Of a stretch of 64,000 nt of DNA, positions 1 to 64,000 are shown piece by piece. The DNA is from a virus. The DNA lies in the UHGV virus genome UHGV-0218015; one strand, 5' to 3'. The notes beneath the pieces were generated by a model. The model searched no databases and was not told the origin of the DNA. It was given only the letters and a program-made list of their open reading frames with translations. The position numbers and the translations under genes are program-made. How positions within the stretch are numbered: position 1 is the stretch's first letter; each line of letters starts with the position of its first letter.

Positions 1-16
1 AAAGACTCCTACTTTT

Positions 17-54
17 AAATAAAATGGATACCCCTCCCCATTACAGGGAGGGGT
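17..54 (-). terminator. rho-independent terminator-like hairpin downstream of the first tail fibre gene
   Basis: Stem CCCCTCCC / GGGAGGGG at about 31-53 with an A/T-rich run on the 3' side of the minus strand; sits just past the stop of CDS 92..4276. Confidence 0.45.
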
Positions 55-91
55 TACCTACGGACACACAACTGCCCGCAGGCAGTCTGTC

Positions 92-3000
92 CTAAGTACG
101 ATCCCCTAACTGCTTCCCGTTAAGTTCTCGTTTCAGTACAGCCAGAATCCACTTCCACGCTTTACTCGTGATGTGGTACGGGTTGCGTTTCTCCATTAAG
201 AACTGACTTTCGCCGCTACGGAGTTCGAAACTCTGTGCATTGAGTTGATCTTGACGGACACTTTTCTCGTCAGTGACATCTAACGAACAGGTAAAGTTAA
301 GTTCATAACCTTCCGGATTATTGCCGGGCGGTTCTAAGACAATATAAATGTCCTGACCTACACGTAAGTCCTTTGGCGTAAGAGTAATCGCTTTACCTGT
401 ATCAGAGGCGGTCGAAAGCGCAAAAGATACGCTATCAATAGCCGATACATACGGGTCCTTCCCGGCATCACCGATAATCACTTTACCCGGCCAGTTAGAC
501 TTCACCGTCCCGGCCACTTTTGCAACGCGATACTGCTGTTTATCAGCACCTTGTGCAAAGCGTAGAATGAGTTTATGGCGATAACGACTCGCAGCAGCTT
601 TAGTCGTGCTCCACTCATTATTCCAGGAAGCGTTGAGTTCACCTTTCTTGGCCATCAAGGCACCACGAGACAGCTTACGGTCAAAGAACTGCGCAGGCAA
701 CTGACCGTCATGTGAAACAGCAACACTTCCCTGGCCGGTTGGCAGCGCGATGCTTTCTGTAACGCGGTATTTCTGACTAATCTCATAAGTCGCGGGGTCA
801 ATCACAGTCTGACTAAAATCAACGTCTTTGGTATCAGCCAAATACCCAACGGACGAATCCAGATACGATTCGAACAACGAACGTAAGTAATGGTACTTAT
901 CAATGTCGACGTTACTCGTAGCCGGATCAATCAGCGCGTGACTAATCGTTACACGGCATTTCGCAGACAGTTCTTTAAACGACAATCCCACACCGTCGCC
1001 AGTGAAATAATCCACTAAATCGAACGGGAATTGAATCTCCAGCTGTCGATGTTTAACTGTTGTCGTTCCGAACTGTGAGAACGTCAGTGCTAAACGTAAT
1101 ACCCGACTGTTTACGTTGTAACGATAGCGAATCATGCCACGAGGTGCATGGTTTGCAGAAATTTTATCTCGGCTGGCACCCCAACCTATCAAGTCGAGCG
1201 TCGCCGCGTTGGTTTCCTCACCGTTGAACAACACATCCTTAAACGTTGCGGCCACTGCCGTTTCCCCAGACTCCTCCATCACTAACGGAATATCCGTAAC
1301 AGCAGAATCTGAACGGGAACCAATCCCCAACTTACAGGTTTTGGTAGTTAGGTCAATGCGCAGATAGCGACGTTTAACGCTGCTACCTTGCGTTGACGTG
1401 CATAGAACCAAATCCGGCGCAGCAGCAAGGGCTTGCGTTCCACCAACATCGTCAACATCGAACGCAAACGAGCCTTCGAATGTCGGTGCGTTGTTTTCTT
1501 TCGGGTTAAATGGTGTAAACCAACAATACGGCGTAGCACCTTCAGGTATCACAACGTATTGAAGACTCGACTTCACGTTTTGGTTGTGTGCGTAAGTATA
1601 AAGACCACGACTGACAAGATGGAAAACATCCCCTGTAGCGGTTGCTAACGGTTTCCTAAAGATACACGCTCTTGGTTCGGCAATAGCACGGTTTAATAAC
1701 GGCAACCGTGGGTTATCCGTCAGTGACCAGTCCGCAGCGTTGAGACCGTGTGCCTTACGAATACTATTATGCTCGCTAACTTCCGCACTTTTCCCGAAAT
1801 CAAACGTGGTTTCAAATCCCACGGTTTTATTCGCGTAAGACTGACCAGGAACGATATCAACATAACCGATATATCCGCGTTCTGGATCGACCTCAAATCC
1901 TTGAACTGGTTCAGCACGCGAATACAGAGAGCCTGTGAGCATGTTAACGTACAAATAATGACGAATACCTACATGCGTTGTGACAAACTCCTGGAGAAGC
2001 TCTACACGCGTTTCAGGACCACTGAAATAAACGGGGTAGTCACCATCGTAAACTTCGAACTGTACCGCTGCAGATTTAGCCGTGTCACTACACTCTGCTT
2101 TAACAGCAATTGTGTAGTTTTCAACATCTGGAGACGTTCCATAGTTCATTAACAATGGCGACGCACCAGTAGCGCCTACAACACCATTTACATAAACGGT
2201 TATTGTCCCACCGCCAGCGGCATAAACAAACAGCCTTTTCTGACGAGCTTTGACGCGCGTTTTAGCCAGTACCGATACAACGGACTGAACGCCCATCTGG
2301 GTGGCGCTTTTACCTACCGGAACTGACTGAAACCCCATTGTTGGGGGATCAACAATTCCATCCCAACTAATCCCGGTACCTTTACTCACCTTACCCGTAG
2401 GCCAAGTCAGCTCAAGTTGGTTGTTCGGTGAGAACCAGTTAAACATCGGAGTGGTTTGCAGGTCAATCGCACCGGTAACGGTACTGTCACCTTTCGTGCC
2501 GTCCAGCAAATAGAAATATTTCAAATCCTGAACGGAGATTGCCGTACCCTGGCTATTAAATCGCCAGTCTGCGCCTTTTACAGCAGCGAAATCCGTGACT
2601 GTTCCTTCTTTCGCATTTGCAATTGCCGCAGCGACCACACTTAAACGTGCCGAAAGCTCTTTTAGGATGTTCGGTACCACTGCACGGTTTTCAACCAAAC
2701 CGTTCTGGTTAGTTGCATAACGACCAATACCGTAAACAGATTGAGAAGCTTTATAAATACCTAACTCCGACCAATCGTGATGATGGCCCACATCTGCTAG
2801 ACCGCTAACCGCCTCAGTTAACTTGGTTGACAACGGTTTGTCAAGATCTGCGGTATTATCCGCTTGCCCTAACCCCAGGTCAGCTTTCGTGATTGTCCTG
2901 GAGCCGTCATTCATTGGCTTACCGTTAATCATGGTCGTTTTAGCCACATACCCCGATAGGTCGGTCGCATATGGCGCTAACGAAGCCGGAGTTGCTGCAA

Positions 3001-4276
3001 CCCCAACGATTTCTGTACCTTTACCAGTTTTAAGCTTAACAACACCTTTTTCAGTGGTTGTCGCTTTCGTCGGGTCGATAGTACCCACGATAGGATCGGT
3101 CCGAGAGCCTTTACCGGTGAAGCTAATCCCATTACGGCCTTCGATGTACACCTTTGAGTCGTCGGGGTCACCGCCACCGCTCCCGCCAGCATCAGGATCT
3201 TGTTGGTATTCCATCAATGCTGTGGTGGTCAGTAACGGGTTACCGTTTAGGGTGAGTTTGTTCATCCCTAAAGCATCGCCTGTTGACTCGATACGTAGGA
3301 TGTTTTTACCAGCACGCCAGTTAATGTAACGTCCTGCACCCGTTCCTTCCAGATGCCCTACCGATAACACTACAGAACCGTTGGATTTTAACGTAAAGCC
3401 ATCATTCGCAAAAATGATTTCTGACTCACCGTTTTTTGAGCGGAACTGTGCACGGTTTCCTGACACCGTACAGTTAAACACACCCCGTACTTCTGAAGAA
3501 ATCCAGTGGGAGATATACGTGTCAATAACTGACTGTGGTAAACGAAACGCTTTCAGCTCATCCGTCAATGCTTTCAACTTTAACCCGTACGCCATAAAGG
3601 TGTCGGGTGTTTTCAAGTTAACAGGATGTGCGTTAATCTGTGCAGAAGTGGTTTGGTGCGGGTTGGTTTCCGCGATGTGTGCCGGGTAGTTAAATGTCTC
3701 GATTTCTTTACCCAGCGCGGCGACTAACGCTTTAACTTCGGCTAATTTATCTTTAATTAACTGGTTAGCGTCATCGGTTTTCAATTCAACATCGTGGACT
3801 GCCGACGCTAAATATTTTTTGTTTAGCAAATCCGCCCAAGACGTTGCCGCAGGCGTAGCCGGGTATAACGACGGTCTGCCTTCTAATAACAACCAGTCAG
3901 CGCTGACTGGGTTATTCAAATATTTCACCAGCTCATCGAGAATATCAACAAACGGGTCGTAGAACGTACCGCCGAGCATTTGTCCTTCAAAGGTTACGAT
4001 GCCTTTGATGGAAGGGTTGATAAGGTGTACCCCACAATACACGTTGGCTGCTACCGAGTCATCCAGTTCCGTCAGCTGATATTGCAGTTCGTAGTCCACC
4101 CCACGACTCAGTGGGGTGGTTGAACCTGGTTGTCTGACGACTAAATCTTCAAAGAACGGGCGATGGTCTAAAATCACCACCCGATCGTTGTTGTTTTCTG
4201 ACCCGATGATACGCTCCTCTAAGAAGTGATTCTCGGTTTTCGTCCCCCGAGGATCGTAAGGATACGCTTTCATCAA
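92..4276 (-). CDS. large tail fibre-like virion protein (1394 aa)
   Basis: Uninterrupted 1394-aa ORF; N-terminal region shares a module with the adjacent 1440-aa protein (PFF..LVV..G...DY); Gly/Thr/Ser-rich repetitive segments typical of fibres. Track start is TTG; an in-frame ATG follows one codon later, with an AAGGAG-like RBS. Confidence 0.6.
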   Translation of the reverse strand: MMKAYPYDPRGTKTENHFLEERIIGSENNNDRVVILDHRPFFEDLVVRQPGSTTPLSRGVDYELQYQLTELDDSVAANVYCGVHLINPSIKGIVTFEGQMLGGTFYDPFVDILDELVKYLNNPVSADWLLLEGRPSLYPATPAATSWADLLNKKYLASAVHDVELKTDDANQLIKDKLAEVKALVAALGKEIETFNYPAHIAETNPHQTTSAQINAHPVNLKTPDTFMAYGLKLKALTDELKAFRLPQSVIDTYISHWISSEVRGVFNCTVSGNRAQFRSKNGESEIIFANDGFTLKSNGSVVLSVGHLEGTGAGRYINWRAGKNILRIESTGDALGMNKLTLNGNPLLTTTALMEYQQDPDAGGSGGGDPDDSKVYIEGRNGISFTGKGSRTDPIVGTIDPTKATTTEKGVVKLKTGKGTEIVGVAATPASLAPYATDLSGYVAKTTMINGKPMNDGSRTITKADLGLGQADNTADLDKPLSTKLTEAVSGLADVGHHHDWSELGIYKASQSVYGIGRYATNQNGLVENRAVVPNILKELSARLSVVAAAIANAKEGTVTDFAAVKGADWRFNSQGTAISVQDLKYFYLLDGTKGDSTVTGAIDLQTTPMFNWFSPNNQLELTWPTGKVSKGTGISWDGIVDPPTMGFQSVPVGKSATQMGVQSVVSVLAKTRVKARQKRLFVYAAGGGTITVYVNGVVGATGASPLLMNYGTSPDVENYTIAVKAECSDTAKSAAVQFEVYDGDYPVYFSGPETRVELLQEFVTTHVGIRHYLYVNMLTGSLYSRAEPVQGFEVDPERGYIGYVDIVPGQSYANKTVGFETTFDFGKSAEVSEHNSIRKAHGLNAADWSLTDNPRLPLLNRAIAEPRACIFRKPLATATGDVFHLVSRGLYTYAHNQNVKSSLQYVVIPEGATPYCWFTPFNPKENNAPTFEGSFAFDVDDVGGTQALAAAPDLVLCTSTQGSSVKRRYLRIDLTTKTCKLGIGSRSDSAVTDIPLVMEESGETAVAATFKDVLFNGEETNAATLDLIGWGASRDKISANHAPRGMIRYRYNVNSRVLRLALTFSQFGTTTVKHRQLEIQFPFDLVDYFTGDGVGLSFKELSAKCRVTISHALIDPATSNVDIDKYHYLRSLFESYLDSSVGYLADTKDVDFSQTVIDPATYEISQKYRVTESIALPTGQGSVAVSHDGQLPAQFFDRKLSRGALMAKKGELNASWNNEWSTTKAAASRYRHKLILRFAQGADKQQYRVAKVAGTVKSNWPGKVIIGDAGKDPYVSAIDSVSFALSTASDTGKAITLTPKDLRVGQDIYIVLEPPGNNPEGYELNFTCSLDVTDEKSVRQDQLNAQSFELRSGESQFLMEKRNPYHITSKAWKWILAVLKRELNGKQLGDRT

Positions 4277-4286
4277 AAAATTCTCC

Positions 4287-7200
4287 TTAATCGCGAATGA
4301 TTACCGCCTGCACTTTATTGTCGGTGTCGATAAACGACATTACGCGCTCCTTGTTAAGATAAGGAGGTATCGGTAACGCAGCGTAATCTGCCAGGTTGTT
4401 ATTAAATTCAGTTGCCACTAACGCATTAAGCGTTTCGGGGTCTGAGCTGACACCGGACAATTCCATGACGCGTACTCGATTTAATGAGGAATAGTTGCTA
4501 ACATAGTCCAACAACGTACCGTAGACTTTGTTCGCAGTTGCGCTGTCTGCTGTAGAGCGGATGTTGGCACGAACCTCATCCTCATAAAGTCCCCCTAAAC
4601 CGTAGTAAATAGGGGTATACGGATCATTAACGATAGGTTCGATATTGAACCCGGTTAAACGGTCGGCTAATGGGATTTTCTGCGTAGTTCCCCCTGCCGC
4701 CGTACAGCTTACGTATTTATCTGTCGCGGATAAAAACACCACGATAGTATACACAGTGCCAGCTAAAGTCAGCGATGCATTAAACGTTATTGCGTTGTTT
4801 GCACCACGGGTGTGGGTAAACGTTACGTCAGGTCGTAATGAACTCCACGGTGCAGGCGTAACACGCTTCGTTGGTGTGAAACCTACCACTACCGATTTCC
4901 CGCTACCGAAGTTCAAACCGAACCCTGCGTAACAATATTCACCGTTACTGTCAGTTAAACGATAACCGCGAGTGATAAGTAATGACAACCGCATAAACTC
5001 GCCGTCGGTGTTCTTCCAACAACCTAAAACAGTTTCTAACACTGTTCCGGTTTTTGCGTTGCTTTCTGTTTCCCAACTTACCCGCATTCCTGCGTTTTTG
5101 AAAGTCGGGAATAAGTTGTGAATAAACCCGTGAACGTTGTCACTTACCCCTTTCGCATCGAAAATCCACTTTGATGCGATCTGGTCGTATTTCACCCCGT
5201 CTAAGGCTTTATACTGTCCACGAACAACATAACGCCAATCTGCTTCACCACGCACTACTGCCTGGAGTCCAGAAGCCCAGCAAGGTGCACCTACTGTTAA
5301 ATCACTTAACCCCAATACTGCACGCGAAGCAGAACGTTGAATGTGTGCGTTGTCATTAGCGATGTGGTCTTTCAGCTCGTGGAATTCGCCTAATCGTGTC
5401 ACGTTACGCAATTCCACTACGTCCACTTCGGAAAGCTCATTGACAACGAGTCTTCCCACGCGCGTCATGGTATCCGTTTCAGCCTGATTGTAGCTGTCGT
5501 GGATAACATACTTCGCTTTGTTGTCAACAATATCAACAAAAATTCCTGCGTAGATCAACGTTTTCGGATTCGGGAAACGTTCAGTGACGTTAACCGACAT
5601 TAACGGTACGTCATACGTCTCACCACCAACAAAGTACGTTGAAGCGGGGAGCATAGCCAGAATTTTGTCTTTAACCGTAACGTTAATTAAGTCGTCACCA
5701 GACTTGCCGAAACGAATAATGTCAACGCGAGCACCCGAGTCAACGCCACCGACAGCATTTTCCAATTTTTCAATCTGGGAAGTCTGCGCCATTACCACAC
5801 TCCCATCGAGTGCTAAAGTCGCATCATCCACATCCAGACCAAATTTAATCAGACCACGTTTCGCTGTGGTTGCGTTCCCAGTACCAAAAGCGGTAAACGG
5901 GTGTTGGTGAACTTTAGGCGAGTATTTATCTAACTCCGCACGTTGTGCTGTAGAAATCGGTAAATTGACATCGGGTGTATTCGCAACGTTACCTAAACCA
6001 AAGGTAATTTTGTCGATAGTGACCGAGCTGGTAAGTTGCATGTCGTTAATGTACGATTTAACCGCAACTAATTTACCGGTGAACTCCGCATCTAGTTTTT
6101 CAATCAGTGCTGGCGTTGCTGCAAGGTTTTCAGCGGTACCAAACTCATCGGTCAACTGCCAAGCTGCCAGGGCTGTTGTATCTGTCGCGGTAGGGAGAAT
6201 AAAAGTCGCTACGAACGGCGATGCTTTTATCCCGCTACCGGTAAGCTCTACCGTGGTTGTAGATGTACCGTAGAATAATCCCGTACCGCCCGCGGTATTG
6301 CCTGGCAGATACGGAGCCACGGTAGTGGGGTCTAAGAGTTTCTTACCACGCCACTGTAACCCACGATCATCAGGATACAATATAAGTTGGTTAGTACCTG
6401 CTTGAAACGTTACAGGGTTATTCCCCGCATTAACCTCGGTTGAACCTTGTCCAATAAACTTAATGGATTTCGGGTCAACGACAAACTGGGCACCTAAACG
6501 GGTCCCGTCAACGACGTCGGGCGCTTTCTTAATGGTAACCGTGTTACCTTTATTCCCCGAGCTAATAGTGACATTGTCAGCAACATTACTGATCAATGAT
6601 TTAAAGTGGTGGCTATTCTCCAATGCTTCTAGTGCAGCGTCCATGTTAGTGAAGTTAACACGTGCACTGTATGTCTTGCCGTTTATGGTAATAACGACAT
6701 CAAACACGTTCCCTGTGCGTTTCAGTTGAAAACGCAGCGTAAAATCCCCATCCGGTATTGCTGGATTAGGAGCTTGGGAAAGATACTGAACTTCAGGTGT
6801 GGGATTCGAAAAACCGTTCAGTTCCAACTTAACGCCGACTTTACCCGCAGAAATTTCACCTGTAAGCTGGATAAATTTTCCAGAGTTAGTACCAGGTTTC
6901 TGATAGAAACGTAGGCTAACCGTACCGACAGCTTCATTACCAGACGCTGTTTTACGTCCGGTAACAATAAAGTCAATATCTTGCAGGTTAGCAGGTACCG
7001 CATTAAAAGAAGTGGCGAATCCACTCTTCGTTCCTGTGTAACGAAGCGCACCGTGATACCTGTGACCATTACTAACGTAGCTTTCGCTAAAACGAGGACT
7101 CACGTATTTCGACATTGACACCGGGTCAACTTCCGTCGTGAACGAAGTAAAACCGGGCAGCGTTCCAATAGTTCCGTTAGCCGTTTTCGTAGCTGACGTG

Positions 7201-8609
7201 CGCAATAGTTTCTTTTGTGCTGTCAGCGTCGCTTGTGTTGGATACTTAGCATTAACATAATCCGTTAACTGCGGCTTCGTTTTTCCGTAAGCTAATGCTG
7301 CATCCGACGCAATACCGTTCAACTCTAACGCACGGATCGGACCCCACGTATCTGTGTGTGGGTTGTCCTTACGTGTAACGTGTTCGTGCGCAGGCGCATT
7401 ACGATACAGCTGCTCAACCAACTGATGATACTTAACTATTAACTGGTAAACATCGTTATCAACGTCAGGCTCCGGCGCACCGGGTAAAGAACGAATTTGA
7501 ACATTATCGTTTTCAGCCGCATACCAGTTCAGGTTAATGTTCGTTTTAGACTTCAACCATTTGGCTACATCCGTTTTCGAATACCCTGCCGAGAACTCAT
7601 CAGGTGGCGTATCGACGTTGAACGTATAATCCATGGTCTGTTTATTTGTTTTTACTACGATTACGTAAACGCCGTTTCCGGGTTGTCGGGTTACACTAAA
7701 ATCGATATCGTTTTTTAACTCATCGTCAGTTAAACCGTTGATTAAAGTATAATCGTAGTTTGATGAACCGCTTCCAATAGCGACAGTTAAGACCAGTGAG
7801 ATTTTGCGCTGTTTTAGCTGCAACCGTAGAATGCTTGCACCACCGTTGGCATAACAGAGCATCCAATCGATCTGCTCGTTCGGATTCAACTTTGTCATGT
7901 CCGGCAGAATAGCAGGAATTCTGTGTTTCACCGACAGGGAATAGTTGTTAAAGGTTGTCGCTTTATAACTCAGGCTATAACGGTGGCGAGCTGTGTTGTA
8001 GGTGAAACCGCCTTTATTATCGTACGCAGCATACTGCTCGGAAGTGATAACCTTGCTATTAGCACGATATTCCAAATCCAGTGTATTGCGTGCGATTGGG
8101 TTAAGACGACTCACGACTTCCCCTAACGAATCGCCTACCCCAGCAATGGCCTGCATTAGCTCCAGTTCACCTTTCCAATTCTCCCAATCGAACTGGATAT
8201 CGACCGGTGGAAAGTAAACGTCTCCGATGACGGTGTCCCACTGACACGCGGAGGGGTATTTACCTTTATTAAGCTCGCGCTCTGCGGTAATCTGCTCTTG
8301 GGTTGCTTCACCACAACCAACGGCATGGTAATCTACAGTAAAGTTCGATTTGTATTTGTCATTAACAATCCAAATCATCCCGTGAATGAGATAGGCTGTG
8401 CGCAACATACCAGTCTCGTACGGGTGTGTAATAACGTAATCGTCGCCTAAGGTCAGTATTTTGCCGCCGCTCTTGACCACCAGGGATGTGGTGAAAAAAG
8501 GGGCGTGGGCAGGTACCAACATTCGGTATTTCGTACCAATGACGGCGACCGCTTCACCGGTTATTTTATTCCCCGGTTTTTTGAAGTGTGGGTCTAAGAC
8601 GACAGCCAT
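4287..8609 (-). CDS. large tail fibre / tailspike-like virion protein (1440 aa)
   Basis: 1440-aa ORF with ATG start at 8609, 10 nt upstream of the next gene; N-terminal module shared with the 1394-aa protein; long beta-rich, Gly/Thr/Asn-rich sequence. Confidence 0.6.
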   Translation of the reverse strand: MAVVLDPHFKKPGNKITGEAVAVIGTKYRMLVPAHAPFFTTSLVVKSGGKILTLGDDYVITHPYETGMLRTAYLIHGMIWIVNDKYKSNFTVDYHAVGCGEATQEQITAERELNKGKYPSACQWDTVIGDVYFPPVDIQFDWENWKGELELMQAIAGVGDSLGEVVSRLNPIARNTLDLEYRANSKVITSEQYAAYDNKGGFTYNTARHRYSLSYKATTFNNYSLSVKHRIPAILPDMTKLNPNEQIDWMLCYANGGASILRLQLKQRKISLVLTVAIGSGSSNYDYTLINGLTDDELKNDIDFSVTRQPGNGVYVIVVKTNKQTMDYTFNVDTPPDEFSAGYSKTDVAKWLKSKTNINLNWYAAENDNVQIRSLPGAPEPDVDNDVYQLIVKYHQLVEQLYRNAPAHEHVTRKDNPHTDTWGPIRALELNGIASDAALAYGKTKPQLTDYVNAKYPTQATLTAQKKLLRTSATKTANGTIGTLPGFTSFTTEVDPVSMSKYVSPRFSESYVSNGHRYHGALRYTGTKSGFATSFNAVPANLQDIDFIVTGRKTASGNEAVGTVSLRFYQKPGTNSGKFIQLTGEISAGKVGVKLELNGFSNPTPEVQYLSQAPNPAIPDGDFTLRFQLKRTGNVFDVVITINGKTYSARVNFTNMDAALEALENSHHFKSLISNVADNVTISSGNKGNTVTIKKAPDVVDGTRLGAQFVVDPKSIKFIGQGSTEVNAGNNPVTFQAGTNQLILYPDDRGLQWRGKKLLDPTTVAPYLPGNTAGGTGLFYGTSTTTVELTGSGIKASPFVATFILPTATDTTALAAWQLTDEFGTAENLAATPALIEKLDAEFTGKLVAVKSYINDMQLTSSVTIDKITFGLGNVANTPDVNLPISTAQRAELDKYSPKVHQHPFTAFGTGNATTAKRGLIKFGLDVDDATLALDGSVVMAQTSQIEKLENAVGGVDSGARVDIIRFGKSGDDLINVTVKDKILAMLPASTYFVGGETYDVPLMSVNVTERFPNPKTLIYAGIFVDIVDNKAKYVIHDSYNQAETDTMTRVGRLVVNELSEVDVVELRNVTRLGEFHELKDHIANDNAHIQRSASRAVLGLSDLTVGAPCWASGLQAVVRGEADWRYVVRGQYKALDGVKYDQIASKWIFDAKGVSDNVHGFIHNLFPTFKNAGMRVSWETESNAKTGTVLETVLGCWKNTDGEFMRLSLLITRGYRLTDSNGEYCYAGFGLNFGSGKSVVVGFTPTKRVTPAPWSSLRPDVTFTHTRGANNAITFNASLTLAGTVYTIVVFLSATDKYVSCTAAGGTTQKIPLADRLTGFNIEPIVNDPYTPIYYGLGGLYEDEVRANIRSTADSATANKVYGTLLDYVSNYSSLNRVRVMELSGVSSDPETLNALVATEFNNNLADYAALPIPPYLNKERVMSFIDTDNKVQAVIIRD

Positions 8610-8678
8610 TATCTACTCCTATAGTCCGTGGGCGTCGAAGTTCATACTATGACTTGAATCTATAGAGGAAAAAGAGCT

Positions 8679-9941
8679 GTGACTACTGCTTATCAAGTGC
8701 GACCCGACAGCGCTTTTGGCTTCTCTCGAGAGTCCCGTACCTGGGGAGCCATCGATGTCACGCAACCTTTAACTACGTTGTGTTCAGACTACCACACCTT
8801 TGAGATCGGTTTAAGTGCACTTGGTAAAGACTATACGTTAGTCAGTCAATACCATCTTGCCGAACTACAAAACCGAACAGACACTTTACAAGATTGGTTA
8901 AACGAAAAAGCCGGAAACGTCATTCCCACTCTAAAGACCGGATTGCCGAAACTGGAATTCAGTTGGGCACATTACCAATCAATTAATGCCGATGTACCTG
9001 TCGAAACATATCTGTGTCCACCAGGGTACCATCACAGTCAAGATTTCAGCTTAGACGATGCTGATGACGTTGTCGTCGTTTGTGAGGACAAGTGGAAAGA
9101 CAAATACCGTAATAGTGTGCTGTACAACATTAACGGTCAATGGGTACCACACCAGACGGATACCGTAGGTGTGCGATTGCCTGGGGCCGGTAAAATCGTA
9201 CGGAGAGCATGTACGCCAGATATTGGCTGTATGGTTTTTGGTCAGCTAGGGAATGTTAAAACCTATCCAATCGCCAACCTTACGCTAAACAAGCTCGACA
9301 CTACACGCGACTATTACTCCACGTTAATGATATCGCTGCCTGAGTCTATTACGGGGAAAACCGTGGGTTTCGTCATAGGCGGATTGCTACGTTGGTTGCC
9401 ACCGGACGGTTATTTCTCTGACCGTGCGATCATGATTTCTTTACCGAATTTTGATCTTGCACGGACCGTTCTGGAGACCCGACGTTATTACGACTGGGAT
9501 AGCATCGGTGTGGGGGATTTATCATCGCCTACCAACGTTCAACGTATTCGTAACCCTGAAACACTGAAAGCGCTTTTACTGCACGAATCCTCTTTTATCT
9601 TTACGGTAGATAATCCGTATTTAGAAGAAGAAGTTGTGGGTGTTTCGCATAACGCAGTTTGGGGACGTTGTTATCTCAAGGACCCCACCGATCCTGATTC
9701 TGAAAAACCATTAGGGTACTTAAATAATCGATTTGGAAAGACGGTAGGTTATTGGCCTACGTGGGAGGAAGGTGAGTGGGTATTTAACACCACCGAATTC
9801 GACAGTCAAAACTACGTCTTTCGTGAAGCCCGGTGGTATAATCAGAAGAAGATTAACGATGCTCAAGCAATCGTTGGTCCATTCGGTCCCTGGGAAAAAG
9901 TGTATTTAGAAATGCATCGCTTTAGAGCACGAAAAAAATAA
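8679..9941 (+). CDS. hypothetical protein (420 aa), possibly fibre-associated
   Basis: Complete ORF with GTG start, divergent from the fibre genes and followed by a strong terminator hairpin; no recognisable catalytic motifs. Confidence 0.5.
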   Translation: MTTAYQVRPDSAFGFSRESRTWGAIDVTQPLTTLCSDYHTFEIGLSALGKDYTLVSQYHLAELQNRTDTLQDWLNEKAGNVIPTLKTGLPKLEFSWAHYQSINADVPVETYLCPPGYHHSQDFSLDDADDVVVVCEDKWKDKYRNSVLYNINGQWVPHQTDTVGVRLPGAGKIVRRACTPDIGCMVFGQLGNVKTYPIANLTLNKLDTTRDYYSTLMISLPESITGKTVGFVIGGLLRWLPPDGYFSDRAIMISLPNFDLARTVLETRRYYDWDSIGVGDLSSPTNVQRIRNPETLKALLLHESSFIFTVDNPYLEEEVVGVSHNAVWGRCYLKDPTDPDSEKPLGYLNNRFGKTVGYWPTWEEGEWVFNTTEFDSQNYVFREARWYNQKKINDAQAIVGPFGPWEKVYLEMHRFRARKK

Positions 9942-9946
9942 AGTAA

Positions 9947-9988
9947 CCTCCTACCCTCTTAGAGGGTAGGAGTAGCACGTTTTTTTTT
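9947..9988. terminator. bidirectional rho-independent terminator
   Basis: Hairpin CCTCCTACCCTCTT / AGAGGGTAGGAG followed by a T8 run; lies between convergent genes 8679..9941 (+) and 9992..10219 (-). Confidence 0.7.
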
Positions 9989-9991
9989 CGC

Positions 9992-10219
9992 TTAGTCTTT
10001 TTTGTAGACAATCGCGTTACCGTGCAGTTTGTTGTTGCCGGAAATACCGATAACTTTGAATGCGTCGCCGCCAATTTTTTCGGCTTCAGCAGCCAGTTTA
10101 CCAGTTACATGATCAACGGTATCGCCGAAAGCGCTAACGTTACCGATTTTCTTAAACTCTTCTGGAATATGCTCAGCAGAAGAGAACTCTTTAATAGACA
10201 TAACAGCTCTCCATTTCAA
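9992..10219 (-). CDS. DUF1471 (BhsA/YdgH/McbA-like) domain protein lacking a signal peptide
   Basis: C-terminal ...KIGNVSAFGDTVD...KLAAEAEKIGGDAFKVIGISGNNKLHGNAIVYKK matches from memory the enterobacterial BhsA/YcfR C-terminus (...ITSVTGPNTLHGTAVIYK); no hydrophobic leader at the N-terminus. Probable ATG start at about 10201. Confidence 0.7.
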   Translation of the reverse strand: MKWRAVMSIKEFSSAEHIPEEFKKIGNVSAFGDTVDHVTGKLAAEAEKIGGDAFKVIGISGNNKLHGNAIVYKKD

Positions 10220-10407
10220 AAGGTTAGTGGTCTAAGACCGACGTGTGTTACAACCGAAGCATAAGATAGCTCCTCCCCGTAGGGAGGAGTAGAGTGCGCG
10301 AAAAAAGTGGCCTGCTTAACTAAACGATGGGTTTAAGAAAAGTGTTGATAAAAAGTTTTACCAACGTCAGGTCACAATATATAAAAACAACGTAAGAAAA
10401 AGGGGAA

Positions 10408-11373
10408 TTATTGCGGAGGCGATGTCGGGCCATGTTTACCTTGGTGAATGTGAACGCTAAAGGTAATACCAGAAATAACGGCATCTTTAACCGTAAAGAC
10501 ACCGACGCCTTTGCCCGTACCACCGTATTTGAAGTTCTTAGCGACTTCCAGATTACCGGTGAACATCGCTTCCTTCCCTTCTTGTTTAAAGTTCGGCGTT
10601 TTAAATGTTGTCGAACTCCCTGCTTCCGTTAACCAGGTTTGTGTTTTAAACGTAACGGATTTCGCTGCTTCCGTATTGCGAACTTCGCATTTTTCATTAA
10701 TCGTTTTCGTTTCCAGGTTAATAGAACGCTTTGAATAAATGAACGCATCTTCTTTGTTGATGTTCACTTTTGAGAGCATCGCATTCTCAAAACCTAAATC
10801 GTCTTCCACCGAGTTAATGTAATACTTATTCCCTTTGTGGTCAACACACTGCCACGTGCCATTTGCATTATCAAACTGAAATAACCACGCCGCTTTCTCA
10901 CCGTTCACCATACTTGTTCTTAGCGTGATATGTTTGTCAATCGTCGAGATATTCAACACATACGCATTGGACAGGTCATCCGCCATCTGGTTTTCAGGGT
11001 CAGCAGACCACGCGTAAACCGCATCCTCTAATCGCTTAACGTTAGCGAAGTTCAGATCAATCCAAAAATAAATATCGGTTTTCCCCAAACGTAACAAGAT
11101 AACGTAATCTTCTCGTTTAACGTCAGGGGAATTAATTCGGTTGGAGTTAAACTTCCACCACTTTGCTGTTATCGTGTTACCCGTCTTAATGGTTAGGTTA
11201 TCTGTTGCACCAGACGTTTCATGCGTCTTTTCAGTTGCTGAAGAAACAGATTGCACCACGGTAGGGTTAGCAAAGTTGGTTTCAATTGGTATCACTTTTA
11301 CCCGATCTGTACCACGGGGTTTGTCTTCCGCGACGATACCAACTGAGAAAAAATCAACACTGGATTTCTCCAT
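10408..11373 (-). CDS. hypothetical protein (321 aa), possibly structural
   Basis: Complete minus-strand ORF downstream of the promoter-like region at about 11400; beta-rich, Thr/Asn-rich composition. Confidence 0.5.
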   Translation of the reverse strand: MEKSSVDFFSVGIVAEDKPRGTDRVKVIPIETNFANPTVVQSVSSATEKTHETSGATDNLTIKTGNTITAKWWKFNSNRINSPDVKREDYVILLRLGKTDIYFWIDLNFANVKRLEDAVYAWSADPENQMADDLSNAYVLNISTIDKHITLRTSMVNGEKAAWLFQFDNANGTWQCVDHKGNKYYINSVEDDLGFENAMLSKVNINKEDAFIYSKRSINLETKTINEKCEVRNTEAAKSVTFKTQTWLTEAGSSTTFKTPNFKQEGKEAMFTGNLEVAKNFKYGGTGKGVGVFTVKDAVISGITFSVHIHQGKHGPTSPPQ

Positions 11374-11393
11374 CGGGACGTTCCTTAGATCGG

Positions 11394-11425
11394 AATTGAT
11401 TTCAGATATATATTACTTAAGTGAA
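11394..11425 (+). promoter_or_regulatory. phage promoter-like motif TTTCAGATATATATTACTTAAGTGA
   Basis: 20-nt core identical to a second copy at about 15788-15812; contains TATATTAC, which I recall as the phiKZ early promoter consensus; sits in a divergent intergenic region. Confidence 0.45.
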
Positions 11426-11506
11426 TAGGGACTGAAGTACCAGTTCAGCCCCTACGGACACGTTTCATTCGAAACGGATTGATTAAACCATTTGGGGAGA
11501 CAGATC

Positions 11507-11587
11507 ATGTCTACTAAAAAGAAAGAAAGTCTCAATGAGCTGCTCAAACGGCTTAAAGACTACACTCCATTTAGTACCTTCCGATAA
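11507..11587 (+). CDS. possible 26-aa basic peptide (MSTKKKESLNELLKRLKDYTPFSTFR)
   Basis: ATG preceded by a GGGGAGA RBS-like sequence, downstream of the promoter-like motif; too short to be sure it is coding. Confidence 0.25.
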   Translation: MSTKKKESLNELLKRLKDYTPFSTFR

Positions 11588-11794
11588 CAGGTACTAAAAT
11601 TTTACAGTCTGCCCCTTTATTCTGCTACTCGGGATACCGGTAGGGGGTAGGGGGCATTATGTATACGGATATAAATAGCGGAGGTATACGTAGTATACCG
11701 ACATACTCTTCCCAGAGGAACGTAGTGACTTCCTTATACCTCTTTTACAATCCATAATAATAGACTTCCCTTTATTGAGATTAGCGAGTAAATC

Positions 11795-12532
11795 ATGAGA
11801 GAATTATTAGACGATATCTTTACTAACACCAGTTTAGAACTTTCTTCTACTGTTGTTAACGAACTAATAAAACAATACCAACCTGCTAAGTTAATCGATG
11901 CTGGAACAATTAAACCTGAAGATTATCCAGACAGTGACGTTATCGACTGTATGATTGACGAATACGTGATAGGCAGTTACGCCAACCGCGTCTTCTTCGT
12001 TATTAATACCGAAACCAGTGTCATGTTAATCTATAAGTTGATCAGTGATGCCGAACTTGAAGTTGTGGCTGACCACATTCGTCTTCTTGCGAACACGCCT
12101 ACTAGTATCGATGATGTGCTTATTGGGAACGGTTGGGCTTTACCACCACTATTCTCTTACTTCCCTCTGTTTAGAAATGGGATAGGGTTACTCCGAAATG
12201 CAGAAAACCTTCCCGATAACGTCGAGTTATCACTGCTTGGACCCGGCATCGATCTTTGTCCATTAGAAGACGAGGGCACGCTATATGGTTTGCGCATCTA
12301 TGTTTCTGTGTTAAAGGGTTACCGCGTTATTGAACTGATTGCATCCGACTTAGCAAAACAGATCCCAGATGTGGAAACGATTTCTAAAGCCACCCACCTG
12401 GTTGAGATTAACTCAGACGATCCCTTATTGAAATATCACGAGAAAATTGATCTTCGTAAAATCGCCACGATGAGAGGGTGGAGTTGTGCTGAGATTACGA
12501 AGGACTATCTGCTGTTAATTAAAACCGCGTAA
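11795..12532 (+). CDS. hypothetical protein, member 1 of tandem paralog family (C-terminal GW module)
   Basis: 245 aa; N-terminus M.ELLDDIF resembles 14367..15140; C-terminus RGWSCAEITKDYLLLIKTA resembles the GW...QLLF ends of the next three genes. Confidence 0.55.
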   Translation: MRELLDDIFTNTSLELSSTVVNELIKQYQPAKLIDAGTIKPEDYPDSDVIDCMIDEYVIGSYANRVFFVINTETSVMLIYKLISDAELEVVADHIRLLANTPTSIDDVLIGNGWALPPLFSYFPLFRNGIGLLRNAENLPDNVELSLLGPGIDLCPLEDEGTLYGLRIYVSVLKGYRVIELIASDLAKQIPDVETISKATHLVEINSDDPLLKYHEKIDLRKIATMRGWSCAEITKDYLLLIKTA

Positions 12533-12563
12533 TTAAGAAAACCGAAAAAAAGGAGAATATACC

Positions 12564-13118
12564 ATGTTTCAAACTGAACTGAAAAATGAAATTATCCAAA
12601 CCCTTGAAAAAGGCGTAGGCGAACATTTCTTTGTCCGTCCTTATACCGTACTGACCAATACCATTATCCAGCCAGGTGCGATGATAGTAGGGGTAAGTGT
12701 ACAAGCTGTAGAGGAAACCCCGCTGCGTCGTAACATCACACGTAAAACCCATATCCTGTTTAGAACAGGTTTTACAGATTACTTTCAGAGCTTACTGAAA
12801 GATAGCGTTTGGAAAACAGGCAGCTTCTTCCACGAAGGGAAGACTTCCACGCTGGTTTATAAAGAGAACACCAAGTATCTGGTTGATTTTCTCTTAGCGC
12901 GTCAATACGATTTCTTTCCAACCCCTACCGGCACCACCCATGATAATCCAGGTAAGTTATTAAACCAAGACGAAGCCGAAGCACTCTTTACAAAACTTCG
13001 GAACGAGCACTGTGATGTTGATGACTGGGAAACGCTGATTGCTGTCGCTAAAGCACACGGTTGGTATACCGTACGTAAAATCGGCCAGCAGTTATTATTC
13101 TTAGCTTACCCTGCTTAA
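12564..13118 (+). CDS. hypothetical protein, member 2 of tandem paralog family
   Basis: 184 aa; C-terminus ...AKAHGWYTVRKIGQQLLFLAYPA; strong RBS AAGGAG. Confidence 0.55.
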   Translation: MFQTELKNEIIQTLEKGVGEHFFVRPYTVLTNTIIQPGAMIVGVSVQAVEETPLRRNITRKTHILFRTGFTDYFQSLLKDSVWKTGSFFHEGKTSTLVYKENTKYLVDFLLARQYDFFPTPTGTTHDNPGKLLNQDEAEALFTKLRNEHCDVDDWETLIAVAKAHGWYTVRKIGQQLLFLAYPA

Positions 13119-13147
13119 GTAACGAAAAAACCTAAAGGAGAGTAAAA

Positions 13148-14299
13148 ATGCGAAATATTATTTCTAAACCAAGACGTGGCAAGTACCTAAAAGAACTGAT
13201 GGACAGATGCTATAATCGGACTTGGCCACTACCAAGCTTAACCCTCGACTATTTTTTACAACATACGTTGTTTGGTTATAAATTGGGCTGCTGTGTACTT
13301 AGTGAATACAATGAGATTATCGCGCCTGTCGATGTCTGTACTTTCGATGAAGAAATTGAAGGTTACCAGTTCACGTCTTACACAAATTGTGGACTAAATT
13401 ACCGTAAACTTGTTGTTAGGGAAAAGAGTAGCAATCGGGAGATTATGTTTAAGGTCTTCCCAAATGGTGAAGTCACTAAGTTATGTTTTCAGCTTGAACA
13501 AGTGCCCTTTCACGGTGTAGCTATTTTAACTAAACCAGAACTCGCGTTATTAAGCGAGTTAATCGGCTTTGAAGCAAAAACCATCAAAGTTGAGCAGGAG
13601 CTTACACAAAACGATTTCGGCTCAAGTTGGTACGAAAGTTTCTTCCGCTACGAAATATTAAGTGATAAAGCAATCAAGCTCACTTACCGTTCTACTGACG
13701 ATCTCGTTTACCACATTTTAATTAGCGGCGAACCCCACCTGATTATTGAAGACAAAGGAGAAAATCAAGTGTCTACCTTAAAAGATGAATTAACTGATTT
13801 TGTTAACAAAATTGATAACGTGGGTATCAGTGAATTATTGTTCCCGATACAGCATCCAGAGTTGCTTGACGAGAAATCTGAAAACGTGGTTATGGGCGTA
13901 CATTTACTTCCTGAACATCTTGCTATTTACCGTACAGTTTCTAAGAACCAACTTAAAGTGTGGTGTCTGTTAAAAGACCTTTTAACGGAGGCGGGATGGT
14001 CGTGTAGTGTAGATGCTAACTGTGAAGGAGTTGCGTTCATCGCCAGAATAGACAATCGTAATTTTTCTGTCGATTTACCTACTCGCAGCTATTACAGTTT
14101 CTTCCCGACTGCAGAAGGACGTACTGAAAAAGAGCCAGCATTACTCCTCAGTGCTGAGGAGTCCAATGCGTTAATGGCGAAACTAAAAGCGAAAGACGAG
14201 AAGCTGGATATTTTACATCTACCTATAATCGGAAAAGACTACGGTTGGGCGGACGTACAAAAGTACGGCTGCCAGCTGTTGTTTGTTGCTGACCTCTAA
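13148..14299 (+). CDS. hypothetical protein, member 3 of tandem paralog family
   Basis: 383 aa; C-terminus ...GKDYGWADVQKYGCQLLFVADL, plus an internal GWSC copy of the module. Confidence 0.55.
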   Translation: MRNIISKPRRGKYLKELMDRCYNRTWPLPSLTLDYFLQHTLFGYKLGCCVLSEYNEIIAPVDVCTFDEEIEGYQFTSYTNCGLNYRKLVVREKSSNREIMFKVFPNGEVTKLCFQLEQVPFHGVAILTKPELALLSELIGFEAKTIKVEQELTQNDFGSSWYESFFRYEILSDKAIKLTYRSTDDLVYHILISGEPHLIIEDKGENQVSTLKDELTDFVNKIDNVGISELLFPIQHPELLDEKSENVVMGVHLLPEHLAIYRTVSKNQLKVWCLLKDLLTEAGWSCSVDANCEGVAFIARIDNRNFSVDLPTRSYYSFFPTAEGRTEKEPALLLSAEESNALMAKLKAKDEKLDILHLPIIGKDYGWADVQKYGCQLLFVADL

Positions 14300-14366
14300 T
14301 AAGTAAAAATAGACTTTCTCTAACTGCCGCGCTTTAGTCGCGGCTTTTGTTAAGAGGGAAATAGAA

Positions 14367-15140
14367 ATGAAAATCCATCTAGATGATATCTTTAAAACCG
14401 AACCGTATTTGATCGAAGGTCCGCTAACATCACTACTATTCGCCGATAGATTAGATCGTACGTTGCAATTACAATCGATCGAATCTGCGCCCGTTGACGA
14501 TGTAGAGCGTTACGAGCGCATCAACTATACGCGGGGTGAGTATCGTCGCTATAAGCCGAATTCACTAAGCGTTAAACTTTGGAAAGTAAGCACAGGTAAG
14601 GTATTGACTTATCGCACCGTTGGTAGTTATTACATACAACAAGCCAAAGAATGGCTAGAGAAAGTTAAAGAACTGAACTTCGATCTACTGAGCAAAAAAC
14701 TGCGCGATCATAACGCCAGTTTACCGATACGTAATTATTTCTCCATGGTTGAAAATAGTCGTTGTTTTGTTTCTCGCGAATCCACGATATTACCTGGGAT
14801 TGATGTTCAGACGACGCTAAAAGATGTGGTTGTGAAAAAAGTCTTTCATGAGTCTGAACACGTTGGGTTTCGTATTTATTTAACCCACAAAAGACCATTT
14901 ACCGTGATTCATGTTGTTACCGTACCCGAAGGCTCAGCAGTCTCTCGGGAACTTCCTGATGCACGCGACCGTTGCCCCAACGAGCCGCTTTACTTAATGT
15001 CAGGAACAAAATCAACCGCGTTGATGTCTCGTTACAGCATGATAGATGTTGTTGACGCTGCTATGAAGCTAGGTTGGAAAGAAGTGCAGCAACACGGTAA
15101 ACAGTTGCTGTTTATTGCCGATGTAAAACTTAATTATTAG
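14367..15140 (+). CDS. hypothetical protein, member 4 of tandem paralog family
   Basis: 257 aa; C-terminus ...AMKLGWKEVQQHGKQLLFIADVKLNY; N-terminus MKIHLDDIF. Confidence 0.55.
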   Translation: MKIHLDDIFKTEPYLIEGPLTSLLFADRLDRTLQLQSIESAPVDDVERYERINYTRGEYRRYKPNSLSVKLWKVSTGKVLTYRTVGSYYIQQAKEWLEKVKELNFDLLSKKLRDHNASLPIRNYFSMVENSRCFVSRESTILPGIDVQTTLKDVVVKKVFHESEHVGFRIYLTHKRPFTVIHVVTVPEGSAVSRELPDARDRCPNEPLYLMSGTKSTALMSRYSMIDVVDAAMKLGWKEVQQHGKQLLFIADVKLNY

Positions 15141-15152
15141 TGAGGTGGAACC

Positions 15153-15731
15153 GTGTACCGATTAATAGAAATGCGAAAAGACGTTTGGTTAGAAAATCTC
15201 GTCGATGGGGAGCTTGAGGGAATAGAGCTTTCCTTACCAGAAAGAGCGGACACGGTATTAGCCTTTCTGATAAAGCGGGCAGCGAATGAACCTGTGGGGA
15301 TTTTCGACGTGGATTACAAAGATCCGCGCGGAATTCGTTTACGTAACATCTGTTGTGGTTTAGATAACTTGACGGCAAGTCCTTTCGTAAACTACGCAAA
15401 ACGTAAACTCCAGCCAGGGCAACATCTCTGGGTAGTTCTAGCGCCAGATATTCGCATTATGCGAGACGACCTGACTGCGTTTGTGCAAGCAACGAAAGTC
15501 AGTTTGTACAATCCTAATGCGGAACGTACCGATATGCCGTTTACAATCACCTTAGAAGACGATGGAACGCAAGAGGGCATTGAGGCGATTACGGAATTAG
15601 TAAACTCTTATCCGGTTGCATCTATCGAGTTAGAAAACCCAAACCGATTACCGTTGGGGGATTTACTCGAATGGATTGAGCTGAATACTGAGTTCCTCAT
15701 TAACTCCCGGCAGTATCGGTTCGATGTATAA
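15153..15731 (+). CDS. hypothetical protein (192 aa)
   Basis: Complete ORF with GTG start directly after the paralog cluster, followed by a terminator hairpin. Confidence 0.5.
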   Translation: MYRLIEMRKDVWLENLVDGELEGIELSLPERADTVLAFLIKRAANEPVGIFDVDYKDPRGIRLRNICCGLDNLTASPFVNYAKRKLQPGQHLWVVLAPDIRIMRDDLTAFVQATKVSLYNPNAERTDMPFTITLEDDGTQEGIEAITELVNSYPVASIELENPNRLPLGDLLEWIELNTEFLINSRQYRFDV

Positions 15732-15732
15732 C

Positions 15733-15768
15733 GTCGGTGGGGGTTTACCCCCACCTTTTATTTTTTGT
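15733..15768 (+). terminator. rho-independent terminator
   Basis: Hairpin GGTGGGGGT / ACCCCCACC followed by a T-rich run (TTTTATTTTTTG). Confidence 0.7.
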
Positions 15769-15785
15769 TCGTCAACATTAAAAAT

Positions 15786-15833
15786 AATTTCAGATATATA
15801 TTACTTAGGTGAGAGTTCAGTTACTCTCACTTA
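15786..15833 (+). promoter_or_regulatory. phage promoter-like motif TTTCAGATATATATTACTTAGGTGA with downstream stem-loop
   Basis: Second copy of the motif at 11394-11425; immediately followed by the inverted repeat GTGAGAGT..ACTCTCAC; about 48 nt upstream of the ATG at 15861. Confidence 0.45.
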
Positions 15834-15860
15834 ACGAAAACCATTTTAGGAGAACTAAAG

Positions 15861-16232
15861 ATGAAAAGCGAATTATTTAAAGACCCGTTTGTTGCATTAC
15901 TGATCGTTACACGCGCCGCCACTAACCCAGAAGACCTGAAACGTTTACTTACCAACGAAGCATACCTTCTCGAGCAACGTGACGTGCAGTTAGACAAACC
16001 ACACGCTGAAAGCCAGGTGAAAGACCTTATCTCTATTTTCCGTAACGAAGAATGGCGTAAAAACAACGAGCTGTCCGATAACCTGACGGTTTCGATTGCA
16101 AAACTCTTAACATTGTTCAATCTTGACAAAGACATTAATCAATGCCTTTCTACAGAAGAACGCCTGGAAATGATAAGAGGTATCGGAGATAGTTATACAC
16201 AGATTCAGGCATTACGCAACGCTCTCATTTAA
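15861..16232 (+). CDS. hypothetical protein (123 aa)
   Basis: ORF with AGGAG RBS, downstream of the promoter-like motif. Confidence 0.5.
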   Translation: MKSELFKDPFVALLIVTRAATNPEDLKRLLTNEAYLLEQRDVQLDKPHAESQVKDLISIFRNEEWRKNNELSDNLTVSIAKLLTLFNLDKDINQCLSTEERLEMIRGIGDSYTQIQALRNALI

Positions 16233-16263
16233 TTCCTCGGTTTATAGGGCCCCTTATTTTTAG

Positions 16264-16662
16264 ATGGTGAAATCAATGAATATCAGAACAATACTTTATA
16301 CTATCATTATTTTCTGTGCGGCAGGCATCACCGCTACTTATGCTTTTGGGGAGTCAGATATCCACTACTACGACCCAGCACCAGACTCCCCAATTATTAA
16401 TCCTGATGAAACACCAACACTAATGCGAAGCTTCGGTAAACTAGAGGTGTACCGTCTGGTGCGTGCCGACGTGTGTACTGGTTTGATTATCGCCGATAGC
16501 AGTGCACATGTTTATCAGCGTCTAACCGATATTGCTTGCGAACAACCAAAAGTAATGTCGGTTAGCATACATCCGTTATCTGTTGGTAACTATACCGCTG
16601 TGGACTTCTTTCATAACGCCGAATTAATTGGCCGAGTTACTTTAAATCGTCCTGCTGAATAA
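16264..16662 (+). CDS. small secreted or membrane protein (signal peptide)
   Basis: N-terminal hydrophobic leader NIRTILYTIIIFCAAGITATYA; 132 aa. Confidence 0.5.
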   Translation: MVKSMNIRTILYTIIIFCAAGITATYAFGESDIHYYDPAPDSPIINPDETPTLMRSFGKLEVYRLVRADVCTGLIIADSSAHVYQRLTDIACEQPKVMSVSIHPLSVGNYTAVDFFHNAELIGRVTLNRPAE

Positions 16663-16680
16663 TCTAAAGGAGTAGTCACA

Positions 16681-17166
16681 ATGAAACGTTTACATACACT
16701 GATGTTCTTTCTGGTTTTCTTGTTTATCGGTGCCACACCTACTGTAGATGCGGCCCCCGTAGACGAATTACTTACCTGCGATGGGAACGCTCGGGAAGGT
16801 CAGCCAAATGCGTGTCCAAACATCAACGACTTGTACGATACCGATAAGTCATTTAAAGGTGTTGTTGATAAAACACTAGATCCGGTGGGACTGGATGGAA
16901 TGTTCGGCTCTAAAGGTTACATGGATGGCCCTGGCGGTAACATGTATCCGGTAAATATCAACAACAAAATCTGGATTGAAAGTGGTGGTTGTAAAGCTAA
17001 CGCTTGTGGCTGGGAATATATCGTAACGCTATACAACCCACACACCAAGAAACTCGTCGGTTATTATTACAACATCGACCCCGGTTATCTGATTTGGTTC
17101 GGCGAAATCGGCGTTGCTGAATTCGGTTATCTGGTTAAGAAGTACGTAGAACAATCTAAATACTAA
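16681..17166 (+). CDS. secreted cysteine-containing protein, possible Ivy-like fold
   Basis: Sec-type leader MKRLHTLMFFLVFLFIGATPTVDA; GGCKANAC loop reminiscent of the Ivy CKPHDC loop as I recall it; 161 aa. Confidence 0.4.
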   Translation: MKRLHTLMFFLVFLFIGATPTVDAAPVDELLTCDGNAREGQPNACPNINDLYDTDKSFKGVVDKTLDPVGLDGMFGSKGYMDGPGGNMYPVNINNKIWIESGGCKANACGWEYIVTLYNPHTKKLVGYYYNIDPGYLIWFGEIGVAEFGYLVKKYVEQSKY

Positions 17167-17176
17167 GGAGTTTATC

Positions 17177-17587
17177 ATGAAAACTATCATCAACACTCTT
17201 CTCATTGCAATTGCTATTCTGTTCTCTGTTAACGTATCAGCAAAAATAACACAGTTGCCAGCTGGAATTAAGTACGTCAATAGTACCGACGATTTCTACT
17301 GTACAGAAATTGACGGCCTGTACTGTCAGGCGAAGAGCCTGTTTAAATACAAAGGTAGCAGATACGTGTTCATCGTTGAGCAGGGCGGGGCCTGGTGCTA
17401 CGACAGCCCTATGTCCGTACTCAACCTCGAAACGTGGAAAGCACAGCGCCTTGAATACAACGACAAACGTTTGTGCTCTGGCAATAACAAACCATTCTTC
17501 GAAGTCGTAGATGGTGTACCGATGGTGGGGATATTAGACACTTCGGAAAAACCTATCGTTGTAGCTATGGATAAACTTAAAATTTAA
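17177..17587 (+). CDS. secreted cysteine-containing protein
   Basis: Leader MKTIINTLLIAIAILFSVNVSA; GG..C motif (EQGGAWCYD) shared with neighbours; 136 aa. Confidence 0.5.
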   Translation: MKTIINTLLIAIAILFSVNVSAKITQLPAGIKYVNSTDDFYCTEIDGLYCQAKSLFKYKGSRYVFIVEQGGAWCYDSPMSVLNLETWKAQRLEYNDKRLCSGNNKPFFEVVDGVPMVGILDTSEKPIVVAMDKLKI

Positions 17588-17597
17588 GGAGTAACTC

Positions 17598-17987
17598 ATG
17601 CGTCTCATCTGCGCTTTAGCATTCTTCTTCTCCCTGAGTGTAGCGGCATCTACCCAGGTTAATGATTTACTGCTAACCTCAAACAACAATACCGATTATC
17701 AGTACAATCCCCCGGGGTTTGAAGTTTGTGAAGTCGGTGAAACAATCTGCCAAGAAGTCGGCGCAGACGGGCGCTATATTCTGGTAAAAGCTGATGGTGG
17801 CACAATGTGTCCCGCAGGTTATTACTTTCTACTCGATTCCGTTGCAAGAGAGGTTCTTCCTATCACCACGAAAACGTGCGACCCTACTGTTGTCTTAACT
17901 CTCGCTAAAAGCAAATCTCGCGACCGTTATCTGATCGTTATCGAAGAACGGGGCAAGATGGCTGGCGCTATCGAATTAGATCATTGA
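17598..17987 (+). CDS. secreted cysteine-containing protein
   Basis: Leader MRLICALAFFFSLSVAAS; GG..C motif (ADGGTMCPAG); 129 aa. Confidence 0.5.
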   Translation: MRLICALAFFFSLSVAASTQVNDLLLTSNNNTDYQYNPPGFEVCEVGETICQEVGADGRYILVKADGGTMCPAGYYFLLDSVAREVLPITTKTCDPTVVLTLAKSKSRDRYLIVIEERGKMAGAIELDH

Positions 17988-17995
17988 GTGTAGTC

Positions 17996-18025
17996 TTGGC
18001 CCCGGAACGTCCGGGGTCCTTTTTA
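17996..18025 (+). terminator. rho-independent terminator
   Basis: Hairpin GGCCCCGGAACGTCCGGGGTCC followed by TTTTT. Confidence 0.65.
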
Positions 18026-18054
18026 CGACATGTTTTACCTAAAGGAGTATTAAA

Positions 18055-18531
18055 ATGCAATTATCTAACGTCTATCAAGCTGCGCAATTTCATCATGACC
18101 TGTCGGCTAAACCTGAACAAATTCGCCACAACTTAACGGTGGCCTGGAAACTGCTGCGTATCGCAGAGGCCGCACGCCTTAACGATCAGTCGACGATTAT
18201 CGACACTGTGCGCACATTACACCCAGTTGACCTGGAAACAATCTGGACATTTGATTTAACCCGAATTTATCATCGCCGTTTTAATGCGGCGGTTGACGCA
18301 ATCCGGCCTTACTTTCACCACCTGCGGACAACACGCGAAAATGACACCGCGCTCGAATGGGTATTGGTACAAAGCGTATGGAGCGACTACATTTATCTCC
18401 TTTCTTTAGAGACGGGTGAATGTATCGTTGCTAACGAAGTTTTTTCAAGTAACGCAGAAATGTATCGTTCCTTCGCGACGATTAAAGGTGAAACACAGCC
18501 TATTTTATCACTCACGCACTTAGGGCTATAA
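18055..18531 (+). CDS. hypothetical protein (158 aa)
   Basis: ORF with CTAAAGGAG RBS, followed by a terminator. Confidence 0.5.
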   Translation: MQLSNVYQAAQFHHDLSAKPEQIRHNLTVAWKLLRIAEAARLNDQSTIIDTVRTLHPVDLETIWTFDLTRIYHRRFNAAVDAIRPYFHHLRTTRENDTALEWVLVQSVWSDYIYLLSLETGECIVANEVFSSNAEMYRSFATIKGETQPILSLTHLGL

Positions 18532-18533
18532 TT

Positions 18534-18566
18534 AGCCCGGCCCCGTTTATTCGGGGCTTCTTTTTT
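18534..18566 (+). terminator. rho-independent terminator
   Basis: Hairpin AGCCCGGCCCCG..CGGGGCT followed by a T7 run. Confidence 0.65.
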
Positions 18567-18587
18567 TGATCTAAAAGGAAAGACCAG

Positions 18588-19196
18588 ATGAACGAAATTA
18601 CATTAGTTCGTTTTCTTGAAGCGATGCAAAATGCAGAGCGTTTTTCGCATACGCCTTTATTCATCGACTTAATGGAAGAGGAAGTAGAGGGCTTCCTGGC
18701 GTATCCACGCTTACGGGAGTATTTTAAACGTAAAACGCCGACTGCTTACGAAAAATTGGTTTACGCACTTGAGAACAGTTCAACATTGTTAACGACGCCT
18801 TTCAAGGCGTTGGAGGCTTTAGACCCGGCTGGTACCACAAGTATCCCGCAACGTGTCGTGTTCTACTATATCGACCACGACCGAATTAAAGCCGATGTTG
18901 TTAACTGGATCTCTGAAAACGCAGTTCCAGAAACACGTACGTTTAATCTCTGTCCTGTAGAGGAAGGGTGGAAGGTCGGCAATCACTATTCTTATCCGTA
19001 CCAATCCATTAAATCACCGTTTTTATACCCGGTTTATCTGGACGACGTTACGCCAGGAAATTGCATTCCGGTAACAAACCTGATCTGTGCACTGACAATG
19101 GAAGTCTTGGCCACAAAAGCGGGACAGGTTTGGGTAGAAAACACAAAGAACATCGATTATTGGACTTCAATGGGTTATCACCCATATACCAAATAA
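18588..19196 (+). CDS. hypothetical protein (202 aa)
   Basis: ORF with AAAGGAAAG RBS; no Mre11-type phosphoesterase motifs seen. Confidence 0.5.
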   Translation: MNEITLVRFLEAMQNAERFSHTPLFIDLMEEEVEGFLAYPRLREYFKRKTPTAYEKLVYALENSSTLLTTPFKALEALDPAGTTSIPQRVVFYYIDHDRIKADVVNWISENAVPETRTFNLCPVEEGWKVGNHYSYPYQSIKSPFLYPVYLDDVTPGNCIPVTNLICALTMEVLATKAGQVWVENTKNIDYWTSMGYHPYTK

Positions 19197-19201
19197 CGTT
19201 T

Positions 19202-19240
19202 GGGAGAACCTTCGGGTTCTCCCTTTCTCTATTTTTTTTC
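19202..19240 (+). terminator. rho-independent terminator
   Basis: Hairpin GGGAGAACCTTCGGGTTCTCCC followed by a long T-run. Confidence 0.7.
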
Positions 19241-19263
19241 TTTTTACACCACACTCCGTCTTT

Positions 19264-21780
19264 ATGGAGGTGGGTATGCTAAAAGTTGAACGCATTATAC
19301 TCAAAGGTTTTACGGGGATGGGATTACATGAAATTGAAACTTTCGATTTCACTATCCAGTCTCCAACAACAATTATCCTAGGTGGGAACGGTTGCGGGAA
19401 AACCAGTCTACTGTCTGTATTCTTACCCTTAGCACCGGCTAAAACTGAATTCAGAGACGGCGGTTCTTACACGAACTACTGTTTAGTTGGTGATCAACGG
19501 TATCGATTCAAAGTTGCCCGTAAAGGTAACTCTTTGGTTTGCGATATTGAAAATCTGACCACGGGAGCAAAGATCGTCGAGCAAGGTAATGCGAAGGTCT
19601 ACAACTCTCGTGTTGAAGAAATCACGGGTATTACGAAAGAAATTAAAGAACTATTAAATGGTGAGGTTTTGTTAACCGAAGCGGGAACCGAATTACGCCG
19701 TAAATGGTTTTACCGTTTAAGTACCTCTGATCTCACATACGCGTTAGGGTTTTATCAACGTTTGCGTAAAAACCTTACCGCCTTAAATGGAGGTATTGAA
19801 ATCACCAGTCGCAAGATTGCCGAATTACGGACGCGTGTTATTGAGAACGAGGAAGAACGACAACAATTAGCAACGAGATTAAAAGGTCTGGAATCGGATT
19901 TACGTGAACTGAACCGAGAAATCGAACAGTTGCCAGGATTAAATCGTGCTGTCACGATCGAAACAATCCAAGCGTTATTAAACGGTTTGGGTCCAACCAT
20001 CGACGCAATATTACAACATCGTGGTGGGTTGCCTACTGATGAACAGATACTGGTCGCCCGACAAAATGAAGCGACAGCCCGCGAAGCCGTCGTTTCTACC
20101 GAAACAGAGGTATCGATGTTGAATAAAGATTTATCGCTATTGATGGATGAGTCAACACGACAAGACTACCTGATGCGGAACCACGAAGGTCTCAAGAACA
20201 CACTGGCACGTTTACGTGAGTTACTTACCAAGTGGGACACCGAACATCTCTTTCCAGGTTTATTTAACGATAACGTTAATTTAGACCAACTTCGTGCGTC
20301 TACCGATGCGCGTATTTGGGGACAACGGTTGGGGACAACACTGGACGCTATTCATTCAACCGAGAAACTCAATGTTTTGGAAGAACGTCTTCTGGTGATG
20401 GATCAAAAAACCGCAGGATTACGGGATAGACTCCAGCGAGTGGAGAACGTTTTACAGAATTTAAATCACGAGCGTAACCACTACTTAGAAACGGCAGAAG
20501 TGGATTGTCCGCAGTGTCGGTTTAAGTTTCGGCCAGGTGTTACGCGTTCTTTACCTGAACTCGAGTCATCGATTCGTGGTCAACAGCAGCAACGGACGGA
20601 ACTTCAAACACAGCTAGAGACCTTATTACGCGATCGTGTTGAATTAGAATCTGATGTAACTTATATGCGGCAGGTTCGTGAGATTGTACTGACGTATTCA
20701 AAGGACCCTGTATTGAGTATGTTCTTTAAGCGTTTGCAAGAACGTAACGTTTTCACAGAGTCTCGCGAGCAGTTCGGGAGTCTATGCGCAGCGTTTGACG
20801 GTGAGTTGTACTCTGCTATTGAGTACCATGAAACCCGACAACGGTTAGTGAAAGCGGAAAAAGAATGGCAGGATGTCGTGGCGGCCGTTGGTAACGTCGA
20901 TGGTGCTTTACAACAAAAGATCGCCTTCCAACAGTCGAGATTAGGTAAAGCCACAGAGATGCTCTCAATGCATCGTAGAGAGCACGAACTGGCTAACACG
21001 ACACTTACCTATCTAGTGAATTTTAAACGTGCTGTAGATGATTTCAGTGCGTTATTCGAACGGTTAGAGAGTGATGTTAAGGTTACGTTGACAAATACGG
21101 TCGTCGAGGAGCTCTTACGAGCGCGGGAAGGGAAGCTGGATGCTTTTACAACTGCACGCGAACGTTATCGTCAGATGGAAAATGAATTGAACCAGCTCAA
21201 CAGTTTGGAGCGCGAACTTACAGACTTACAAGCCCAACAGTTCAATAACAAACTGATGATTCAAGCCTTCTCGCCAGAAAAGGGTGTACTTAGAAAGTAT
21301 TTTTACAACGCTATCGTTAGAATCACAGAGTTAATGACGCGTTATATCGAACAGGTCTGGACGTACCCCATGCGTGTTATGCCCTGTGATCTCACTGACG
21401 GTGATTTGGATTATACTTTTCCTGTCCAGCTAAAAACGCACCCTGAGCCTGTTCCTGACGTGCGTAAAGGGTCTAAGGCACAGCGTGCTATATTTAATCT
21501 GATGTTCAGACTGACTGCGTACAAAGCGCTGAAGTTGCATCAGTTTCCGTTGCTTTTGGATGAGCCTTCGGAAGGCATGGACGAGGAGCACCGTAATAAC
21601 CTGGTCGGCTTTATTAAAACGTTAGCAAACTCGGGAGAATTTTCACAACTGTTGGTAGTCTCCCACGAAGCCGAGGTTCATTCTAAACTTAATGAAGCAT
21701 CGTACTGTGTCATCGAACCGGAAGGAGTGACATTGCCTGCGGTGTATAACGAAGGAGTAAAAATTGTTTATGCAAACTGA
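19264..21780 (+). CDS. Rad50/SbcC-like ATPase with zinc hook
   Basis: N-terminal P-loop GGNGCGKTS; long predicted coiled coils; central CPQC (zinc-hook-type CxxC); C-terminal Walker B / H-loop LLLDEPSEGMD...VVSHEAE; 838 aa. Confidence 0.7.
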   Translation: MEVGMLKVERIILKGFTGMGLHEIETFDFTIQSPTTIILGGNGCGKTSLLSVFLPLAPAKTEFRDGGSYTNYCLVGDQRYRFKVARKGNSLVCDIENLTTGAKIVEQGNAKVYNSRVEEITGITKEIKELLNGEVLLTEAGTELRRKWFYRLSTSDLTYALGFYQRLRKNLTALNGGIEITSRKIAELRTRVIENEEERQQLATRLKGLESDLRELNREIEQLPGLNRAVTIETIQALLNGLGPTIDAILQHRGGLPTDEQILVARQNEATAREAVVSTETEVSMLNKDLSLLMDESTRQDYLMRNHEGLKNTLARLRELLTKWDTEHLFPGLFNDNVNLDQLRASTDARIWGQRLGTTLDAIHSTEKLNVLEERLLVMDQKTAGLRDRLQRVENVLQNLNHERNHYLETAEVDCPQCRFKFRPGVTRSLPELESSIRGQQQQRTELQTQLETLLRDRVELESDVTYMRQVREIVLTYSKDPVLSMFFKRLQERNVFTESREQFGSLCAAFDGELYSAIEYHETRQRLVKAEKEWQDVVAAVGNVDGALQQKIAFQQSRLGKATEMLSMHRREHELANTTLTYLVNFKRAVDDFSALFERLESDVKVTLTNTVVEELLRAREGKLDAFTTARERYRQMENELNQLNSLERELTDLQAQQFNNKLMIQAFSPEKGVLRKYFYNAIVRITELMTRYIEQVWTYPMRVMPCDLTDGDLDYTFPVQLKTHPEPVPDVRKGSKAQRAIFNLMFRLTAYKALKLHQFPLLLDEPSEGMDEEHRNNLVGFIKTLANSGEFSQLLVVSHEAEVHSKLNEASYCVIEPEGVTLPAVYNEGVKIVYAN

Positions 21781-21949
21781 TTGGTTCCGTCGTTTTATGG
21801 ACGCGGCGGGGTTTGGTTTCATGTCCATTCTAGCGGTTCTTTATGTCATGTTTTGCGTGGTGATGATTTTATGGGTAGTTTCATCTTATCTGATTAAACT
21901 ATCTTGGGGTTCAATTTGGCGTCAACGTGAATGCGAATGGCGGAATTAG
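21764..21949 (+). CDS. small membrane protein (61 aa)
   Basis: Hydrophobic segment FGFMSILAVLYVMFCVVMILWVVSSYLI; start overlaps the end of the Rad50-like gene. Confidence 0.4.
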   Translation: MFMQTDWFRRFMDAAGFGFMSILAVLYVMFCVVMILWVVSSYLIKLSWGSIWRQRECEWRN

Positions 21950-21960
21950 GAGAAGGGAAT

Positions 21961-22059
21961 ATGGTTGAAGGGGTTCTGTTAACACTTGGTGCGATGTGGT
22001 TAATCGGTAAAGGTTTAAACTTGCTGGTTAAACAACACAGATGGGCGTTTGAAGATTAA
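21961..22059 (+). CDS. small membrane peptide (32 aa)
   Basis: ATG preceded by AGGAGAAGGG; hydrophobic VEGVLLTLGAMWLIGKGL. Confidence 0.3.
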   Translation: MVEGVLLTLGAMWLIGKGLNLLVKQHRWAFED

Positions 22060-22116
22060 ACACCCAAATAATCCGGAAAATACCCTCCGACGTGAGGGTA
22101 TTACTAGGAGCAGAAA

Positions 22117-22245
22117 ATGACCTCGATAAACACTACGAATGTAGCGATATCCGCATTATACGATGCGGAACTTTCATGGGGTGGATTGATAATCACCACG
22201 GCCGTATTAGCCGCTGCGGCATTCGTCATCGCGCGTTGGTTTTAA
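22117..22245 (+). CDS. small membrane peptide (42 aa)
   Basis: ATG preceded by an AGGAG RBS; hydrophobic LIITTAVLAAAAFVIARWF. Confidence 0.3.
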   Translation: MTSINTTNVAISALYDAELSWGGLIITTAVLAAAAFVIARWF

Positions 22246-22276
22246 TTTTACTTTTTTGCGTCTCTAAGGTTTGCAA

Positions 22277-22720
22277 ATGGAAATTTATTTGTTGAACGCA
22301 TCTTCTAAAGTCGGCGAACGACAAGCTGCCGATTTACTCAAACTACACTACCGTTACTTAGACCACCAGGCTACATTACTAAAAATCAAAGCGTCGGTAC
22401 CGATGTTAAAAGCTCGGCAACTGATCGAAGGTAACTGCATAGTTCTGGTGTATCAGGATGATGTAGCGGTAGGATACTGTAGTTATCGGAATCGTAACGG
22501 TTCACTTAAGATACGTTCGGTATACGTGCTCCCAGACTATCGTCAGCGGGGTGTAATGAAAGAGATTTTCAAAGCAATTGCCGCTGATGAAGTTTTCGGT
22601 GAAATTGTTACTGGCATGTATGCGAAATGTAAAGAAGCAAAAGAGTATTTCATCCGACGCGGCTATCAGGCGATTTACTCACACGATCGTGAGTGGGTCG
22701 ATTTTAGCAAAACATTCTAA
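22277..22720 (+). CDS. GNAT-family N-acetyltransferase
   Basis: GNAT motif-A-like segment VGYCSYRNRNGSLKIRSVYVLPDYRQRGVMKEIFKAI (V-x-P-x-Y-R-x-x-G fits the acetyl-CoA-binding loop pattern); about 148 aa from the ATG at 22277. Confidence 0.55.
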   Translation: MEIYLLNASSKVGERQAADLLKLHYRYLDHQATLLKIKASVPMLKARQLIEGNCIVLVYQDDVAVGYCSYRNRNGSLKIRSVYVLPDYRQRGVMKEIFKAIAADEVFGEIVTGMYAKCKEAKEYFIRRGYQAIYSHDREWVDFSKTF

Positions 22721-22787
22721 AAACAATAAAAGCTCTCTTGGCGTACCTCACTATGAGTGTGAGAAATTTACGTCAGGAGAGCTAATT

Positions 22788-23033
22788 ATGTTAAAATCGT
22801 ACGGAGTGGGTGGTTTGGATACGAGTATTTGTTGGAAAGAATACGAACGTGCAAAAGCGTTCTTACAACATCCCAATGTAGGGACAATAGGTAAGGTCTG
22901 TTTCGGCAAACCTTCATTGACGGCTTGTATCCAAGGGGCTTTAGGGACGTTGCCACCCGAAACACATTTCGAGCCTGAGGAGAATACGAATGTTCACAGA
23001 GAACCCATCAATTTACGGCATACCGTTGAATGA
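22788..23033 (+). CDS. hypothetical small protein (81 aa)
   Basis: ATG with AGGAGAG RBS; the longer track ORF 22578..23033 overlaps the GNAT gene in another frame, so the shorter start is preferred. Confidence 0.4.
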   Translation: MLKSYGVGGLDTSICWKEYERAKAFLQHPNVGTIGKVCFGKPSLTACIQGALGTLPPETHFEPEENTNVHREPINLRHTVE

Positions 23034-23358
23034 AATTGACATTCTACAAATTTGTTATCAGTGCGACGACTTTGGTAAGACGCAGGTAACAGAGCTAGTT
23101 AAGCTTTTAGGTTACTTACCTGAAATCGAGCTACCTTTTGTTAAACCCAGCTTGGTTCGTCGTGCATCGTGTCGCGAAGCTTATTTGCTGTGGAAACACA
23201 ATATTTCAGTAGAGAAGGTCTGGGACCGCATGAACGATCATCAGTTCCGTGAACAGGTTGTGCACACGCTCAACTTGGCACTGACTATGCAACGCCTGGG
23301 CTTACAACACGAAGGTTTAGAAGCGGCGGTCAAACAATGGATTACAAAAAATCGCTAA
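22990..23358 (+). CDS. hypothetical protein (122 aa)
   Basis: ORF lying between the GNAT and macrodomain genes. Confidence 0.45.
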   Translation: MFTENPSIYGIPLNEIDILQICYQCDDFGKTQVTELVKLLGYLPEIELPFVKPSLVRRASCREAYLLWKHNISVEKVWDRMNDHQFREQVVHTLNLALTMQRLGLQHEGLEAAVKQWITKNR

Positions 23359-23445
23359 TGGGTAAAACATATATCGCTATACTTGTCGAGCTATCAATCG
23401 GCGGTACACGTTTTAATACTACACATCAACTATGGCCGATTCGTT

Positions 23446-23943
23446 ATGTTAACGGTACGTAAAGAATCTAAAATTGGTAACGATCTTTTTAATGCGCCCG
23501 AAGACTATAAAGTCGTTACCATTAACTGTGTAGGAGCAATGGGTCGCGGTATTGCACTGGCGTGCCGTGAACGCTACTCCAACCTTTATCAAGATTACCG
23601 TAAGCGGTGTCGCGAAGACGAAATTAAGATTGGAAGTGTTTACGTTTACCCGGATGAAAAGTGCATCTTGCTCCCCACGAAAACACACTGGCGTTTAAAG
23701 TCCCAGGTTTCTTATGTTACTGCGGGCATTACCGCATTAGCAGATTGTGTTGAGGAACTGGATACCAGCGTTGCTATCCCTCCACTGGGAATGGCAAATG
23801 GGTGGTTAGATTCCTGGGAAAGACAAGAAATCTTCTTGTGGCTTTACAAAAAACTTGAACCGAGGAGGCAACACTACACGTTATACTTACCCGATAAGCT
23901 GTACCGAGAAGCAGAGTCATTAATTCCAAACTCTTTTAAATAG
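23446..23943 (+). CDS. macrodomain protein of the TARG1/OARD1/DarG type (putative ADP-ribosyl hydrolase)
   Basis: GNDLFNAPEDYKVVTINCVGAMGRGIA matches from memory the human TARG1 segment [27 protein letters not shown]; C-terminal IPPLGMANGWLDSWE matches TARG1 MPRIGCGLDRLQWE. Track ORF begins at a TTG at 23383; the first ATG is at 23446. Confidence 0.7.
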   Translation: MLTVRKESKIGNDLFNAPEDYKVVTINCVGAMGRGIALACRERYSNLYQDYRKRCREDEIKIGSVYVYPDEKCILLPTKTHWRLKSQVSYVTAGITALADCVEELDTSVAIPPLGMANGWLDSWERQEIFLWLYKKLEPRRQHYTLYLPDKLYREAESLIPNSFK

Positions 23944-24016
23944 ATATCATCATTAGGGCACACAACAAAGGAGTATTAGCTGTCCGCGCCGTCATTTCGT
24001 CTTACGGAATACGGAA

Positions 24017-24742
24017 ATGTATAAATCCAACTGGAGAAACAAAATGTTTCGTATCTTCTTTCTTTTACTGGTAACACTTTTCGCGTTTAACGCACAGGCG
24101 TCAACGTCAACGCCACAAACTAAACATCAGCGTGAGTTTACACAAATCCAACATCGGTTCGAAAAAGTCAGTCCGTTAATTGTGGAAATCTCACGAAAGC
24201 AAGGCGTTGATCCTAAGCTGATGATTACGCTGATTTATCGTGAATCGCGTTTTGATCCCAAGGCTTACAACAAAAGCTCACGGGCACACAGCCTGGTACA
24301 GATGCTTCCAAGTACCAAGCGTAGTCTGCTAAAGCTTTATGGAAAAGAATTAGGTCTTAGTCAGAACGCCGATTTGTATAATCCGCGTAACGCTGTTTTG
24401 CTGGCTACCGCGTATGTTAAACATCTTGAGAAGGGGTTAACCAAACGACTCAAACGCAAGCCCACCATGGCTGAAGTTGCGTTAGCTTACCACTGGGGTG
24501 AAAGTGGTGCTCACACGCGAATCAAAAGCAAATCTCGAGCAGCACAACGAGAAATGGCAGGCTTTATGAAAGATGCCTCGTTCTATAGCGCGAAAATCGA
24601 TGTGTCTGTTGTTGTGGGCTCGGCCCCACGTCAGCTTGCGTTTGCGAAGAAAACATCACGTCAGATTCAATTGGCGGAAGTTAGTAAAATTTGGGATACG
24701 ATAAACACGAGTTTTCCAATCAATAGAGGAGTTACCCTTTGA
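24017..24742 (+). CDS. secreted lytic transglycosylase (SLT-domain; possible signal-peptide endolysin)
   Basis: Sec leader MFRIFFLLLVTLFAFNAQA; SLT family-1 motifs ...YRESRFDPKAY...AHSLVQMLPST...; 241 aa. Confidence 0.7.
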   Translation: MYKSNWRNKMFRIFFLLLVTLFAFNAQASTSTPQTKHQREFTQIQHRFEKVSPLIVEISRKQGVDPKLMITLIYRESRFDPKAYNKSSRAHSLVQMLPSTKRSLLKLYGKELGLSQNADLYNPRNAVLLATAYVKHLEKGLTKRLKRKPTMAEVALAYHWGESGAHTRIKSKSRAAQREMAGFMKDASFYSAKIDVSVVVGSAPRQLAFAKKTSRQIQLAEVSKIWDTINTSFPINRGVTL

Positions 24743-25248
24743 GCATCGTTGTAACCGATTGGTATAAAGGCATTACAAAAGCCGCACAACTAACCGCGAA
24801 AGACATTTACGGTATCGTCCGAAGCAGCATCGAAGACGAGATTAAATCGGATGAAGAGTTCGCAGAGAAGCACGAATTTTACGATGCTTTACCTACAGCA
24901 TTCGGTGATGACGAAGAGGAAGGTTTAGAGTTTGACTGGAACGTCAACCTTGCCTTGCTGTGGATTTGTGGTTTACGTCCAACGGTAAAAGAAACCGAAG
25001 AAGGGAAAGTCTTGCTTTGGAATTTTACCGGACAGTATAACCGTAGCCTAGTCTTTAAACAGGCGTATATGGACGCTACTGTAGAACTTCAGAAACTGCT
25101 ACTTGGCGAAAACACATACTGCCAGCGTAGTTTTCTAACGATTCTGGAAAAACTTGTGTTAACGCACAAAGTCTGGCGTAAAGAAGACGCCCCAGAACAC
25201 ATGTTCATTTTAGAGTACGCTGTCATTCCAAATCAGCCGTTCTTCTAA
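24739..25248 (+). CDS. hypothetical acidic protein (169 aa)
   Basis: ORF overlapping the SLT stop by 4 nt; followed by a terminator. Confidence 0.5.
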   Translation: MSIVVTDWYKGITKAAQLTAKDIYGIVRSSIEDEIKSDEEFAEKHEFYDALPTAFGDDEEEGLEFDWNVNLALLWICGLRPTVKETEEGKVLLWNFTGQYNRSLVFKQAYMDATVELQKLLLGENTYCQRSFLTILEKLVLTHKVWRKEDAPEHMFILEYAVIPNQPFF

Positions 25249-25252
25249 TCTC

Positions 25253-25290
25253 TACCCCTTACCCTTTACGGAGTAAGGGGTAATTTTATT
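25253..25290 (+). terminator. rho-independent terminator
   Basis: Hairpin CCCTTACCCTTTACGGAGTAAGGGG followed by a T-rich run. Confidence 0.65.
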
Positions 25291-25314
25291 TTCATTCCCT
25301 AAAGGAACAGAGAT

Positions 25315-25794
25315 ATGATAAAATTCATTTGGCGTTACCCAACACGTTTTTGGTTTGTGGTGCTTGAACTGTGTATGGTTCTTGTAGCGGTTACTTTTAT
25401 CGATGCACCTGCCTCACAGTTGACCATTTTCTGTCTTTTCGTGGCAGTTCCTGTATGGGTTATTGCGAAGGCTATTAAGTTCGCCATGGTGAGTTGGGCG
25501 AATTATACGTGTCCGTATAAACCCAGACAAATCATGAACTGGCTAATGTTTATTGAAGAACGTTTACCGGCGCAACGTAAATTACTGGGCTGGTCGTCTA
25601 TGTTGGATATTGCGCTAGAAACCAATGCAAAGTTCCCCGGTGCGAAAAACCCGTATTTGCTGTTGGCGGTAATTGTTGCGCAACAAAAACTGGTAGGCGA
25701 TCGTTGGTTGCCAGAAGAGGCGAAAGCGTATATCCGTAAACATCCAAAAGCTTTTTACTCAGTAGGTCAATGGCGTAACTTGCCATTATTTTAA
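25315..25794 (+). CDS. membrane protein with two N-terminal transmembrane helices (holin-like topology?)
   Basis: Hydrophobic segments FWFVVLELCMVLVAVTFI and LTIFCLFVAVPVWVIAKAI; 159 aa; lies near the secreted SLT. Confidence 0.45.
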   Translation: MIKFIWRYPTRFWFVVLELCMVLVAVTFIDAPASQLTIFCLFVAVPVWVIAKAIKFAMVSWANYTCPYKPRQIMNWLMFIEERLPAQRKLLGWSSMLDIALETNAKFPGAKNPYLLLAVIVAQQKLVGDRWLPEEAKAYIRKHPKAFYSVGQWRNLPLF

Positions 25795-25848
25795 CTTTTT
25801 TACATAACCCTTAGTTGATTTGAACAAACCTAAAAGAGGACTATTAAA

Positions 25849-26784
25849 ATGACTTTTCCATCTGAAGTAATTTACGAACTGGCTAACACTCTACGTCGTT
25901 ACCATAGCAGCAAGACGATGCAAACCAATGTGGGTGCGACCGCCGACTTTTTACGTGGTTATTTCCTAGGCAGAAATCCAACGTCGATTACACAGGAAAC
26001 GGTTTTCTCTATCGAACGTACCTCCTTAATCCTTCCAATTGATAATTTCACTGCCTTTCAAGAAAGGAATACGTTCAACTTCTCTATGGGAATGCTGTAT
26101 TCGACCATCGCCATTAATCCCATCATGAGAGATGACCCATCTTTCGTGCCTTACCAACATACAACGGATCATGGTAATTGGTTCGTTGTGGTAGAACAAG
26201 GCGCGAATCAGTATGATGTTGTTGCGGCTCGTGACGAAGCTTTCTTTGATTTAGGACAGATTTATCGCCGTCAAGAAATTGCGTTTGACCTACGTCAAGG
26301 TAATATCGGATTAAGTGGGGCTGCTGTCTATTTCATCCTGAGCAGTTGGTCACATGTAGGTTTTGTGCTGATGAAAAACGGAGCGTTGTTCAACTCACCG
26401 TTGGTAAAATACCATAGCCTTGAGGAAGGAGATCGTGACGAAGAAGAAACGGTACCTGGCACAGAAGTCGCCGTCTGTGAAAACTACGATGATCTGAAAT
26501 CTGTGCTCGTTAAACGCGATGTTTTCGAATCGTTAAACCTGGATTTCCCTGGTGACGAAAATGAAATATCCGTAGCTGATCTGGTAGAAGCGTTGTGTCA
26601 GAAAGACCAAGCTAACGAAATTAGCGACGAAGAAGCAGAACTCTTCCAAGTTCAACAACTCGTCAGCAAGGTTATCGGTGGCCAGGAAATCGTTGACACA
26701 CTTATGGCTTTACCACCGAAGAAACGTACTCAAAAGTACATTCGTGAACTGGTTCTTGAAAAGCTGGGCCAAACCAAAAAATAA
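25849..26784 (+). CDS. hypothetical protein (311 aa), paralog of 26846..27394
   Basis: N-terminus MTFPSEVIYELANTLRRY...FLRGYFLG resembles MFPSSEYLTHLAYGIRRG...FLANFLYNHFG of the next gene. Confidence 0.5.
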   Translation: MTFPSEVIYELANTLRRYHSSKTMQTNVGATADFLRGYFLGRNPTSITQETVFSIERTSLILPIDNFTAFQERNTFNFSMGMLYSTIAINPIMRDDPSFVPYQHTTDHGNWFVVVEQGANQYDVVAARDEAFFDLGQIYRRQEIAFDLRQGNIGLSGAAVYFILSSWSHVGFVLMKNGALFNSPLVKYHSLEEGDRDEEETVPGTEVAVCENYDDLKSVLVKRDVFESLNLDFPGDENEISVADLVEALCQKDQANEISDEEAELFQVQQLVSKVIGGQEIVDTLMALPPKKRTQKYIRELVLEKLGQTKK

Positions 26785-26790
26785 TCTAAG

Positions 26791-26825
26791 ACCCCTACTC
26801 CTCCGGGAGTAGGGTTAATTCTTTT
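26791..26825 (+). terminator. rho-independent terminator (CCCTACTCC hairpin family)
   Basis: CCCCTACTCCTCCGGGAGTAGGG followed by TTAATTCTTTTT. Confidence 0.7.
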
Positions 26826-26845
26826 TCCATCTTAGGAGTATTAAA

Positions 26846-27394
26846 ATGTTTCCATCGTCTGAATATTTAACTCATCTGGCTTACGGTATTCGCCGTGGTT
26901 CTGTTTTCCGCTCACGTTTAAAGGATATAAATTTCCTGGCTAATTTCTTATATAACCATTTTGGAGATGGAACTAACGTTTACAAAAAGATCACCTCAAC
27001 ACAACTTTATTCCCTTATAGCGGCGTCTGAAATCGTACCTACAGATATTTGGCGATTCAAGCGTTATAATGGTGATATTACAATCAGTTTTCTTGATCAT
27101 TCCCCTATTACCGTTGAAATCGCCGATCGTATTGACATTAATAGTGAAATGTCTGGTTGGAAGATTCTGTTTGATTGTGGCAATCGTTATGCGGTACTTG
27201 GCTCCTCTGATGAACGCGACTTCCCATTCGACAGGCCCTACTATTACCTTAGCGAAGATGATTTCCCGGATAAAGAATCCAATATCTATTTAAACGGGGA
27301 TACCGTTTACTTCATTTTTCGTACTTGGAACGATGTTGCTGCTATGATTGCTCAAGGCGTCATCGATTACCGTAAACTAGAAGTCGACATTTAA
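26846..27394 (+). CDS. hypothetical protein (182 aa), paralog of 25849..26784
   Basis: Shared N-terminal motif with the preceding gene. Confidence 0.5.
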   Translation: MFPSSEYLTHLAYGIRRGSVFRSRLKDINFLANFLYNHFGDGTNVYKKITSTQLYSLIAASEIVPTDIWRFKRYNGDITISFLDHSPITVEIADRIDINSEMSGWKILFDCGNRYAVLGSSDERDFPFDRPYYYLSEDDFPDKESNIYLNGDTVYFIFRTWNDVAAMIAQGVIDYRKLEVDI

Positions 27395-27403
27395 AATAAA
27401 AGC

Positions 27404-27436
27404 TACCCTACTCCTTCGGGAGTAGGGTAATCTTTT
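27404..27436. terminator. bidirectional terminator (CCCTACTCC hairpin family)
   Basis: CTACCCTACTCCTTCGGGAGTAGGGTA flanked by A-rich and T-rich runs, between convergent genes. Confidence 0.7.
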
Positions 27437-28060
27437 TTAGTTAACTAACCCGTTAGCTTTAAGAATCTCTAACATTTGGTTGTTTAACTCTTTTAATTTT
27501 TTGTTTTCTTCTGTCAACGCAGCAACTTTCTCGCCCAACGGAATAGACTCACGAATTTTATTTTTTCGTGCCGCTTCCATCTGCAAGTGTTGTTCCTCCG
27601 TTACCTTCCCCTCATACTCGAGAGTTGTAATTTCAACTTTCGGTTCAATTCCCAGAGTATGCGTGAGAATATCTGAAACGTCTTTTGTTATAGACGACAC
27701 TTTCACGTAATCCGGTACTAGTGCCAAATCTACCACTAACACATTTCGTTGATACGTGATCCCGGATAAACCTGGGTACGATTCCAGGTAGGTGTCAGGT
27801 ATGTATACAACTTGACCATCACGAGATTTAAATGTCAAAATCGACGCACTAACATTCGCATCTGCTAAATATTCTTCACGCCCTAGCCCTGCTGGCTGGT
27901 AATACGAATTATAAACGTCGATATTCTGACGTACTAAATCTGGGAAGGTACGCGATGCCTCTACCGTATAAATGACTGTCTCGGCTAAAGTAAATGGTGT
28001 TTTTACTTTAAACAGACCCGTGGTGTTGACTGGTACCTGTAGTGGTAAACGCGTAGCCAT
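27437..28060 (-). CDS. hypothetical protein (207 aa) with C-terminal coiled coil
   Basis: Minus-strand ORF 4 nt downstream of 28064..29437; C-terminal EENKKLKELNNQMLEILK coiled-coil-like segment. Confidence 0.5.
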   Translation of the reverse strand: MATRLPLQVPVNTTGLFKVKTPFTLAETVIYTVEASRTFPDLVRQNIDVYNSYYQPAGLGREEYLADANVSASILTFKSRDGQVVYIPDTYLESYPGLSGITYQRNVLVVDLALVPDYVKVSSITKDVSDILTHTLGIEPKVEITTLEYEGKVTEEQHLQMEAARKNKIRESIPLGEKVAALTEENKKLKELNNQMLEILKANGLVN

Positions 28061-28063
28061 TCA

Positions 28064-29437
28064 TTACTCCTCGTCTAACTCGCTGTACCATTTCGCTTTC
28101 CGAGACAGGATTCGATATTCCACATTATCGTACTCAAATACCCAGAAATAGTTATCGGGGTCTGCCTCATCGACCAGTTTTACAATGTCTAAGCTAGTTT
28201 GATACGGGTGGTATTCTTCCGCAGCAATAAGTGCCTGGAAGAATAACGCCAACCATTCGGTCGTTGTTTTCGACATACGTGCAATATCAGGGTTAGTCGT
28301 CGCAATTAACGCATAATCCGGGATAGTTTCGTGTAAGGTCGCTTTCCGCGTATCATTTTCCGGCCCACTGATTACAACACAGTTTAATGATTTATAAACG
28401 GTTGGTAAGTCAGTTACATCTGTCGTAGGCTTACTGATCGTTTTAGTATTTCTTTCTGCTACCGTCAGGTCTGCCCATTCTCCAAACCGACTGATAGCTT
28501 TGACCCAGAAATCATATGGAAGGATAGGGGAATAAAGCGCCGCTACGTCTTCCTCATTAGGTATTCCACGAATTTTCCATCCAGGAACAATTGTAAATTT
28601 CGTGGTAGTGAAAATTTCAGGAAATACCTTTACCCCGACGGGGACAGTAAAGCTAGAATTAGCGAGAATATGTTCACGCAACGCTTGCTTTATTTTCGTT
28701 GGGTTTTTTCCCGCACGGCCGTAAATAATAACCGACATTGGGACAACTAGGGTGGACTCGTAGTTTTCTTGATCGTGCCAAGTATAGTAGTTGGTTTGGA
28801 TAGCGGTGTAAGGAAATCCTGCCATTAACTCATTGATTTTCTTATGGTGTTCGGTAAGGTTAAACCCTTCCATCGCCTTTTCAACGACTGACTTGGTCGA
28901 CAAAAATGTGTCGATTGGTGAAATCGGCATCTGCACTTCGATTTCGAACCCTGTGTAATCTTGATCGAAGTCTTCATCCGAGAACCAAACAATGATCTGA
29001 TTATCTACATCAGTGTCATCTTGTACTTGATCTGCTGTTGCTTCATATTTCCAGCTCACCCAGCGTGGGAACCAATTACTGTTCGTCTGAATCATCGCAC
29101 CGGACTGAACGCCAGAAATGGTTGATTGGAATTGTCCTAGTAACAGGCGCTGGAATTCAAGTTCGTCATTTCTCAGATTCCCCAAGATGGCTTGCTGGTA
29201 TATCCATTGAGAAACGGTTAGAATATGATCAGAAAATTCGGCTGGTACAACAACCGTCTGTTTTTCTCGTTTAGACGTAAAAGTCACCAATTGAACTTGC
29301 AAATTGGTTTTGGTAAACGTCTGTTTACTCTTCGCGTACGAGAGTGTCAAATCCGACAGCTCGCCCACCGGAGCGGTGACGCCGTCCTGATTGTCAAACA
29401 GTGCCGGTATCTGAATAAAACCTTGTAAGTCTAACAT
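28064..29437 (-). CDS. hypothetical protein (457 aa), possibly structural
   Basis: Minus-strand ORF with RBS; forms a two-gene inverted cassette inside the plus-strand block. Confidence 0.5.
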   Translation of the reverse strand: MLDLQGFIQIPALFDNQDGVTAPVGELSDLTLSYAKSKQTFTKTNLQVQLVTFTSKREKQTVVVPAEFSDHILTVSQWIYQQAILGNLRNDELEFQRLLLGQFQSTISGVQSGAMIQTNSNWFPRWVSWKYEATADQVQDDTDVDNQIIVWFSDEDFDQDYTGFEIEVQMPISPIDTFLSTKSVVEKAMEGFNLTEHHKKINELMAGFPYTAIQTNYYTWHDQENYESTLVVPMSVIIYGRAGKNPTKIKQALREHILANSSFTVPVGVKVFPEIFTTTKFTIVPGWKIRGIPNEEDVAALYSPILPYDFWVKAISRFGEWADLTVAERNTKTISKPTTDVTDLPTVYKSLNCVVISGPENDTRKATLHETIPDYALIATTNPDIARMSKTTTEWLALFFQALIAAEEYHPYQTSLDIVKLVDEADPDNYFWVFEYDNVEYRILSRKAKWYSELDEE

Positions 29438-29462
29438 AATTAAAAATACTCCGAGGTGAGCA

Positions 29463-29966
29463 ATGGGTTCATTTTTTAAAGTGCTTCCGTTCTTCCTTCA
29501 GATGTTAATGGAAGCATTTAAACCAGGAGAAGGAGAAAACGTATCAAGAGCAAGCAAGATAATGACTTTAATCATCACGATCTTGTTGTCGTATTCTGGC
29601 TTCGTCTCCTACGCCTATGTACAACAGTTTCACGCGCTCGTTGCAGTGCAGTCTCATGACACTTATATGTCACAGTCTTACCAAGAGATGAAACAAGATC
29701 GAGATAAACTAAAAGAAGATAATGATAAGTTATACGACAGACTCTTCGTTTGCCTAGGCCAGAAACCGCCATATGAAAGCACGTTTAATTCATCGAAAGC
29801 GAGCGGTACGACGAAGGATCTGTCCTCGGCAAAACCAGAAACTCCTGTTAATCCGGCTTCAACACCAGAACAACGTAAAGAGGCTTCGGCGAGACCTGTT
29901 GGTAATTTAAACGCGAACAGTTTTCGACAGGAGATCATAAATACGCTATCGTCTTCTAAGGAGTGA
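29463..29966 (+). CDS. membrane protein with transmembrane helix and coiled coil
   Basis: Hydrophobic MTLIITILLSYSGFVSYAYV followed by charged coiled coil EMKQDRDKLKEDNDKLYDRL; 167 aa. Confidence 0.45.
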   Translation: MGSFFKVLPFFLQMLMEAFKPGEGENVSRASKIMTLIITILLSYSGFVSYAYVQQFHALVAVQSHDTYMSQSYQEMKQDRDKLKEDNDKLYDRLFVCLGQKPPYESTFNSSKASGTTKDLSSAKPETPVNPASTPEQRKEASARPVGNLNANSFRQEIINTLSSSKE

Positions 29967-30425
29967 TTGATGAAAATGCTATTATTCATCATGGTAGTGT
30001 TCGTGGGGTTGGTGAGTAATAGCTACGGTGACGAAGTTAAACGTCCAGCTTATAGACCACTGGAACTTCCTCCTGAACCGCCAATAATGGTGAATTGGAA
30101 AATTGACAAGAATGCAATGCGTGAGTATGTTGCAGATGTCAACACCTATGCTTATTACGTTTATGTCTACACACGAAATTTAAACCAGCAAGCCGCTAAA
30201 CGTGGCTGGAGTCCACCAATGTTGGCTCCACTTTGTGAACGCTATGAGTTACCGAAATTACACGTTGTACCTGAGCGCATGTTTCTTGATGAGAGCTCTT
30301 TAACGGCCCAGGAGATTAGCCGTGATTTATCGCGTAAACTCAATAATTTGTTGTGGAATTACCGTTCCGACCGTCAGGCACTGCTCGATTCGTATAACCA
30401 ATACTTGACATCGTGTTTGTACTGA
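29967..30425 (+). CDS. secreted protein (signal peptide)
   Basis: Leader MMKMLLFIMVVFVGLVSNSYG with no lipobox cysteine; 152 aa. Confidence 0.45.
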   Translation: MMKMLLFIMVVFVGLVSNSYGDEVKRPAYRPLELPPEPPIMVNWKIDKNAMREYVADVNTYAYYVYVYTRNLNQQAAKRGWSPPMLAPLCERYELPKLHVVPERMFLDESSLTAQEISRDLSRKLNNLLWNYRSDRQALLDSYNQYLTSCLY

Positions 30426-30428
30426 CAC

Positions 30429-30472
30429 TCCCTCCTGTACCCTTCGAGGTACAGGAGGGCCTTTCTTTTTAA
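30429..30472 (+). terminator. rho-independent terminator
   Basis: Long hairpin CCCTCCTGTACC..GGTACAGGAGGG followed by CTTTCTTTTT. Confidence 0.7.
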
Positions 30473-30514
30473 CGTTTACGACTATTTTAATGTAGACTAA
30501 CAGGAGAATTCAAC

Positions 30515-31249
30515 ATGACCTACCCAAAAATTATCACCCCGTACACACCGACGTTGGTTATTGGTGCCGATGCAGAAACCAAATCGTTACGTCCCGACGC
30601 TTATCTGTTGAGTGCAGGTTTAGTGGCGTTTGACGTCCCTACCTTGAAAATGGTTGGTTCCTCATACATCCGTATCGATCCTAACGATCCTAAAGCAAAA
30701 GCTATTTTCCACGAAGACCCACAAACGGTGGGATGGTGGGAAGGTAAAGGCGAACCTGAATACGCACCGTCTCGTGAAGCCTATGCGGAAGCATGGGGTG
30801 GAACAACAGCATTGCCTGATGCACTGTGGGCGATGCAAAAATGGCTCGGGGAGATCACCGCAAAACATGAGTTTGTTATTACCATGCGCGGTCCCGACTT
30901 CGATGCGCCGATTTTCATGAACGCCTTCGCACAGTGCGATATTCCGCCCGGGAAGTTCCGTAAATTTAGTGCGTTGGATAGCGATCGCACCGCAGAGCGT
31001 TTAGCTTTTGCGTTTGGTTTCGAACCCGACTTAACGGTAGAGCAAGTTTATTGGACGCGCGGTAAGCCCGCTTTTGAGCACCACGCAATGTGGGATGCAG
31101 CAAAAGAAGCCTACACCACGGCACGTATTTATCACCTCGCTTTGGTCACCCGCCAATACGGGTTTGAACGCGCCAAAGCCTGTCACGAAGAACTGAAAAC
31201 TGGCGAGTATGTTGCGCCGCAGATTCGTGATCAATTAACCAGGGATTAA
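30515..31249 (+). CDS. DEDDh-type 3'-5' exonuclease (DnaQ-like)
   Basis: Exo I-like LVIGADAETKS (D-x-E), central GPDFDAPIF, C-terminal HHAMWDAAKEAY (H-x4-D); 244 aa. Confidence 0.6.
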   Translation: MTYPKIITPYTPTLVIGADAETKSLRPDAYLLSAGLVAFDVPTLKMVGSSYIRIDPNDPKAKAIFHEDPQTVGWWEGKGEPEYAPSREAYAEAWGGTTALPDALWAMQKWLGEITAKHEFVITMRGPDFDAPIFMNAFAQCDIPPGKFRKFSALDSDRTAERLAFAFGFEPDLTVEQVYWTRGKPAFEHHAMWDAAKEAYTTARIYHLALVTRQYGFERAKACHEELKTGEYVAPQIRDQLTRD

Positions 31250-31251
31250 GA

Positions 31252-32772
31252 ATGAAGAACGTTGATGTTGCAGTAATTTACACGGACGGTAGCCATTTGA
31301 CCTCCCCGCTCGGTACAGGGGCGGGGATTCATGGATACTTATTTAATCGTGAAGCGATTGAGGATGGTCGGGTTTACCGCCATCCCACTATTCCCGAGGG
31401 GATTACGACGTCAGGATACCGCCAGATAAACAAGGATGAAAAACTTCCGCCTTTACCAGAAACCGTGGAGTTTATTGACGGCGTTGTTCCTGTACCAAAA
31501 ATGTCACACTCCGACGTTGCAGAACTCGTGGCTTTCCTGACCGTCTTCGAACACGCCCCCTTCGTTGCCAAAAACTACGTTATCTATATCGACGCATCTT
31601 ACGTTGTCAACACGTATAACGACTGGATTGATGGTTGGGCAGCACGTGGTTGGCGTCGTGCGGACGGTACACCTATTGCGAATCTGGAATTAATCCAACG
31701 GATGTGGGAGGTTAAACAGCGCTTAAAGAAAGAAGGGAAAGGTGTTCGTGTCCTTAAAATTAAAGGTCACTCTGGACGTTATGGAAACGAACGCGCAGAC
31801 GAGTTAGCGCGGAAAGGCTCAATTATCTCTGCCCGAGGGGAGGGCTTAGACTATACACCGTATTGGTCAAAAGACGAACTGCCTGAGGAAGAACAGCAAC
31901 CGGAAGTTGTTGGTGAGGGTGTCAATTTGTCCGCTTTCCCCGATATCTGTGTTACGAAGTTCTGTTACCCGATGGTGAACGAACCCCATCCCACTGTTAC
32001 AGTTAACGGTAATAAACTTTATTACATGTTCGGTGGAAACCACGCAAAACAGAAGGACGATATCGTCTTCGTTGGTAAGTACATTCCAGATGCACAATTC
32101 TGCGTAATGTTTACCAAAGAACCATGGGATAACGTATACGAGTTGGTAAATACCCATTCTGCGAAAGCGTGGGAAGGGGTGCCCCGTTTACGTCAATTTG
32201 ATCCAATCGCCGTTGTTTTTAACTTATTCGTAAAGCGCAAGAAGTTCGCAGAAGCCGCTGCTAACGGCATTCCTATCGATCGGATGCATTTTAGTGAAGA
32301 CAAAAACCTGTGGATGTTTGAAGATCTTTCGATTACACGAATTCTTCGTCCTGCGCTATTATCTTATCGTTGTATTGCGATTCGTGATGAGCTTGCAGGT
32401 TGGTTACGCGATGCCATGGAAGGGAAAAACTCAGTAGTGTTGAACGACATTACTGACCTGCTTTACGATGAGAAAGGTAAGCCGAAGAAAGATTTTTATC
32501 GTAACGTAGATAAAGGTTTTGACGTAACCATCCAGATCCCTGGTAGTAAAAACAAGGTTAAAGCTATCCTTACTCGAGGTATCGACATACCGACGCGTAC
32601 GGAAATCAACCGTATCAAAGAACCGGAAGGGCGGTTCTACGTGGCTGTACGTCGTCCAGAACGGCAGTATATCGAATACGCGTTGGTTTATATCGGGGAA
32701 AAATATCATGGTTTGTGGTGCGGCTATTATTCAAACAAACGAATATTGACGGATAAGGAGCTTGAATGCTGA
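31252..32772 (+). CDS. RNase HI domain fused to a ~300-aa C-terminal domain of unknown function
   Basis: N-terminal RNase H type 1 motifs VAVIYTDGSH, ELVAFLTVFEHA, YIDASYVVN, WIDGWAARGW, IKGHSGRYGNERADELARKG; start 3 nt after the exonuclease stop; 506 aa. Confidence 0.7.
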   Translation: MKNVDVAVIYTDGSHLTSPLGTGAGIHGYLFNREAIEDGRVYRHPTIPEGITTSGYRQINKDEKLPPLPETVEFIDGVVPVPKMSHSDVAELVAFLTVFEHAPFVAKNYVIYIDASYVVNTYNDWIDGWAARGWRRADGTPIANLELIQRMWEVKQRLKKEGKGVRVLKIKGHSGRYGNERADELARKGSIISARGEGLDYTPYWSKDELPEEEQQPEVVGEGVNLSAFPDICVTKFCYPMVNEPHPTVTVNGNKLYYMFGGNHAKQKDDIVFVGKYIPDAQFCVMFTKEPWDNVYELVNTHSAKAWEGVPRLRQFDPIAVVFNLFVKRKKFAEAAANGIPIDRMHFSEDKNLWMFEDLSITRILRPALLSYRCIAIRDELAGWLRDAMEGKNSVVLNDITDLLYDEKGKPKKDFYRNVDKGFDVTIQIPGSKNKVKAILTRGIDIPTRTEINRIKEPEGRFYVAVRRPERQYIEYALVYIGEKYHGLWCGYYSNKRILTDKELEC

Positions 32773-33434
32773 TCGTTTATAGTGAGGTCTTGTCAAAAGC
32801 CCCTCGGTTTTTACAAACTCACTTTATGTATAACGCACGGCAGTATTGGGGCTTTAAAGCCCCTTACTCCGAAGATTGGGAAGTTGTGGAAAAGTTGGCA
32901 TTTGTGTTTTCTCTTTCGTTGTTGTGGGAGATCATTGCACTATACAACGCGGGTTGTGATATCCCTGAGAACGGCTTTTTCCAACAACACCTATTCCAAA
33001 AATTCACAGCATCGATAGAAAATCATGAAGTACGCAAGGAGTGTATCGGCTACGCAGAGCATTCTGAAGAATTGAGAAAGATTTCCAAATTAGTTATCAC
33101 GCGGGCATGGGCTGAATTCGAAACTTACCCCGAAAAAATAATTTGGTTTAATCGTGAACAGTTTATTAAAGAGGCAGTCAGTCAACATCCCGTTCGATTA
33201 ATCGTGTTAAAGCCATCCGATCTTGCCTTACGCCGTGTCTATTCGTTTCCAGAGGAAATCATTTTTTCCGCAGGAACAGCAGATTATGGTATTTTTAAGC
33301 AAGGCGATTCTTGGATTCTTCCGCACGACTTAGACCAGTATTTGCTCAGTAGCGATCAAATACATTCGGGTTATGACTCACAAGTGAAGGAGTTTACAGC
33401 CGATCCTTTTTTCATTAAAAATATTCTTAGATAG
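32766..33434 (+). CDS. hypothetical protein (222 aa)
   Basis: ATG overlaps the RNase H stop (ATGCTGA). Confidence 0.5.
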   Translation: MLIVYSEVLSKAPRFLQTHFMYNARQYWGFKAPYSEDWEVVEKLAFVFSLSLLWEIIALYNAGCDIPENGFFQQHLFQKFTASIENHEVRKECIGYAEHSEELRKISKLVITRAWAEFETYPEKIIWFNREQFIKEAVSQHPVRLIVLKPSDLALRRVYSFPEEIIFSAGTADYGIFKQGDSWILPHDLDQYLLSSDQIHSGYDSQVKEFTADPFFIKNILR

Positions 33435-33453
33435 ATATTATCCAGGTGTAACA
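33434..33453 (+). promoter_or_regulatory. promoter-like motif variant AGATATTATCCAGGTGTAAC
   Basis: Resembles the motif at 42551-42570 and, more loosely, the TATATTAC motifs at 11394 and 15786; about 18 nt upstream of the ATG at 33471. Confidence 0.3.
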
Positions 33454-33470
33454 CCATTGGAGTTATTAGA

Positions 33471-34211
33471 ATGCTAAAAGTTTATGTCCCTCAATTACAA
33501 CGTATCAATCCCTCGTTGTTCGAGGGAATCTTTTATAAAATTTGGCCACAATACTTCAATGAACGTTTGAAAGACCCGAGGTGGTCGACCGTACAAGGAG
33601 AATTCTTTTATACCGCACAAACCGCCTGCACAGGTATTTTCACTCAGTTCATTGGAGAAATTATTAACGCCGTCAACACTAACCGAACTGTCGACCTACG
33701 TGACGTTACAGTAGACCTTTCTGCAATCTACGATAACTACGATTGTGATGATGCTGTGTTCGAACACTTTTCTGTTGAAGACGTTTGGGAAGCAGTGTAC
33801 CAGTGGTTAGAGTATTACGTGAATTACCTACTCTCCCCAGAGATGTTAGAAACCTTCAACAAAGCACTCTTTCCTATTTATAACGACTTACTCAACGTTA
33901 AACAAACAAAGAACCTGGTTGGGTTCTGGTATTCGACCTACGACGCCGAATGTAAGTTGTGGGAAAAAGAAATGATTGCTTACGGGATAGAACGGGGAGA
34001 CTATGTTGAGATTCACTGTGGTTTCTGGCCTTTCAGTCACTACGAGAACGCACGGCTTGGTATTTCACGATTGTGGTCGTTTTATCTCTGTGAAGCTACG
34101 GGCGTTATTTACCTTGAAGACAGCGGCGAACAAATCCCTAACGGTACTGTTGTAACATACTGTCAGATTCGAGAAGATCGGGGTCGGCCAATTTATCAGG
34201 AGTACGTATAA
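33471..34211 (+). CDS. hypothetical protein (246 aa)
   Basis: First of four tightly packed plus-strand ORFs with overlapping or abutting stops and starts. Confidence 0.5.
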   Translation: MLKVYVPQLQRINPSLFEGIFYKIWPQYFNERLKDPRWSTVQGEFFYTAQTACTGIFTQFIGEIINAVNTNRTVDLRDVTVDLSAIYDNYDCDDAVFEHFSVEDVWEAVYQWLEYYVNYLLSPEMLETFNKALFPIYNDLLNVKQTKNLVGFWYSTYDAECKLWEKEMIAYGIERGDYVEIHCGFWPFSHYENARLGISRLWSFYLCEATGVIYLEDSGEQIPNGTVVTYCQIREDRGRPIYQEYV

Positions 34212-34753
34212 TGAAAATACTTATCGATTTCTCACTCAGCGAGTCACGGGACAAATTAAACAAAGTGTTAAGTGAGATGCGTAGTCGCGTTGCGTTTGAA
34301 TTACACGATGCGATAGCAGTGCATGAGAATAAGATTTCTGAAGAACACGATGGAGCTGATATTACTATCCTGGATTCAGAAGCGATGGTGAATAACCTCG
34401 TTGAGCAGTTAGTGATAAAAATCAGTTCGGCTATGACATACCCGCATTTAGTACGGGTAACTGATCCCGATACGGATATTCAGCTGATTCTTGAGAAAGC
34501 CTTTCTACATGCCGCGCATTACTTACAGAATAATGCTCCAGATACCCTCGACGAAGTATACGTCGCAATATTGCAGCGCCAATCTTCAACGACAGATATA
34601 ATAGACACAACGTGTTGGAGCGATATTCTTACCAACGAAACGATGTCCCGTATCCGGGATATTTTCCTTGAGACACTCGGGTTAGTTGAGAAAATCTGCC
34701 ATGCTGAGCTCATCTACCTATCGTCAAAATACGGACAACCTAAAGGAGTATAA
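34211..34753 (+). CDS. hypothetical protein (180 aa)
   Basis: Complete ORF; start overlaps the previous stop. Confidence 0.5.
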   Translation: MKILIDFSLSESRDKLNKVLSEMRSRVAFELHDAIAVHENKISEEHDGADITILDSEAMVNNLVEQLVIKISSAMTYPHLVRVTDPDTDIQLILEKAFLHAAHYLQNNAPDTLDEVYVAILQRQSSTTDIIDTTCWSDILTNETMSRIRDIFLETLGLVEKICHAELIYLSSKYGQPKGV

Positions 34754-34755
34754 TC

Positions 34756-35280
34756 GTGGATATTTTAATTCAGCTTCGTAAGAAAACAACCATTGCCACG
34801 CCGATAGAGTTAGAGGAGAAAATCTCTGGCGCGGTTGCACGCAAGCTCTGTGGTGCTCACGGCTTTAGCAGTCATCAGGAACAGGTCGTTACTGCCGCTA
34901 CATTACACAACTTACGGCACGCAGTTCATTACTGTTTAGTTGACAACGTCACCATCACTCTTGATGATAACGTAAAAGTCGACCAACTGCGACGCGAAAT
35001 TGTCCACAAGATCGAGGCTTACAATAGACGTTTCGATCGTGTGTGCGCGCGTTTAACTGGTGACGAGGCTCTACGAAAACGTTTGAAACTTGAAATTGAG
35101 TATGCTGCGCAGCGTTACGGGATTGGCGGCACCGAACCGTGTCTGGCTGAACAAGAAATCGATTTAGCAATCGAGGTTTATACCATTCTCTGCTGCGCCA
35201 TCCTAAAAGAGACCAACCACGAAATTACAAAAGCATTGTTAGACACCGCAGACAGACTCACCCCAATTTTAGGACAATAA
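34756..35280 (+). CDS. hypothetical protein (174 aa)
   Basis: Complete ORF with GTG start and AAAGGAG RBS. Confidence 0.5.
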   Translation: MDILIQLRKKTTIATPIELEEKISGAVARKLCGAHGFSSHQEQVVTAATLHNLRHAVHYCLVDNVTITLDDNVKVDQLRREIVHKIEAYNRRFDRVCARLTGDEALRKRLKLEIEYAAQRYGIGGTEPCLAEQEIDLAIEVYTILCCAILKETNHEITKALLDTADRLTPILGQ

Positions 35281-35281
35281 A

Positions 35282-35770
35282 ATGAACTTAAATCATATCT
35301 TCGACATTCGTAACTGCGATATCGTACATGAATTTCTCAATAACGAAACACGTGTACGAAAAGAAATTGAAGAAAAGTTGACTCCGTTGGTTGCAGACAC
35401 TCCTTGGATGGCGGCTTACGCCGCGTCCTACTTTTCTTCTCGGTGCCTAACGCAATACATATTTATCCTATTTGACTTCTCCGATCTATCAAGCAAGCGC
35501 ATAACAGAAACAGACGTTCGGCAACGCCTACGCCATGGTCGCGACGAGTTCTTAAAGAAAGTTTCTGATGCGTACCACATGGAGCGATTCCCTACTCCAC
35601 TAGTCCCCTACACAGAACCGGAATGGGAAAAATTTTATACCCGGATTTGGGTTGAAGATTCTCACTTGGACGAAATCATGGAAATCATCGAACGTAATGA
35701 AAACCTACTTTCCTTACAGCTATGGGAGTGGCTAAAAGCTAATTATCCTGATTACGTCAAAATCGACTAA
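35282..35770 (+). CDS. hypothetical protein (162 aa)
   Basis: Complete ORF followed by a terminator. Confidence 0.5.
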   Translation: MNLNHIFDIRNCDIVHEFLNNETRVRKEIEEKLTPLVADTPWMAAYAASYFSSRCLTQYIFILFDFSDLSSKRITETDVRQRLRHGRDEFLKKVSDAYHMERFPTPLVPYTEPEWEKFYTRIWVEDSHLDEIMEIIERNENLLSLQLWEWLKANYPDYVKID

Positions 35771-35774
35771 TAGA

Positions 35775-35808
35775 CACCCTAGCTTCGGCTAGGGTAACTT
35801 TATTTTTA
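35775..35808 (+). terminator. rho-independent terminator
   Basis: Hairpin ACCCTAGCTTCGGCTAGGGT followed by AACTTTATTTTT. Confidence 0.65.
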
Positions 35809-35829
35809 ACCATTTTAGGAGAATATACC

Positions 35830-36756
35830 ATGTATTTGTACAAAAGTAAAAAAGTAAAAGGTATTAAAGACTGCCTTAGACAAATGGGGAGTCAGCATCT
35901 AGAAAATGTCATGGAAGAAAATCAAACAAAAGAAAATCCCGTCTCGAAATGGATAAAAAAGAATCGTAAGCATTTAACTAATGCCTTTATACCCTACGAC
36001 GCTGAGTTAGGTCTCAAAGATCCCCGTTCCCTTCACGCTCAAACATTGGCAATTGGATGGCTATACGGGGGTGCTTCCTTAATATCCAATCGAGCACTTA
36101 GAGAACTTGTTTTCGAGACTGAGATACCCACTAAATTCCCTGAAGAGTGGTTAGACTTTATACCTACTTGGACTGTAGCAATCGATGTAGGTAAAGAAGA
36201 TGAGACTTTCTTTCTCGGTTATCGAAAAAATAGGAATAGAAGGTTTATTATAATTGCTACAAATACTGATTACGGGTTAACAGAAGGCGTTACCACAATC
36301 GCCACCTGCTCGTTAGAGATATGTAGTGTTGGAAACGGGCTTGTTGAAATCGATTATACAACTGACGTACAGACCGAACAAGAGAAGACGTTATGGCTAT
36401 CACTGGCCAAAACCGCCATATCGTTGATATTTCTCTGTACGCTAATCCCGCCCAATCTCAGAGGGTCTTTCAATGACATTAAGTTCAAAGAAATCAAAAA
36501 GAATGGTAGTATAAGTCACGAAATCAAACCTCGTGAACGTGACGTTAAAATAGACATCACGCCAGGACAAGTGAAATATCTAAAGGGATTTAACACCGAC
36601 TTGAAAACCATGGAAGGTATCAAACACGCCAAGGCCGCACATATTCGTCGCGCGCACTGGCGCAGATATTGGGTCGGTCCAAGAGATGGGGAAAGGAAGA
36701 GAAAACTTTACTGGATTCCGCCTACATTTGTCCGTGGCTACGTACCCCACAATTAA
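35830..36756 (+). CDS. hypothetical protein (308 aa), paralog A with C-terminal HIRRAHWRR motif
   Basis: C-terminus AKAAHIRRAHWRRYWVGP...WIPPTFVRGY and internal LAIGWLYGGASLIS are shared with the next gene. Confidence 0.5.
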   Translation: MYLYKSKKVKGIKDCLRQMGSQHLENVMEENQTKENPVSKWIKKNRKHLTNAFIPYDAELGLKDPRSLHAQTLAIGWLYGGASLISNRALRELVFETEIPTKFPEEWLDFIPTWTVAIDVGKEDETFFLGYRKNRNRRFIIIATNTDYGLTEGVTTIATCSLEICSVGNGLVEIDYTTDVQTEQEKTLWLSLAKTAISLIFLCTLIPPNLRGSFNDIKFKEIKKNGSISHEIKPRERDVKIDITPGQVKYLKGFNTDLKTMEGIKHAKAAHIRRAHWRRYWVGPRDGERKRKLYWIPPTFVRGYVPHN

Positions 36757-36781
36757 GCTAAAAGTGTTTAGGAGCATTAAA

Positions 36782-37681
36782 ATGATAGCGAATAATAGAC
36801 TTTACGGGAAAGCGCTAAGACGCATGAGCGAACAGATAGAAAAAGCGCACCAAACAATTCACGGATTAGACCAGTGCCGTTTTATTCGGTTCATTAACGA
36901 GCATAAACGACAAATACCCGTAACGTTTATGCCAGTTAAAGATCCGACCTATCGAGAGTATGGCGTTACGGAACAGATTCCCAGACTGATTAAACAGTCC
37001 CTGGGCCTAGGATGGCAATACGCTGCTGTTGAAATCATCTCAGACGAAGAACTGATGGCGCTCTTAGCAAAAACTGAGAGACTAAAAAATATCCCGTACT
37101 TCTGGATAGAAACCATCCCTTCATTTACTTTCTCGGTTACCGTAAATCTCGACGAAAGCCCAATCACGTTATTTATCGGAAGACGTCTTTACGAAGGCGA
37201 AGAAGTTCTCTTCGTAATGTCATGCGAAGAACGTGAAGAATCGGTATACATGGAGTTTGAGATTTACAAAATCGATAAAAGCGAAGATGATTTCGTCGTG
37301 CTAAAGCCGCTTCTTACTTCGGTTAAGGAGAATCAACGACTACTCGACGCCGTCTACATCGGGCTATATCTTTCGTCACGAATTAAACGTACTGAACGTG
37401 AAAAGAAAGAATTTCGTGGAAGAACGATTCGTTATGTTCCTGATACAGAGATTCGCCCACGTAGTGAAGCAGTCGTTTTAGACGTAAGTCCGGTACAATG
37501 GGAAGATATAGAGCAGCAACGCAAGGAAGGACACGAAGTTTGTTTGGCAATTTATTGCGCAGCACATATCCGCCGTGCTCATTGGAAGCGTGTATGGTGT
37601 GGTAAAATGTCAGAAATGCGCTGGCGCGAATGGCGATGGATAGCGCCAAGCTACATCTCTGGATTTTATCGTGGGAAATAA
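36782..37681 (+). CDS. hypothetical protein (about 299 aa), paralog B with C-terminal HIRRAHWKR motif
   Basis: C-terminus AAHIRRAHWKRVWCG...WIAPSYISGFY; start taken at the first ATG after the upstream stop (track ORF begins at 36686, overlapping the previous gene). Confidence 0.5.
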   Translation: MIANNRLYGKALRRMSEQIEKAHQTIHGLDQCRFIRFINEHKRQIPVTFMPVKDPTYREYGVTEQIPRLIKQSLGLGWQYAAVEIISDEELMALLAKTERLKNIPYFWIETIPSFTFSVTVNLDESPITLFIGRRLYEGEEVLFVMSCEEREESVYMEFEIYKIDKSEDDFVVLKPLLTSVKENQRLLDAVYIGLYLSSRIKRTEREKKEFRGRTIRYVPDTEIRPRSEAVVLDVSPVQWEDIEQQRKEGHEVCLAIYCAAHIRRAHWKRVWCGKMSEMRWREWRWIAPSYISGFYRGK

Positions 37682-37687
37682 ATAGTT

Positions 37688-37730
37688 TACCCCTAGACCA
37701 CACGGTCTAGGGGTAGCTTTACTTTTTTTA
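37688..37730. terminator. bidirectional terminator
   Basis: Hairpin CCCCTAGACCACACGGTCTAGGGG followed by a long T-run; between convergent genes. Confidence 0.7.
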
Positions 37731-38483
37731 TTTTTTGTTTGCCTTAAGCGCTTTTAAGCGTTCGGCAGTAACGTTCAGGCATTCGATTAATTCGTTAACC
37801 TGTTTCATGAACAAACCAAACAGCTCCACCCAATCGGAAGCAAAATCTAACATCATCGTCAGTTCTTTTGCTACATTCGGATGAATGTTTTGTTCGGACA
37901 AGATTTCTGACGTAGTGCGAATAGACTCGATTGACTTGTCGATATTCGTCCGTAGACGTTTTGTGATTTCAACGTTCAGTGCCTTAGCGCGATTGAACGC
38001 AACATCAATTTCGGACGCGCTGTGATACGTCTTCTCAATTGGTCGCTGGTCAATAACGTTGTTAGTGTACGATTTCGCTAACAAGTTAACCAGATCTTTC
38101 GGGTTAACGTTACGTAAAGGTATATTAACATTTTTGTAACGGAAACCAATCGGTAATGACAGTACACCCACATCATGTGTAAGGGCCGAAAGTTGTTTAT
38201 CGACCGGCAACAGAATACCCGTATAAATGTTTTGCAGTGAACTCCATACGGATTCTAAGCGGTTCAAATGATCCATCACGTAGGTATTAAACCCAGGTGG
38301 AACGATAACCAACATTCCCGCAAAGTGAAGGAATTTTTCTTGTTGCATCCACTTGGAAACGTCCGACATCTCGTCATAAGTGGTTAATGCAATCTCTTGT
38401 TGAGGGCCACTAAAGCCTTTCGGTAAGATTGCAGACGCTTTAGCGGCGAAGCTAGATAACGCTGCAAGTGGATTTACATTCAT
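37728..38483 (-). CDS. hypothetical protein (251 aa)
   Basis: Isolated minus-strand ORF bounded by a terminator and an intergenic region. Confidence 0.5.
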   Translation of the reverse strand: MNVNPLAALSSFAAKASAILPKGFSGPQQEIALTTYDEMSDVSKWMQQEKFLHFAGMLVIVPPGFNTYVMDHLNRLESVWSSLQNIYTGILLPVDKQLSALTHDVGVLSLPIGFRYKNVNIPLRNVNPKDLVNLLAKSYTNNVIDQRPIEKTYHSASEIDVAFNRAKALNVEITKRLRTNIDKSIESIRTTSEILSEQNIHPNVAKELTMMLDFASDWVELFGLFMKQVNELIECLNVTAERLKALKANKK

Positions 38484-38581
38484 TCTAAAACCTCGGATTA
38501 TAAGTCAGGGTTACATAGTAAAGTCTTTTTACAGTTCACCCAAACCTTATGACCGAGACAATTCCATAAAGGTAAAGCTCG

Positions 38582-38881
38582 ATGAAAATCAAATTACTGA
38601 CTCGAAACACCACACCGCGTTTAGAACCGGAAATTTATCTGAGCCCTGTTAAAAAAGGTCAGAACGGTAAGCCTATTCAAGTTGGAAAAGTCTTGAGCGT
38701 AACGTCGTGCCCGAGCGGTAAACGTGTTATGGAACTGGAAATTGACGAGCGTAACAAACGCCGTTTCGAGTCTATTGAAAACCCTTATCCTGAAAATGCG
38801 GAAGAAGTTACTGAGTGGGTAGAGACCTACTTTGAATTCTGGCACAACCGCCGTCTTCTTCTTCCGACCAAGAATCGTTAA
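38582..38881 (+). CDS. hypothetical protein (99 aa)
   Basis: Complete ORF. Confidence 0.45.
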   Translation: MKIKLLTRNTTPRLEPEIYLSPVKKGQNGKPIQVGKVLSVTSCPSGKRVMELEIDERNKRRFESIENPYPENAEEVTEWVETYFEFWHNRRLLLPTKNR

Positions 38882-38896
38882 TTATCGGAGCGCTAA

Positions 38897-40393
38897 ATGG
38901 CAGGCCCAACTAAGCAAGTTATCGGTGAAGTAATTCGTCCACGTTTTAACGTTTACACCATCATGGATCATGCCTTAGGTAACTACGAAAAAGGTGAAGA
39001 TGGTTTGTACTACCTTAACGGTGGTTTTGCCCACATCATGGGTTTCGCAGGTCGCGGTAACACCTTTAAATCTACCTTGTTAGATTTCTGTATCTTCCAA
39101 ATCCTGCAACGTTATAAAGCAGAGTGGGGTTCTAAGTACGATACAGAAGTGTCCGCCGCCCTCGATCGTTTAGAAACTGGGTACATCTCTGCCATGAACG
39201 CCAACGGTATCGACGACGGAACGTCCGTATTGGAACTCATCCACGAAGGTCGTTATAACCTGGTCGGTTCTGATGTAATGCCTGGGGAACAGTATTACAG
39301 TGATTATATTCGTGATGAAGTTGAAAAACGCTTCAAGCAGTATATGTCTGGTAAAACCCGCGTAACGCCGTTCCCCGATCCGGTTCGTCGTAAGTTAAAA
39401 GAAATCCTGGACCCCTGGCTCTATTCTATCGACTCTTTGTCAGAGTGGCATTCCAGTTCGCTGGAAGACAAACACGCAAAAACGGATATCGGTGATTCTG
39501 ATCAGAACATCCTGAACGCCCACGATGCACTGCAAAAATCGAACATGATGAGCCGCTGGCCGTCTGCGTTTGCACGCGGTGGTTTCTATATGGGTTTCGT
39601 GGCACAGATGGCCGATGACTCTGGGAAAGCGATGGCAGGTGGTCGTCAGGCACAAAAAGCAAATGCGAAAATTCTTGACGATGCCAACGACGATTTAAAA
39701 TTCGCAGGTATTCCTCGCCGTCAGCTTAGCTTTTTAACAAACTCTTTTATCGTCGCGACGAAATCAGGGGAGTTGAAGAAAGACCAGAGCTATAACGCAC
39801 AGACCGGTGTTAACGAAGAACTTTATCCGACGTCACGTTCTAAAGCGATGAATGCTTCGGTAAACGACTTGAAGATTATCACCTTTACTCAGTATCGTGC
39901 GAAGGGTGGTCACACCGGTGTGAAATTCCAGATGATCTTCTCTCAGGAAATGGGTCTGTTATATCACCTGAGCCTGTGGCACTATTTAAGTGACACGCTG
40001 AAGAAATCAGACTTTGGTTTTACGTCAAGCGGAAGCGGCGGCTCCATCAAAGAACTGGACATTTTACCTGGTGTGAAATTCCAACGCACGACAATCCGTG
40101 ATATGATTTCTGATAACGCACGCTTACGTCGCGCTTTAGAAATCACGGCGGCAATCGCGTATATGCAAAACAACTACCACCGTCTTGAAATGAAGTATCA
40201 TCTCAGCATGGGTGAGATTTACAAACTGATTGACGAGAAGTGGGACTGGAATGAAATTCTGGATAACACGGTAGAATACTGGATGTTTAAAGACCAGGAA
40301 ACCAAAGGTGGTAAACGTACACTGACTGCACGTACTATTCTGGGTATGGCTGTCGATGGACTAGAACCGAAGTTCCTGACGAAAAAGAAATAA
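38897..40393 (+). CDS. hypothetical protein (498 aa) with P-loop-like GFAGRGNTFKST segment
   Basis: Glycine-rich loop followed by FKST loosely recalls UvsX/RecA-type P-loops, but no clear Walker B was found; function not assigned. Confidence 0.45.
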   Translation: MAGPTKQVIGEVIRPRFNVYTIMDHALGNYEKGEDGLYYLNGGFAHIMGFAGRGNTFKSTLLDFCIFQILQRYKAEWGSKYDTEVSAALDRLETGYISAMNANGIDDGTSVLELIHEGRYNLVGSDVMPGEQYYSDYIRDEVEKRFKQYMSGKTRVTPFPDPVRRKLKEILDPWLYSIDSLSEWHSSSLEDKHAKTDIGDSDQNILNAHDALQKSNMMSRWPSAFARGGFYMGFVAQMADDSGKAMAGGRQAQKANAKILDDANDDLKFAGIPRRQLSFLTNSFIVATKSGELKKDQSYNAQTGVNEELYPTSRSKAMNASVNDLKIITFTQYRAKGGHTGVKFQMIFSQEMGLLYHLSLWHYLSDTLKKSDFGFTSSGSGGSIKELDILPGVKFQRTTIRDMISDNARLRRALEITAAIAYMQNNYHRLEMKYHLSMGEIYKLIDEKWDWNEILDNTVEYWMFKDQETKGGKRTLTARTILGMAVDGLEPKFLTKKK

Positions 40394-40437
40394 ATAGGAT
40401 CGGGTAGGGTAAACCCTACCCGACCTAAGGAGTCATC

Positions 40438-40737
40438 ATGCGTTATCAAACGGAGATTGTGGAACGCTTAAGTGAAGGATTGGCAAGTGTTAATTTAGAA
40501 ACAGCGGCCGAATTTCGTGAAGCCTTCACTCTTCCGTTTCCCGATCTGGAATCCTTTTGTTTAAAGGTCGCTGAGTATTACTCGAATCTATTAGTACGTT
40601 ACGGGTATGCGCCAGTACGTTCCGAACTTCCTGAAAACACGGAAGCTATCAGCTACTGGATTGACCTGCTTGAAGCAGAAACGTTATCCAATTTACGTAA
40701 GGCGGTAGACAATGAAACTCGAACCAGCGCGGCGTAA
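40438..40737 (+). CDS. hypothetical protein (99 aa)
   Basis: ORF with AGGAG RBS, preceded by the stem-loop CGGGTAGGGTAAACCCTACCCG. Confidence 0.45.
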   Translation: MRYQTEIVERLSEGLASVNLETAAEFREAFTLPFPDLESFCLKVAEYYSNLLVRYGYAPVRSELPENTEAISYWIDLLEAETLSNLRKAVDNETRTSAA

Positions 40738-41380
40738 AAAGGCGGAAGCCTACGCCTTACAAATCTTAAAGTTGGTAGACCCTTCTGGCATTAATGCCGA
40801 AGCCGCGAAGAAAGCCTTCGCACGAATGACCGACGAACAGTTTAACCGACTTCGTAACGGTTTACCTATTTACAACCCGGTGGGAAGTAAAGTCGAAATT
40901 GACCACCTGCGCAATATCGAGGTGTGCAAAATCCTAGGGGTAAACCTGGAGCAACGGTTGTGGCTAACAGAACCAAAAACAGGTGTTTATCACCGTACTC
41001 GTTACCCTCACTTGGTCTTACGCTTGCCTGTCCGTCGTCAGACGCAGATGCAAGAGAAGAAAATGGCGGTTGCGAAGAACGACAAAGTTCGCGATAAACT
41101 CTCCGGTCAAGTTGTCGGTCCTTCCAAAGCATCCGGGGTCTCCTTCCCAGAAGCATACATCATGTATTCCGATGGTCACGACTGGACACTGAAAGAGTTC
41201 TTGTGGGCGCGTGGTGGTAACGACGCACTACAACGTGCTTTCTATCAGTCGCTGCGCCAAACCGGTAAAGGACGTATCGATTTGCCTGGAGCTGAGCGAA
41301 CGAGTTCTAAAGCAACACGGACGTGGTCAGCGTACCTCAAAGCGATGCATATCGGTAACAACATAGGCCATCCGTCATGA
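40712..41380 (+). CDS. hypothetical protein (222 aa)
   Basis: Complete ORF overlapping the previous gene by 26 nt. Confidence 0.5.
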   Translation: MKLEPARRKKAEAYALQILKLVDPSGINAEAAKKAFARMTDEQFNRLRNGLPIYNPVGSKVEIDHLRNIEVCKILGVNLEQRLWLTEPKTGVYHRTRYPHLVLRLPVRRQTQMQEKKMAVAKNDKVRDKLSGQVVGPSKASGVSFPEAYIMYSDGHDWTLKEFLWARGGNDALQRAFYQSLRQTGKGRIDLPGAERTSSKATRTWSAYLKAMHIGNNIGHPS

Positions 41381-42099
41381 GATTATCTCGACGTTTCTTA
41401 ATCGATATTGATACGTTATTTGATACGCGTTTAGGTTGGGTAAAAGCCATTAAGCCTGAAAGCTTAGCCTTACTAGACTACGATGTTTATCGGCGTCGCT
41501 ATACAGAAGCATGGGCGGGTGTACTCGGGTTTGAAAAATGGGATGAAGAGTGGCGGAAGCGGGATAAGCGCGCTTTGATTAATGCGCAGCCTACTGAATT
41601 ATTGGCAACGATGAAAAACGAATTCGAGTGTATGATGCTTGAAATCGAAATGCATTCGCCAATTGAAAAACCTACTCTGACCATCAATACATGGCCTTAT
41701 ACGGATTTAACAGGCGAAGAACTTCAAGCCTTTTTGAATCTGTTTCGGATGTATTACAATAACGTACAAGTCGAATTGGTGTCTTGGTCGTTAGAAGACC
41801 TCACACCGGGGAGATTATCATTGGCGTGGGATTGCTGGATAATGTACGATTGGTTCGAGTGGATTAAGCTTAACGCTTCGCACTTGAAAAAACCGATTCC
41901 AAGCTTTACCATCACACACCCTGCCATGCTCACACCAGAATTGACCGGCGTGTTGGTTGAACAAATCAAACAAGACGGCGTTAACCCGTTTAAGGAACAT
42001 ATCCGGTTTATGGCAGAGTGGGTCGGTGTCGACCCACGGGATGCTGCTTTATTTAGTCTTGCTCGTCCTGTTCAGGACGTGCAAACGCCGCCATCATAA
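41377..42099 (+). CDS. hypothetical protein (240 aa)
   Basis: Complete ORF; start overlaps the previous stop. Confidence 0.5.
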   Translation: MRLSRRFLIDIDTLFDTRLGWVKAIKPESLALLDYDVYRRRYTEAWAGVLGFEKWDEEWRKRDKRALINAQPTELLATMKNEFECMMLEIEMHSPIEKPTLTINTWPYTDLTGEELQAFLNLFRMYYNNVQVELVSWSLEDLTPGRLSLAWDCWIMYDWFEWIKLNASHLKKPIPSFTITHPAMLTPELTGVLVEQIKQDGVNPFKEHIRFMAEWVGVDPRDAALFSLARPVQDVQTPPS

Positions 42100-42517
42100 T
42101 GGACTTAACATCGATTTGTTCACCTACTGGTGCCAGCTCCCCTTCTGTTACCTCAACATTGGGAATAGCAGGAACGGGGGGCTGGTAGCCCTGGGTTTCT
42201 TCGATTTCCTCATCATGACGTCGTATTTTGATATTACCACGTTGCATGAGGATGCTATTAAGTGCATTCGCCAAATCTTGGTTAGCTTCGCTGTTTTTCT
42301 GTGCAGCGGCGACACGACGTTTGGAAATGATTTGTTTATCAACGTCGTTAAGCAAAGACCCTAGACGGTCTACCGTTTTCAAGTCTTTGTGTGCTTGTGG
42401 ATCGTCTAAGATGAGGTTCACAATCCGTACACGGGCTTGTTGCGTTTGGCGGAGAAGCGATTCTTCGTCGTCCACATCTCCATCAAACGCCTGATATTTC
42501 ACTTCTTCGTCAGCCAT
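42053..42517 (-). CDS. hypothetical acidic protein (154 aa)
   Basis: Minus-strand ORF with Asp/Glu-rich termini; its 3' end overlaps the 3' end of 41377..42099 by about 47 nt. Confidence 0.45.
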   Translation of the reverse strand: MADEEVKYQAFDGDVDDEESLLRQTQQARVRIVNLILDDPQAHKDLKTVDRLGSLLNDVDKQIISKRRVAAAQKNSEANQDLANALNSILMQRGNIKIRRHDEEIEETQGYQPPVPAIPNVEVTEGELAPVGEQIDVKSIMMAAFARPEQDEQD

Positions 42518-42550
42518 TCTTACTACCTCAATTTCAAAAAGAAGTCAGAC

Positions 42551-42570
42551 AGATATTATCTACGTGAGAC
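42551..42570 (+). promoter_or_regulatory. promoter-like motif variant AGATATTATCTACGTGAGAC
   Basis: Resembles the motif at 33434-33453; about 19 nt upstream of the ATG at 42589. Confidence 0.3.
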
Positions 42571-42588
42571 ATTCTTTAGGAGTGAATT

Positions 42589-43137
42589 ATGTTAACAGGA
42601 ATAATAACTCGTTTTAAACAACGGTTAGAGAATAACCGTTTAAAAGCCCTCAGAGAGTCTTTGAAGCAGGAGTTCCATAAGAACACCCACAACCCCTATG
42701 TCAGAGTCTTTACCGGCTTACAATTGCTTACATTGCCTTTAAACATAAATGAAGAACCCTTTCGCCCCAGCCTTCGCGGTTTCCTCGAATTGCGCGTTAA
42801 TAACATTGACATTCTTTATCAACGTTTAGCATTTCTCATTAACGAATACCAACGAGCAATTAACAGGAGTTCAATTGAATGGCTACCATTGCCCGATGCT
42901 TTAAATAAACGAAACGACTTGGCAGAATACCGATGGCTAGACACTTATTTTGGGACGTCCAGTCCTGAGGTTGCCGCTTATAAATTGGGTAAATTACTCG
43001 CGCTAATTCAACCTTATGAATCGACGTTCCTTAAACCGGAGTCCGACGAAGACAAAGCGTTGGTAAACCAAACAGCGCATTTATTCCGGGAGTTGGAAAC
43101 ACTGATCGAACACTACCTTTTAGAACGCCCTATTTAA
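42589..43137 (+). CDS. hypothetical protein (182 aa)
   Basis: Complete ORF with AGGAG RBS. Confidence 0.5.
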   Translation: MLTGIITRFKQRLENNRLKALRESLKQEFHKNTHNPYVRVFTGLQLLTLPLNINEEPFRPSLRGFLELRVNNIDILYQRLAFLINEYQRAINRSSIEWLPLPDALNKRNDLAEYRWLDTYFGTSSPEVAAYKLGKLLALIQPYESTFLKPESDEDKALVNQTAHLFRELETLIEHYLLERPI

Positions 43138-43167
43138 CAAACCAGTAACCCCTTGTAACAAGGTGAT

Positions 43168-44013
43168 GTGATGGATAGCAAAAAAGTAAGTGTGGTCGTG
43201 GACGCTGAAGACGAACGTGCTGGCGGACCACTTCAAACGCTTTATTGGAATTATAAAGAATTGATCGGATGGAAGCCTTCGGATTACAAACTCGCCGTCG
43301 CCAAACATATTCTGTCTCCAGAATTTAAAACACGTTCAAAAGCAACGATGGACGATCGAATACAACGTATCTCCACGAAGCTGAGTTCAGGTAACATCCC
43401 TGCACTACCTGTCGATCTTACCTGGCGAGGTTTTACAGAAGGGTTGGTGATTACCGGAGTGGAAACACTGCGGATTTGTGTAACCACTTACCGAGGACAC
43501 TTCAAAACAAAAACCGTATCTGAAGTTACCACACGCGTGCGTGAAGATCTCGCTCGGGATTTGTTCGAAGATAACGACGAACGACCTAAGGAGTCTGCAA
43601 CGGCGCAACTGAACCGTTATTTCCAGAACTGTGGTGAGACCGCAAAGATGATGGTACATCCGTTATCTCGGTTAACTTGGACTATCTTCGCAAACATGAA
43701 AATGAATGCGGATTGGTGGTACCGTCTTTCCACAAACTTCGTTAACGATCCCGCTAACTGTGAGCAGACGCCGTCGAAACGAAATGATTTGCGGCACAAT
43801 ATGCAGCACAATCTAAGGTTAAAAAAGAAGTTTTCCTGGAAATGGTTTATGAGGGTACTCAAGGCAATTGATGTTCGTAGTTTCGAAATCCTTTTGACCT
43901 TAAGGCGTCAGAAAGACAATAAGATCTACGAAGTTCAGGTCACGGTAAACCTTGACGAATACCAAATTGGAGACCAGAATGAAAATCGACCAAATAACCA
44001 GTCAGATAAATAA
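43168..44013 (+). CDS. hypothetical protein (281 aa)
   Basis: Complete ORF. Confidence 0.5.
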   Translation: MMDSKKVSVVVDAEDERAGGPLQTLYWNYKELIGWKPSDYKLAVAKHILSPEFKTRSKATMDDRIQRISTKLSSGNIPALPVDLTWRGFTEGLVITGVETLRICVTTYRGHFKTKTVSEVTTRVREDLARDLFEDNDERPKESATAQLNRYFQNCGETAKMMVHPLSRLTWTIFANMKMNADWWYRLSTNFVNDPANCEQTPSKRNDLRHNMQHNLRLKKKFSWKWFMRVLKAIDVRSFEILLTLRRQKDNKIYEVQVTVNLDEYQIGDQNENRPNNQSDK

Positions 44014-45253
44014 AGGTCAGTCGGCAATCGATAATTCCGTTAATACGGCAAAGAGCGCCACAAACCGCGTACAAACAACAGTGGAAAATGCGGAGCGTGG
44101 TATTAAGAACACGGTCGATAGCGTCAGCCGACTATCAGACCGCGCTGGTGAAACTTTCAACAAACTCATTAGCGGCGGCAACGAGCTGACCAGCAAAATT
44201 GGTAACCTTTTTGGCGGTAGCGATACCGCCAGTGTTGGGGGAACTAAGACTGCGGGGAGTTCAGCCTCCGGGGTGTCGCCAGGACAAAAGGTTCCCGGTT
44301 TTGCATCTAATACCAAAGAAACGCTTCCTGTCCTCGACCCACAAAAGCGTGACGTTTCTGAACCCTTTAAGAAAAAGGATGAAGATGGCCTAAAAGCACT
44401 AGACTACCTAAGTCCAGGTGGGATGGGGAAGCTGTTAGGTAAAGGGTGGGATAGTATCGGCAGCTTAACCGACTCCGTTTTATCCGGTATCGGTACTGAC
44501 TTTAACTCGGTGAAAAAACGTCTCGAAGGGACGATGAACATTGCTGGGCAATTGGCTAAACTCCCCTCGGAAGTTAGTCAAGAAGTCAACGGGTTTATGT
44601 CCGAAGTCAACAGTATGCGTTATCAAATCACCTCGATCGTTGATGACGTACAACATACTTTCGACAGCTACAAAGACTTAGACGACTTCTTAGCCATCGA
44701 TAACCTGATTAACAGCTTTAAAGGCAGCGACAGTTTCTCCACGTTAGACATTAATACCTCTTCAGCACTGATTTATGGCCTATCTACCAAACTGAACAGT
44801 TATGGTTTACCGGCTAAAATCGAACCGATGCTTCAAGCGATTACCGACACACAAGCAAAAGAGGTACTGTACGGCGAGTTGATGATTCAGGCGGCAGCGA
44901 CAGGTAATCTGGATTCAACGGAATACTATCTGGATAAACTCCAACCAGGACAAGGAACCCAGATCGCAACCACCGTTATCCAAAACCTCATGGCTAACCT
45001 TCGGGTTGAACCTGGTGTCAGTTTCAAAACGTATGGTACTCGCCTATTAACGCTATTTAAAGGATTAGATGCAAAGTGGGACAAAGCGAAGAACATCACG
45101 CCGGAGATGACTGAACTTAAACTTTACACCTACGCGGGCGTAAATGCGATTCAGGCACTACTGACCACTGAGAAACGTAATTACGTGATTGCTGCAGGCA
45201 GTGTAAGTTACCAGTCTACCGATAAAATCGTGGAAGACTATTTTGCAATTTAA
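43979..45253 (+). CDS. hypothetical Gly/Ser-rich coiled-coil protein (about 424 aa), possibly virion-associated
   Basis: ATG at 43979 with GGAG RBS (track ORF begins at 43952); low-complexity Gly/Ser/Thr segments. Confidence 0.5.
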   Translation: MKIDQITSQINKGQSAIDNSVNTAKSATNRVQTTVENAERGIKNTVDSVSRLSDRAGETFNKLISGGNELTSKIGNLFGGSDTASVGGTKTAGSSASGVSPGQKVPGFASNTKETLPVLDPQKRDVSEPFKKKDEDGLKALDYLSPGGMGKLLGKGWDSIGSLTDSVLSGIGTDFNSVKKRLEGTMNIAGQLAKLPSEVSQEVNGFMSEVNSMRYQITSIVDDVQHTFDSYKDLDDFLAIDNLINSFKGSDSFSTLDINTSSALIYGLSTKLNSYGLPAKIEPMLQAITDTQAKEVLYGELMIQAAATGNLDSTEYYLDKLQPGQGTQIATTVIQNLMANLRVEPGVSFKTYGTRLLTLFKGLDAKWDKAKNITPEMTELKLYTYAGVNAIQALLTTEKRNYVIAAGSVSYQSTDKIVEDYFAI

Positions 45254-45263
45254 GAGGCCGGTT

Positions 45264-46085
45264 ATGACCGAACCACAATTACTGCGTTCCGTATTAAAGA
45301 AGATCAAAAGTCAGAGCGAAGACAATCAAGCATTGGCTTTAACGCTGGGTTATCAACCTGGCCGAAATAATCCTAATACATACGTTAACGCGTCAAACAT
45401 TGTGCTTACTCCTGATGAGCGCTTTGTTTATGTCCTATACCTTCGTCGTTTAGGCTACGTTTGTGCGTTACCCGAAAAACTCCCTTTTACCGACGGTATC
45501 AACCACCTTAACCTTTACTCTAACGGTCGTACTACCGTAGGGAAAATGATCAGTAACTTCTACGCGCAACCTAACGGTGCTAAATTCGACACAATTCACG
45601 GTCAGTTTTTAACGTTGGAAGGTTACTATCATTATTTAAGGATCGTAGACTATCTGTTCTACAAGGGCTACGGAATAAACGCGTTGGGTCGTTTGGAAAC
45701 TGAATATCCAGACATTCGTTTATTACGAACCCTGACTGGGGCTGAATGTATACAACACGGTCGGCGATTAAAGGCGAGTATCTACGGGGGCACGGATTAT
45801 CGACCTGGCGAGTTTAGCAATTACGCGAACGGTGCATTTCAAAACGCATTGCTGCGTAAGCTCCGACTCTTGAAGTTTGACGGGAGTTGCTTAGGTAATG
45901 TGTTATCGTACTGCCATTCGATGGGACTACCGTTCTTGCATTACTACGTTATGAACGGTCGGGTTATTACACCACCTCATTCAGAATGGCTTCCTAATCT
46001 GGTGGTTTCTATTGTAGAAAACATCGACTTTAACGACACAACGTTCGACATTACGAGCGTCAGTGAAAGTATGGGATTAATCTAA
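45264..46085 (+). CDS. hypothetical protein (about 273 aa)
   Basis: ATG at 45264 with AAGAGG RBS (track ORF begins at a TTG at 45243). Confidence 0.5.
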   Translation: MTEPQLLRSVLKKIKSQSEDNQALALTLGYQPGRNNPNTYVNASNIVLTPDERFVYVLYLRRLGYVCALPEKLPFTDGINHLNLYSNGRTTVGKMISNFYAQPNGAKFDTIHGQFLTLEGYYHYLRIVDYLFYKGYGINALGRLETEYPDIRLLRTLTGAECIQHGRRLKASIYGGTDYRPGEFSNYANGAFQNALLRKLRLLKFDGSCLGNVLSYCHSMGLPFLHYYVMNGRVITPPHSEWLPNLVVSIVENIDFNDTTFDITSVSESMGLI

Positions 46086-46744
46086 TGGGATTATTCGATA
46101 CCCTTGCGCAATTGGAAAAAGCGCAGGAAGAAGAGGTTATTCGCGTTGCAGGCGAATCCATTAAACGTGAAGTGGAAAAGGAATATTGCGTTTGGGTAAA
46201 ACCCACGCAAGCGGGATGGGATTGGCTACACGCACAGTCCACTAAGATGTTCATGGACATTCTCATGCCGGTAGAAGGTGGGCGTCGTCGTATCCGTATT
46301 AAAGAAGACGGTACAGCACAGCTAACGCTTAAGCGTAAATTCCTGGACGGAAAGGTTGAAGAGAATTCGGATATCGGTATTAGTTCTGCACTCTCTTTTT
46401 ACAAGGACGGTTATTTGGCTCACCTGGTGAAACGTATCCACTTAGAACCGGGCGAATTAGCCGATAAAGGCGCTAAGCATTGGGATATTGATATTTTCAC
46501 TATCACCACCGGACACCCTGCAATTGAAGTTTCGGCTGACTTTAACGATCTCCTCACCGAGATGCGTAGTAGTACCAGCGTCGGTGACTGGGTGAAAGTT
46601 GAACTGGAAGTCGAGCGGTACGAGATTGCGGATGTGCTGTCTGTAATTCCGTTTGAGTTTGACGGCCATATTCCTGCTACACCGAAAGACCCAGAAGACC
46701 AAGAATACCTTCGTGACTATTGGGATTCTGTTACTCGTGTTTAA
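46085..46744 (+). CDS. hypothetical protein, possible CYTH/triphosphate-tunnel-like fold
   Basis: Alternating charged beta-strand-like motifs REVEKEY, RIRIKEDGTAQLTLKRK and VKVELEVERYE resemble CYTH signatures (ExExK, RxR...LTxK, ExExE); the N-terminal match is imperfect. Confidence 0.3.
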   Translation: MGLFDTLAQLEKAQEEEVIRVAGESIKREVEKEYCVWVKPTQAGWDWLHAQSTKMFMDILMPVEGGRRRIRIKEDGTAQLTLKRKFLDGKVEENSDIGISSALSFYKDGYLAHLVKRIHLEPGELADKGAKHWDIDIFTITTGHPAIEVSADFNDLLTEMRSSTSVGDWVKVELEVERYEIADVLSVIPFEFDGHIPATPKDPEDQEYLRDYWDSVTRV

Positions 46745-46748
46745 TACT

Positions 46749-46780
46749 TGCCCTACTCCTTCATAGGAGTAGGGTATTTT
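46749..46780 (+). terminator. rho-independent terminator (CCCTACTCC hairpin family)
   Basis: GCCCTACTCCTTCATAGGAGTAGGG followed by TATTTTCATTTTT. Confidence 0.7.
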
Positions 46781-46806
46781 CATTTTTACCCTAAAGGAGA
46801 ATTATC

Positions 46807-47175
46807 ATGCAAGCTCAGTTTTTTAGTACACCCAAAGGTTTCGGTTTTAAATTCCCTGAATTTGTTTTACCAAAACAAGTTATTGAAGTACCCTTTCCCA
46901 GTTATGTGCGATTAGGACTACGCACCGTACTTGCCAACTTTTCGGGAAAGACTGTGGAAATTCGTGTGTGGGAAGGTTCGGGAAGTCCTGGTGGTGTTAT
47001 GTTTGTTGATTACAATTGGATTAAAAGAACAGGTTTTCCGCTTGTACGAATAGTTGAGGCTGCTCGTGGATTACCCTTCCACGCTCTACTGGGAGATATA
47101 ACGTTACCTGAAGCTGGCGATTATTCTTCTCCTGCTGATGACGAATACCAAATTCATCTTGTTTTGTTGAAATGA
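46807..47175 (+). CDS. hypothetical protein (122 aa)
   Basis: ORF with CTAAAGGAG RBS. Confidence 0.5.
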   Translation: MQAQFFSTPKGFGFKFPEFVLPKQVIEVPFPSYVRLGLRTVLANFSGKTVEIRVWEGSGSPGGVMFVDYNWIKRTGFPLVRIVEAARGLPFHALLGDITLPEAGDYSSPADDEYQIHLVLLK

Positions 47176-47235
47176 TTTTTACAGTTGGGAACAGACTTAT
47201 GTCTCCCAAGACTGCGTTTAAGCGGAGAAACAATT

Positions 47236-47700
47236 ATGCGTGGATATATTCTCGATCTTGCAATTTCTGTAGAAGAACTTGTGGAAAAACTCGGCGGTAC
47301 CGGTCATGGGCTTCATGGGAAGACCAAAAGCATAGCTCATCTTCTCGAACCAAAATACGAACGGAAACTCCACATGATTGCTTCCGTTCGCAACAAAGCC
47401 GCTCACAGGAGAATTCTTCCCGAACGCATAGACGTCTATGAACAAGCTGTGGAAGAAACGAGGCTCTATTTAGAAGAACTGGTTAGGGAAGAAGAGCGGA
47501 AACGTCGTTGTGAAGAGGAAATAAATCCCAGCTGTCTGGAACGCGAAGCGATGTGGAGAGAACGGGCAGACGAGGCCAAACGACGTAACGAAGAGAAAAG
47601 ATGGGACGATATGAGTGTAATAGAAAAGATAGGTTGGGGCGCCGGTATTGCAATCGTGGGAGCTGCGGTTGCGTACCTTAAAATAAAGTCTCGTGACTAA
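47236..47700 (+). CDS. HEPN-like (Rx4H) helical protein with C-terminal transmembrane anchor
   Basis: Motif IASVRNKAAHRR (R-x4-H) within a predicted all-helical domain; charged linker; C-terminal hydrophobic IGWGAGIAIVGAAVAYL; ATG at 47236 with GGAG RBS (track ORF begins at 47185). Confidence 0.3.
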   Translation: MRGYILDLAISVEELVEKLGGTGHGLHGKTKSIAHLLEPKYERKLHMIASVRNKAAHRRILPERIDVYEQAVEETRLYLEELVREEERKRRCEEEINPSCLEREAMWRERADEAKRRNEEKRWDDMSVIEKIGWGAGIAIVGAAVAYLKIKSRD

Positions 47701-47714
47701 ATCGGGTATCGGAA

Positions 47715-48260
47715 ATGAAACAAATACAGTTAACTGATCACGTTAATGCGTTTAAACACTTTCTGGATAACGCGGGTATAAAACCCGGCGAACAGACAGA
47801 CGCATGGACTGCACGTGTTTATGGAAGTATTGGCAAAGTCTGTGAATCCACGACATCACACGACGGGTTGTTTGTTGCTAAAGCGGTGGGTAACGCCTTG
47901 TGGGATATTGCTGCTCTAGTTTACGTGATGAATAACGGGGATTTACGTCCCCTTGAAAAATCACTACACCGACTACTAGCCATTAAGAAATGGAAAAACG
48001 AACATCCTGAGTCAATCGCGGTTACGTTGATGCCAGAAGCGGTACTTGCTATCAAAGCGGTACGAAGTTGTACCGCTCGCGCACAAATGGAGCGTCGTCT
48101 ACATCTCGCGACACTCTTTTATCAATTGGCCAGAATTGTAAAGATGAACGGCCTAATCTTCGACCGGGTTCTACAGAACGGACGTATAAGTTGGACAGAA
48201 GAACTAAGTAGTTCTCCGTTCTATACAAAACTAAAACTTAAAGACATTTTGAAGGATTAA
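47715..48260 (+). CDS. hypothetical protein (181 aa)
   Basis: Complete ORF; predicted helical. Confidence 0.5.
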   Translation: MKQIQLTDHVNAFKHFLDNAGIKPGEQTDAWTARVYGSIGKVCESTTSHDGLFVAKAVGNALWDIAALVYVMNNGDLRPLEKSLHRLLAIKKWKNEHPESIAVTLMPEAVLAIKAVRSCTARAQMERRLHLATLFYQLARIVKMNGLIFDRVLQNGRISWTEELSSSPFYTKLKLKDILKD

Positions 48261-48261
48261 C

Positions 48262-48570
48262 ATGGAAAACTATTCGGGTTGGGCAATTTCGCAGTGCATT
48301 GGCTATTCTTTACGTTCTTTAGTGCGTACACTTTATAACAAAAACTCAGGTGAAAGCATTACACCACAGTTACTGGGCAAATTGGAAGTTGAAGTTAACC
48401 ACAAATTAAAACAGTTACTCGACAGCCACGTAAGAACAATGCGTTGGGAGTTCTTGCTACGTGGTAAGAAGCCTTTAATTACTGTTGTAGCAGAAGGCAG
48501 TGAAATCGTACTGCAGTCCAACGCAGACCTGTTTGAAATTTTAACTGAACTCGAAAAGGACAAAATCTGA
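48262..48570 (+). CDS. hypothetical protein (102 aa)
   Basis: Complete ORF; starts 2 nt after the previous stop. Confidence 0.45.
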   Translation: MENYSGWAISQCIGYSLRSLVRTLYNKNSGESITPQLLGKLEVEVNHKLKQLLDSHVRTMRWEFLLRGKKPLITVVAEGSEIVLQSNADLFEILTELEKDKI

Positions 48571-48887
48571 TGACTGTGAACGACAATATAAAGAAAAAGA
48601 TTGACGAAATCATAAGCGTCAGTTTAGATAGGATCGAATTAATTCCCGAAACTAAGGAAATCAAATACTACGTTCCTGCAGACGAACTATTTCCAGGTCT
48701 TCTTAGAATCTCACCAAAAAAGGTTGAAGAGGCTAAACGGCAATTCGAAGTTCGTGGCCTTAAGGTTGAGATTGTTAACAAAAAACATTTCCATGTAACG
48801 TATAGCCAGGAAAACATTATTTTTAGTCCTGAGCAAGCGCAACGTAATTTAGACATTTTAACGAAACGTATGGAGAATAACAAATGA
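48570..48887 (+). CDS. hypothetical protein (105 aa)
   Basis: Complete ORF overlapping its neighbours at both ends. Confidence 0.45.
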
Positions 48888-49918
48888 AACAGTATTTAGC
48901 GTTAATGCAAGACATTCTAGATAACGGTGTTGTCAAGAAAGACCGTACAGGCGTAGGGACACTTTCTGTATTTGGTCGCCAACTACGTTTCGACCTAAAA
49001 GAAGGTTTCCCATTAGTTACTACGAAAAAGGTTCACCTGAAAAGTATCATTCATGAACTGCTGTGGTTCTTAAATGGTGACACTAACGTGAAGTACCTGC
49101 AAGAGAACGGGGTAAAAATTTGGAACGAATGGAGTGACGAGGAGGGGAACTTAGGACCAGTTTATGGTAAACAATGGCGTGAATGGCGCGACTGTAAAGT
49201 TGTGGAGTGTCATGACGTAAGACGTACACAACAACTAATGCAGCGGGGTTACAAGTATATTGGGAATATGAAGGAAGACGGTACGACGTATTTGGTCTAT
49301 GAAAAAGCACATGACCAGATCAGCAAAGTTATCCAGCAACTTCGTGAAGACCCTGACTCCCGTCGTATTATTGTTAGTGCCTGGAATGTAGGTGACCTGG
49401 ACGATATGGCACTTAACCCATGCCACAACTATTTCCAATTCTACACAACGGAAATGACGTTGCTTGAACGACTGGATTGGTACGAAGTAAACGAACCGGA
49501 AAAATTTGCGAGCGCACCGCTTATTAATCACGAAGATATTGATGATGAAGAGCGACTTCATGAAATTTTAGATCGTGAGGACATTCCACGCCGTAAGCTT
49601 TCATGTTTTTACATGATGCGGAGCAACGACGTCGCATTAGGAAAACCGTTCAACATCGCGTCATACGCTCTGTTAACTCATATGGTTGCCCAACAAGTGA
49701 ATATGGTTCCCGATGAGTTAGTTTATAGTGGAGTCGATGTGCATTTATATCTGAACCACCTCGATCAAATAAAACTCCAGCTGACTCGTGAGCCGTACCC
49801 GTTACCTAAATTGGTTATTAAACGTAAACCCGAATCTATCTTCGACTACAAATACGAGGACTTTGAAGTAGTCGGTTACCAATCTCACCCACACATCGCC
49901 ATGCCTGTTGCGGTGTAA
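48884..49918 (+). CDS. thyA: thymidylate synthase (ThyA family) with two insertions
   Basis: Near-collinear with E. coli ThyA as I recall it (MKQYL.LMQ..LD.G..K.DRTG.GTLS.FG...[27 protein letters not shown]; [23 protein letters not shown]; [11 protein letters not shown]; [15 protein letters not shown]), with extra segments of roughly 35 and 45 aa. Confidence 0.95.
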
Positions 49919-49947
49919 ACTACCACTTAACTAAAAGGAACGATAAA

Positions 49948-50394
49948 ATGTCTAAAACTCATGTTAACTATAACATCGTAGTAGAAGAATTATCAAAAGG
50001 TTTAACTGAACTGGATTCTAAAGATAATCCGTTTACCGATCGTTACGGAGCCAAAGCTTTATCTGAGTTCCGTACTATCCGCTACGGTACAGGTAGACAG
50101 ACAGGACTTACTGACTTTGCTGTCGAGTTAGCTAAGAACCATAAAGGGAAAGTATTGTTCGTTAATCCAAAAGGGTTCTTAGAGGACGATGTGCTATTCC
50201 GTTTGGGTCTCGAAGACTTGCCGGAGAATATCACGCAAATCATCGGTTACCAAATGGGTACAGAAAAAGAAAAATACAGTCTTGTTATTGTAGATAACGC
50301 TGGGGTTTTCTTTAGCATTTTCCGTTACATGAAGTTCTTTCGCTTACTGGCAAACTCAGTAACTAAAGACGTTGTAATACATTTAATGGGTTAA
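49948..50394 (+). CDS. hypothetical protein (148 aa)
   Basis: ORF with AAAGGAACG RBS; not recognisable as DHFR. Confidence 0.5.
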   Translation: MSKTHVNYNIVVEELSKGLTELDSKDNPFTDRYGAKALSEFRTIRYGTGRQTGLTDFAVELAKNHKGKVLFVNPKGFLEDDVLFRLGLEDLPENITQIIGYQMGTEKEKYSLVIVDNAGVFFSIFRYMKFFRLLANSVTKDVVIHLMG

Positions 50395-50411
50395 TCAGTG
50401 GGGTTAGTTCT

Positions 50412-50582
50412 ATGGAAGAATTAGAGGCGGTTCCCTGTTACATTCCTAGAAGACGTGTTATAAAAGAATGTTACATCGATCGTATTTTGATCTCTCGTAT
50501 CAAGAAAGGTCCAAGAAAACATCAAAACAAGAAGGTATTTATTTATAAATACTTCGAAAAGGTTATAATCCGACCTTACTGA
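50412..50582 (+). CDS. small basic protein (56 aa), KGPRK paralog A
   Basis: MEELEAVPCYIPRRRVIKECYIDRILISRIKKGPRKHQNKKVFIYKYFEKVIIRPY; shares the KGP(R/G)K basic/aromatic motif with the ORFs at 51022 and 51192. Confidence 0.4.
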   Translation: MEELEAVPCYIPRRRVIKECYIDRILISRIKKGPRKHQNKKVFIYKYFEKVIIRPY

Positions 50583-50610
50583 TTAAATTAACTCAGGGAG
50601 TAAATTCATT

Positions 50611-51000
50611 ATGTCAATCGATATCTACGTTTATTCATACTCAAAATCCGCTGTAAAAGAATCCGTGCGTCAGGCTTGGGACAACCAACAATTTGTCGAT
50701 CATGTTGACGACATACACGGCGAAATATCTGATCAGGGTGAGTTGGTGTGGACAGAAAGGCTGTCGTTTTGTTGGAACGCGTTTAACAAACTTAAATCCG
50801 AATTCAATATAACGACGGTATGCGGTAGCAGTGAGTTCGCAATCAATAAAGAACAACTCACCGCTTTTAAACAATATATTGAAGAATTGGATCAGCTCAT
50901 TCCACGCGATGAATGGAAACAGCGCGCGTTGGAAGAATTGCAAAAACTAATCGAAACTTTCGATTTTGAAAGCAATTATCTCACTATCCACACCGATTAA
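50611..51000 (+). CDS. hypothetical protein (129 aa)
   Basis: ORF with GGGAG RBS. Confidence 0.5.
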   Translation: MSIDIYVYSYSKSAVKESVRQAWDNQQFVDHVDDIHGEISDQGELVWTERLSFCWNAFNKLKSEFNITTVCGSSEFAINKEQLTAFKQYIEELDQLIPRDEWKQRALEELQKLIETFDFESNYLTIHTD

Positions 51001-51021
51001 GGTAACCTGTGGGGAATTGAT

Positions 51022-51195
51022 ATGTTGGACGATGTTCTTAATTTCACGATAACGTATTTCGAGCCGAAGAAGTTCCGTACCATTGTTACACGTTGGTGCA
51101 AAGGGCCACGTAAAGGACGTAAACGTTTCCAAGTAATTCAATTTTCTTATTCCAAGTTCCTTGAAGCTAACCCATTCGAGAAGGAGGAACAATGA
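51022..51195 (+). CDS. small basic protein (57 aa), KGPRK paralog B
   Basis: ...TIVTRWCKGPRKGRKRFQVIQFSYSKF...; stop overlaps the next start (ATGA), suggesting translational coupling. Confidence 0.4.
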   Translation: MLDDVLNFTITYFEPKKFRTIVTRWCKGPRKGRKRFQVIQFSYSKFLEANPFEKEEQ

Positions 51196-51374
51196 AGAAG
51201 CCATATTTTCATAACCTCAGATTCTTTACAGGTACTCTATATTTTATTGGCTACAACCGCGTACGTAAGGGACCTGGTAAATCGAAAGTACGCACTGTGC
51301 AGTATAAAAAGGCAATGACAGCGACAGTTCCATTACGGATGGGCCTGCTTCTGTCTCACATTCGCCATCGTTAA
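51192..51374 (+). CDS. small basic protein (60 aa), KGPGK paralog C
   Basis: ...FIGYNRVRKGPGKSKVRTVQYKKAMTA...; AAGGAGG RBS. Confidence 0.45.
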   Translation: MKKPYFHNLRFFTGTLYFIGYNRVRKGPGKSKVRTVQYKKAMTATVPLRMGLLLSHIRHR

Positions 51375-51416
51375 ATCAAAACTGCTAACACCTTTGTAAG
51401 AAATTTGGGAACTAAA

Positions 51417-51560
51417 ATGACTGAAGAAGTTAAAGTAGAAACCGTTAAAGAAACTGACAAATTTGCAATCCCTGGCTTAGACCCAGAAGCAACCGTAGAG
51501 AAGGGTGCTGACCCAACTACGGAAGACGATAACTGCTCAGGCGGGGCTTGCAAAATTTAA
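51417..51560 (+). CDS. possible small acidic peptide (47 aa) ending CSGGACKI
   Basis: ATG after a GGGAACTAAA RBS-like sequence; followed by a terminator hairpin; too short to be sure it is coding. Confidence 0.3.
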   Translation: MTEEVKVETVKETDKFAIPGLDPEATVEKGADPTTEDDNCSGGACKI

Positions 51561-51565
51561 CAGTT

Positions 51566-51610
51566 CACGGGGTGCTTATGTAGCACCCCTAATCCTTATT
51601 CTTTTTTGTT
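51566..51610 (+). terminator. rho-independent terminator
   Basis: Hairpin GGGGTGCTTATGTAGCACCCC followed by a T-rich run. Confidence 0.65.
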
Positions 51611-51617
51611 TAATCTA

Positions 51618-52463
51618 ATGGAGTTTAAAATGGGCGAACGTTTTGACATCAACACTATTTACAACATCGTGGTTAATCCTGGTCAACACCTGGAAGAAGT
51701 TAACGCGCAACTGCGCGCTCTGAATGAGAATGCAGTACAGTTCGATGCTATTTACACAATTGGTGTAAACCCTGGTACCAACCGTATTCGTGTAGAAGGT
51801 AAACGCCACACCGGTAATCAAGAACTGGATATTGAAACGATTGTAGCGCCTATTAAGCTTACCGATGCCGTTTATAACGGTACGGTAATGCATACAGAAT
51901 CTGTTCTAGTTTGCACGATCGCAAAATGTGTAAAACTCGTTAAAGGTTGGTCTAAAGAACGTGGGATTCTCGATAACGGCAAACTGGAAACCCAAATCAC
52001 GAAGTTCTTTGAAGAGTTAGGTGAAATTGCGGCGGGCATCAGTAAAAACAAACCTGAAATGATCATGGATGGTATCGGCGATGCGTTGGTGGTTCTGGTA
52101 AACATCATCGAATTAGGGGATGCGAATTCTGGTTACCTTACAGTGGCAGAAGACTGCATCGAGTCTGGTCTACGCTTAGACGTGGAAGATGTAGCTGAAG
52201 TTGAAGAAAATTTAAACAACGCTGGATACCCACATCAACAATACCTTCACGCTATTGAAAGTTTTGCCACAACCTTTATGGAAGGTAAAGATCATGGTTT
52301 CGATTTCGTTAGCCTGGGTTTAGCCCATCTTGCTCGTATCGCCTTGTATTATAAATTGGATATTCGCCATTGCTTCTCTTTAGCCTGGCATGAAATCAAA
52401 GACCGTAAAGGTTACCTGAACGCCGACGGCATCTTTGTAAAAGAAGCAGACTTGGCGAAATAA
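51618..52463 (+). CDS. MazG-like nucleoside triphosphate pyrophosphohydrolase with ~110-aa N-terminal extension
   Basis: MazG-type helical core LETQITKFFEELGEIAAGISKN...IMDGIGDALVVLVNIIELGD (EExxE ... DxxGD); start at ATG 51618 or 51630 (track ORF begins at a TTG at 51606). Confidence 0.65.
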   Translation: MEFKMGERFDINTIYNIVVNPGQHLEEVNAQLRALNENAVQFDAIYTIGVNPGTNRIRVEGKRHTGNQELDIETIVAPIKLTDAVYNGTVMHTESVLVCTIAKCVKLVKGWSKERGILDNGKLETQITKFFEELGEIAAGISKNKPEMIMDGIGDALVVLVNIIELGDANSGYLTVAEDCIESGLRLDVEDVAEVEENLNNAGYPHQQYLHAIESFATTFMEGKDHGFDFVSLGLAHLARIALYYKLDIRHCFSLAWHEIKDRKGYLNADGIFVKEADLAK

Positions 52464-52469
52464 ATAAAA

Positions 52470-52519
52470 GCACCTACCTCCCTTCGGAGGTAGGTTAACT
52501 TTCTTATTTTTTTCTTTTT
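52470..52519. terminator. bidirectional terminator
   Basis: Hairpin CACCTACCTCCCTTCGGAGGTAGGT followed by a long T-run; separates the plus-strand block from the minus-strand virion genes. Confidence 0.7.
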
Positions 52520-53083
52520 TTAAGCGCCAGGAACAATCCCAGAAGAGATATACGTTAAACCGTCAAGTTCGGTGACTTTAATCAACTTCGAAATATCCTT
52601 ACCGTCGGACGGTAGCTCTGTCAAGTACACCTCCAACCGCCCCGTCCACGCCAAAGATCTCCCATTCATGATAATGATGGTTTTATCTTTGCTGTCTGGT
52701 GCAGCTGTTGGGTTCTCAACTTCATCGTCGGTAATCTGCAAATTGTACTTAGTGCGAAAAAGCTGTAGTACCTCAGATACCGTAGCCGCATTAACACCCG
52801 CAACAGAAACTACAAAATCACCTAAGAGGTGCTCTAAATCCAACCGACGATAAATAACGTCAATTTTACCAAACGTTTTCTGTTCAATAATTCCCTGGAC
52901 GCTAAGTTGGGTATTTAATCGCGTAAATTGAGTTTCTGGTGTTTCTACCGCGGGAATATGTGACGGTGTGCCAAAATTCAACTTATCGATTGTAATACCT
53001 TTCTCTACCAAACCTGGATTCTTTTTTACTAATAACTCATAAACCAGTTGTTTTCCTGATTTACCTAATAGCGTATTAGCCAT
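52520..53083 (-). CDS. hypothetical virion-associated protein (187 aa)
   Basis: Minus-strand ORF co-oriented with, and 16 nt from, the downstream large virion genes. Confidence 0.5.
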   Translation of the reverse strand: MANTLLGKSGKQLVYELLVKKNPGLVEKGITIDKLNFGTPSHIPAVETPETQFTRLNTQLSVQGIIEQKTFGKIDVIYRRLDLEHLLGDFVVSVAGVNAATVSEVLQLFRTKYNLQITDDEVENPTAAPDSKDKTIIIMNGRSLAWTGRLEVYLTELPSDGKDISKLIKVTELDGLTYISSGIVPGA

Positions 53084-53099
53084 TATTTCCTCTCAAACA

Positions 53100-55271
53100 T
53101 TAACGTGCTTGCGGCAAGAAGATGTTCGCGATCTGACGGGCTGGGATAACATCCAGTGCCGAGTTAATAAAACTACCCTGTGACCACGCAGATGCCCAGT
53201 TTTGTGCCCAGATGCTCGCATTAATCTTGGCACGTGCAATACCGTTAGTACGCTCGTACAACGTAGCACCGCCTAAACACGCCATAAATTCACTGAATTT
53301 GTTATCATCATCCCACACACCTGTGTCAGTAACAATGGGCATGTACATAACGCGAGTCAAATCACGAATAGTAACAGAGATGTCGCAAGACAGTGGGACG
53401 GAATCACCTGGCCGCCAACCTAAACCACCCACACCGAACTGTAACGACATCGACGTCACCATCGCGTTACGGAAAGAAAAGCGTCCTTGTGAGTAACACT
53501 CTAAGTAGAACGGGTGAGTAAAAGATTGTTTACCTGTAGCCAGGGGACAGACCGCAGCGATCCAGAATGACAGGGGAACGAGCAGGTCTTGGAAGATATC
53601 CAAGTCGTTGCCAGACCAACAACGTAACGGTATCGTTAACGTAATGTCATCTCCCGATGCATCCGAACTATCCCACACCTCCGGAAAGTCAATTACCGAA
53701 GAGTTGTACAACGACATGATCCCTGTCAAATGTAAGGTGTCGGCAACGCCACGCATCGCGGACTTAATCCCGGAAACTAAAGCATCTACGGCGCTGAAAC
53801 CCGTTTGACCGCCGGAAAGGTTGACTTCTAACGAACGTGCTTTCGCGGTTAACGAGTTAACGGTGCCTGAAATCTCTGGCTCTTTTGTAGAGTTGGAGAA
53901 CGAACGAGAAACCGTGTCTTTAGCGTCGATACGCCACGACACCCATTGTGAGCCGTTACGGATTTCAGAAAGCGCATTTTCCTTAATACCATCGATATAG
54001 TTTTTACCCATTTCGACGAAATCTTTAAAGAAGGTCCCTACGTTTTCTTTAGAACCCGTATCTGCCCATTCTTGTATCTTAGCTATATCGGGGACATCCT
54101 CACCACCGATTTCATTTTCAGCTTTTTCCGCCGCAGCCATGTTTGCTGCCATCGATTCTCGAAGTTTCTTTGTGTTCGCATCGATTTCATCTGCGGTACC
54201 GCCAGCGGTTAGTGTGCCAGTGATCCCTTCAACCAACTTAGACTCTTGATCGTTAATATTTTCAAAAGGCGCTTTATAAGCGTTGTCTTTTTGAGCAACC
54301 GTTTCTAAGTCATGCAATGAAACTTCGAAACTACCCGCATCATTAATAACGCGTTTGGAGTACATCCCTTCGTTATAAAACGCACGTAGTTTTCTTGCAA
54401 ATGCTTCTTCGTCCCCACCGCTTTCAACGCGCATTTGCTCTATGGCTTTGGTCTGATAATTCGCTAATGTTTGATAGCGGTTTATCATTCGGTAGACGTC
54501 AAACTCCCCATTATCTTTCCAGATAGTAGGCAACGAAGCATACCAGTCTTGTTTATCATTGCTGTATGAATTTGTACCATCATCGGTATTTTCTTGTAGT
54601 TTGAAATTACCGAGCACGCCTGTGGGAACCAAACGACGATAAATGAGTTGCGTGTTTAGAATGTTTTGCACGGCACGTAAATACAAATGCATCGTTGGCT
54701 TAACGTAATAGTAACGTGAAGTTTGTTTATTCAATACCGCTTTTAGAATTCGCGGCGTAATAAGAATAACCGCAAAAGCAACGGTACCTACAGTGGCCCA
54801 TATTGCCGCTGCACCTAAATACGAAACCATCGTTCTCATCATACCTGGATAGTCCCCAGTACGGGCCAAGTACGCTAGGTTGGAGTCGTACATGTTCGCA
54901 AAGAACGCGGCCATACCCAGATATTTCGGTTTACCAAACCGACAATGAACATAAAACGAATTCTGATTAATACTTTCGTAGAAATAGGTACCGAGTTTAT
55001 ACGAACCCGTTTCTCGGTTATTAGAGAATGATTTGGTTTCGGCTCTCGGGTTGTCAGGTTGTGCAAATGCGCCAGTCGACGGCGGATCTGCAAACCATGT
55101 AAATTGGGGCGGCGTGTTAATCGCTTTACTGCCACCTAACGTGGTGTCCTCGAACGATAACATGCCGTTGGAGTAGCGTCGCAAGGCCAGGAAACGTTCA
55201 TCTCGGCCATCCAACACGCCGTTAAAGAGGCTTTTGACCCAGCTTGAGTCGTTAGCTGTTCTAGCGTCCAC
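53100..55271 (-). CDS. large virion protein (723 aa) with internal transmembrane segment
   Basis: Hydrophobic stretch MVSYLGAAAIWATVGTVAFAVILI; lies immediately downstream of the giant SLT-containing protein. Confidence 0.55.
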   Translation of the reverse strand: MDARTANDSSWVKSLFNGVLDGRDERFLALRRYSNGMLSFEDTTLGGSKAINTPPQFTWFADPPSTGAFAQPDNPRAETKSFSNNRETGSYKLGTYFYESINQNSFYVHCRFGKPKYLGMAAFFANMYDSNLAYLARTGDYPGMMRTMVSYLGAAAIWATVGTVAFAVILITPRILKAVLNKQTSRYYYVKPTMHLYLRAVQNILNTQLIYRRLVPTGVLGNFKLQENTDDGTNSYSNDKQDWYASLPTIWKDNGEFDVYRMINRYQTLANYQTKAIEQMRVESGGDEEAFARKLRAFYNEGMYSKRVINDAGSFEVSLHDLETVAQKDNAYKAPFENINDQESKLVEGITGTLTAGGTADEIDANTKKLRESMAANMAAAEKAENEIGGEDVPDIAKIQEWADTGSKENVGTFFKDFVEMGKNYIDGIKENALSEIRNGSQWVSWRIDAKDTVSRSFSNSTKEPEISGTVNSLTAKARSLEVNLSGGQTGFSAVDALVSGIKSAMRGVADTLHLTGIMSLYNSSVIDFPEVWDSSDASGDDITLTIPLRCWSGNDLDIFQDLLVPLSFWIAAVCPLATGKQSFTHPFYLECYSQGRFSFRNAMVTSMSLQFGVGGLGWRPGDSVPLSCDISVTIRDLTRVMYMPIVTDTGVWDDDNKFSEFMACLGGATLYERTNGIARAKINASIWAQNWASAWSQGSFINSALDVIPARQIANIFLPQAR

Positions 55272-55285
55272 TTTATACCTCTAAA

Positions 55286-55312
55286 AAGTAGGGGGTAGTT
55301 ACCTACCCCCGA
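55286..55312 (-). other. intergenic stem-loop between two minus-strand virion genes
   Basis: Inverted repeat GTAGGGGGTAG..CTACCCCC; no clear U-run, so more likely an RNA processing or attenuation element than a terminator. Confidence 0.35.
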
Positions 55313-55318
55313 TTACTG

Positions 55319-58300
55319 TTACGCCCGTTTACGACCAACGTCGAGTTGGCGGGCAGGTTGTTCAACCGCGATGTTACGTGATGCTGACCCCGGGGCAGAA
55401 GCCGCCGAACTAGCTGGGGAGGACTGCATAGCCTGTGGTCGCTGACGAAGAATTGTAACAATCTCTCTCAGATAACCCGCAGACTCTTTTGCAACCGCCA
55501 GCTGCTGTACGCTAATCGGATCACCGCTGTTCACCGTTGGCGCAGTCTGTGCATCAGACGTTACCGTTGGCGCAGGACGAGCTGTTTTCTCCATTTGCTG
55601 TCTAGCACCTTCTTTTACTTTGGCAACTTCCTCTTCGCCCAGGCCATCAGCACGCGCATTTTGACCCACCGTTTCAACAACGACAGACGCATCACTTGGC
55701 GTGACGTCACCGCCAGGACTCGGCACAGCTGGACCACCCCCAGTTGCAGCTTTAATATCTTCAGCGCCCATCGCTCCTTTGTCTGCTAAAGCGGAGTCAC
55801 GATTCGCCTCGTTCGCGGCTGGCAGGTTATCTGCCGGACCAGAAATAGACGGATCGTTAGCTGCGCCAGCAGCAATTGCAGGAGACGATGGAACTGGCGA
55901 TAACCCTTTTGTCATGTTTTTCGCAGACGCAGGATTTGCCGCAATCTCGTTAGTTCCAACCGCGCCCATACGGCGGTTCAGTTCCTCGACAACCTCACCG
56001 ATCGTACGCATCCTAACGCGTTTCTTCCCGTTCATGATATAGAAAACACCTTCGTTGCCGTTAAGAACAGCAGGTGTAATATACTTCACTTTGTCGGGCG
56101 ACCCGTTAGGATTGGTTTTCCAGGCTTTAAGGAACTCAGCACCACCACCTGGACCTAAGAAGTGGTATAGGTACGCTACTGCCGGAGGTGGGGCAATTCC
56201 ACCCAGATCCTTTTGTGCGGTCTTGATGTTGTCTCTAATGAAGTTAACACCTAAGATTGCGTTAGCCCACGGGTCGAACTGGTCGGTTTGTGGGATACCG
56301 TATCTTCGGGCGTACTGCTTCATAACCCCGTTCCAAGTACCATTGGTAAATTGGAACAGTCCAGCGGCAGACATCTTATTACTTCTCGGTCTACCAGAGG
56401 ATGCGCCAGGGTAGTTGCCATACTGTAAGCCAGATTCTGCTTGTGCCATTGCAATCGCAACGGATGGCGGAACACCCACCATGTTTGCCGCGTCAATAAT
56501 CAATGACTTAATGGCTTCGGTATTTGACTGCATCGGTTTGCCAAGCATTTCCCTTGGGTATTTAGTCACTAACGATTTGTAATCACCGTCTTGTAACTCA
56601 CCGAGGGTGATACCAGATTGTCCAGTGGAATACTTCGCATAGTTCCCTATACCCATATCGCCAACAACTTGTGATAAGTCACCTGGCGTACCGTAGTACT
56701 GACCACCTTTTGGTAAGTATCCGTCGTTTGAAGCTTCGCCGTAGCTGTTAATTCCCTTATAACGCTCTTTGCTATCTTCATTCGTCTGATGGACACTGGA
56801 GTTTGTCGCTGGTGATTTCCATGTCATACGCTTAGGCGTGCTCGGTGTTTCTTTGAGCATATTCCTTACAGCCAGATCAGGTTCTTTAGACAACTCTTTC
56901 AACGTTGCTAATTCTTCCTTCACCGAACCCGCGTCAGTATTCGCATCGCCTCCTAACGGGTTAAATGCGATTTCCCACACAGACTGACGGATACCCCCTT
57001 TCATGTTGTAAGCACCACGCATCATCAGTGCCAGCTCATAGAGGAAACCCCCCGTGAGTTTCAAATCCAACGGATCGGCATGAGGTACGTAACGTTTTAC
57101 ACCATAAACGTAGGTCATGAATACTGGTAAGAATCGATTATAGAACCAGTTCTTGTAACGCTCCTCTTTTGGACCGCCAATTGCATCAGGCGCAATCGCA
57201 GAAATTGCTTTCTTCCAATCACCCTTATAAATGCAATTTTTGATATCCGTGTCTTTCAACACTTCTTTCTCAAGCAACCTAAAGAGGGTACGTGTTGTCT
57301 CATTAACAGATTTCACACCGTAAGATTTCCAACGGACGGATTCCATCGCGTCCAAATCTTTCTTCTCAGGTAATACTCTCCAGTCAACTTGAATTTGAAC
57401 CTGTTCAGTACCGTCTTCCCAACCCTCAGCTTTAGCAACGGTTTCGTTACGTTCGGTATCGTTCTTCGCGAGTACCTGCGAAGATTCTGCCACAGAAGCA
57501 ACCTTATGTCCTTCAGGCACAGCACCGGCTCTAGTTGTTTTCTTACGCTTATCATCGCGGCGCATGTTGATCGAACGGAAAACACGATCTTGTGCCTCAA
57601 CAACTTCTTCGCCTGACAAAAATTCTGCCGGTGTGAAGGTCACGAAATCCCACGCTTTAGAGAACCAACCTTGGTTAACTTTACGGGGGTCTGTCAGCGA
57701 TTTAAAAGCAGGTGCATCTTTTGTCATCTTCATTTTGTTAAAGATGGTAAGCATGTCTGCTTTTGATACCTTCGACGGATTACCGACGTCAGCTAACGCG
57801 ATATCGTTATCCATTGAACGTAACGCTGTAATCCAACGTAAATAGATCGGCACAAAACGTTGTAGCATAAACGCACTAAACGCCAGCATTTCGCCTTTGT
57901 CTTCTACGTTAGTACCAAACCCTTCGGCCAGTTTCTTCACATCGTCACCGGACAAACCACGCAGCTGCGCTTGACCGTTCTCTGTATAAGAGATATACGG
58001 TTTCAAGTTGTCTTCTAAATAACGTGCTTTTGCACCGTCGTCGGAAGACCATTCATCGTGGTCTCTAAAACCGTACTGTGCCAATCGCATGTTATCCAGA
58101 TACTGGGCATTTACACGATCTTTAGTTTTATAATAAAACCACGTTAACCCTGCGCCAGCGGCTACCAAACCGATAATCGGCCAGCCAACCGCAGTTACCA
58201 CTGCAGATGCAGCTGTCGCGACAGCACTAACCGCAGGGACAGCCAAACGGGTCACGGCAAACTTACCAACGTTCCACAACGCTTTGCCTGCAAATCCAAC

Positions 58301-61300
58301 CGGCTTGAAGATTCCCCATTTTGCAAGTTTACCTAAGATTGAACCCACTGTGCCTAAAATACTCACGATTGGTCCTACCAACGGCAATCCTTTAAGGAAA
58401 TCCATTACCCCACGTTTACCACCTTTCTTCTCAGCCTCTTTCTTAGCCTTTTCCTCTTCCTTAGAACGCCGACGGCGTCGGAAGAACTGGAAGTAATCGC
58501 GTTTTTCATCACTGGCAGGCGGCTTATTGCGTTGGCCGAACTTACTGAACATAGTTCTTAACAAACCTTCCGAAGCACCTGCTTTTTCCGCAGAATCACG
58601 CATGGTGTTAAACCATGACATTTCCTGAAGATTAACCATTCGGTTCAGGCGTTCCAGTAAAGCTGACCCAACGCTACGGGCTTTCTGTTTCCCTTTATTA
58701 ATCACACGTCCAGCGCTATCCGTTACGGTGTCTAAGTCTTCTTTTGCCGCATCGATGATACGTGTTTTAGACACCTTGCCTCTTGCGTAGATGTGCTGAC
58801 GATAAAACTCAGCAACATCGTCATCGCGTCCTGCTAAACGACTCTCCATTCGATAACGTGTGCCGATATCGTAACGTGGGTCTCGGAAAGTATCGACCAT
58901 ATCGCTTGCACGGCCACGGAAACGATCAAACCAACCACGTGCGGCACCGCCCCAACGAGAAAGACGACCACCTACCGCATTGCGATAACGGGACATTCTG
59001 TCACGCATCCGACCGCGCCAATCCCGGAACCCCTGAAAATGTTCACGGAACCCTTCACGTATGTCCTTAGCACGTTGGAATAATCCTTTAACTGAGCTGG
59101 CTCCCGTATTCCGTTCCATCTGTTCTGTCCAGGTATCATCTTCTGGTTCACCTGGCAATCTCCGGTTAAGGAGTTTGTAGATACGGATTAAGATGTGGTT
59201 AGTTTTACGGCCGTTCGACCATGAGAACACACTAAACCCACCACCAGAACCCCCTTCCTTACGGTTCTGCCACCAACGTGTCAGAGGGTTATCAGAAGCC
59301 AACTCTTTGAGCTTCTCAAACCCGCGTTTTGCATTGTTCCACAAACGCGCTGGCATTCCCGTTACACGGGAAATCATGCTTTGTAAACGGGTTTTCTCTG
59401 CGCCCTCTGGAACCTCATTTAGCCACTCGCGTGCTTTCTCGAACAACGAAGCCGCTTTAGGTGAAATGAAGCCCAGAAGTTTCTTCGGTAAAGTCACAGC
59501 TTTGTTTACCGCCGTTCCTGCTTTCCCAGAAATGTACTGGAAAAGCGCTTGAACTTTACCACCTTTGTAGAAGCGCAGTTTACCTGCGGCAGCCAAATCA
59601 GCAGCAGCTAAGATTAAATTACCCGCTTCATCGACAATATCGCGTCCCAGTTTAATATCGTCGAGGGTTTTAAGTTGAATCAGCTTCTCAGTTTTCGGGT
59701 CAGCCTGGTAATATTCCCCAGCTTCTAAACGACTTCCTTGTAATACGACGTTGCCACGTTCATCGTAAATATCACGAACACCTAAAACGCCTTTACCGAA
59801 AGCTACAGCAGAATTCCAACCTGTCGATAGAGTACCTGTTACTAACCCTTTCAGTCGGCTAAATACACCGGGTCCTTCGGAGGGGCCGCCTGAGAATTTC
59901 CCACGGATAAAACCACCTAAAGCCTGCAGACGATCTTTCCCACGTAGGAACAGATTCTTACCAAACCGCCCTACACCTGAACCGGTATCCCAAAGCACCC
60001 CAGCCCAACGGCGTAACAAGCCTGTCTCGCCTAGCACAATACGTTTGCGTTTACGACGACGTTTACGACCCGAGTCACTCGAACTTTCAGATTCGTCACC
60101 GTCATCACGACTACCGCCTAAACTGGCTAGGAGAATACCTTCCTCATCCATGTTCTTAACGTGTTTGAGGATATCTTGCACTGTGCTAGATTCGGGCTGT
60201 TTACGTACAGCATCAATCAAACGGTCGAATTGGTGCTCCAACCCGGCGTTCGTGTCTGGACGACTGCTTAATAGTTCAACAAAGTTAGTGGATTTCTCTC
60301 CATAAAGTACCGCAGCGAGTTGGCGTGCGCTTAAACCGCGACCACGACCTCCTTTTCCACCGCCACGTACATTGGACAGTTCTTTGTCTTCAAAGCTCGG
60401 CTCTGCGCCTGCACCCATCCGACGCAAGTAATCACCCAGCGCAGAACCGTTTTGCAATTTACGCTGAATCTCTTGCTCACGGGTTAACGAACGTCCAGAG
60501 CGGGTCTTACCCATCGACAGGTCATTAAATAACGTATAGGGATCGTTAATGTCCTTATCAACCTCGAAAATGTCATTCTTCGCATCGTATTTAAAAATAC
60601 CGGAATCACGAAGTGCATTCTCGCCGTAAATCACAGACGCAGCATCAACAGTGTCCTGACGTGCGCGAATCGTTGACTGGATAGCGGCGATTTTGTTTGA
60701 AATCGCGTTGCTCAGTTCATGGTGCCCACCAACCAGTTCCGCAGAACGGGCTTCTAAAACACCCTGAATCGCTTCCACAGCGTTTGCGTTCATGTACCGA
60801 TACATGTGCATCGGGTCTTTCAATAAAGACCCTACGTCGAACGCTTTCCCTTCTGAGGCACGAGATTCGATGTAGTCCGCTAATGCTTGACGTGTTTTAT
60901 TATCGAGCGTTTTATCTTTATCGATAAAGTCAACAGTGTCGTTGATGTAAGTCTGTAAACGTTTACGCTGATCGTCATTAGCGACCGCTTTACGAACACG
61001 ATTACCAATAACTTTACGATCCACCATACCGCGTGTGGTCAGGTCATAAACCTGATCGTGGTGTTCCCCATATCCACGACGAATAGATTTGTTAATCTCG
61101 GACAGTAACGTCGGAATAACTTCAGTGATGCTGAGGTAAGCTTTACGATCGAATTTCGCCGCCGCAGAAAGAGATTCCGCAGAGCGATCGTCTAATGCTA
61201 ACGTTTCGCGACGTAGCGGGTTAACCAATCCCAAATCGTGCATTAGGCGAAACAGATCAGCTAACGGGCCGCTTGTTTCTCCTGCTATTGCTGAGTTAGA

Positions 61301-62485
61301 GATGGACGACAAATTTCCAAAACCATACTTCGCCAACTGAAGGCGTTTCATGACTTCTGGATTTTTCTCTAACTCGCCACGAGTCCAGTTTTGTAGACGT
61401 TCGATCTGTGGTTGTAAGAGTCGTTTTGCTAACCAACCACCTGCAAAACCTGCCGCTTTATTACGCGAGTTTGTATTACGACGGTCAGGAGACAACGATG
61501 AGCTGTCCGACATGTCAAAGTCGTCTTCCTGGGCCATCCCTAGAACTTGTTCTAGAATCCCACGACCATCGCTAAAGACGTTCGAGATTTTCTTCTTCGC
61601 GTTCTCACGAATCTGGCTAATGAAATTGTCTGCGTAATGTAAGGGGTTCATCCACTCCGCAGCTTTACGTTTTACATTAGCCCAACGAATTTCAGAAAAC
61701 TCTTCCTTCGCGTAGTCTGGCAGTGCTGTATTCTTAACGATAGCTTCTAATGCCGGTGTATTGCGTGCAAACTCGTCTTGTTTGAGTTTCGCAATATCCT
61801 GCAAAGCAAACAATGTCCGATATTGCAGCTCTAACTGCTTACGCTGAACATTCAACAACACGCCACGACTTAAGCTAGTCGTTAAGTTGACGTCTTTTGC
61901 AATACCGATTACTGTCTGGAACAGTGCGTCGGACTTCATGTCCTTAATCGTGTCACGCAAGCGGTCTTCAACCATCCCTTCTTGCGTTTCGCGTTGTTGG
62001 TCCGCTGTTTGCGGTGCACCTGAGAACACGCTATCCAGCTCACGATCCATCAACGCTTGTTTAGGATCGTAATTCCCGTAGTCGACTTGATCGTTACGTG
62101 CCCACTTGTCGATTTTCCGTGTTACGGATTCCGGTAAATACCGTTTCAGTGTTGGGCCTAACTGTCTCGCTTGCATCTTAACGACGCGAGACGTCTTTTC
62201 AATCTCGTCTTTCGTATGGGCCAGAATGTCTTGACCTGCAGCTTTAACGTTTTGATAGCCTTCGTAGGCTTCTGCCGCAGGTTTAGGCATCCCTTTTAAA
62301 ATAACCTGATCACGTTTGTTTTCGGGCCAGATAGTCGACAACGCCGACTTACGGGCAGCACGAAATGTGTCCATGACCGGGTTACGCGATTGGTCTTGTT
62401 GACGAGGGGGCTCATCAAAATCGTCCCAGTCGTCCATGTTATCAAGATCGATTTCATCGAAATCATCTTTACCTTTTTTAGCCAT
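55319..62485 (-). CDS. giant virion protein (2388 aa) with transmembrane block and lytic transglycosylase domain
   Basis: Acidic N-terminus; hydrophobic helices around aa 1290-1385 (at about nt 58330-58615); SLT family motifs VAIAMAQAESGLQYG...AAGLFQFTNGTW...AYLYHFLGPGG near the C-terminus (at about nt 56000-56400). Size and domain placement resemble phiKZ gp181 as I recall it. Confidence 0.8.
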   Translation of the reverse strand: MAKKGKDDFDEIDLDNMDDWDDFDEPPRQQDQSRNPVMDTFRAARKSALSTIWPENKRDQVILKGMPKPAAEAYEGYQNVKAAGQDILAHTKDEIEKTSRVVKMQARQLGPTLKRYLPESVTRKIDKWARNDQVDYGNYDPKQALMDRELDSVFSGAPQTADQQRETQEGMVEDRLRDTIKDMKSDALFQTVIGIAKDVNLTTSLSRGVLLNVQRKQLELQYRTLFALQDIAKLKQDEFARNTPALEAIVKNTALPDYAKEEFSEIRWANVKRKAAEWMNPLHYADNFISQIRENAKKKISNVFSDGRGILEQVLGMAQEDDFDMSDSSSLSPDRRNTNSRNKAAGFAGGWLAKRLLQPQIERLQNWTRGELEKNPEVMKRLQLAKYGFGNLSSISNSAIAGETSGPLADLFRLMHDLGLVNPLRRETLALDDRSAESLSAAAKFDRKAYLSITEVIPTLLSEINKSIRRGYGEHHDQVYDLTTRGMVDRKVIGNRVRKAVANDDQRKRLQTYINDTVDFIDKDKTLDNKTRQALADYIESRASEGKAFDVGSLLKDPMHMYRYMNANAVEAIQGVLEARSAELVGGHHELSNAISNKIAAIQSTIRARQDTVDAASVIYGENALRDSGIFKYDAKNDIFEVDKDINDPYTLFNDLSMGKTRSGRSLTREQEIQRKLQNGSALGDYLRRMGAGAEPSFEDKELSNVRGGGKGGRGRGLSARQLAAVLYGEKSTNFVELLSSRPDTNAGLEHQFDRLIDAVRKQPESSTVQDILKHVKNMDEEGILLASLGGSRDDGDESESSSDSGRKRRRKRKRIVLGETGLLRRWAGVLWDTGSGVGRFGKNLFLRGKDRLQALGGFIRGKFSGGPSEGPGVFSRLKGLVTGTLSTGWNSAVAFGKGVLGVRDIYDERGNVVLQGSRLEAGEYYQADPKTEKLIQLKTLDDIKLGRDIVDEAGNLILAAADLAAAGKLRFYKGGKVQALFQYISGKAGTAVNKAVTLPKKLLGFISPKAASLFEKAREWLNEVPEGAEKTRLQSMISRVTGMPARLWNNAKRGFEKLKELASDNPLTRWWQNRKEGGSGGGFSVFSWSNGRKTNHILIRIYKLLNRRLPGEPEDDTWTEQMERNTGASSVKGLFQRAKDIREGFREHFQGFRDWRGRMRDRMSRYRNAVGGRLSRWGGAARGWFDRFRGRASDMVDTFRDPRYDIGTRYRMESRLAGRDDDVAEFYRQHIYARGKVSKTRIIDAAKEDLDTVTDSAGRVINKGKQKARSVGSALLERLNRMVNLQEMSWFNTMRDSAEKAGASEGLLRTMFSKFGQRNKPPASDEKRDYFQFFRRRRRSKEEEKAKKEAEKKGGKRGVMDFLKGLPLVGPIVSILGTVGSILGKLAKWGIFKPVGFAGKALWNVGKFAVTRLAVPAVSAVATAASAVVTAVGWPIIGLVAAGAGLTWFYYKTKDRVNAQYLDNMRLAQYGFRDHDEWSSDDGAKARYLEDNLKPYISYTENGQAQLRGLSGDDVKKLAEGFGTNVEDKGEMLAFSAFMLQRFVPIYLRWITALRSMDNDIALADVGNPSKVSKADMLTIFNKMKMTKDAPAFKSLTDPRKVNQGWFSKAWDFVTFTPAEFLSGEEVVEAQDRVFRSINMRRDDKRKKTTRAGAVPEGHKVASVAESSQVLAKNDTERNETVAKAEGWEDGTEQVQIQVDWRVLPEKKDLDAMESVRWKSYGVKSVNETTRTLFRLLEKEVLKDTDIKNCIYKGDWKKAISAIAPDAIGGPKEERYKNWFYNRFLPVFMTYVYGVKRYVPHADPLDLKLTGGFLYELALMMRGAYNMKGGIRQSVWEIAFNPLGGDANTDAGSVKEELATLKELSKEPDLAVRNMLKETPSTPKRMTWKSPATNSSVHQTNEDSKERYKGINSYGEASNDGYLPKGGQYYGTPGDLSQVVGDMGIGNYAKYSTGQSGITLGELQDGDYKSLVTKYPREMLGKPMQSNTEAIKSLIIDAANMVGVPPSVAIAMAQAESGLQYGNYPGASSGRPRSNKMSAAGLFQFTNGTWNGVMKQYARRYGIPQTDQFDPWANAILGVNFIRDNIKTAQKDLGGIAPPPAVAYLYHFLGPGGGAEFLKAWKTNPNGSPDKVKYITPAVLNGNEGVFYIMNGKKRVRMRTIGEVVEELNRRMGAVGTNEIAANPASAKNMTKGLSPVPSSPAIAAGAANDPSISGPADNLPAANEANRDSALADKGAMGAEDIKAATGGGPAVPSPGGDVTPSDASVVVETVGQNARADGLGEEEVAKVKEGARQQMEKTARPAPTVTSDAQTAPTVNSGDPISVQQLAVAKESAGYLREIVTILRQRPQAMQSSPASSAASAPGSASRNIAVEQPARQLDVGRKRA

Positions 62486-62514
62486 AACGTTTAATCCGTA
62501 TCAGGAGATTTAGC

Positions 62515-64000
62515 GTGAATAAACTTAATTGGGTTGACTTTTATCTGCTCAATGTAAACAAGTCTCTTGTGTCGCGATTACGACCCGTCACGACCACGGA
62601 TACTTTCCAGGGGTTAACAAAAAACTTTCACCCCGAAGGTCTTTACTCTACAGAGATTTTTGGACTCACGGGTAGTGAAGCGCGAGACTCTACATTCTCT
62701 TATATCGATATTAAGCTCGATATCATTTCGCCGACAGTGTGTTTGGCGTTATTCCAACTCAAACAACTCTACGAAGAAATTTGTTCTGGAAAACGCTACG
62801 CAACGTGGAGCGAAAAAGAAAAAGATTTCGAACCGGCCTTGCCGGGAGACCCAGGCGCAGATACCGGTTTTAACTTCTTCCTCAGTCACTATAACGATTT
62901 AAAACCTAAGCGTAACGAGTCCCTACAACGTGACGAAACCGTGGATTTCTTTTTGAAATTCCGCCCCGTCAGTCTTAGTCGATACGTTCTCGTGTTACCC
63001 GCGGGTTTACGCGATTTAGTAATTCGGCAAGATGGCAGAGAGCAAGAAGAAGAAATCGGTGGGATGTATCGTCGGTTGGTATCTCTCGCCAGGGCAATCC
63101 CTGACCGAGCAACCCGTGTCGAATTAACTAACCCCGTACGCTGGAAACTTCAACAAACCTTCAATGACATCTGGATGTATTTCTTTAACATCCAAGACGG
63201 TAAAGGGGGTTTCCAACGTCGTAAAGTGACGTCTCGTAAATTAATGAACGGGACACGTAACGTATTGTCCTCGTTCTCGACGGGGTCTAAATGCATGGGT
63301 CGTGAAGACGCTATTCGTCCTACCGACACCAAAATTGGTTTATACCAGGGTTTAAAAGCATTACTCCCTGTTGCGCAGTACCAAATACGTGAACGTTACC
63401 TCGGTAACATCCGTGCTGGTGATGGCAACCTTTACGGCGTAAACACCAAAACCCTTAAACGTGAATTCTTGGAAGTAGGTGGTCGTGTATACGACACCTT
63501 TACCACCGACGATGGGATTGAATCCTTAATCAACCGAATGGAAGCTCGCGAGCTTCGCCATCAGCCGATTATGTTGGATGACACCCACTACATTGCGTTG
63601 GTTTACCAAGACACCAAACATTTTAAGGTGTTCTACGATATTGAAGAACTTCCTAAAACGTTTGACCGAAAATTCGTTCACGGTATGACACTCGTCGAAT
63701 TGCTTTATTTGTCGGGCTACGAACTTTGGAACGATTATTTCGGTTTCGTTACACGTTATCCCGTTACAGGCCGAGGCTCGACGTATTCATCGACCATAAG
63801 ATTGGAGACCACCACGTCATCTTTATATTTAAAAGAACTGGAAGATGACTGGGAAACTGAAAAACCCCGAGGGGCTATCAGCTACCCTGACCGGTCGGTT
63901 CCTACCTTCGTTGAGTCTATGGCACCACACCCTTCACGCTTAGGTGGCTTAGGGGGTGACTATGACGGTGATACCGGCTCGTTTAACGCGCCTATGTCCC
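62515..64000 (+). CDS. RNA polymerase beta-prime-like subunit, N-terminal part (partial; runs off the window)
   Basis: GTG start after a CAGGAG RBS; open frame to the window end (about 495 codons); GKGGFQRRKVTSRKLMNGTRNV resembles the beta-prime GRFRQNLLGKRVDYSGRSV segment and the final GGDYDGDTGSF resembles the catalytic NADFDGD loop. Confidence 0.4.
   Translation, partial: MNKLNWVDFYLLNVNKSLVSRLRPVTTTDTFQGLTKNFHPEGLYSTEIFGLTGSEARDSTFSYIDIKLDIISPTVCLALFQLKQLYEEICSGKRYATWSEKEKDFEPALPGDPGADTGFNFFLSHYNDLKPKRNESLQRDETVDFFLKFRPVSLSRYVLVLPAGLRDLVIRQDGREQEEEIGGMYRRLVSLARAIPDRATRVELTNPVRWKLQQTFNDIWMYFFNIQDGKGGFQRRKVTSRKLMNGTRNVLSSFSTGSKCMGREDAIRPTDTKIGLYQGLKALLPVAQYQIRERYLGNIRAGDGNLYGVNTKTLKREFLEVGGRVYDTFTTDDGIESLINRMEARELRHQPIMLDDTHYIALVYQDTKHFKVFYDIEELPKTFDRKFVHGMTLVELLYLSGYELWNDYFGFVTRYPVTGRGSTYSSTIRLETTTSSLYLKELEDDWETEKPRGAISYPDRSVPTFVESMAPHPSRLGGLGGDYDGDTGSFNAPMS

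What the first reader, a model, noticed from the sequence alone, without database searches (positions are those of the whole stretch)
47236..47700. Tail-anchored protein with an Rx4H (HEPN-like) motif
The 154-aa product has a predicted helical domain containing IASVRNKAAHRR (R-x4-H, the HEPN RNase signature spacing), a highly charged linker, and a C-terminal hydrophobic anchor. HEPN RNases are common effectors of abortive infection and toxin-antitoxin systems; a membrane-anchored HEPN-like protein in a phage could act in superinfection exclusion or host RNA cleavage. The assignment rests on one short motif.
Basis: inference. Interest (0 to 1): 0.55.

Follow-up and report, generated by a model that had tools for sequence, protein, structure and literature searches.

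The report
Membrane-anchored mini-HEPN protein of jumbo phage
A small gene of a 'Bapsvirus'-type jumbo phage encodes a protein that folds like a HEPN RNA-cutting enzyme, keeps that family's catalytic residues and is tethered to the membrane by a C-terminal anchor; it belongs to a large, unstudied family of similarly built proteins in bacteria, plasmids and prophages.

Summary
ORF 47236-47700 (+) encodes 154 aa: a helical domain (1-85) carrying R52-N-K-A-A-H57, a charged linker (86-128) and one C-terminal hydrophobic helix (132-150). The Rx4H motif alone means nothing, since 45% of composition-matched shuffles contain one. The HEPN reading survives independent tests:

- The motif sits at the end of helix 3, as in HEPN domains.
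- DUF4145 is the only recurring Pfam match, always below threshold.
- A profile search of 1.84 billion proteins found 337 relatives.
- E13, R52, N53 and H57 are invariant in 101 relatives that are 17-35% identical to the window protein.
- 104 of the 147 best relatives also have the domain first and membrane helices after it.

The gene fills a variable slot of a Seoulvirus-like jumbo phage that fits the proposed genus 'Bapsvirus'. It has no MNT-type partner and matches no known defence family.

Most likely it is a membrane-tethered, metal-independent RNase used in conflict between mobile elements. Neither activity nor role has been tested. It is a new variant of a known kind, of moderate interest.

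The parts
47236..47700 (+). Complete gene, 154 codons plus stop: tail-anchored mini-HEPN protein
   Evidence: ORF list and sequence. 57 homologues, all in jumbo-phage contigs of about 220-226 kb or fragments of them. Same slot in diverged relatives. dN/dS 0.08-0.40 in the domain.
47222..47225 (+). GGAG Shine-Dalgarno-like sequence upstream of the ATG
   Evidence: Read directly from the sequence...agcGGAGaaacaattATG.
47236..47490 (+). N-terminal compact HEPN-like domain (residues 1-85): helices 2-18, 25-32, 39-58 and 65-84
47272..47274 (+). Codon of E13, the invariant acidic residue upstream of the motif
   Evidence: 101 of 101 in alignment A3. HEPN families commonly have a conserved upstream acidic residue near the active site (PMC3710099).
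47293..47331 (+). Family-specific glycine-rich loop, G20-G-T-G23-H-G25-L-H27-G-K29-T-K-S32 (family consensus G-A-x-G-[RK]-G-L-H-E-K-x2-S)
   Evidence: Counts in 101 relatives: G20 97, G23 100, G25 98, H27 90, K29 87, S32 95. Its function is unknown.
47389..47406 (+). R52-N53-K54-A55-A56-H57, the Rx4H motif at the C-terminal end of helix 3
   Evidence: R52, N53 and H57 are invariant in 19 phage homologues and 101 distant relatives. Position in the model. Placement rule from PMC3710099.
47491..47619 (+). Charged, probably helical linker (residues 86-128), variable in length and sequence between relatives
   Evidence: 26 of 43 residues are charged. AF2 draws a continuous helix 65-119 at pLDDT about 55-59. 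Indels give 136-, 154-, 175-, 180-, 182-, 186- and 191-aa versions.
47629..47685 (+). C-terminal hydrophobic helix (residues 132-150), the predicted membrane anchor, followed by KSRD
   Evidence: Hydropathy. G137, I138, A139, I140, A144 and I150 are invariant in the phage family. A membrane helix after the domain is present in 104 of the 147 best distant relatives.

Best explanation
The gene encodes a tail-anchored inner-membrane protein. Its 85-residue cytoplasmic N-terminal domain is a compact member of the HEPN superfamily, closest to the DUF4145-like branch, and it keeps the HEPN catalytic set: an upstream acidic residue E13 and R52-N53-x3-H57. I infer that it is a metal-independent endoribonuclease. 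I also infer that it works as a dimer or higher oligomer, brought together by the membrane anchor and linker, and that it cleaves RNA at the cytoplasmic face of the membrane. It is an accessory gene in a variable slot of a 'Bapsvirus'-type nucleus-forming jumbo phage and has no dedicated partner gene. It belongs to a large uncharacterised family with the layout 'HEPN-like domain first, membrane helix or helices after', found in bacterial chromosomes, a small plasmid and prophage moron positions. Its most probable role is in conflict between mobile elements: excluding or crippling competing phages, or restraining the host during the carrier-like persistence reported for these phages. Shown here: the ORF, the fold prediction, the conserved residues, the hydrophobic anchor, the family and its layout. 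Inferred: membrane insertion and topology, oligomerisation, RNase activity, substrates and biological role.

For: Motif geometry. RNKAAH ends helix 39-58, before loop 59-64 and helix 65-84. This matches 'end of helix-3 and beginning of the loop to helix-4', with a polar residue after the R (PMC3710099).

Sequence. DUF4145 is the only recurring Pfam match. It appears in 8 of 19 phage homologues at E<1, in 17 of 101 distant relatives at E<0.01 (best 5.5e-7), and always in the same register. Weak matches to Abi_2, HEPN_Apea, HEPN_RiboL-PSP and HEPN_Swt1 point to the same superfamily. DUF4145 is a HEPN branch with one characterised RNase, RAZR (PMC3710099, PMC13017515).

Family. 337 representatives score E<=1e-3 in 1.84 billion proteins. 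hhalign of the phage profile against a bacterial profile gives 99.65% probability, E 4e-25. E13, R52, N53 and H57 are invariant in 101 sequences that are 17-35% identical to the window protein, which argues for a retained active site.

Layout. 104 of 147 relatives have the domain followed by membrane helices, and 51 are single-helix tail-anchored like the window protein. 8 of 147 carry two tandem domains, as expected if two HEPN domains form one composite site.

Context. The slot holds an unrelated gene in SPN3US. Relatives lie on a Rop-bearing small plasmid contig, in a prophage moron position, and next to a lipoprotein gene and lambda-like tail genes in a viral contig. The host phage lineage is reported to persist in bacterial colonies (PMC12768965).
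Confidence: 0.6

Rival explanations
1. Csx28-like membrane effector. The HEPN-like domain is an oligomerisation or gating module, and the protein acts by forming a pore or disturbing the membrane (depolarisation, lysis timing, exclusion of incoming phage DNA) rather than by cutting RNA.
For: Csx28 combines one membrane helix with a HEPN-like four-helix bundle. It uses the 'HEPN' residues in a face-to-back interface of an octameric pore, not for catalysis (bioRxiv 10.1101/2021.11.02.466367). The window protein's anchor is rich in Gly and Ala with small-xxx-small spacing (IGWGAGIAIVGAAVA), a pattern often seen in self-associating membrane helices (my own knowledge). Many relatives have two or more membrane helices (30 of 147).
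Confidence: 0.15
2. Non-catalytic binder or sensor. The domain binds RNA, a nucleotide or a protein at the membrane, for example through the glycine-rich G-x-x-G-x-G-L-H-x-K loop, and regulates or localises something without cleaving it.
For: Several HEPN-fold proteins are not nucleases: MtlR, the sacsin HEPN domain and the substrate-binding domains of nucleotidyltransferases. They appear among the structural matches (PMC3710099). The glycine-rich loop is as conserved as the RNxxxH motif and is not a described HEPN feature. Relatives in Acinetobacter lie among housekeeping genes and carry an extracytoplasmic Cys-rich tail, which suggests signalling.
Against: Non-catalytic HEPN families typically lose the Rx4-6H motif wholly or in part (PMC3710099). 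Here the motif is invariant together with the polar N and an acidic residue.
Confidence: 0.13
3. Lysis-cassette component: a holin, antiholin or spanin-like membrane protein with a coiled-coil segment.
For: It is a small phage protein with one membrane helix and a charged helical segment. One relative lies a few kilobases from a DUF2514 (spanin-like) gene in a prophage.
Against: No lysis genes flank it in the window. The topology is opposite to that of i-spanins, whose membrane helix is N-terminal (my own knowledge). The linker shrinks to a short, Pro/Gln/Ser/Lys-rich stretch in the 136-aa variants, so a coiled coil is not required. The conserved part is the globular domain with its HEPN signature.
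Confidence: 0.04
4. Chance resemblance: an unrelated helical protein that happens to contain Rx4H.
For: Rx4H occurs in 45% of composition-matched shuffles. All matches to curated families are below threshold. Helical bundles are promiscuous in fold searches.
Against: Several lines agree: the ranking of HEPN proteins in two fold searches, the position of the motif in the fold, recurring DUF4145 matches in one register, and invariance of E, R, N and H in a family of more than 300 clusters.
Confidence: 0.05

Closest known systems
Pfam DUF4145 (PF13643), a HEPN-superfamily branch; its characterised member is RAZR (PD-T7-4)
   Different: The window protein scores 14.5 bits against a gathering score of 23.1, and most relatives score 14-18 bits. 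RAZR has an N-terminal zinc finger, no membrane helix and R146/H154 spacing. It is a bacterial defence protein activated by assembling around phage ring structures. A weak PADLOC PD-T7-4 match occurred in only 2 of 101 relatives. The glycine-rich loop is not a described DUF4145 feature.
MNT-associated HEPN toxins and their structural relatives (AF0298/2hsb, TTHA0636/1wwp, HepT/SO_3166 5yep, HEPN toxin 7ae2)
   Different: No nucleotidyltransferase antitoxin gene lies next to it. The domain has about 85 residues instead of 120-135. It has a membrane anchor. Sequence identity is only 8-17%.
HepS, the single-protein HEPN abortive-infection nuclease of the Gifsy-1 prophage
   Different: HepS is a soluble 212-aa tetramer activated by siphovirus tail-tip proteins. 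It has no membrane helix. The sequence match is E=1, so family membership is not shown.
Csx28 (type VI-B CRISPR accessory protein)
   Same: A small membrane protein with one membrane helix, a HEPN-like four-helix bundle and an Rx4-6H-like motif.
   Different: Its membrane helix is N-terminal. It forms an octameric pore, uses the motif non-catalytically and depends on Cas13b. There is no CRISPR context here, and no structural match to it was listed.
Membrane-associated HEPN groups predicted by Anantharaman et al. 2013
   Same: They are predicted cytoplasmic HEPN domains of inner-membrane proteins proposed to process RNA at the membrane. One group overlaps DUF4145. Another has an N-terminal HEPN domain followed by two membrane helices and a Zn ribbon, exemplified from Planctomyces (PMC3710099). 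The family found here is rich in Planctomycetota, and some members carry or adjoin zinc ribbons.
   Different: Those groups were described only by computation. The single C-terminal tail-anchor version, its abundance and its presence in a jumbo phage are not described there. I could not retrieve the cited sequences to test identity with this family.
Ire1 / RNase L KEN domain (eukaryotic HEPN RNases)
   Same: Ire1 is a HEPN-type RNase tethered to a membrane that cleaves RNAs at the membrane surface (PMC3710099). This is an analogy of working principle.
   Different: It is eukaryotic, coupled to a kinase and has a circularly permuted HEPN fold. No specific relationship was detected.

Membership tests
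HEPN superfamily | Four-helix up-and-down bundle of the HEPN type | tested here: met
HEPN superfamily | [quoted passage not shown] | tested here: met
   R52-N53-K-A-A-H57 ends helix 39-58 and is followed by loop 59-64 and helix 65-84. R, N and H are invariant in 101 relatives. Rule taken from PMC3710099.
HEPN superfamily | Conserved acidic residue upstream of the motif (often Ex3[KR], in helix 2) | tested here: inconclusive
   E13 is invariant, 101 of 101. However, it lies in the first predicted helix, and the x3[KR] partner is not conserved (positions 17 and 18 vary).
HEPN superfamily | Metal-independent endoribonuclease activity dependent on R and H | not testable with these tools
   This needs biochemistry.
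HEPN superfamily | Dimerisation that forms a composite active site | not tested
   Only indirect evidence: 8 of 147 relatives carry two tandem domains in one chain. No multimer prediction was available.
Pfam DUF4145 (PF13643) | Score at or above the curated gathering score (23.1 bits) | tested here: not met
   The window protein scores 14.5 bits, E 0.039. Five of ten relatives checked individually score 14-18 bits. The best of 101 relatives has E 5.5e-7, which by my extrapolation is about 30 bits and would pass. DUF4145 is therefore the nearest Pfam family, not a demonstrated home.
MNT-HEPN toxin-antitoxin module | Adjacent minimal nucleotidyltransferase (antitoxin) gene | tested here: not met
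   The flanking genes are conserved SPN3US-like genes with no nucleotidyltransferase match. The same neighbours occur in relatives.
Csx28 | N-terminal membrane helix, association with Cas13b | tested here: not met
   The membrane helix is C-terminal. No CRISPR genes are among the neighbouring genes scanned. No PADLOC match.
Known anti-phage defence families (PADLOC-DB 2.0) | Significant match to a defence-protein model | tested here: not met
   No match for the window protein at E<=10. Among 101 relatives there are only scattered weak matches (E>=1.6e-4), mostly to HEPN-containing models.
Tail-anchored inner-membrane proteins | One hydrophobic helix within about 30 residues of the C-terminus, no N-terminal signal or membrane helix, soluble domain in the cytoplasm | tested here: met
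   The hydropathy maximum is at 132-150 of 154, and the top five 19-residue windows all fall within 126-150. The anchor is conserved in the phage family. 51 of 147 distant relatives have the same single terminal helix. Actual insertion and topology cannot be tested here.

The most novel reading that the evidence does not exclude
The nucleus-forming phage uses spatial separation to deploy a non-specific RNase safely. Tethering a HEPN nuclease to the inner membrane would destroy RNAs at the cell periphery: transcripts emerging from newly injected competitor phages (including the early membrane-bound compartments of other chimalliviruses) or host mRNAs being translated at the membrane. The phage's own mRNAs, made in and exported from a phage nucleus away from the membrane, would be spared. 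Such a phage-encoded exclusion or host-control device could also help stabilise the carrier-like persistence reported for 'Bapsvirus' in bacterial colonies. The wider family would then be a general 'membrane-patrolling RNase' of bacteria and mobile elements.
Probability: 0.1. Interest if true: 0.8.

Novelty: new variant of a known kind. Interest (0 to 1): 0.45.

Why it matters
HEPN RNases are central effectors of CRISPR, toxin-antitoxin and abortive-infection systems, but those studied are nearly all soluble and host- or prophage-encoded. This finding adds three things. First, it gives a well-supported HEPN-like assignment for a gene annotated only as 'hypothetical' in a jumbo-phage lineage that was recently recognised inside hundreds of Salmonella, E. 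coli and Shigella assemblies. Second, it defines a large family (337 clusters at 50% identity at E<=1e-3) with a constant layout: a mini-HEPN domain with invariant E...RNxxxH, a conserved glycine-rich loop, then a membrane anchor. That family falls below Pfam's DUF4145 threshold, is absent from PADLOC and has no studied member. Third, it offers a simple experimental handle of 154 aa, four candidate catalytic residues and one anchor. With it one can ask what a membrane-tethered RNase does for a nucleus-forming phage and whether location controls HEPN toxicity.

Tried and rejected
- Direct annotation failed. PHROGs, NCBIfam and PADLOC gave no match for the protein. megablast and tblastn against 50,697 deposited phage genomes gave no match for the region or the protein. 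Two distant relatives also had no tblastn match in that collection.
- PDB sequence searches with the close profile (A2) and the broad profile (A4) gave nothing significant. One hit was a designed repeat protein sharing only 'ISVEEL'. The other was HepS at E=1.
- The positional counterpart in SPN3US (gp039) is unrelated in sequence, so function cannot be transferred by synteny.
- A dedicated partner gene was looked for and not found. The neighbours are conserved Seoulvirus-like genes. Contexts of distant relatives share no recurrent neighbour.
- A paralogue was looked for in the window with the family profile over all six frames. Only this ORF matched.
- Foldseek against viral predicted structures gave only weak, unnamed matches. 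The afdb50 library was unavailable.
- The search for related loci with the broad alignment A4 failed for lack of a conserved stretch. Narrower alignments worked, but they sample only part of the family.
- The upstream TTG start at 47185 was rejected because all homologues begin at the ATG.
- The dN/dS values for the last 27 codons against L002 are unreliable because the ungapped comparison is out of register. I do not use them.

Full report
**1. The observation**

The ORF is real. It runs from the ATG at 47236 to the TAA ending at 47700 on the + strand, with a GGAG 8 nt upstream. IASVRNKAAHRR is residues 48-59, which gives R52-x4-H57. Residues 86-128 are strongly charged (12 K/R and 14 D/E out of 43). 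The only hydrophobic stretch is 132-150 (IGWGAGIAIVGAAVAYLKI, Kyte-Doolittle mean 1.66), four residues from the C-terminus.

The motif alone is not evidence. In this Arg- and His-rich composition, 45% of shuffles contain Rx4H and 83% contain Rx4-6H. Everything below therefore rests on other tests.

**2. Where the window comes from**

No deposited phage genome matches the region at the DNA level. A neighbouring gene is 58-59% identical at the protein level to Salmonella phage SPN3US and related Erwinia, Salmonella and Escherichia jumbo phages. Gene order around it matches SPN3US. Seoulvirus belongs to the Chimalliviridae, the nucleus-forming jumbo phages.

All 57 homologues of the 154-aa protein come from contigs of about 220-226 kb, or fragments of them, in Salmonella, Shigella and E. 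coli assemblies and metagenomes. Near-identical elements are deposited as circular 'plasmids' of E. coli 98232 (221,873 bp) and Enterobacter ludwigii (222,441 bp). In the E. coli 98232 record the homologue is annotated 'hypothetical protein'. IMG/VR holds four such contigs.

This fits the recently proposed genus 'Bapsvirus': Chimalliviridae of about 220-226 kb found inside enterobacterial assemblies, syntenic with Seoulvirus but weakly similar to it, and suggested to persist in a carrier-like state (PMC12768965). The assignment to that genus is my inference from these shared properties.

**3. The gene within the phage**

It occupies the slot between the counterparts of SPN3US gp040 and gp038. 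SPN3US has an unrelated 140-aa gene there. The gene is kept in the same slot in relatives as diverged as the 136-aa form, which is 47-58% identical.

The phage family has a strongly conserved N-terminal 85 residues. Its linker differs by indels, giving 136-, 154-, 175-, 180-, 182-, 186- and 191-aa versions. The C-terminal hydrophobic helix is conserved. Pairwise dN/dS in the domain is 0.08-0.40, so the gene is under purifying selection. The flanking genes are conserved Seoulvirus-type genes with no nucleotidyltransferase or other informative domain. The gene is therefore stand-alone.

**4. Is the domain HEPN-like?**

*Structure.* With the 19-sequence alignment, AlphaFold2 gives pLDDT of about 85-92 for residues 1-90. 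The linker and anchor are low-confidence helix. The domain alone (1-85) gives pLDDT 94.9 and pTM 0.85, with helices 2-18, 25-32, 39-58 and 65-84.

- Then YutE, TT1696, the sacsin HEPN domain, HepN and HEPN toxins, DrrA, MtlR, Roquin, HI0074, ST0689, Csm6 and HepS.

[quoted passage not shown] It notes a polar residue (N, D or H) right after the R and describes a second conserved acidic residue upstream (PMC3710099). Here RNKAAH ends helix 39-58, N53 follows R52, and E13 is an invariant acidic residue. E13 lies in the first predicted helix, and the Ex3[KR] pattern is not kept. That feature is therefore only partly met.

*Sequence.* The single Pfam match is DUF4145, at E 0.039 and 14.5 bits against a cut-off of 23.1. 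It recurs in several sets:
- 8 of 19 phage homologues at E<1.
- 17 of 101 distant relatives at E<0.01, with a best E of 5.5e-7.
- 5 of 10 relatives checked individually, always on profile positions 21-22 to 72-83.

Weaker matches go to Abi_2, HEPN_Apea, HEPN_RiboL-PSP and HEPN_Swt1. DUF4145 is a recognised HEPN branch (PMC3710099). PDB sequence searches gave nothing significant. The best match of the broad profile is HepS at E=1, aligned exactly over its R-N-K-x-x-H segment.

**5. A large family with the same layout**

A profile of the phage domain was searched against 1.84 billion representative proteins. It found 337 with E<=1e-3 and 9 with E<=1e-10. hhalign between the phage profile and a profile of seven bacterial relatives gives 99.65% probability and E 4e-25 over 81 columns.

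In 101 full-length relatives that are 17-35% identical to the window protein, the invariant columns are E13, R52, N53 and H57. L16, G20, G23, G25, S32 and A49 are at or above 95%, and H27 is at 90 of 101. The family signature is E-x2-L-x3-G-A-x-G-[RK]-G-L-H-E-K-x2-S ... A-[TS]-[VI]-R-N-K-x2-H-E. The glycine-rich loop with H27 is not a described HEPN feature, and its role is open.

Layout of the 147 best representatives:

| Layout | Count |
|---|---|
| Domain first, membrane helix or helices after | 104 |
| of these, one helix at the very C-terminus, as in the window protein | 51 |
| Membrane helix before the domain | 3 |
| Two tandem domains in one chain | 8 |

The tandem-domain members are what one expects if two domains must pair, as in other HEPN nucleases.

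Members occur in Planctomycetota, Acinetobacter and other Pseudomonadota. Individual contexts vary:
- An Acinetobacter parvus locus among housekeeping genes, with an added Cys-rich extracytoplasmic tail.
- A prophage moron position in a 5.9-Mb chromosome.
- A viral contig, next to a lipoprotein gene and lambda-like tail genes.
- A 3.6-kb Rop-bearing contig, which suggests a ColE1-type plasmid. This is the closest out-group to the phage genes.

No recurrent neighbour was seen. PADLOC recognises neither the window protein nor its relatives as part of any known defence system. There are only scattered weak matches to HEPN-containing models.

Anantharaman et al. predicted membrane-associated HEPN proteins in 2013. 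One of their groups has an N-terminal HEPN domain followed by two membrane helices and a Zn ribbon, exemplified from Planctomyces. It probably overlaps this family. I could not test that.

**6. Mechanism**

*Shown:* the ORF; the confident HEPN-type fold prediction; the invariant E...RNxxxH; a conserved C-terminal hydrophobic helix; a variable spacer.

*Inferred:*
- The protein inserts as a tail-anchored inner-membrane protein with the domain in the cytoplasm.
- It pairs or oligomerises.
- It cleaves RNA without metal, as established for HEPN nucleases (PMC3710099).

The linker ranges from about 20 non-helical residues to about 80 mostly helical ones, so it is a tether rather than a functional element.

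The biological role is the weakest part. The accessory slot, the plasmid and prophage-moron relatives, the precedent of the prophage HEPN nuclease HepS (PMC13043305) and the carrier-like lifestyle of the host phage all point to competition between mobile elements or control of the host. Chromosomal relatives in housekeeping neighbourhoods show that the family is not restricted to such roles.

The main rival is a Csx28-type function. Csx28 has a HEPN-like bundle and one membrane helix, and it builds a pore while using its motif non-catalytically. The strict invariance of all four candidate catalytic residues argues against this rival but does not exclude it.

**7. Verdict**

The protein is not a threshold-passing member of any curated family. 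It is best described as a compact, tail-anchored HEPN-superfamily protein nearest to DUF4145, and it represents a large uncharacterised family. I rate it a new variant of a known kind with moderate interest (0.45). The fold and motif are familiar. The membrane-tethered layout, its breadth, and its presence in a nucleus-forming, colony-persisting jumbo phage are not yet studied and are easy to test.

Noticed in passing
whole window; NZ_CP173450.1 (L004) and NZ_CP134650.1: The window fits the proposed jumbo-phage genus 'Bapsvirus' (Chimalliviridae, about 220-226 kb, found inside enterobacterial assemblies; PMC12768965). Regions about 89% identical over the 5-kb query lie in 222-kb records deposited as 'plasmids' of E. 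coli 98232 (221,873 bp, circular) and Enterobacter ludwigii (222,441 bp). No deposited phage genome matches at the DNA level.
   Followed up: partly
window 47715-48260 and 48262-48570 (+): The gene that is a single 289-aa ORF in SPN3US (gp038, phrog_10269) is split here into 181-aa and 102-aa ORFs. The junction reads TAA-C-ATG. The same split is seen in three diverged relatives (L002, L003, L004), so it is a conserved gene fission or a recoding site rather than a sequencing error.
   Followed up: partly
window 48884-49918 (+): The thymidylate synthase is 344 aa against a 266-position Pfam profile, so it carries about 80 residues of insertions. The SPN3US homologue is similarly long (338 aa).
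   Followed up: no
L032 3091-3592 (contig DAJLSO010000139.1): The closest relative outside the jumbo phages (P0058, about 54% identical in the domain) has two tandem HEPN-like domains. It lies on a 3.6-kb contig that also carries a Rop gene, which suggests a ColE1-type small plasmid. The gene runs off the contig end, so its C-terminus is unknown.
   Followed up: partly
window 47293-47331 (residues 20-32): The glycine-rich loop G-A-x-G-[RK]-G-L-H-E-K-x2-S is about as conserved across the family as the RNxxxH motif (G23 in 100 of 101, H27 in 90 of 101). It is not a described HEPN feature. It could bind phosphate or supply a second catalytic histidine.
   Followed up: partly
L019 4989-5666 (Acinetobacter parvus): This 225-aa family member has the HEPN-like domain, one membrane helix and a C-terminal Cys-rich segment (...CDGRTHC...DGNNDGEPCE...). 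From memory, that segment resembles an Excalibur-type calcium-binding domain. The gene lies among housekeeping genes (nuoN-like, upp, a cold-shock-like gene, a LysR regulator).
   Followed up: no
L017 424-1315 (IMG/VR contig): A 137-aa tail-anchored family member is followed directly by a small lipoprotein gene (lipobox LLAGC). Both lie beside what look by eye like lambda-type tail-assembly and host-specificity genes, a typical moron position. Such lipoproteins are often superinfection-exclusion factors (my own knowledge).
   Followed up: no
L026 4857-5624 and 5651-6529: Two family members lie in tandem in a planctomycete contig.
   Followed up: no
window 92-8609 (-) and 55319-62485 (-): There are very large virion genes. 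Two adjacent paralogous structural proteins of 1394 and 1440 aa share PHROG families. A 2388-aa protein combines a tail-fibre family with a transglycosylase region. No tRNA genes were found in the 64 kb.
   Followed up: no

What the first reader, a model, noticed from the sequence alone, without database searches (positions are those of the whole stretch)
50412..51374. Three small basic paralogous proteins sharing a KGP(R/G)K motif in a low-density stretch
Between 50.4 and 51.4 kb lie three 56-60-aa ORFs, two of them below the ORF-track length cutoff, with a common ..R.KGP(R/G)K..K..(V)...Y.KF pattern; two are linked by an ATGA stop-start overlap. Small, very basic, duplicated proteins suggest nucleic-acid or ribosome binding. 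The opposite-strand track ORFs here (50641..50943, 50947..51204) lack such support.
Basis: seen in the sequence. Interest (0 to 1): 0.5.

Follow-up and report, generated by a model that had tools for sequence, protein, structure and literature searches.

The report
Tandem small basic jumbo-phage proteins
Three real neighbouring genes encode roughly 57-residue, strongly basic proteins that share a KGPxK loop; they form an undescribed family found only in two groups of jumbo phages of E. coli/Salmonella, gene finders usually miss or mis-call them, and they probably bind nucleic acid, though their function is untested.

Summary
ORF1 (50412-50582), ORF2 (51022-51195) and ORF3 (51192-51374) exist as described. 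KGP[RG]K occurs only three times in the six-frame translation of the 64-kb window, once in each ORF (expected 0.09).

All three are conserved in about 30 related loci from 221-230 kb phage contigs, probably the proposed genus 'Bapsvirus'. The + frame is the only frame open in every relative. dN/dS is 0.4-0.5 overall and 0.17-0.33 in the cores. Synonymous changes inside the motif show selection on the protein.

The opposite-strand ORFs are exact-antisense shadows. The one over ORF2 is broken in 8 of 18 relatives.

ORF2 and ORF3 are always present and translationally coupled. ORF1 and the 129-aa gene are optional cassettes. Phage Goslar has three tandem homologs, also after thyA.

An exhaustive search of 1.84 billion proteins finds no other relatives. 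There is no Pfam, PHROG, NCBIfam or PDB match. A low-confidence model gives three strands with the motif as a basic loop.

Function is inferred only: nucleic-acid or polyanion binding is most likely, and a host-protein-targeting accessory role is the main rival. This is a modestly interesting orphan family.

The parts
50412..50582 (+). ORF1: 56-aa basic protein (pI 9.95), motif KKGPRKH. It is an optional copy, present in only some related genomes, and is closest to Goslar gp137.
   Evidence: It is 56 aa in all 12 loci that carry it and is the only frame open in all of them, with dN/dS 0.46. hhalign to Goslar gp137 gives 95% probability, E 2.8e-8. It is absent from 12+ related loci.
50398..50403 (+). 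Shine-Dalgarno-like GTGGGG, 8 nt upstream of the ORF1 ATG.
   Evidence: Read from the sequence. A purine-rich equivalent (GCGAGG, ATGAGG, GTGGGGG) sits at the same place in relatives.
50505..50519 (+). ORF1 motif codons for KGPRK (AAA GGT CCA AGA AAA).
50611..51000 (+). 129-aa acidic protein gene (pI 4.55). It is not a family member. It is an optional cassette inserted exactly at the ORF2 start codon, and it explains the minus-strand shadow ORF 50641-50943.
   Evidence: All 20 homolog clusters are 129 aa at 84-100% identity, and the identical sequence is on 78 contigs. dN/dS is 0.20. The junction was analysed. It occurs with and without ORF1.
51009..51014 (+). Shine-Dalgarno-like GTGGGG, 7 nt upstream of the ORF2 ATG.
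51022..51195 (+). ORF2: 57-aa basic protein (pI 9.73), motif CKGPRKGRKRF. It is a core member present in every related locus, and is closest to Goslar gp139.
   Evidence: It was found in all 29-30 related loci as 55-, 56-, 57- or 65-aa alleles, one of them with an N-terminal frameshift. It is the only frame open in all relatives. dN/dS is 0.39-0.43 overall and 0.27 in the core. hhalign to Goslar gp139 gives 91%, E 1.1e-6. The AF2 model has strands 3-12, 17-25 and 34-42 with the motif in loop 26-33, at pLDDT 62.
51100..51114 (+). ORF2 motif codons for KGPRK (AAA GGG CCA CGT AAA).
51181..51188 (+). Strong Shine-Dalgarno AAGGAGGA for ORF3, inside the 3' end of ORF2.
51192..51374 (+). ORF3: 60-aa very basic protein (pI 11.67), motif IGY..VRKGPGKSK. 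It is a core member, translationally coupled to ORF2 through the ATGA overlap, and its C-terminal tail is variable.
   Evidence: It is present in all related loci in three sequence types, with lengths 56-74 aa or 120-121 aa when fused in frame to the next ORF. It is the only frame open in all relatives. dN/dS is 0.44-0.48 overall, 0.17 in the type A core and 0.4-0.84 in the tails.
51267..51281 (+). ORF3 motif codons for KGPGK (AAG GGA CCT GGT AAA).
51417..51560 (+). 47-aa acidic ORF (pI 4.16) ending in DDNCSGGACKI. It is context, not a family member. It lies in the same reading frame as ORF3 and is naturally fused to ORF3 in some relatives.
   Evidence: It matches phrog_14561 at E 1.5e-15. dN/dS is 0.16. 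Fusion proteins P0038, P0039, P0042 and others are 120-121 aa.
51569..51589 (+). Stable hairpin (8-bp GC-rich stem) followed by a T-run about 10 nt downstream. It is a probable terminator or attenuator closing the small-gene block before mazG.
   Evidence: Folding gives -16.3 kcal/mol, z = -4.0, with 0 of 200 shuffles as stable.
50947..51204 (-). 85-aa minus-strand ORF: the exact-antisense shadow of ORF2, not a gene.
   Evidence: The antisense frame carries stops in 8 of 18 unique relatives. dN/dS in that frame is 0.84 against 0.39 for the + frame. Its coding score is +0.057 against +0.210 for ORF2. Gene callers nevertheless chose it on 5 of 6 window-like contigs.
50641..50943 (-). 100-aa minus-strand ORF: the exact-antisense shadow inside the 129-aa gene, not a gene.
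   Evidence: It is codon-for-codon antisense to the 129-aa ORF (coordinates). The + strand gene is length-conserved in 20 clusters. Its coding score is +0.033 against +0.231.

Best explanation
Shown. ORF1, ORF2 and ORF3 are real protein-coding genes. They belong to an undescribed, lineage-restricted family of 48-75-residue basic proteins. The conserved core is a hydrophobic strand, a turn, a second strand, the loop [KR]-K-G-P-x-K-[GSH]-[RK]-x-[RK] and a third strand, with a conserved proline about 18 residues further on.

The genes lie in tandem in an accessory and nucleotide-metabolism block downstream of thyA. This is true in the window's jumbo phage (probably 'Bapsvirus') and in Goslarvirus. 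ORF2 and ORF3 form an obligatory pair that is always adjacent and always overlapping. ORF1 is an older paralog of the Goslar gp137 type and behaves as an optional cassette.

Inferred. ORF2 and ORF3 are made in coupled amounts by termination-reinitiation and act together. Each protein presents a Gly-Pro-tipped, lysine- and arginine-rich beta-hairpin loop that clamps a polyanion, most likely DNA or RNA. The small hydrophobic sheet would mediate pairing between paralogs. The fast-evolving flanks and tails tune an accessory, host-facing or phage-nucleus-related role that is not essential in every genome. I put the 'real paralogous coding genes' part at about 0.95 and the nucleic-acid-binding mechanism at about 0.4.
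For: Coding and family:
- Orthologs of all three ORFs are found in 68 protein clusters from 221-230 kb contigs.
- The + frame is the only frame open in every relative, and it has the lowest dN/dS.
- The codon-usage score is best in the + frame for all three.
- Shine-Dalgarno-like elements are conserved.
- Synonymous codon variation inside the invariant motif, among orthologs and between paralogs, shows protein-level selection.
- A mosaic ORF2 allele keeps only the strand pattern and RWRKGPHKGRKRF.

Paralogy:
- The motif is unique to the three ORFs in the window.
- Single-subfamily HMMs cross-detect each other, and hhalign supports the relationships.

Synteny:
- Goslar and a second 237-kb contig carry three tandem members directly after thyA.

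Pairing:
- ORF2 and ORF3 co-occur in all loci and overlap by ATGA or by 29 nt, in two linked allele pairs.

Shape and charge:
- pI is 9.7-11.7.
- The AF2 topology is three strands with the motif as the beta2-beta3 loop.

Accessory character:
- dN/dS is 0.4-0.5, against 0.05-0.2 for neighbouring genes.
- ORF1 is present or absent in different genomes.
- ORF2 carries a natural N-terminal frameshift in one assembly.
Against: There is no direct evidence of nucleic-acid binding.
- No match to any DNA- or RNA-binding family in Pfam, NCBIfam, PHROGs or PDB sequences.
- The AF2 model is low confidence (pLDDT 62), and the ORF3-47aa fusion model is disordered (pLDDT 42).
- Foldseek finds nothing significant in PDB or BFVD.
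- Homology of ORF3 to ORF1 and ORF2 rests mainly on the motif.
- A basic loop could equally bind an acidic protein surface or a membrane.
- The related loci were fetched through the proteins themselves, so presence/absence frequencies are biased.
- Expression has not been observed.
Confidence: 0.4

Rival explanations
1. They are small accessory, host-takeover or anti-defence proteins that bind a host protein (or a defence-system component) rather than nucleic acid. On this view the basic loop docks onto an acidic protein surface, and the rapid divergence and copy-number variation reflect an arms race.
For: - dN/dS is elevated (0.4-0.5) relative to neighbours (0.05-0.2), and the tails are very variable.
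- ORF1 is present or absent in different genomes, and cassettes turn over at the locus.
- The family is confined to two phage genera that share hosts (Salmonella, E. coli, Shigella).
- The proteins are small, tandem and of unknown function, sitting in a variable island bounded by terminators.
Against: - No match to any PADLOC, PHROG or Pfam family. PADLOC was not searched, and no anti-defence library is available.
- The one invariant feature is a lysine- and arginine-rich loop, which is more typical of polyanion binding.
- ORF2 and ORF3 are never absent, which is unlike typical anti-defence genes.
Confidence: 0.3
2. They are packaged internal proteins (like T4 IPI-III, or the inner-body and ejected proteins of chimalliviruses). 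They would neutralise DNA charge in the capsid or be injected with the genome to act first in the cell.
For: - They are small and highly basic, and sit in a hyperplastic locus that recalls the T-even internal-protein locus (my own knowledge of T4, not tested here).
- Chimalliviruses inject many proteins (preprint 10.64898/2026.04.21.720040).
Against: - Goslar gp137 and gp139 are not among the abundant virion proteins listed in the Goslar virion mass-spectrometry study, and they do not appear in its held supplements. This is weak evidence, because such small basic proteins yield few tryptic peptides.
- The genes sit with thyA and mazG, not with head genes.
- No shared N-terminal targeting or cleavage sequence is evident.
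Confidence: 0.08
3. The basic loop is a sorting or tethering signal tied to the phage nucleus. The proteins would be imported into the chimallin compartment, or act at its surface, to organise phage DNA or escort mRNA. The KGPRKGRKR segment resembles a classical eukaryotic monopartite nuclear localisation signal.
For: - The window phage carries DUF7941, which the Goslar preprint calls chimallivirus-specific.
- The only other clade with the family, Goslarvirus, forms a phage nucleus.
- The motif K-G-P-R-K-G-R-K-R fits K-[KR]-x-[KR] (read from the sequence).
Against: - No linear import signal is known for phage nuclei (my own knowledge).
- The family is absent from the syntenic loci of Seoulvirus, Derbicusvirus and Machinavirus chimalliviruses.
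- This reading rests on resemblance alone.
Confidence: 0.1
4. The small ORFs are spurious. On this view the conserved element is a DNA or RNA signal, or the minus-strand ORFs (50641-50943, 50947-51204) are the real genes.
For: - Automatic gene callers chose the antisense 85-aa ORF on 5 of 6 window-like contigs.
- PGAP annotated nothing there in NZ_CP173450.1.
- dN/dS is only moderately below 1.
Against: - The antisense frame is interrupted in 8 of 18 relatives, whereas the + frames are never interrupted.
- Wobble-position variation inside the motif occurs with unchanged amino acids.
- There is no Rfam or tRNA hit and no DNA-level repeat.
- The family is conserved at 25-40% identity into Goslar with the same architecture.
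Confidence: 0.02

Closest known systems
Escherichia phage vB_EcoM_Goslar gp139 (48 aa), the unnumbered 67-aa ORF and gp137 (65 aa), all annotated 'hypothetical protein'
   Same: This is the same family. The Goslar genes are three tandem small basic ORFs directly downstream of thyA, with KKGPRKGK, KKGCNKGKRF and KRGPGKGRQKK loops. ORF1 matches gp137 (95%, E 3e-8) and ORF2 matches gp139 (91%, E 1e-6).
   Different: Identity is only 25-40%. The flanking genes are unrelated. Goslar has no obvious ORF3-type member (IGY..RKGPGKS). The Goslar 67-aa ORF has Cys in place of Pro and a C-terminal helical extension. None has a described function.
Beta-ribbon 'arm' or loop DNA binders: HU/IHF arms (proline-tipped), Cren7/Sso7d, and the KOW motif of ribosomal protein L24 and NusG
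   Same: Working analogy only: small basic proteins in which a beta-hairpin with a Gly-, Pro- and Lys-rich tip contacts nucleic acid. The sizes are similar (about 60 aa for Cren7 and Sso7d). The resemblance is recalled from my own knowledge.
   Different: There is no sequence match to PF00216, PF00467, or the Cren7 or Sso7d families at E<=10 for any of 53 members. There is no PDB sequence hit and no significant fold match. The model has three strands, not a five-strand SH3-like barrel.
AT-hook (core R-G-R-P flanked by K/R)
   Same: A short Gly- and Pro-containing, lysine- and arginine-rich segment that could lie in a DNA groove.
   Different: The defining G-R-P core is absent from every family member. 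Here the order is K-G-P-x-K, and the motif is embedded between predicted strands rather than in a disordered region.
T4-type internal proteins (IPI, IPII, IPIII) and their hyperplastic locus
   Same: Small, very basic phage proteins encoded in a locus with cassette-like gain and loss between related phages.
   Different: There is no homology and no common N-terminal capsid-targeting sequence. The genes are not next to head genes. The proteins were not reported among abundant Goslar virion proteins.
Phage-encoded small ribosome-associated proteins (for example bS21 homologs in large phages)
   Same: Similar size and charge.
   Different: No ribosomal-protein family is hit in Pfam or NCBIfam. 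The motif is not found in ribosomal proteins in the PDB sequence search.

Membership tests
KGPxK small basic protein family of Bapsvirus-like and Goslarvirus phages (defined here) | Length 48-75 aa, pI about 10 or higher, with the [KR]-K-G-[PC]-x-K-[GSH]-[RK] loop between hydrophobic strand-like segments. | tested here: met
   All three window ORFs meet it. A family HMM retrieves only these three from the window, at E 2e-14 to 3e-30.
KGPxK small basic protein family of Bapsvirus-like and Goslarvirus phages (defined here) | Tandem, same-strand arrangement downstream of thyA. | tested here: met
   Window: thyA is at 48884-49918 and the ORFs lie at 50412-51374. About 30 related loci show the same arrangement, as do Goslar and L019.
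KGPxK small basic protein family of Bapsvirus-like and Goslarvirus phages (defined here) | Statistically supported homology between the subfamilies. | tested here: inconclusive
   Homology is good for ORF1-gp137, ORF2-gp139 and ORF1-gp139 (87-95%). It is moderate for ORF1-ORF2 (61%). It is weak for ORF3 (37% and 10%) and for the Goslar 67-aa ORF.
AT-hook | G-R-P (R-G-R-P) core tripeptide. | tested here: not met
   No member contains GRP.
KOW motif / ribosomal protein L24 / NusG (PF00467) | Match to the KOW profile. | tested here: not met
   There is no Pfam hit at E<=1 for the three ORFs, and no KOW hit at E<=10 for any of 53 members.
HU/IHF (PF00216) and Cren7/Sso7d chromatin proteins | Profile match or fold match. 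| tested here: not met
   Pfam is negative. The PDB profile search is negative. The best Foldseek PDB E-value is 1.5. The model is low confidence, so the fold test is weak.
Bacterial or phage ribosomal proteins (for example bS21, bL34-36) | Match to any ribosomal-protein model. | tested here: not met
   Pfam and NCBIfam are negative.
Packaged internal proteins (T4 IP-like or chimallivirus inner-body) | Presence in virions, with an N-terminal targeting or cleavage sequence. | tested here: inconclusive
   The proteins are not listed among abundant Goslar virion proteins and not found in the supplements. No shared N-terminal signal is seen in the alignment. Small basic proteins are easily missed by tryptic mass spectrometry.
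Nucleic-acid-binding protein (functional class) | Demonstrated binding to DNA or RNA. | not testable with these tools
   Only charge and a low-confidence topology are available.
Free-standing homing endonuclease or mobile-element ORFs | HNH, GIY-YIG or LAGLIDADG domain. | tested here: not met
   No Pfam or PHROG hit for any ORF in 50412-51374.

The most novel reading that the evidence does not exclude
The KGPxK proteins could be dedicated nucleoid or 'chromatin' and trafficking factors of nucleus-forming phages. They would be minimal basic beta-hairpin proteins whose NLS-like loop takes them into, or onto, the chimallin compartment, where ORF2/ORF3 hetero-oligomers coat or bend phage DNA or escort mRNA. 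This would be a first linear, motif-based sorting or DNA-organising system for a phage nucleus.
Probability: 0.08. Interest if true: 0.75.

Novelty: new variant of a known kind. Interest (0 to 1): 0.35.

Why it matters
If the mechanism is right, these would be among the smallest dedicated nucleic-acid-binding proteins of jumbo phages. They would use a new motif, and they occur in phages now known to be widespread in Salmonella, E. coli and Shigella isolates.

The practical result is more certain. A conserved pair of genes (plus an optional third) is systematically missed or replaced by an antisense artefact in automatic annotation of this phage group, including a RefSeq record. Small-protein content in jumbo phages is therefore under-counted, and these loci should be re-annotated.

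The locus is also a clean natural example of gene-cassette turnover at start codons. All four combinations of two optional cassettes are found in nature.

Tried and rejected
- Close or distant DNA match to deposited phages. There is none for the locus itself; only mazG aligns, at 72-76%, to Seoulvirus and Erwinia phages.
- tblastn of each peptide against 50,697 phage records. This gave only a weak Goslar hit for ORF1 (E 0.4). That hit proved real once profiles were used.
- Pfam, PHROGs, NCBIfam and PDB sequence searches, including every family member at E<=10. Nothing consistent was found.
- AlphaFold2 with a 53-sequence alignment. It gave only pLDDT 62, and Foldseek against PDB and BFVD gave no hit at E<0.09.
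- 'Rosetta stone' idea that ORF3 interacts with the acidic 47-aa protein, because the two are naturally fused in many relatives. The fusion is predicted fully disordered (pLDDT 42), so there is no support.
- Idea that an acidic partner gene is conserved next to the basic genes in both genera. The 129-aa, 98-aa and 148-aa proteins show no similarity to Goslar gp140 or gp136.
- DNA-level repeat or regulatory-site explanation for the motif. There are no DNA repeats, and wobble positions vary.
- RNA gene explanation. There is no tRNA or Rfam hit.
- phiKZ-type early promoter TATATTAC as a clue to timing. It is not enriched (3 matches against 2.1 expected) and none is near the locus.
- A fourth copy at 37078-37233 (E 0.028). 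It is out of frame inside a 331-aa gene, so it is chance.
- Small ORFs after thyA in CR5, and the syntenic loci of JN03 and Caitlin. They are not family members.
- Goslar virion proteomics. The preprint does not mention the homologs.
Full report
**1. What is in the sequence**

- ORF1, 50412-50582, 56 aa
- ORF2, 51022-51195, 57 aa
- ORF3, 51192-51374, 60 aa

ORF2 and ORF3 overlap in caATGAag. ORF1 and ORF2 are each preceded by GTGGGG 7-8 nt upstream, and ORF3 by AAGGAGGA. Their pI values are 9.95, 9.73 and 11.67.

The stretch is not gene-poor. A 129-aa acidic + strand ORF (50611-51000) lies between ORF1 and ORF2, and a 47-aa acidic ORF (51417-51560) follows ORF3. The interval from thyA (48884-49918) to mazG (51630-52463) is therefore almost entirely coding. 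The block sits between strong terminators at 46749-46776 and 52472-52495. A stable hairpin lies at 51569-51589 (-16.3 kcal/mol, z -4.0).

**2. Is the shared motif more than chance?**

KGP[RG]K occurs three times in all six frames of the 64-kb window, and those are the three ORFs. Several tests agree that this is not chance:
- The expectation is 0.089 (Poisson P = 1e-4). None of 60 simulated windows reached three. Same-strand clustering within 770 nt adds a further factor of about 1e-4.
- There is no DNA-level repeat.
- A family HMM finds only these three among 1,392 open segments. A fourth hit (E 0.028) lies out of frame inside a larger gene.
- An HMM built only from ORF1 orthologs ranks ORF2 and ORF3 second and third of 1,392. 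The ORF2-only HMM does the same for ORF1 and ORF3. A Goslar-gp139-only HMM picks ORF2 and ORF1 as its top two.

Profile-profile comparison gives:

| Pair | Probability | E-value |
|---|---|---|
| ORF1 - Goslar gp137 | 95% | 3e-8 |
| ORF2 - Goslar gp139 | 91% | 1e-6 |
| ORF1 - ORF2 | 61% | 8e-5 |
| ORF2 - ORF3 | 37% | 3.5e-4 |
| ORF1 - ORF3 | 10% | 0.003 |

ORF1 and ORF2 are therefore credible ancient paralogs whose split predates the divergence of the two phage groups. ORF3 is linked mainly through the motif and the strand pattern.

**3. Are they genes?**

A profile search of 5.8 billion proteins returned 34 and then 68 clusters. Nearly all are 48-75 aa, and many lie on 221-230 kb contigs. I fetched about 30 related loci. 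The evidence from them:
- **Frame integrity.** For each ORF the + frame is the only one of six open in every relative. On the enlarged set, ORF1 is 56 aa in 12 of 12 loci. ORF2 is 56, 57 or 65 aa in that set, and adds a 55-aa mosaic allele from L035. ORF3 is 56-74 aa, or 120-121 aa when fused to the 47-aa ORF.
- **dN/dS.** Values are 0.46, 0.43 and 0.48 overall. Cores are more constrained (ORF2 residues 10-40, 0.27; ORF3 type A core, 0.17; ORF1 C-terminal half, 0.32). Tails are relaxed (0.4-0.84). Neighbouring genes give 0.05-0.2.
- **Protein-level selection.** Inside the motif the amino acids are fixed while codons vary (GGG/GGA, CCA/CCG, CGC/CGT, AAG/AAA, TCG/TCC). The three paralogs also use different codons. 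Selection acts on the protein and not on a DNA or RNA element.
- **Codon usage.** Scoring with the window's long genes puts the + frame first of six for all three.
- **No RNA gene.** There is no tRNA or Rfam match.

**4. The opposite-strand ORFs**

Both minus-strand ORFs are codon-for-codon antisense to real + strand genes, which is the classic shadow frame.
- The frame antisense to ORF2 (window 50947-51204) has stops in 8 of 18 unique relatives, and dN/dS there is 0.84.
- The other (50641-50943) lies within the 129-aa gene. That gene is 129 aa in all 20 clusters found, and the identical sequence occurs on 78 contigs.

Even so, the gene caller used for public metagenome contigs chose the antisense 85-aa ORF, and skipped ORF1, on five of six window-like contigs. 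NCBI's PGAP left a 392-bp hole where ORF2 and ORF3 lie in the complete E. coli 98232 'plasmid' NZ_CP173450.1, which is really a 221,873-bp phage genome.

**5. Locus dynamics**

- ORF2 and ORF3 are present in every locus and always overlap. There are two linked allele pairs: a 57-aa ORF2 with type A ORF3 (ATGA overlap), and a 65-aa ORF2 with type B ORF3 (29-nt overlap). A third ORF3 type (RKGPGS) is seen in L017.
- ORF1, the 129-aa gene, the 148-aa gene and a 98-aa gene come and go. All four ORF1/129-aa combinations exist.
- The 129-aa gene with its 3' spacer is inserted precisely at the ORF2 ATG, behind the spacer that otherwise precedes ORF2.
- One NCBI assembly has an N-terminal frameshift in ORF2.
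- In the E. coli 98232 phage both flanks of ORF2 are replaced, yet the strand-turn-strand pattern and RWRKGPHKGRKRF remain.
- The window's ORF3 is the 60-aa allele. A TAA stop interrupts a frame that in other phages runs on into the 47-aa acidic ORF.

**6. How wide is the family?**

An exhaustive HMMER scan of 1.84 billion representative proteins found 12 hits at E<=0.001. Eleven are these phage proteins and one is a low-complexity repeat.

Members occur only in the window's clade and in Goslar-like phages. Goslar and a 237.5-kb IMG/VR contig each carry three tandem members immediately after thyA. The syntenic loci of Seoulvirus JN03, Derbicusvirus CR5 and Machinavirus Caitlin lack them.

The window's phage matches the description of the proposed genus 'Bapsvirus' (PMC12768965):
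- genome size of about 220-226 kb
- found in Salmonella, E. coli and Shigella assemblies
- syntenic with Seoulvirus at low identity

It also encodes DUF7941, which a Goslar structure preprint describes as chimallivirus-specific.

**7. What do they do?**

No family or fold assignment was possible. AlphaFold2 with 53 sequences gives a low-confidence model (pLDDT 62). Its topology agrees with the alternating hydrophobic pattern: strands 3-12, 17-25 and 34-42, with KGPRKGRK as the beta2-beta3 loop and a disordered tail.

The most economical reading is a minimal basic beta-hairpin module that binds a polyanion, most likely DNA or RNA. ORF2 and ORF3 would be made together by translational coupling and would act as a pair. 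This mechanism is inference from charge, predicted shape and gene arrangement, and I put it at about 0.4.

The main rival, at about 0.3, is a host-protein-directed accessory or anti-defence role. The fast evolution and cassette behaviour favour it. A packaged internal-protein role is less likely. A phage-nucleus sorting or chromatin role is the most novel reading not excluded. The idea that ORF3 works with the acidic 47-aa protein, suggested by natural fusions, gained no support from structure prediction.

**8. Verdict**

- The proposed function is plausible but untested.

This is an undescribed orphan family of small basic proteins, confined to two jumbo-phage genera and routinely missed by annotation. 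It is of modest interest unless a phage-nucleus or nucleic-acid role is demonstrated.

Noticed in passing
window 51417-51560 (+); also L002 3860-4096 (CR5_113) and L003 3938-4093 (Caitlin gp246): A 47-aa acidic ORF sits immediately upstream of mazG. Its C-terminal segment IPGLDPE..VE.G.DP..EDDNC(S/T)GGACKI is almost invariant across at least three chimallivirus genera (phrog_14561, 38753 and 24014; dN/dS 0.16). The strictly conserved Cys-x4-Cys end and the acidic leader-like N-terminus are unexplained. In several Bapsvirus genomes it is fused in frame to ORF3 (120-121 aa).
   Followed up: partly
window 47715-48260 and 48262-48570 (+): The adjacent 181-aa and 102-aa ORFs match the N-terminal (31-163) and C-terminal (201-298) parts of one 299-residue PHROG (phrog_10269). 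The mazG protein also hits that PHROG weakly. This looks like a split, or two-piece, MazG-like gene.
   Followed up: no
window 46807-52463 and loci L005-L035: The whole thyA-mazG block is a hot spot of cassette turnover. ORFs of 105, 106 or 111 aa are optional before thyA, and 98-aa and 148-aa ORFs are optional after it. thyA itself is 339-353 aa. Some genomes go directly from thyA to ORF2 (L020, L021).
   Followed up: partly
L023-L027 (locus 1837-2094, minus strand) and NZ_CP173450.1 191383-191773: Automatic annotation fails systematically here. Gene callers select the antisense 85-aa shadow ORF on window-like contigs. PGAP leaves ORF2 and ORF3 unannotated in a complete RefSeq record.
   Followed up: yes
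NZ_CP173450.1 (L035): A 221,873-bp circular 'plasmid p98232-contig_4' of a human urinary E. coli isolate (Egypt) is in fact a complete genome of this jumbo-phage group. This agrees with the report of lytic phage genomes hidden in bacterial assemblies (PMC12768965).
   Followed up: partly
P0028 (83 aa; contig of 4,823 bp, not fetched): One relative encodes a fusion of the first 27 or so residues of the 148-aa protein (MTKTHVSHNIAVEDL..DSKDNP) to full-length ORF1. This implies an in-frame deletion of most of the 148-aa gene.
   Followed up: no
L030 1890-2110 (NCBI GCA_014613015.1, Salmonella): ORF2 carries an indel after codon 6 that shifts the frame. The motif-bearing part stays open but has no ATG. 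This may be a natural knock-out, or the gene may use an alternative start.
   Followed up: partly
window 51569-51608 (+): A stable GC-rich hairpin (-16.3 kcal/mol, z -4.0) lies between the 47-aa ORF and mazG, followed about 10 nt later by TTCTTTTTTG. The terminator scan missed it. It may be an internal terminator or attenuator, or an RNA-processing site.
   Followed up: partly
window 35830-36756 and 36686-37681 (+): Two overlapping tandem genes (308 and 331 aa) share a C-terminal AAHIRRAHW(R/K)R.W.G...W(I)(P/A)P(T/S)(F/Y) segment and similar internal motifs (LGLKDP.../IGW.YGGA vs LGLGWQYAA). They appear to be another pair of tandem paralogs of unknown function.
   Followed up: no

What the first reader, a model, noticed from the sequence alone, without database searches (positions are those of the whole stretch)
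55319..64000. Giant SLT-containing virion protein divergently paired with a highly divergent RNA polymerase beta-prime-like gene
The 2388-aa protein combines an acidic N-terminus, a transmembrane block and a C-terminal lytic transglycosylase domain, like the gp181-type cell-wall-piercing protein of phiKZ-like phages. Only ~30 nt away on the other strand, a gene running off the window carries GxFxxxxxxxR...G.R and DYDGD motifs suggestive of a divergent multisubunit-type RNA polymerase. Together they argue for a phiKZ-like virion-RNAP phage, but the RNAP call depends on two short motifs.
Basis: partly seen in the sequence, partly recalled or inferred. Interest (0 to 1): 0.45.

Follow-up and report, generated by a model that had tools for sequence, protein, structure and literature searches.

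The report
Jumbo-phage tape measure and virion RNA polymerase genes

Summary
Both parts of the observation are real. A 2388-aa ORF lies at 55319-62485 (-). On the other strand, 29 nt from its start codon, an ORF begins at GTG 62515 and runs off the window.

The partial ORF is a genuine multisubunit-RNAP beta-prime fragment, not a two-motif guess:
- It matches PHROG 2986 at E 3e-219.
- It is 32% identical to phiKZ gp180 (E 4e-74) and about 86% identical to the SPN3US gp240 orthologues.
- A 27-sequence profile hits solved beta-prime chains, including the NADFDGD site.
- An AlphaFold model retrieves only RNAP beta-prime structures.
- It does not match the non-virion paralogue phiKZ gp55 (E 0.13).

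The giant protein is the orthologue of SPN3US gp239, the published tail tape measure protein (60.5% identity, full length), and of phiKZ gp181. It has an SLT domain with catalytic Glu2017.

The head-to-head arrangement is conserved, with a 29-nt gap in SPN3US, phiEaH2 and a 220-kb Salmonella contig and a 75-nt gap in phiKZ. Published SPN3US and phiKZ work already places both homologues in the virion.

This is a new member of a known kind (Chimalliviridae) and of low interest. The database label "tail fiber" is a misnomer.

The parts
55319..62485 (-). Gene for the 2388-aa tail tape-measure protein with an SLT domain. It is the orthologue of SPN3US gp239, phiEaH2 gp159 and phiKZ gp181.
   Evidence: ORF list and translation. 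phrog_3201 matches along its length. tblastn gives 60.5% identity over 100% of the query to SPN3US_0239. BLASTP to phiKZ gp181 gives E 9e-28 and 1e-16.
62381..62485 (-). Acidic N-terminal segment (aa 1-35, MAKKGKDDFDEIDLDNMDDWDDFDEPPR...).
   Evidence: 13 D/E in 35 residues, net charge -8. The segment is conserved in L005, phiEaH2 and SPN3US. Only a short LDLSDVDDIF remnant is present in phiKZ gp181.
58136..58411 (-). Hydrophobic, probably membrane-inserting block (aa 1359-1450) with at least two TM-length segments.
   Evidence: Kyte-Doolittle 19-mer maxima of 1.8-1.9. The block sits at the same position in L005, phiEaH2 and SPN3US. In phiKZ gp181 the equivalent region, about aa 1297-1350, is only a weakly hydrophobic Gly/Ala-rich stretch with a maximum of 1.22.
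56024..56545 (-). Lytic transglycosylase (SLT) domain, aa 1981-2154. The catalytic Glu2017 in AQAES is encoded at nt 56435-56437.
   Evidence: Pfam PF01464 at E 2.5e-8. phmmer against the solved phiKZ gp144 transglycosylase 3bkh gives E 8.8e-11. The ES motif was located.
55322..55948 (-). Ala/Pro/Ser-rich low-complexity C-terminal tail (about aa 2180-2388). This is the most divergent part of the protein.
   Evidence: Composition per 100 aa shows A+P+S of 35-36%. Identity to the closest relative falls to 65-68% in the last third.
62486..62514 (.). 29-nt divergent intergenic spacer. It holds the Shine-Dalgarno AGGAG (62503-62507) of the RNAP gene.
   Evidence: Sequence. The spacer length, SD and GTG start are conserved in L005, phiEaH2 and SPN3US. 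No sigma-70-like promoter lies in the spacer.
62515..64000 (+). [quoted passage not shown] It is the orthologue of SPN3US gp240 and phiKZ gp180, and is cut by the window end about 46 codons before its stop.
   Evidence: phrog_2986 at E 3e-219. 96% identity to the 541-aa P0001. BLASTP to phiKZ gp180 gives E 4e-74. Profile hits to PDB beta-prime chains. Foldseek hits are all RNAP beta-prime.
63958..63972 (+). Catalytic Mg-binding motif DYDGD (aa 482-486), the counterpart of NADFDGD in cellular beta-prime.
   Evidence: Motif position. D482, D484, G485 and D486 are invariant in 27 homologues that go down to 39% identity. The profile aligns the motif to NADFDGD of plastid beta-prime.
63199..63273 (+). 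GKGGFQRRKVTSRKLMNGTRNVLSS, the counterpart of beta-prime GKxGRFRxxLLGKRVDYSGRSVI.
   Evidence: Aligned by the profile search to AR9 nvRNAP beta-prime and plastid beta-prime. K230, G232, R241, G246, T247, R248 and V250 are invariant.
53100..55271 (-). 723-aa tail/baseplate protein immediately downstream of the tape measure gene. It is the orthologue of SPN3US gp238 (an essential tail gene) and of phiKZ gp182 (baseplate spacer ring).
   Evidence: BLASTP to phiKZ gp182 gives E 5e-38 and 3e-20. phrog_3181 at E 7e-254. The role of gp182 comes from PMC13250141 and that of gp238 from PMC5105663.
52520..53083 (-). 187-aa virion structural protein (DUF7941), the last gene of the same leftward gene string.
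   Evidence: Pfam PF25613 at E 1.2e-22 and phrog_2935. It is syntenic with SPN3US_0237 and phiEaH2 gp157.
40712..41380 (+). 222-aa C-terminal fragment of the virion RNAP beta subunit (orthologue of phiKZ gp149). It is a second subunit of the same enzyme, 21 kb upstream.
   Evidence: phrog_3233 at E 6e-93. BLASTP to phiKZ gp149 gives 36% identity, E 1e-43. Homologues occur in 297 jumbo-phage records.

Best explanation
The window comes from a Chimalliviridae jumbo phage of the SPN3US/phiEaH2 type. The finding covers the conserved junction between two divergent strings of late virion genes.

Leftward string (tail core). This string encodes three proteins:
- a 2388-aa tape-measure protein;
- the baseplate spacer-ring protein;
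- a small virion protein.

By inference, the tape-measure protein lies in the tail-tube lumen and leaves the tail first on sheath contraction. Its SLT domain (Glu2017) would then cut peptidoglycan locally, and its hydrophobic block (aa 1359-1450) would insert into the inner membrane to help form the conduit for DNA.

Rightward string (head interior). [quoted passage not shown] That fragment carries the double-psi beta-barrel with the DYDGD magnesium site. In relatives it is followed by the beta N-fragment, further head proteins and the prohead protease.

Inferred mechanism of the polymerase. It assembles from four or five polypeptides, one of which (the beta C-fragment) is also encoded in this window. 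It is packaged into the head and ejected with the DNA. It then transcribes early genes independently of the host RNA polymerase.

What is shown here: the homology, domain content, motifs, synteny and fold.

What is taken from published work on homologues: virion location, muralytic activity and co-injection.

What is inferred: ruler function, exit order and membrane insertion.
For: RNAP gene:
- phrog_2986 at E 3e-219.
- 1103 homologues, the nearest a 541-aa protein at 96% identity.
- tblastn finds orthologues in 324 phage records, nearly all phiKZ-like jumbo phages, some annotated as virion-associated RNAP beta-prime.
- phiKZ gp180 at E 4e-74 against E 0.13 for the non-virion paralogue gp55.
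- The profile matches AR9 beta-prime N at 1e-13 and bacterial, plastid and cyanobacterial beta-prime at 5e-10 to 2e-6, over both the GKxGxxR...GxR segment and NADFDGD.
- The AlphaFold model (pLDDT 77) gives 425 Foldseek hits at E <= 1e-3, and the top 50 are all RNAP beta-prime.

Giant protein:
- 60.5% identity over its full length to SPN3US gp239.
- Homology to phiKZ gp181.
- SLT domain.

Synteny:
- The order gp237-238-239 | gp240-241-...-protease is identical in the window, L005, phiEaH2, SPN3US and phiKZ.

Literature:
- gp239 is called the tail tape measure protein, is the largest virion protein, and is absent or depleted in tailless particles (PMC5105663; PMC5694885; PMC10052503).
- gp240 is described as the beta-prime N subunit of the head-located vRNAP, and it is lost together with the other subunits in a gp241 amber mutant.
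- The phiKZ vRNAP consists of gp80/149/178/180 and is co-injected with the DNA.
- The gp181 C-terminal domain is muralytic (PMC5380687 citing Briers 2008).
- The beta-prime split site lies after the DPBB and coincides with the cyanobacterial split (PMC7598289).
Against: - The RNAP gene is truncated by the window end. Its stop and the downstream beta gene are seen only in relatives.
- No experiment exists for this particular phage.
- As far as I found, the tape-measure label for gp239/gp181 rests on size, tail location and gene position, not on a length-determination experiment.
- At 1.5 A per residue, 2388 aa would span about 3600 A. The phiKZ tail is about 2000 A, so the protein cannot be a simple extended ruler.
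- gp181 is not modelled in the phiKZ structural atlas.
- The hydrophobic block is strong only in the SPN3US-like clade and weak in phiKZ, so a membrane role may not be general.
- Foldseek TM-scores are low (about 0.3), because the isolated multidomain subunit is not predicted in its assembled conformation.
Confidence: 0.9

Rival explanations
1. The giant protein is the needle-like cell-puncturing spike of the baseplate, analogous to T4 gp5, rather than a tape measure. This is the older assignment for phiKZ gp181.
For: The review PMC5380687 lists gp181 as a "needle-like cell-puncturing device, putative trimer". The SLT domain would be useful at the tail tip.
Against: The 2026 phiKZ atlas assigns the spike, spike tip, hub, pin and spacer to gp164, gp163.1, gp101, gp174 and gp182, and does not include gp181. 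The SPN3US group consistently calls gp239 the tape measure protein. No beta-helix, OB-fold or spike family was detected in the 2388 aa; only SLT was found. The two views partly overlap, because a tape measure protein also exits at the tip.
Confidence: 0.1
2. The giant protein is a tail fibre, as GenBank and PHROG annotations state.
For: phrog_3201 and most GenBank records carry the label "tail fiber protein".
Against: No fibre, receptor-binding or collagen-like domain was detected. The protein has internal TM-like helices and a muralytic domain. Published proteomic and genetic work names it the tape measure protein. In phiKZ, fibre and baseplate-periphery proteins are other gene products. The label looks like propagated automatic annotation.
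Confidence: 0.03
3. The partial ORF belongs to the non-virion (middle/late) RNA polymerase set rather than the packaged virion enzyme.
For: The best solved-structure match is the AR9 non-virion beta-prime N subunit. No virion RNAP chain matched in the PDB searches, so this says little about which paralogue it is.
Against: BLASTP to phiKZ gp180 (virion) gives E 4e-74, against E 0.13 to gp55 (non-virion); hhalign probability to gp55 is below 1%. It is syntenic with gp178/gp241 and the prohead protease. The SPN3US orthologue gp240 was detected in heads and lost together with the other vRNAP subunits.
Confidence: 0.02
4. The head-to-head pairing is itself functional: a shared, compact bidirectional late control region co-regulates the tail-core and head-interior operons.
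For: The divergent arrangement is conserved from phiKZ (75-nt gap) to SPN3US-like phages (exactly 29 nt in four genomes). With only 29 nt between start codons, both promoters would probably have to lie at least partly inside the neighbouring coding sequence.
Against: There is no conservation peak around the spacer beyond the SD, the GTG and ordinary coding conservation. No promoter-like signal was detected. phiKZ late promoters are defined only by TATG at the start site, which is too short to test here. Conserved gene order across a whole virion module is equally explained by inheritance.
Confidence: 0.25

Closest known systems
Salmonella phage SPN3US gp239 (tail tape measure protein) and gp240 (vRNAP beta-prime N-terminal subunit)
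   Same: The architecture is the same: gp237-238-239 on one strand, a 29-nt gap, then gp240-241 and onward to the prohead protease on the other. The protein lengths match (2372 and 537 aa). The acidic N-terminus, hydrophobic block, SLT ES motif and DFDGD-type site are all present.
   Different: The tape measure protein is only 60-62% identical, with its C-terminal third the most diverged, while the RNAP fragment is about 86% identical. DNA similarity is too low for megablast across most of the tape measure gene. This is therefore a different species, and probably a different genus-level lineage.
Pseudomonas phage phiKZ gp181 (tail-associated muralytic protein) and gp180 (vRNAP beta-prime N)
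   Same: The genes are paired divergently, followed by gp182 on one side and by gp178, gp177, gp176 and the gp175 protease on the other. Homology is significant for all three proteins tested.
   Different: Identity is 32% for the RNAP fragment and about 21-25% in patches for the giant protein. The gap is 75 nt rather than 29 nt. phiKZ gp180 is interrupted inside the D|FDGD motif by an insertion carrying gp179, whereas the window gene is continuous. phiKZ gp181 lacks the strongly acidic N-terminus and has only a weakly hydrophobic counterpart of the TM block.
Bacillus phage AR9 non-virion RNAP beta-prime N subunit (PDB 7S00/7S01 chain d)
   Same: It is the closest solved structure by profile (E 1e-13) and by fold (E 2.8e-12). 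It is also a split beta-prime N fragment ending after the DPBB, with a DYDGD site.
   Different: It is the non-virion paralogue from a uracil-DNA phage, with about 14% identity.
Cellular beta-prime, especially the cyanobacterial/plastid RpoC1 (gamma) subunit
   Same: It shares the conserved GKxGRFR...GxRSV segment and the NADFDGD Mg site. The natural split falls at about the same place, after the DPBB.
   Different: Identity is about 12-13%. No CxxC zinc-binding motif is visible in the N-terminal region of the window protein (direct reading). The phage enzyme works without alpha or omega subunits (PMC7598289).
Tape measure proteins with muralytic or membrane-active modules (for example T5 Pb2)
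   Same: They follow the same logic: a long tail-lumen protein carrying a peptidoglycan-degrading activity (T5 Pb2 is listed as muralytic). The membrane-inserting segments of such proteins are my own knowledge, not tested here.
   Different: No sequence homology was detected. This protein is two to three times longer and belongs to a contractile tail.

Membership tests
phiKZ-type virion RNAP, beta-prime N-terminal subunit (phiKZ gp180 / SPN3US gp240) | Full-length sequence homology to gp180/gp240 | tested here: met
   BLASTP to phiKZ gp180 gives 32% identity over 484 aa, E 4e-74. tblastn gives about 86% identity to SPN3US-like phages over 99% of the query. phrog_2986 at E 3e-219.
phiKZ-type virion RNAP, beta-prime N-terminal subunit (phiKZ gp180 / SPN3US gp240) | [quoted passage not shown] | tested here: met
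   DYDGD lies at aa 482-486. D482, D484 and D486 are invariant in 27 homologues. The profile aligns the motif to NADFDGD of plastid beta-prime. The model shows beta-strands at 409-458 and 489-491 around the loop.
phiKZ-type virion RNAP, beta-prime N-terminal subunit (phiKZ gp180 / SPN3US gp240) | Overall beta-prime fold | tested here: met
   Foldseek of the AF2 model (pLDDT 77) against PDB: the top 50 hits are all RNAP beta-prime chains, E 2.8e-12 to 3e-8. TM-scores are low (about 0.3), so domain packing is not confirmed.
phiKZ-type virion RNAP, beta-prime N-terminal subunit (phiKZ gp180 / SPN3US gp240) | Polypeptide ends shortly after the DPBB (split beta-prime) and is followed by the beta N-fragment gene | tested here: met
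   This cannot be seen in the window, which ends at codon 495. In the 96%-identical relative L005 the protein is 541 aa and is followed after 3 nt by a 1388-aa ORF. The same holds in phiEaH2 (537 + 1388 aa) and SPN3US (537 + 1401 aa).
phiKZ-type virion RNAP, beta-prime N-terminal subunit (phiKZ gp180 / SPN3US gp240) | Belongs to the virion set, not the non-virion paralogue set | tested here: met
   gp180 gives E 4e-74, against gp55 at E 0.13 and hhalign probability 0.9%. The gene is syntenic with the prohead protease cluster.
phiKZ-type virion RNAP, beta-prime N-terminal subunit (phiKZ gp180 / SPN3US gp240) | Partner subunits encoded in the same genome | tested here: met
   The beta C-fragment (phiKZ gp149 orthologue, E 1e-43) lies at window 40712-41380. 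The beta N-fragment is seen only in relatives. The beta-prime C fragments lie outside the window.
phiKZ-type virion RNAP, beta-prime N-terminal subunit (phiKZ gp180 / SPN3US gp240) | Physically packaged in the head, ejected, and transcribing early genes | not testable with these tools
   Known only for homologues: SPN3US proteomics and phiKZ gp180-sfCherry2 co-injection.
gp181/gp239-type tail tape measure protein with SLT domain | Full-length homology to SPN3US gp239 and patchy homology to phiKZ gp181 | tested here: met
   60.5% identity over 100% of the query to SPN3US_0239. BLASTP to phiKZ gp181 gives E 9e-28 (aa 1463-2173) and 1e-16 (aa 12-550).
gp181/gp239-type tail tape measure protein with SLT domain | SLT/lytic transglycosylase domain with catalytic glutamate | tested here: met
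   PF01464 at E 2.5e-8, above the gathering score. phiKZ gp144 (3bkh) at E 8.8e-11, with the ES motif aligned (AQAES against ASIES). Enzymatic activity was not tested.
gp181/gp239-type tail tape measure protein with SLT domain | Gene sits next to baseplate-core genes | tested here: met
   The downstream 723-aa ORF is homologous to phiKZ gp182 (E 5e-38), the baseplate spacer ring.
gp181/gp239-type tail tape measure protein with SLT domain | Located in the tail-tube lumen and determines tail length | not testable with these tools
   Tail location of gp239 is known from tailless-mutant proteomics. I found no length-determination experiment. gp181 is not modelled in the phiKZ atlas.
Tail fibre protein (database label) | Recognisable fibre or receptor-binding domains | tested here: not met
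   Pfam, NCBIfam and PDB sequence searches find only the SLT domain.
Single-polypeptide two-barrel RNAPs (YonO-like, crAss-like virion RNAP) | Both DPBB domains in one long polypeptide | tested here: not met
   The orthologues are 537-541 aa and carry only the beta-prime DPBB. The beta-like parts are separate genes. The family definition comes from my own knowledge.

The most novel reading that the evidence does not exclude
In SPN3US-like phages the tape measure protein has gained a strongly hydrophobic two-to-three-helix block at aa 1359-1450, which is only weakly hydrophobic in phiKZ gp181. Together with the SLT domain, this could make it the phage-encoded component that opens the inner membrane. 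It might even nucleate the lipid early-infection (EPI) vesicle into which the DNA and the neighbouring gene's product, the virion RNAP, are delivered. The conserved pairing of the two genes would then reflect one entry-and-first-transcription module.
Probability: 0.12. Interest if true: 0.5.

Novelty: new member of a known kind. Interest (0 to 1): 0.12.

Why it matters
It matters little beyond annotation. The result fixes the identity of two large genes in an undescribed SPN3US/phiEaH2-like Salmonella-associated jumbo phage. [quoted passage not shown] It also supplies one more diverged sequence pair for comparative work on Chimalliviridae entry and early transcription. The clade-specific hydrophobic block in the tape measure protein is the only feature that might repay an experiment.

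Tried and rejected
- A direct phmmer search of the partial ORF against PDB found nothing. A 27-sequence profile was needed.
- Pfam and NCBIfam have no model for the RNAP fragment, the 723-aa protein or the giant protein outside the SLT domain.
- The whole giant protein searched against PDB gave only the SLT match.
- I looked for a regulatory element in the 29-nt spacer and found nothing beyond coding constraints. No sigma-70-like promoter lies in the spacer (the scan's single weak match, at 62175-62202 on the minus strand, is inside the giant gene and within shuffle expectation), and there was no terminator. There was no conservation peak beyond the SD and the GTG start. The phiKZ late TATG motif is too short to test.
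- No tRNA, Rfam family or tandem repeat was found.
- I considered and rejected the non-virion paralogue, the tail-fibre label, and single-polypeptide YonO/crAss-type RNAPs.
- I ran no further search on the giant protein's N-terminal 1300 aa. A helical model would be only weak support for a ruler function.

Full report
**Observation**

A single ORF of 2388 codons runs from ATG 62485 down to 55319 on the minus strand. Four features of its product were checked:
- The first 35 residues hold 13 Asp/Glu, for a net charge of -8.
- Residues 1359-1388 and 1414-1450 are the only strongly hydrophobic stretches outside the SLT domain, with Kyte-Doolittle 19-mer maxima of 1.8-1.9.
- Pfam SLT (PF01464) matches residues 1995-2093 above its gathering score.
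- About 290 Ala/Pro/Ser-rich residues follow the SLT domain, so the domain is near the C-terminus rather than at it.

On the plus strand an ORF starts at GTG 62515, seven bases after AGGAG (62503-62507), and is still open at base 64000, giving 495 codons. The two start codons are 29 nt apart.

**The RNA polymerase gene**

It does not. The evidence is as follows:
- The fragment matches PHROG 2986 end to end at E 3e-219.
- It has more than a thousand homologues. The closest is a 541-aa protein, 96% identical, on a 220-kb contig in a Salmonella assembly.
- tblastn finds orthologues in 324 phage records, nearly all phiKZ-like jumbo phages.
- Against phiKZ itself it aligns over 484 residues with gp180 (32% identity, E 4e-74).
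- The non-virion paralogue gp55 gives only E 0.13 by BLASTP and under 1% probability by hhalign.

A single-sequence search of the PDB found nothing. A profile of 27 homologues reaching down to 39% identity did find matches. It hit the AR9 non-virion beta-prime N subunit at E 1e-13. It also hit bacterial, plastid and cyanobacterial beta-prime at 5e-10 to 2e-6. The alignments cover the GKxGRFR...GxRSV segment and NADFDGD. In that profile D482, D484, G485 and D486 are invariant.

An AlphaFold2 model of the full-length close relative has a mean pLDDT of 77. It retrieved 425 PDB chains at E <= 1e-3, and the top 50 are all RNAP beta-prime. TM-scores are low (about 0.3), as expected for an extended subunit modelled outside its complex.

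By direct reading, the N-terminal region keeps the GLYSTEIFG element but has no CxxC zinc-binding cysteines.

**The giant protein**

It is 60.5% identical over its whole length to SPN3US_0239 and 62% to phiEaH2 gp159. It is 79.6% identical to the protein of the close Salmonella contig, with the last third the most diverged.

It is homologous to phiKZ gp181 in two blocks. Residues 1463-2173 match at E 9e-28 and include the SLT domain. Residues 12-550 match at E 1e-16. The nearest solved structure to the SLT domain is the phiKZ gp144 transglycosylase (3bkh, E 8.8e-11), and the catalytic ES motif aligns (AQAES, Glu2017).

The acidic N-terminus and the hydrophobic block are conserved in SPN3US, phiEaH2 and the Salmonella contig. 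In phiKZ gp181 the N-terminus is not acidic. The equivalent of the hydrophobic block there is a Gly/Ala-rich stretch with a hydropathy maximum of only 1.22.

Nothing else in the 2388 residues matches Pfam, NCBIfam or the PDB. In particular, nothing supports the "tail fiber" label carried by PHROG 3201 and most GenBank records.

**Context**

The gene order is the same in every genome examined:
- Leftward: the tape measure gene, a 723-aa protein, and a 187-aa DUF7941 virion protein.
- Rightward: beta-prime N, a beta-like protein of about 1390 aa, three further proteins, and the prohead protease.

This order holds in the close contig L005, phiEaH2, SPN3US and phiKZ. The spacer is exactly 29 nt in the four SPN3US-like genomes and 75 nt in phiKZ.

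The 723-aa neighbour is homologous to phiKZ gp182 (E 5e-38). The 2026 phiKZ structural atlas identifies gp182 as the hexameric baseplate spacer ring (PMC13250141). Its SPN3US orthologue gp238 is an essential tail gene (PMC5105663).

Elsewhere in the window the PHROG scans fit the core gene set of RNAP-encoding jumbo phages:
- SbcC, UvsX-like recombinase, RNase H-like ribonuclease, thymidylate synthase and MazG;
- virion structural proteins;
- a baseplate protein.

A second virion-RNAP subunit is also present. The 222-aa ORF at 40712-41380 is the orthologue of phiKZ gp149, the beta C-terminal fragment (E 1e-43). SPN3US belongs to the genus Seoulvirus, family Chimalliviridae.

**How it most likely works**

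For the polymerase, the following is shown here: it is the N-terminal fragment of a split beta-prime carrying the catalytic aspartates, it belongs to the virion paralogue set, and partner subunits are encoded nearby.

The following comes from published work on homologues:
- In SPN3US the subunits gp240, gp241, gp218 and gp42 (plus the candidate gp244) are head proteins.
- All of them disappear from particles when gp241 is knocked out, which suggests assembly before packaging.
- In phiKZ the vRNAP (gp80/149/178/180) is co-injected with the DNA and starts early transcription at the early-infection vesicle.
- The beta-prime split after the double-psi beta-barrel is common to the virion and non-virion enzymes and to cyanobacteria.

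For the giant protein, the homology, the SLT domain with its catalytic Glu, the hydrophobic block and the baseplate-core neighbourhood are shown here. The published evidence is:
- gp239 is the largest SPN3US virion protein (259 kDa).
- It behaves as a tail component in tailless mutants and is called the tape measure protein.
- The C-terminal domain of phiKZ gp181 is muralytic.

Three steps are inferred: that it occupies the tube lumen, that it leaves first on contraction and cuts peptidoglycan, and that it inserts its hydrophobic helices in the inner membrane.

One caveat applies to the ruler idea. At about 1.5 A per residue the whole protein would be far longer than a phiKZ-type tail of about 2000 A. 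At most the first 1300 residues or so, which is roughly the part before the hydrophobic block, could act as a ruler. This is my own arithmetic and is untested.

**Rivals**

- Cell-puncturing spike. This older description of gp181 is weakened by the phiKZ atlas, which assigns spike, tip, hub and pin to other proteins and does not model gp181.
- Tail fibre. This label has no domain support.
- Non-virion RNAP. This is excluded by the paralogue comparison.
- Functional pairing through a compact bidirectional control region. This cannot be decided. There is no sigma-70-like promoter in the spacer, which is expected because these phages do not use the host polymerase. There is no conservation peak around the spacer beyond the SD and the GTG start. 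The phiKZ late-promoter element TATG is too short to evaluate.

**Comparison with known systems and novelty**

Both genes, their arrangement and their roles are established features of phiKZ-like (Chimalliviridae) phages. What is new is only the particular phage.

At DNA level only about 2.5 kb of the 8.7-kb region is similar enough for megablast, at 74% identity to phiEaH2 and Stratton. The tape measure protein is about 60% identical to any deposited phage protein. The nearest relative is an unannotated contig in a Salmonella assembly.

I therefore rate it a new member of a known kind with low interest. The least ordinary point is the clade-specific strongly hydrophobic block in the tape measure protein. 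It invites, but does not establish, a role in membrane opening or in forming the early-infection vesicle.

**Negative searches**

No tRNA, Rfam family or tandem repeat occurs in the region.

Noticed in passing
L003 (phiKZ NC_004629) 14159-17259, minus strand: The annotated phiKZ gp180 CDS ends at "...PLGAD", inside the catalytic motif. The rest (FDGDTVSFNAVYSEEAIAETDAFF...PKQRD*) is readable about 1.4 kb further on, just before gp178, and the 357-aa gp179 ORF lies in between. It looks like an intron or homing-endonuclease insertion exactly in D|FDGD. The window gene is uninterrupted at that site.
   Followed up: partly
window 40712-41380 (+): A 222-aa ORF is the orthologue of phiKZ gp149, the C-terminal fragment of the virion RNAP beta subunit (36% identity, E 1e-43; phrog_3233). 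The window therefore holds two subunits of the same packaged enzyme, 21 kb apart.
   Followed up: yes
window 24017-24742 (+): A second, small (241 aa) SLT-type transglycosylase matches phrog_4067 (E 1e-48) and the SLT part of the tape-measure PHROG. It is probably the phiKZ gp144-like endolysin/neck transglycosylase, a paralogue of the domain in the giant protein.
   Followed up: no
window 92-4276 (-) and 4287-8609 (-): Two adjacent very large ORFs (1394 and 1440 aa) share N-terminal and central similarity: both hit phrog_2163, phrog_7449, phrog_7557 and phrog_8078, annotated as virion structural proteins. This looks like a paralogous pair of giant virion proteins. Whether they correspond to the SPN3US paralog-C tail fibre/baseplate family was not checked.
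   Followed up: no
window 55319-62485 (-) compared with L005, L001 and L006: The tape measure protein evolves much faster than the adjacent RNAP fragment: 79.6% against 96% identity to the nearest relative, and about 62% against about 86% to SPN3US/phiEaH2. Identity declines steadily toward the C-terminus, which includes the region after the SLT domain.
   Followed up: partly
L005 (GCA_044615825.1 contig DBBCHT010000001.1, 220,621 bp): The closest relative of the window is a 220-kb contig deposited within a Salmonella enterica serovar Wangata assembly, not a phage record. This suggests a jumbo phage carried along (carrier state or contamination) in a bacterial sequencing project.
   Followed up: no
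L004 (phiKZ) 9924-12206: phiKZ gp55 (non-virion beta-prime N, annotated as 420 aa) is immediately followed by gp56, annotated as an HNH endonuclease. This is a second RNAP gene in phiKZ with an endonuclease ORF next to it, reminiscent of the gp180/gp179 arrangement.
   Followed up: no
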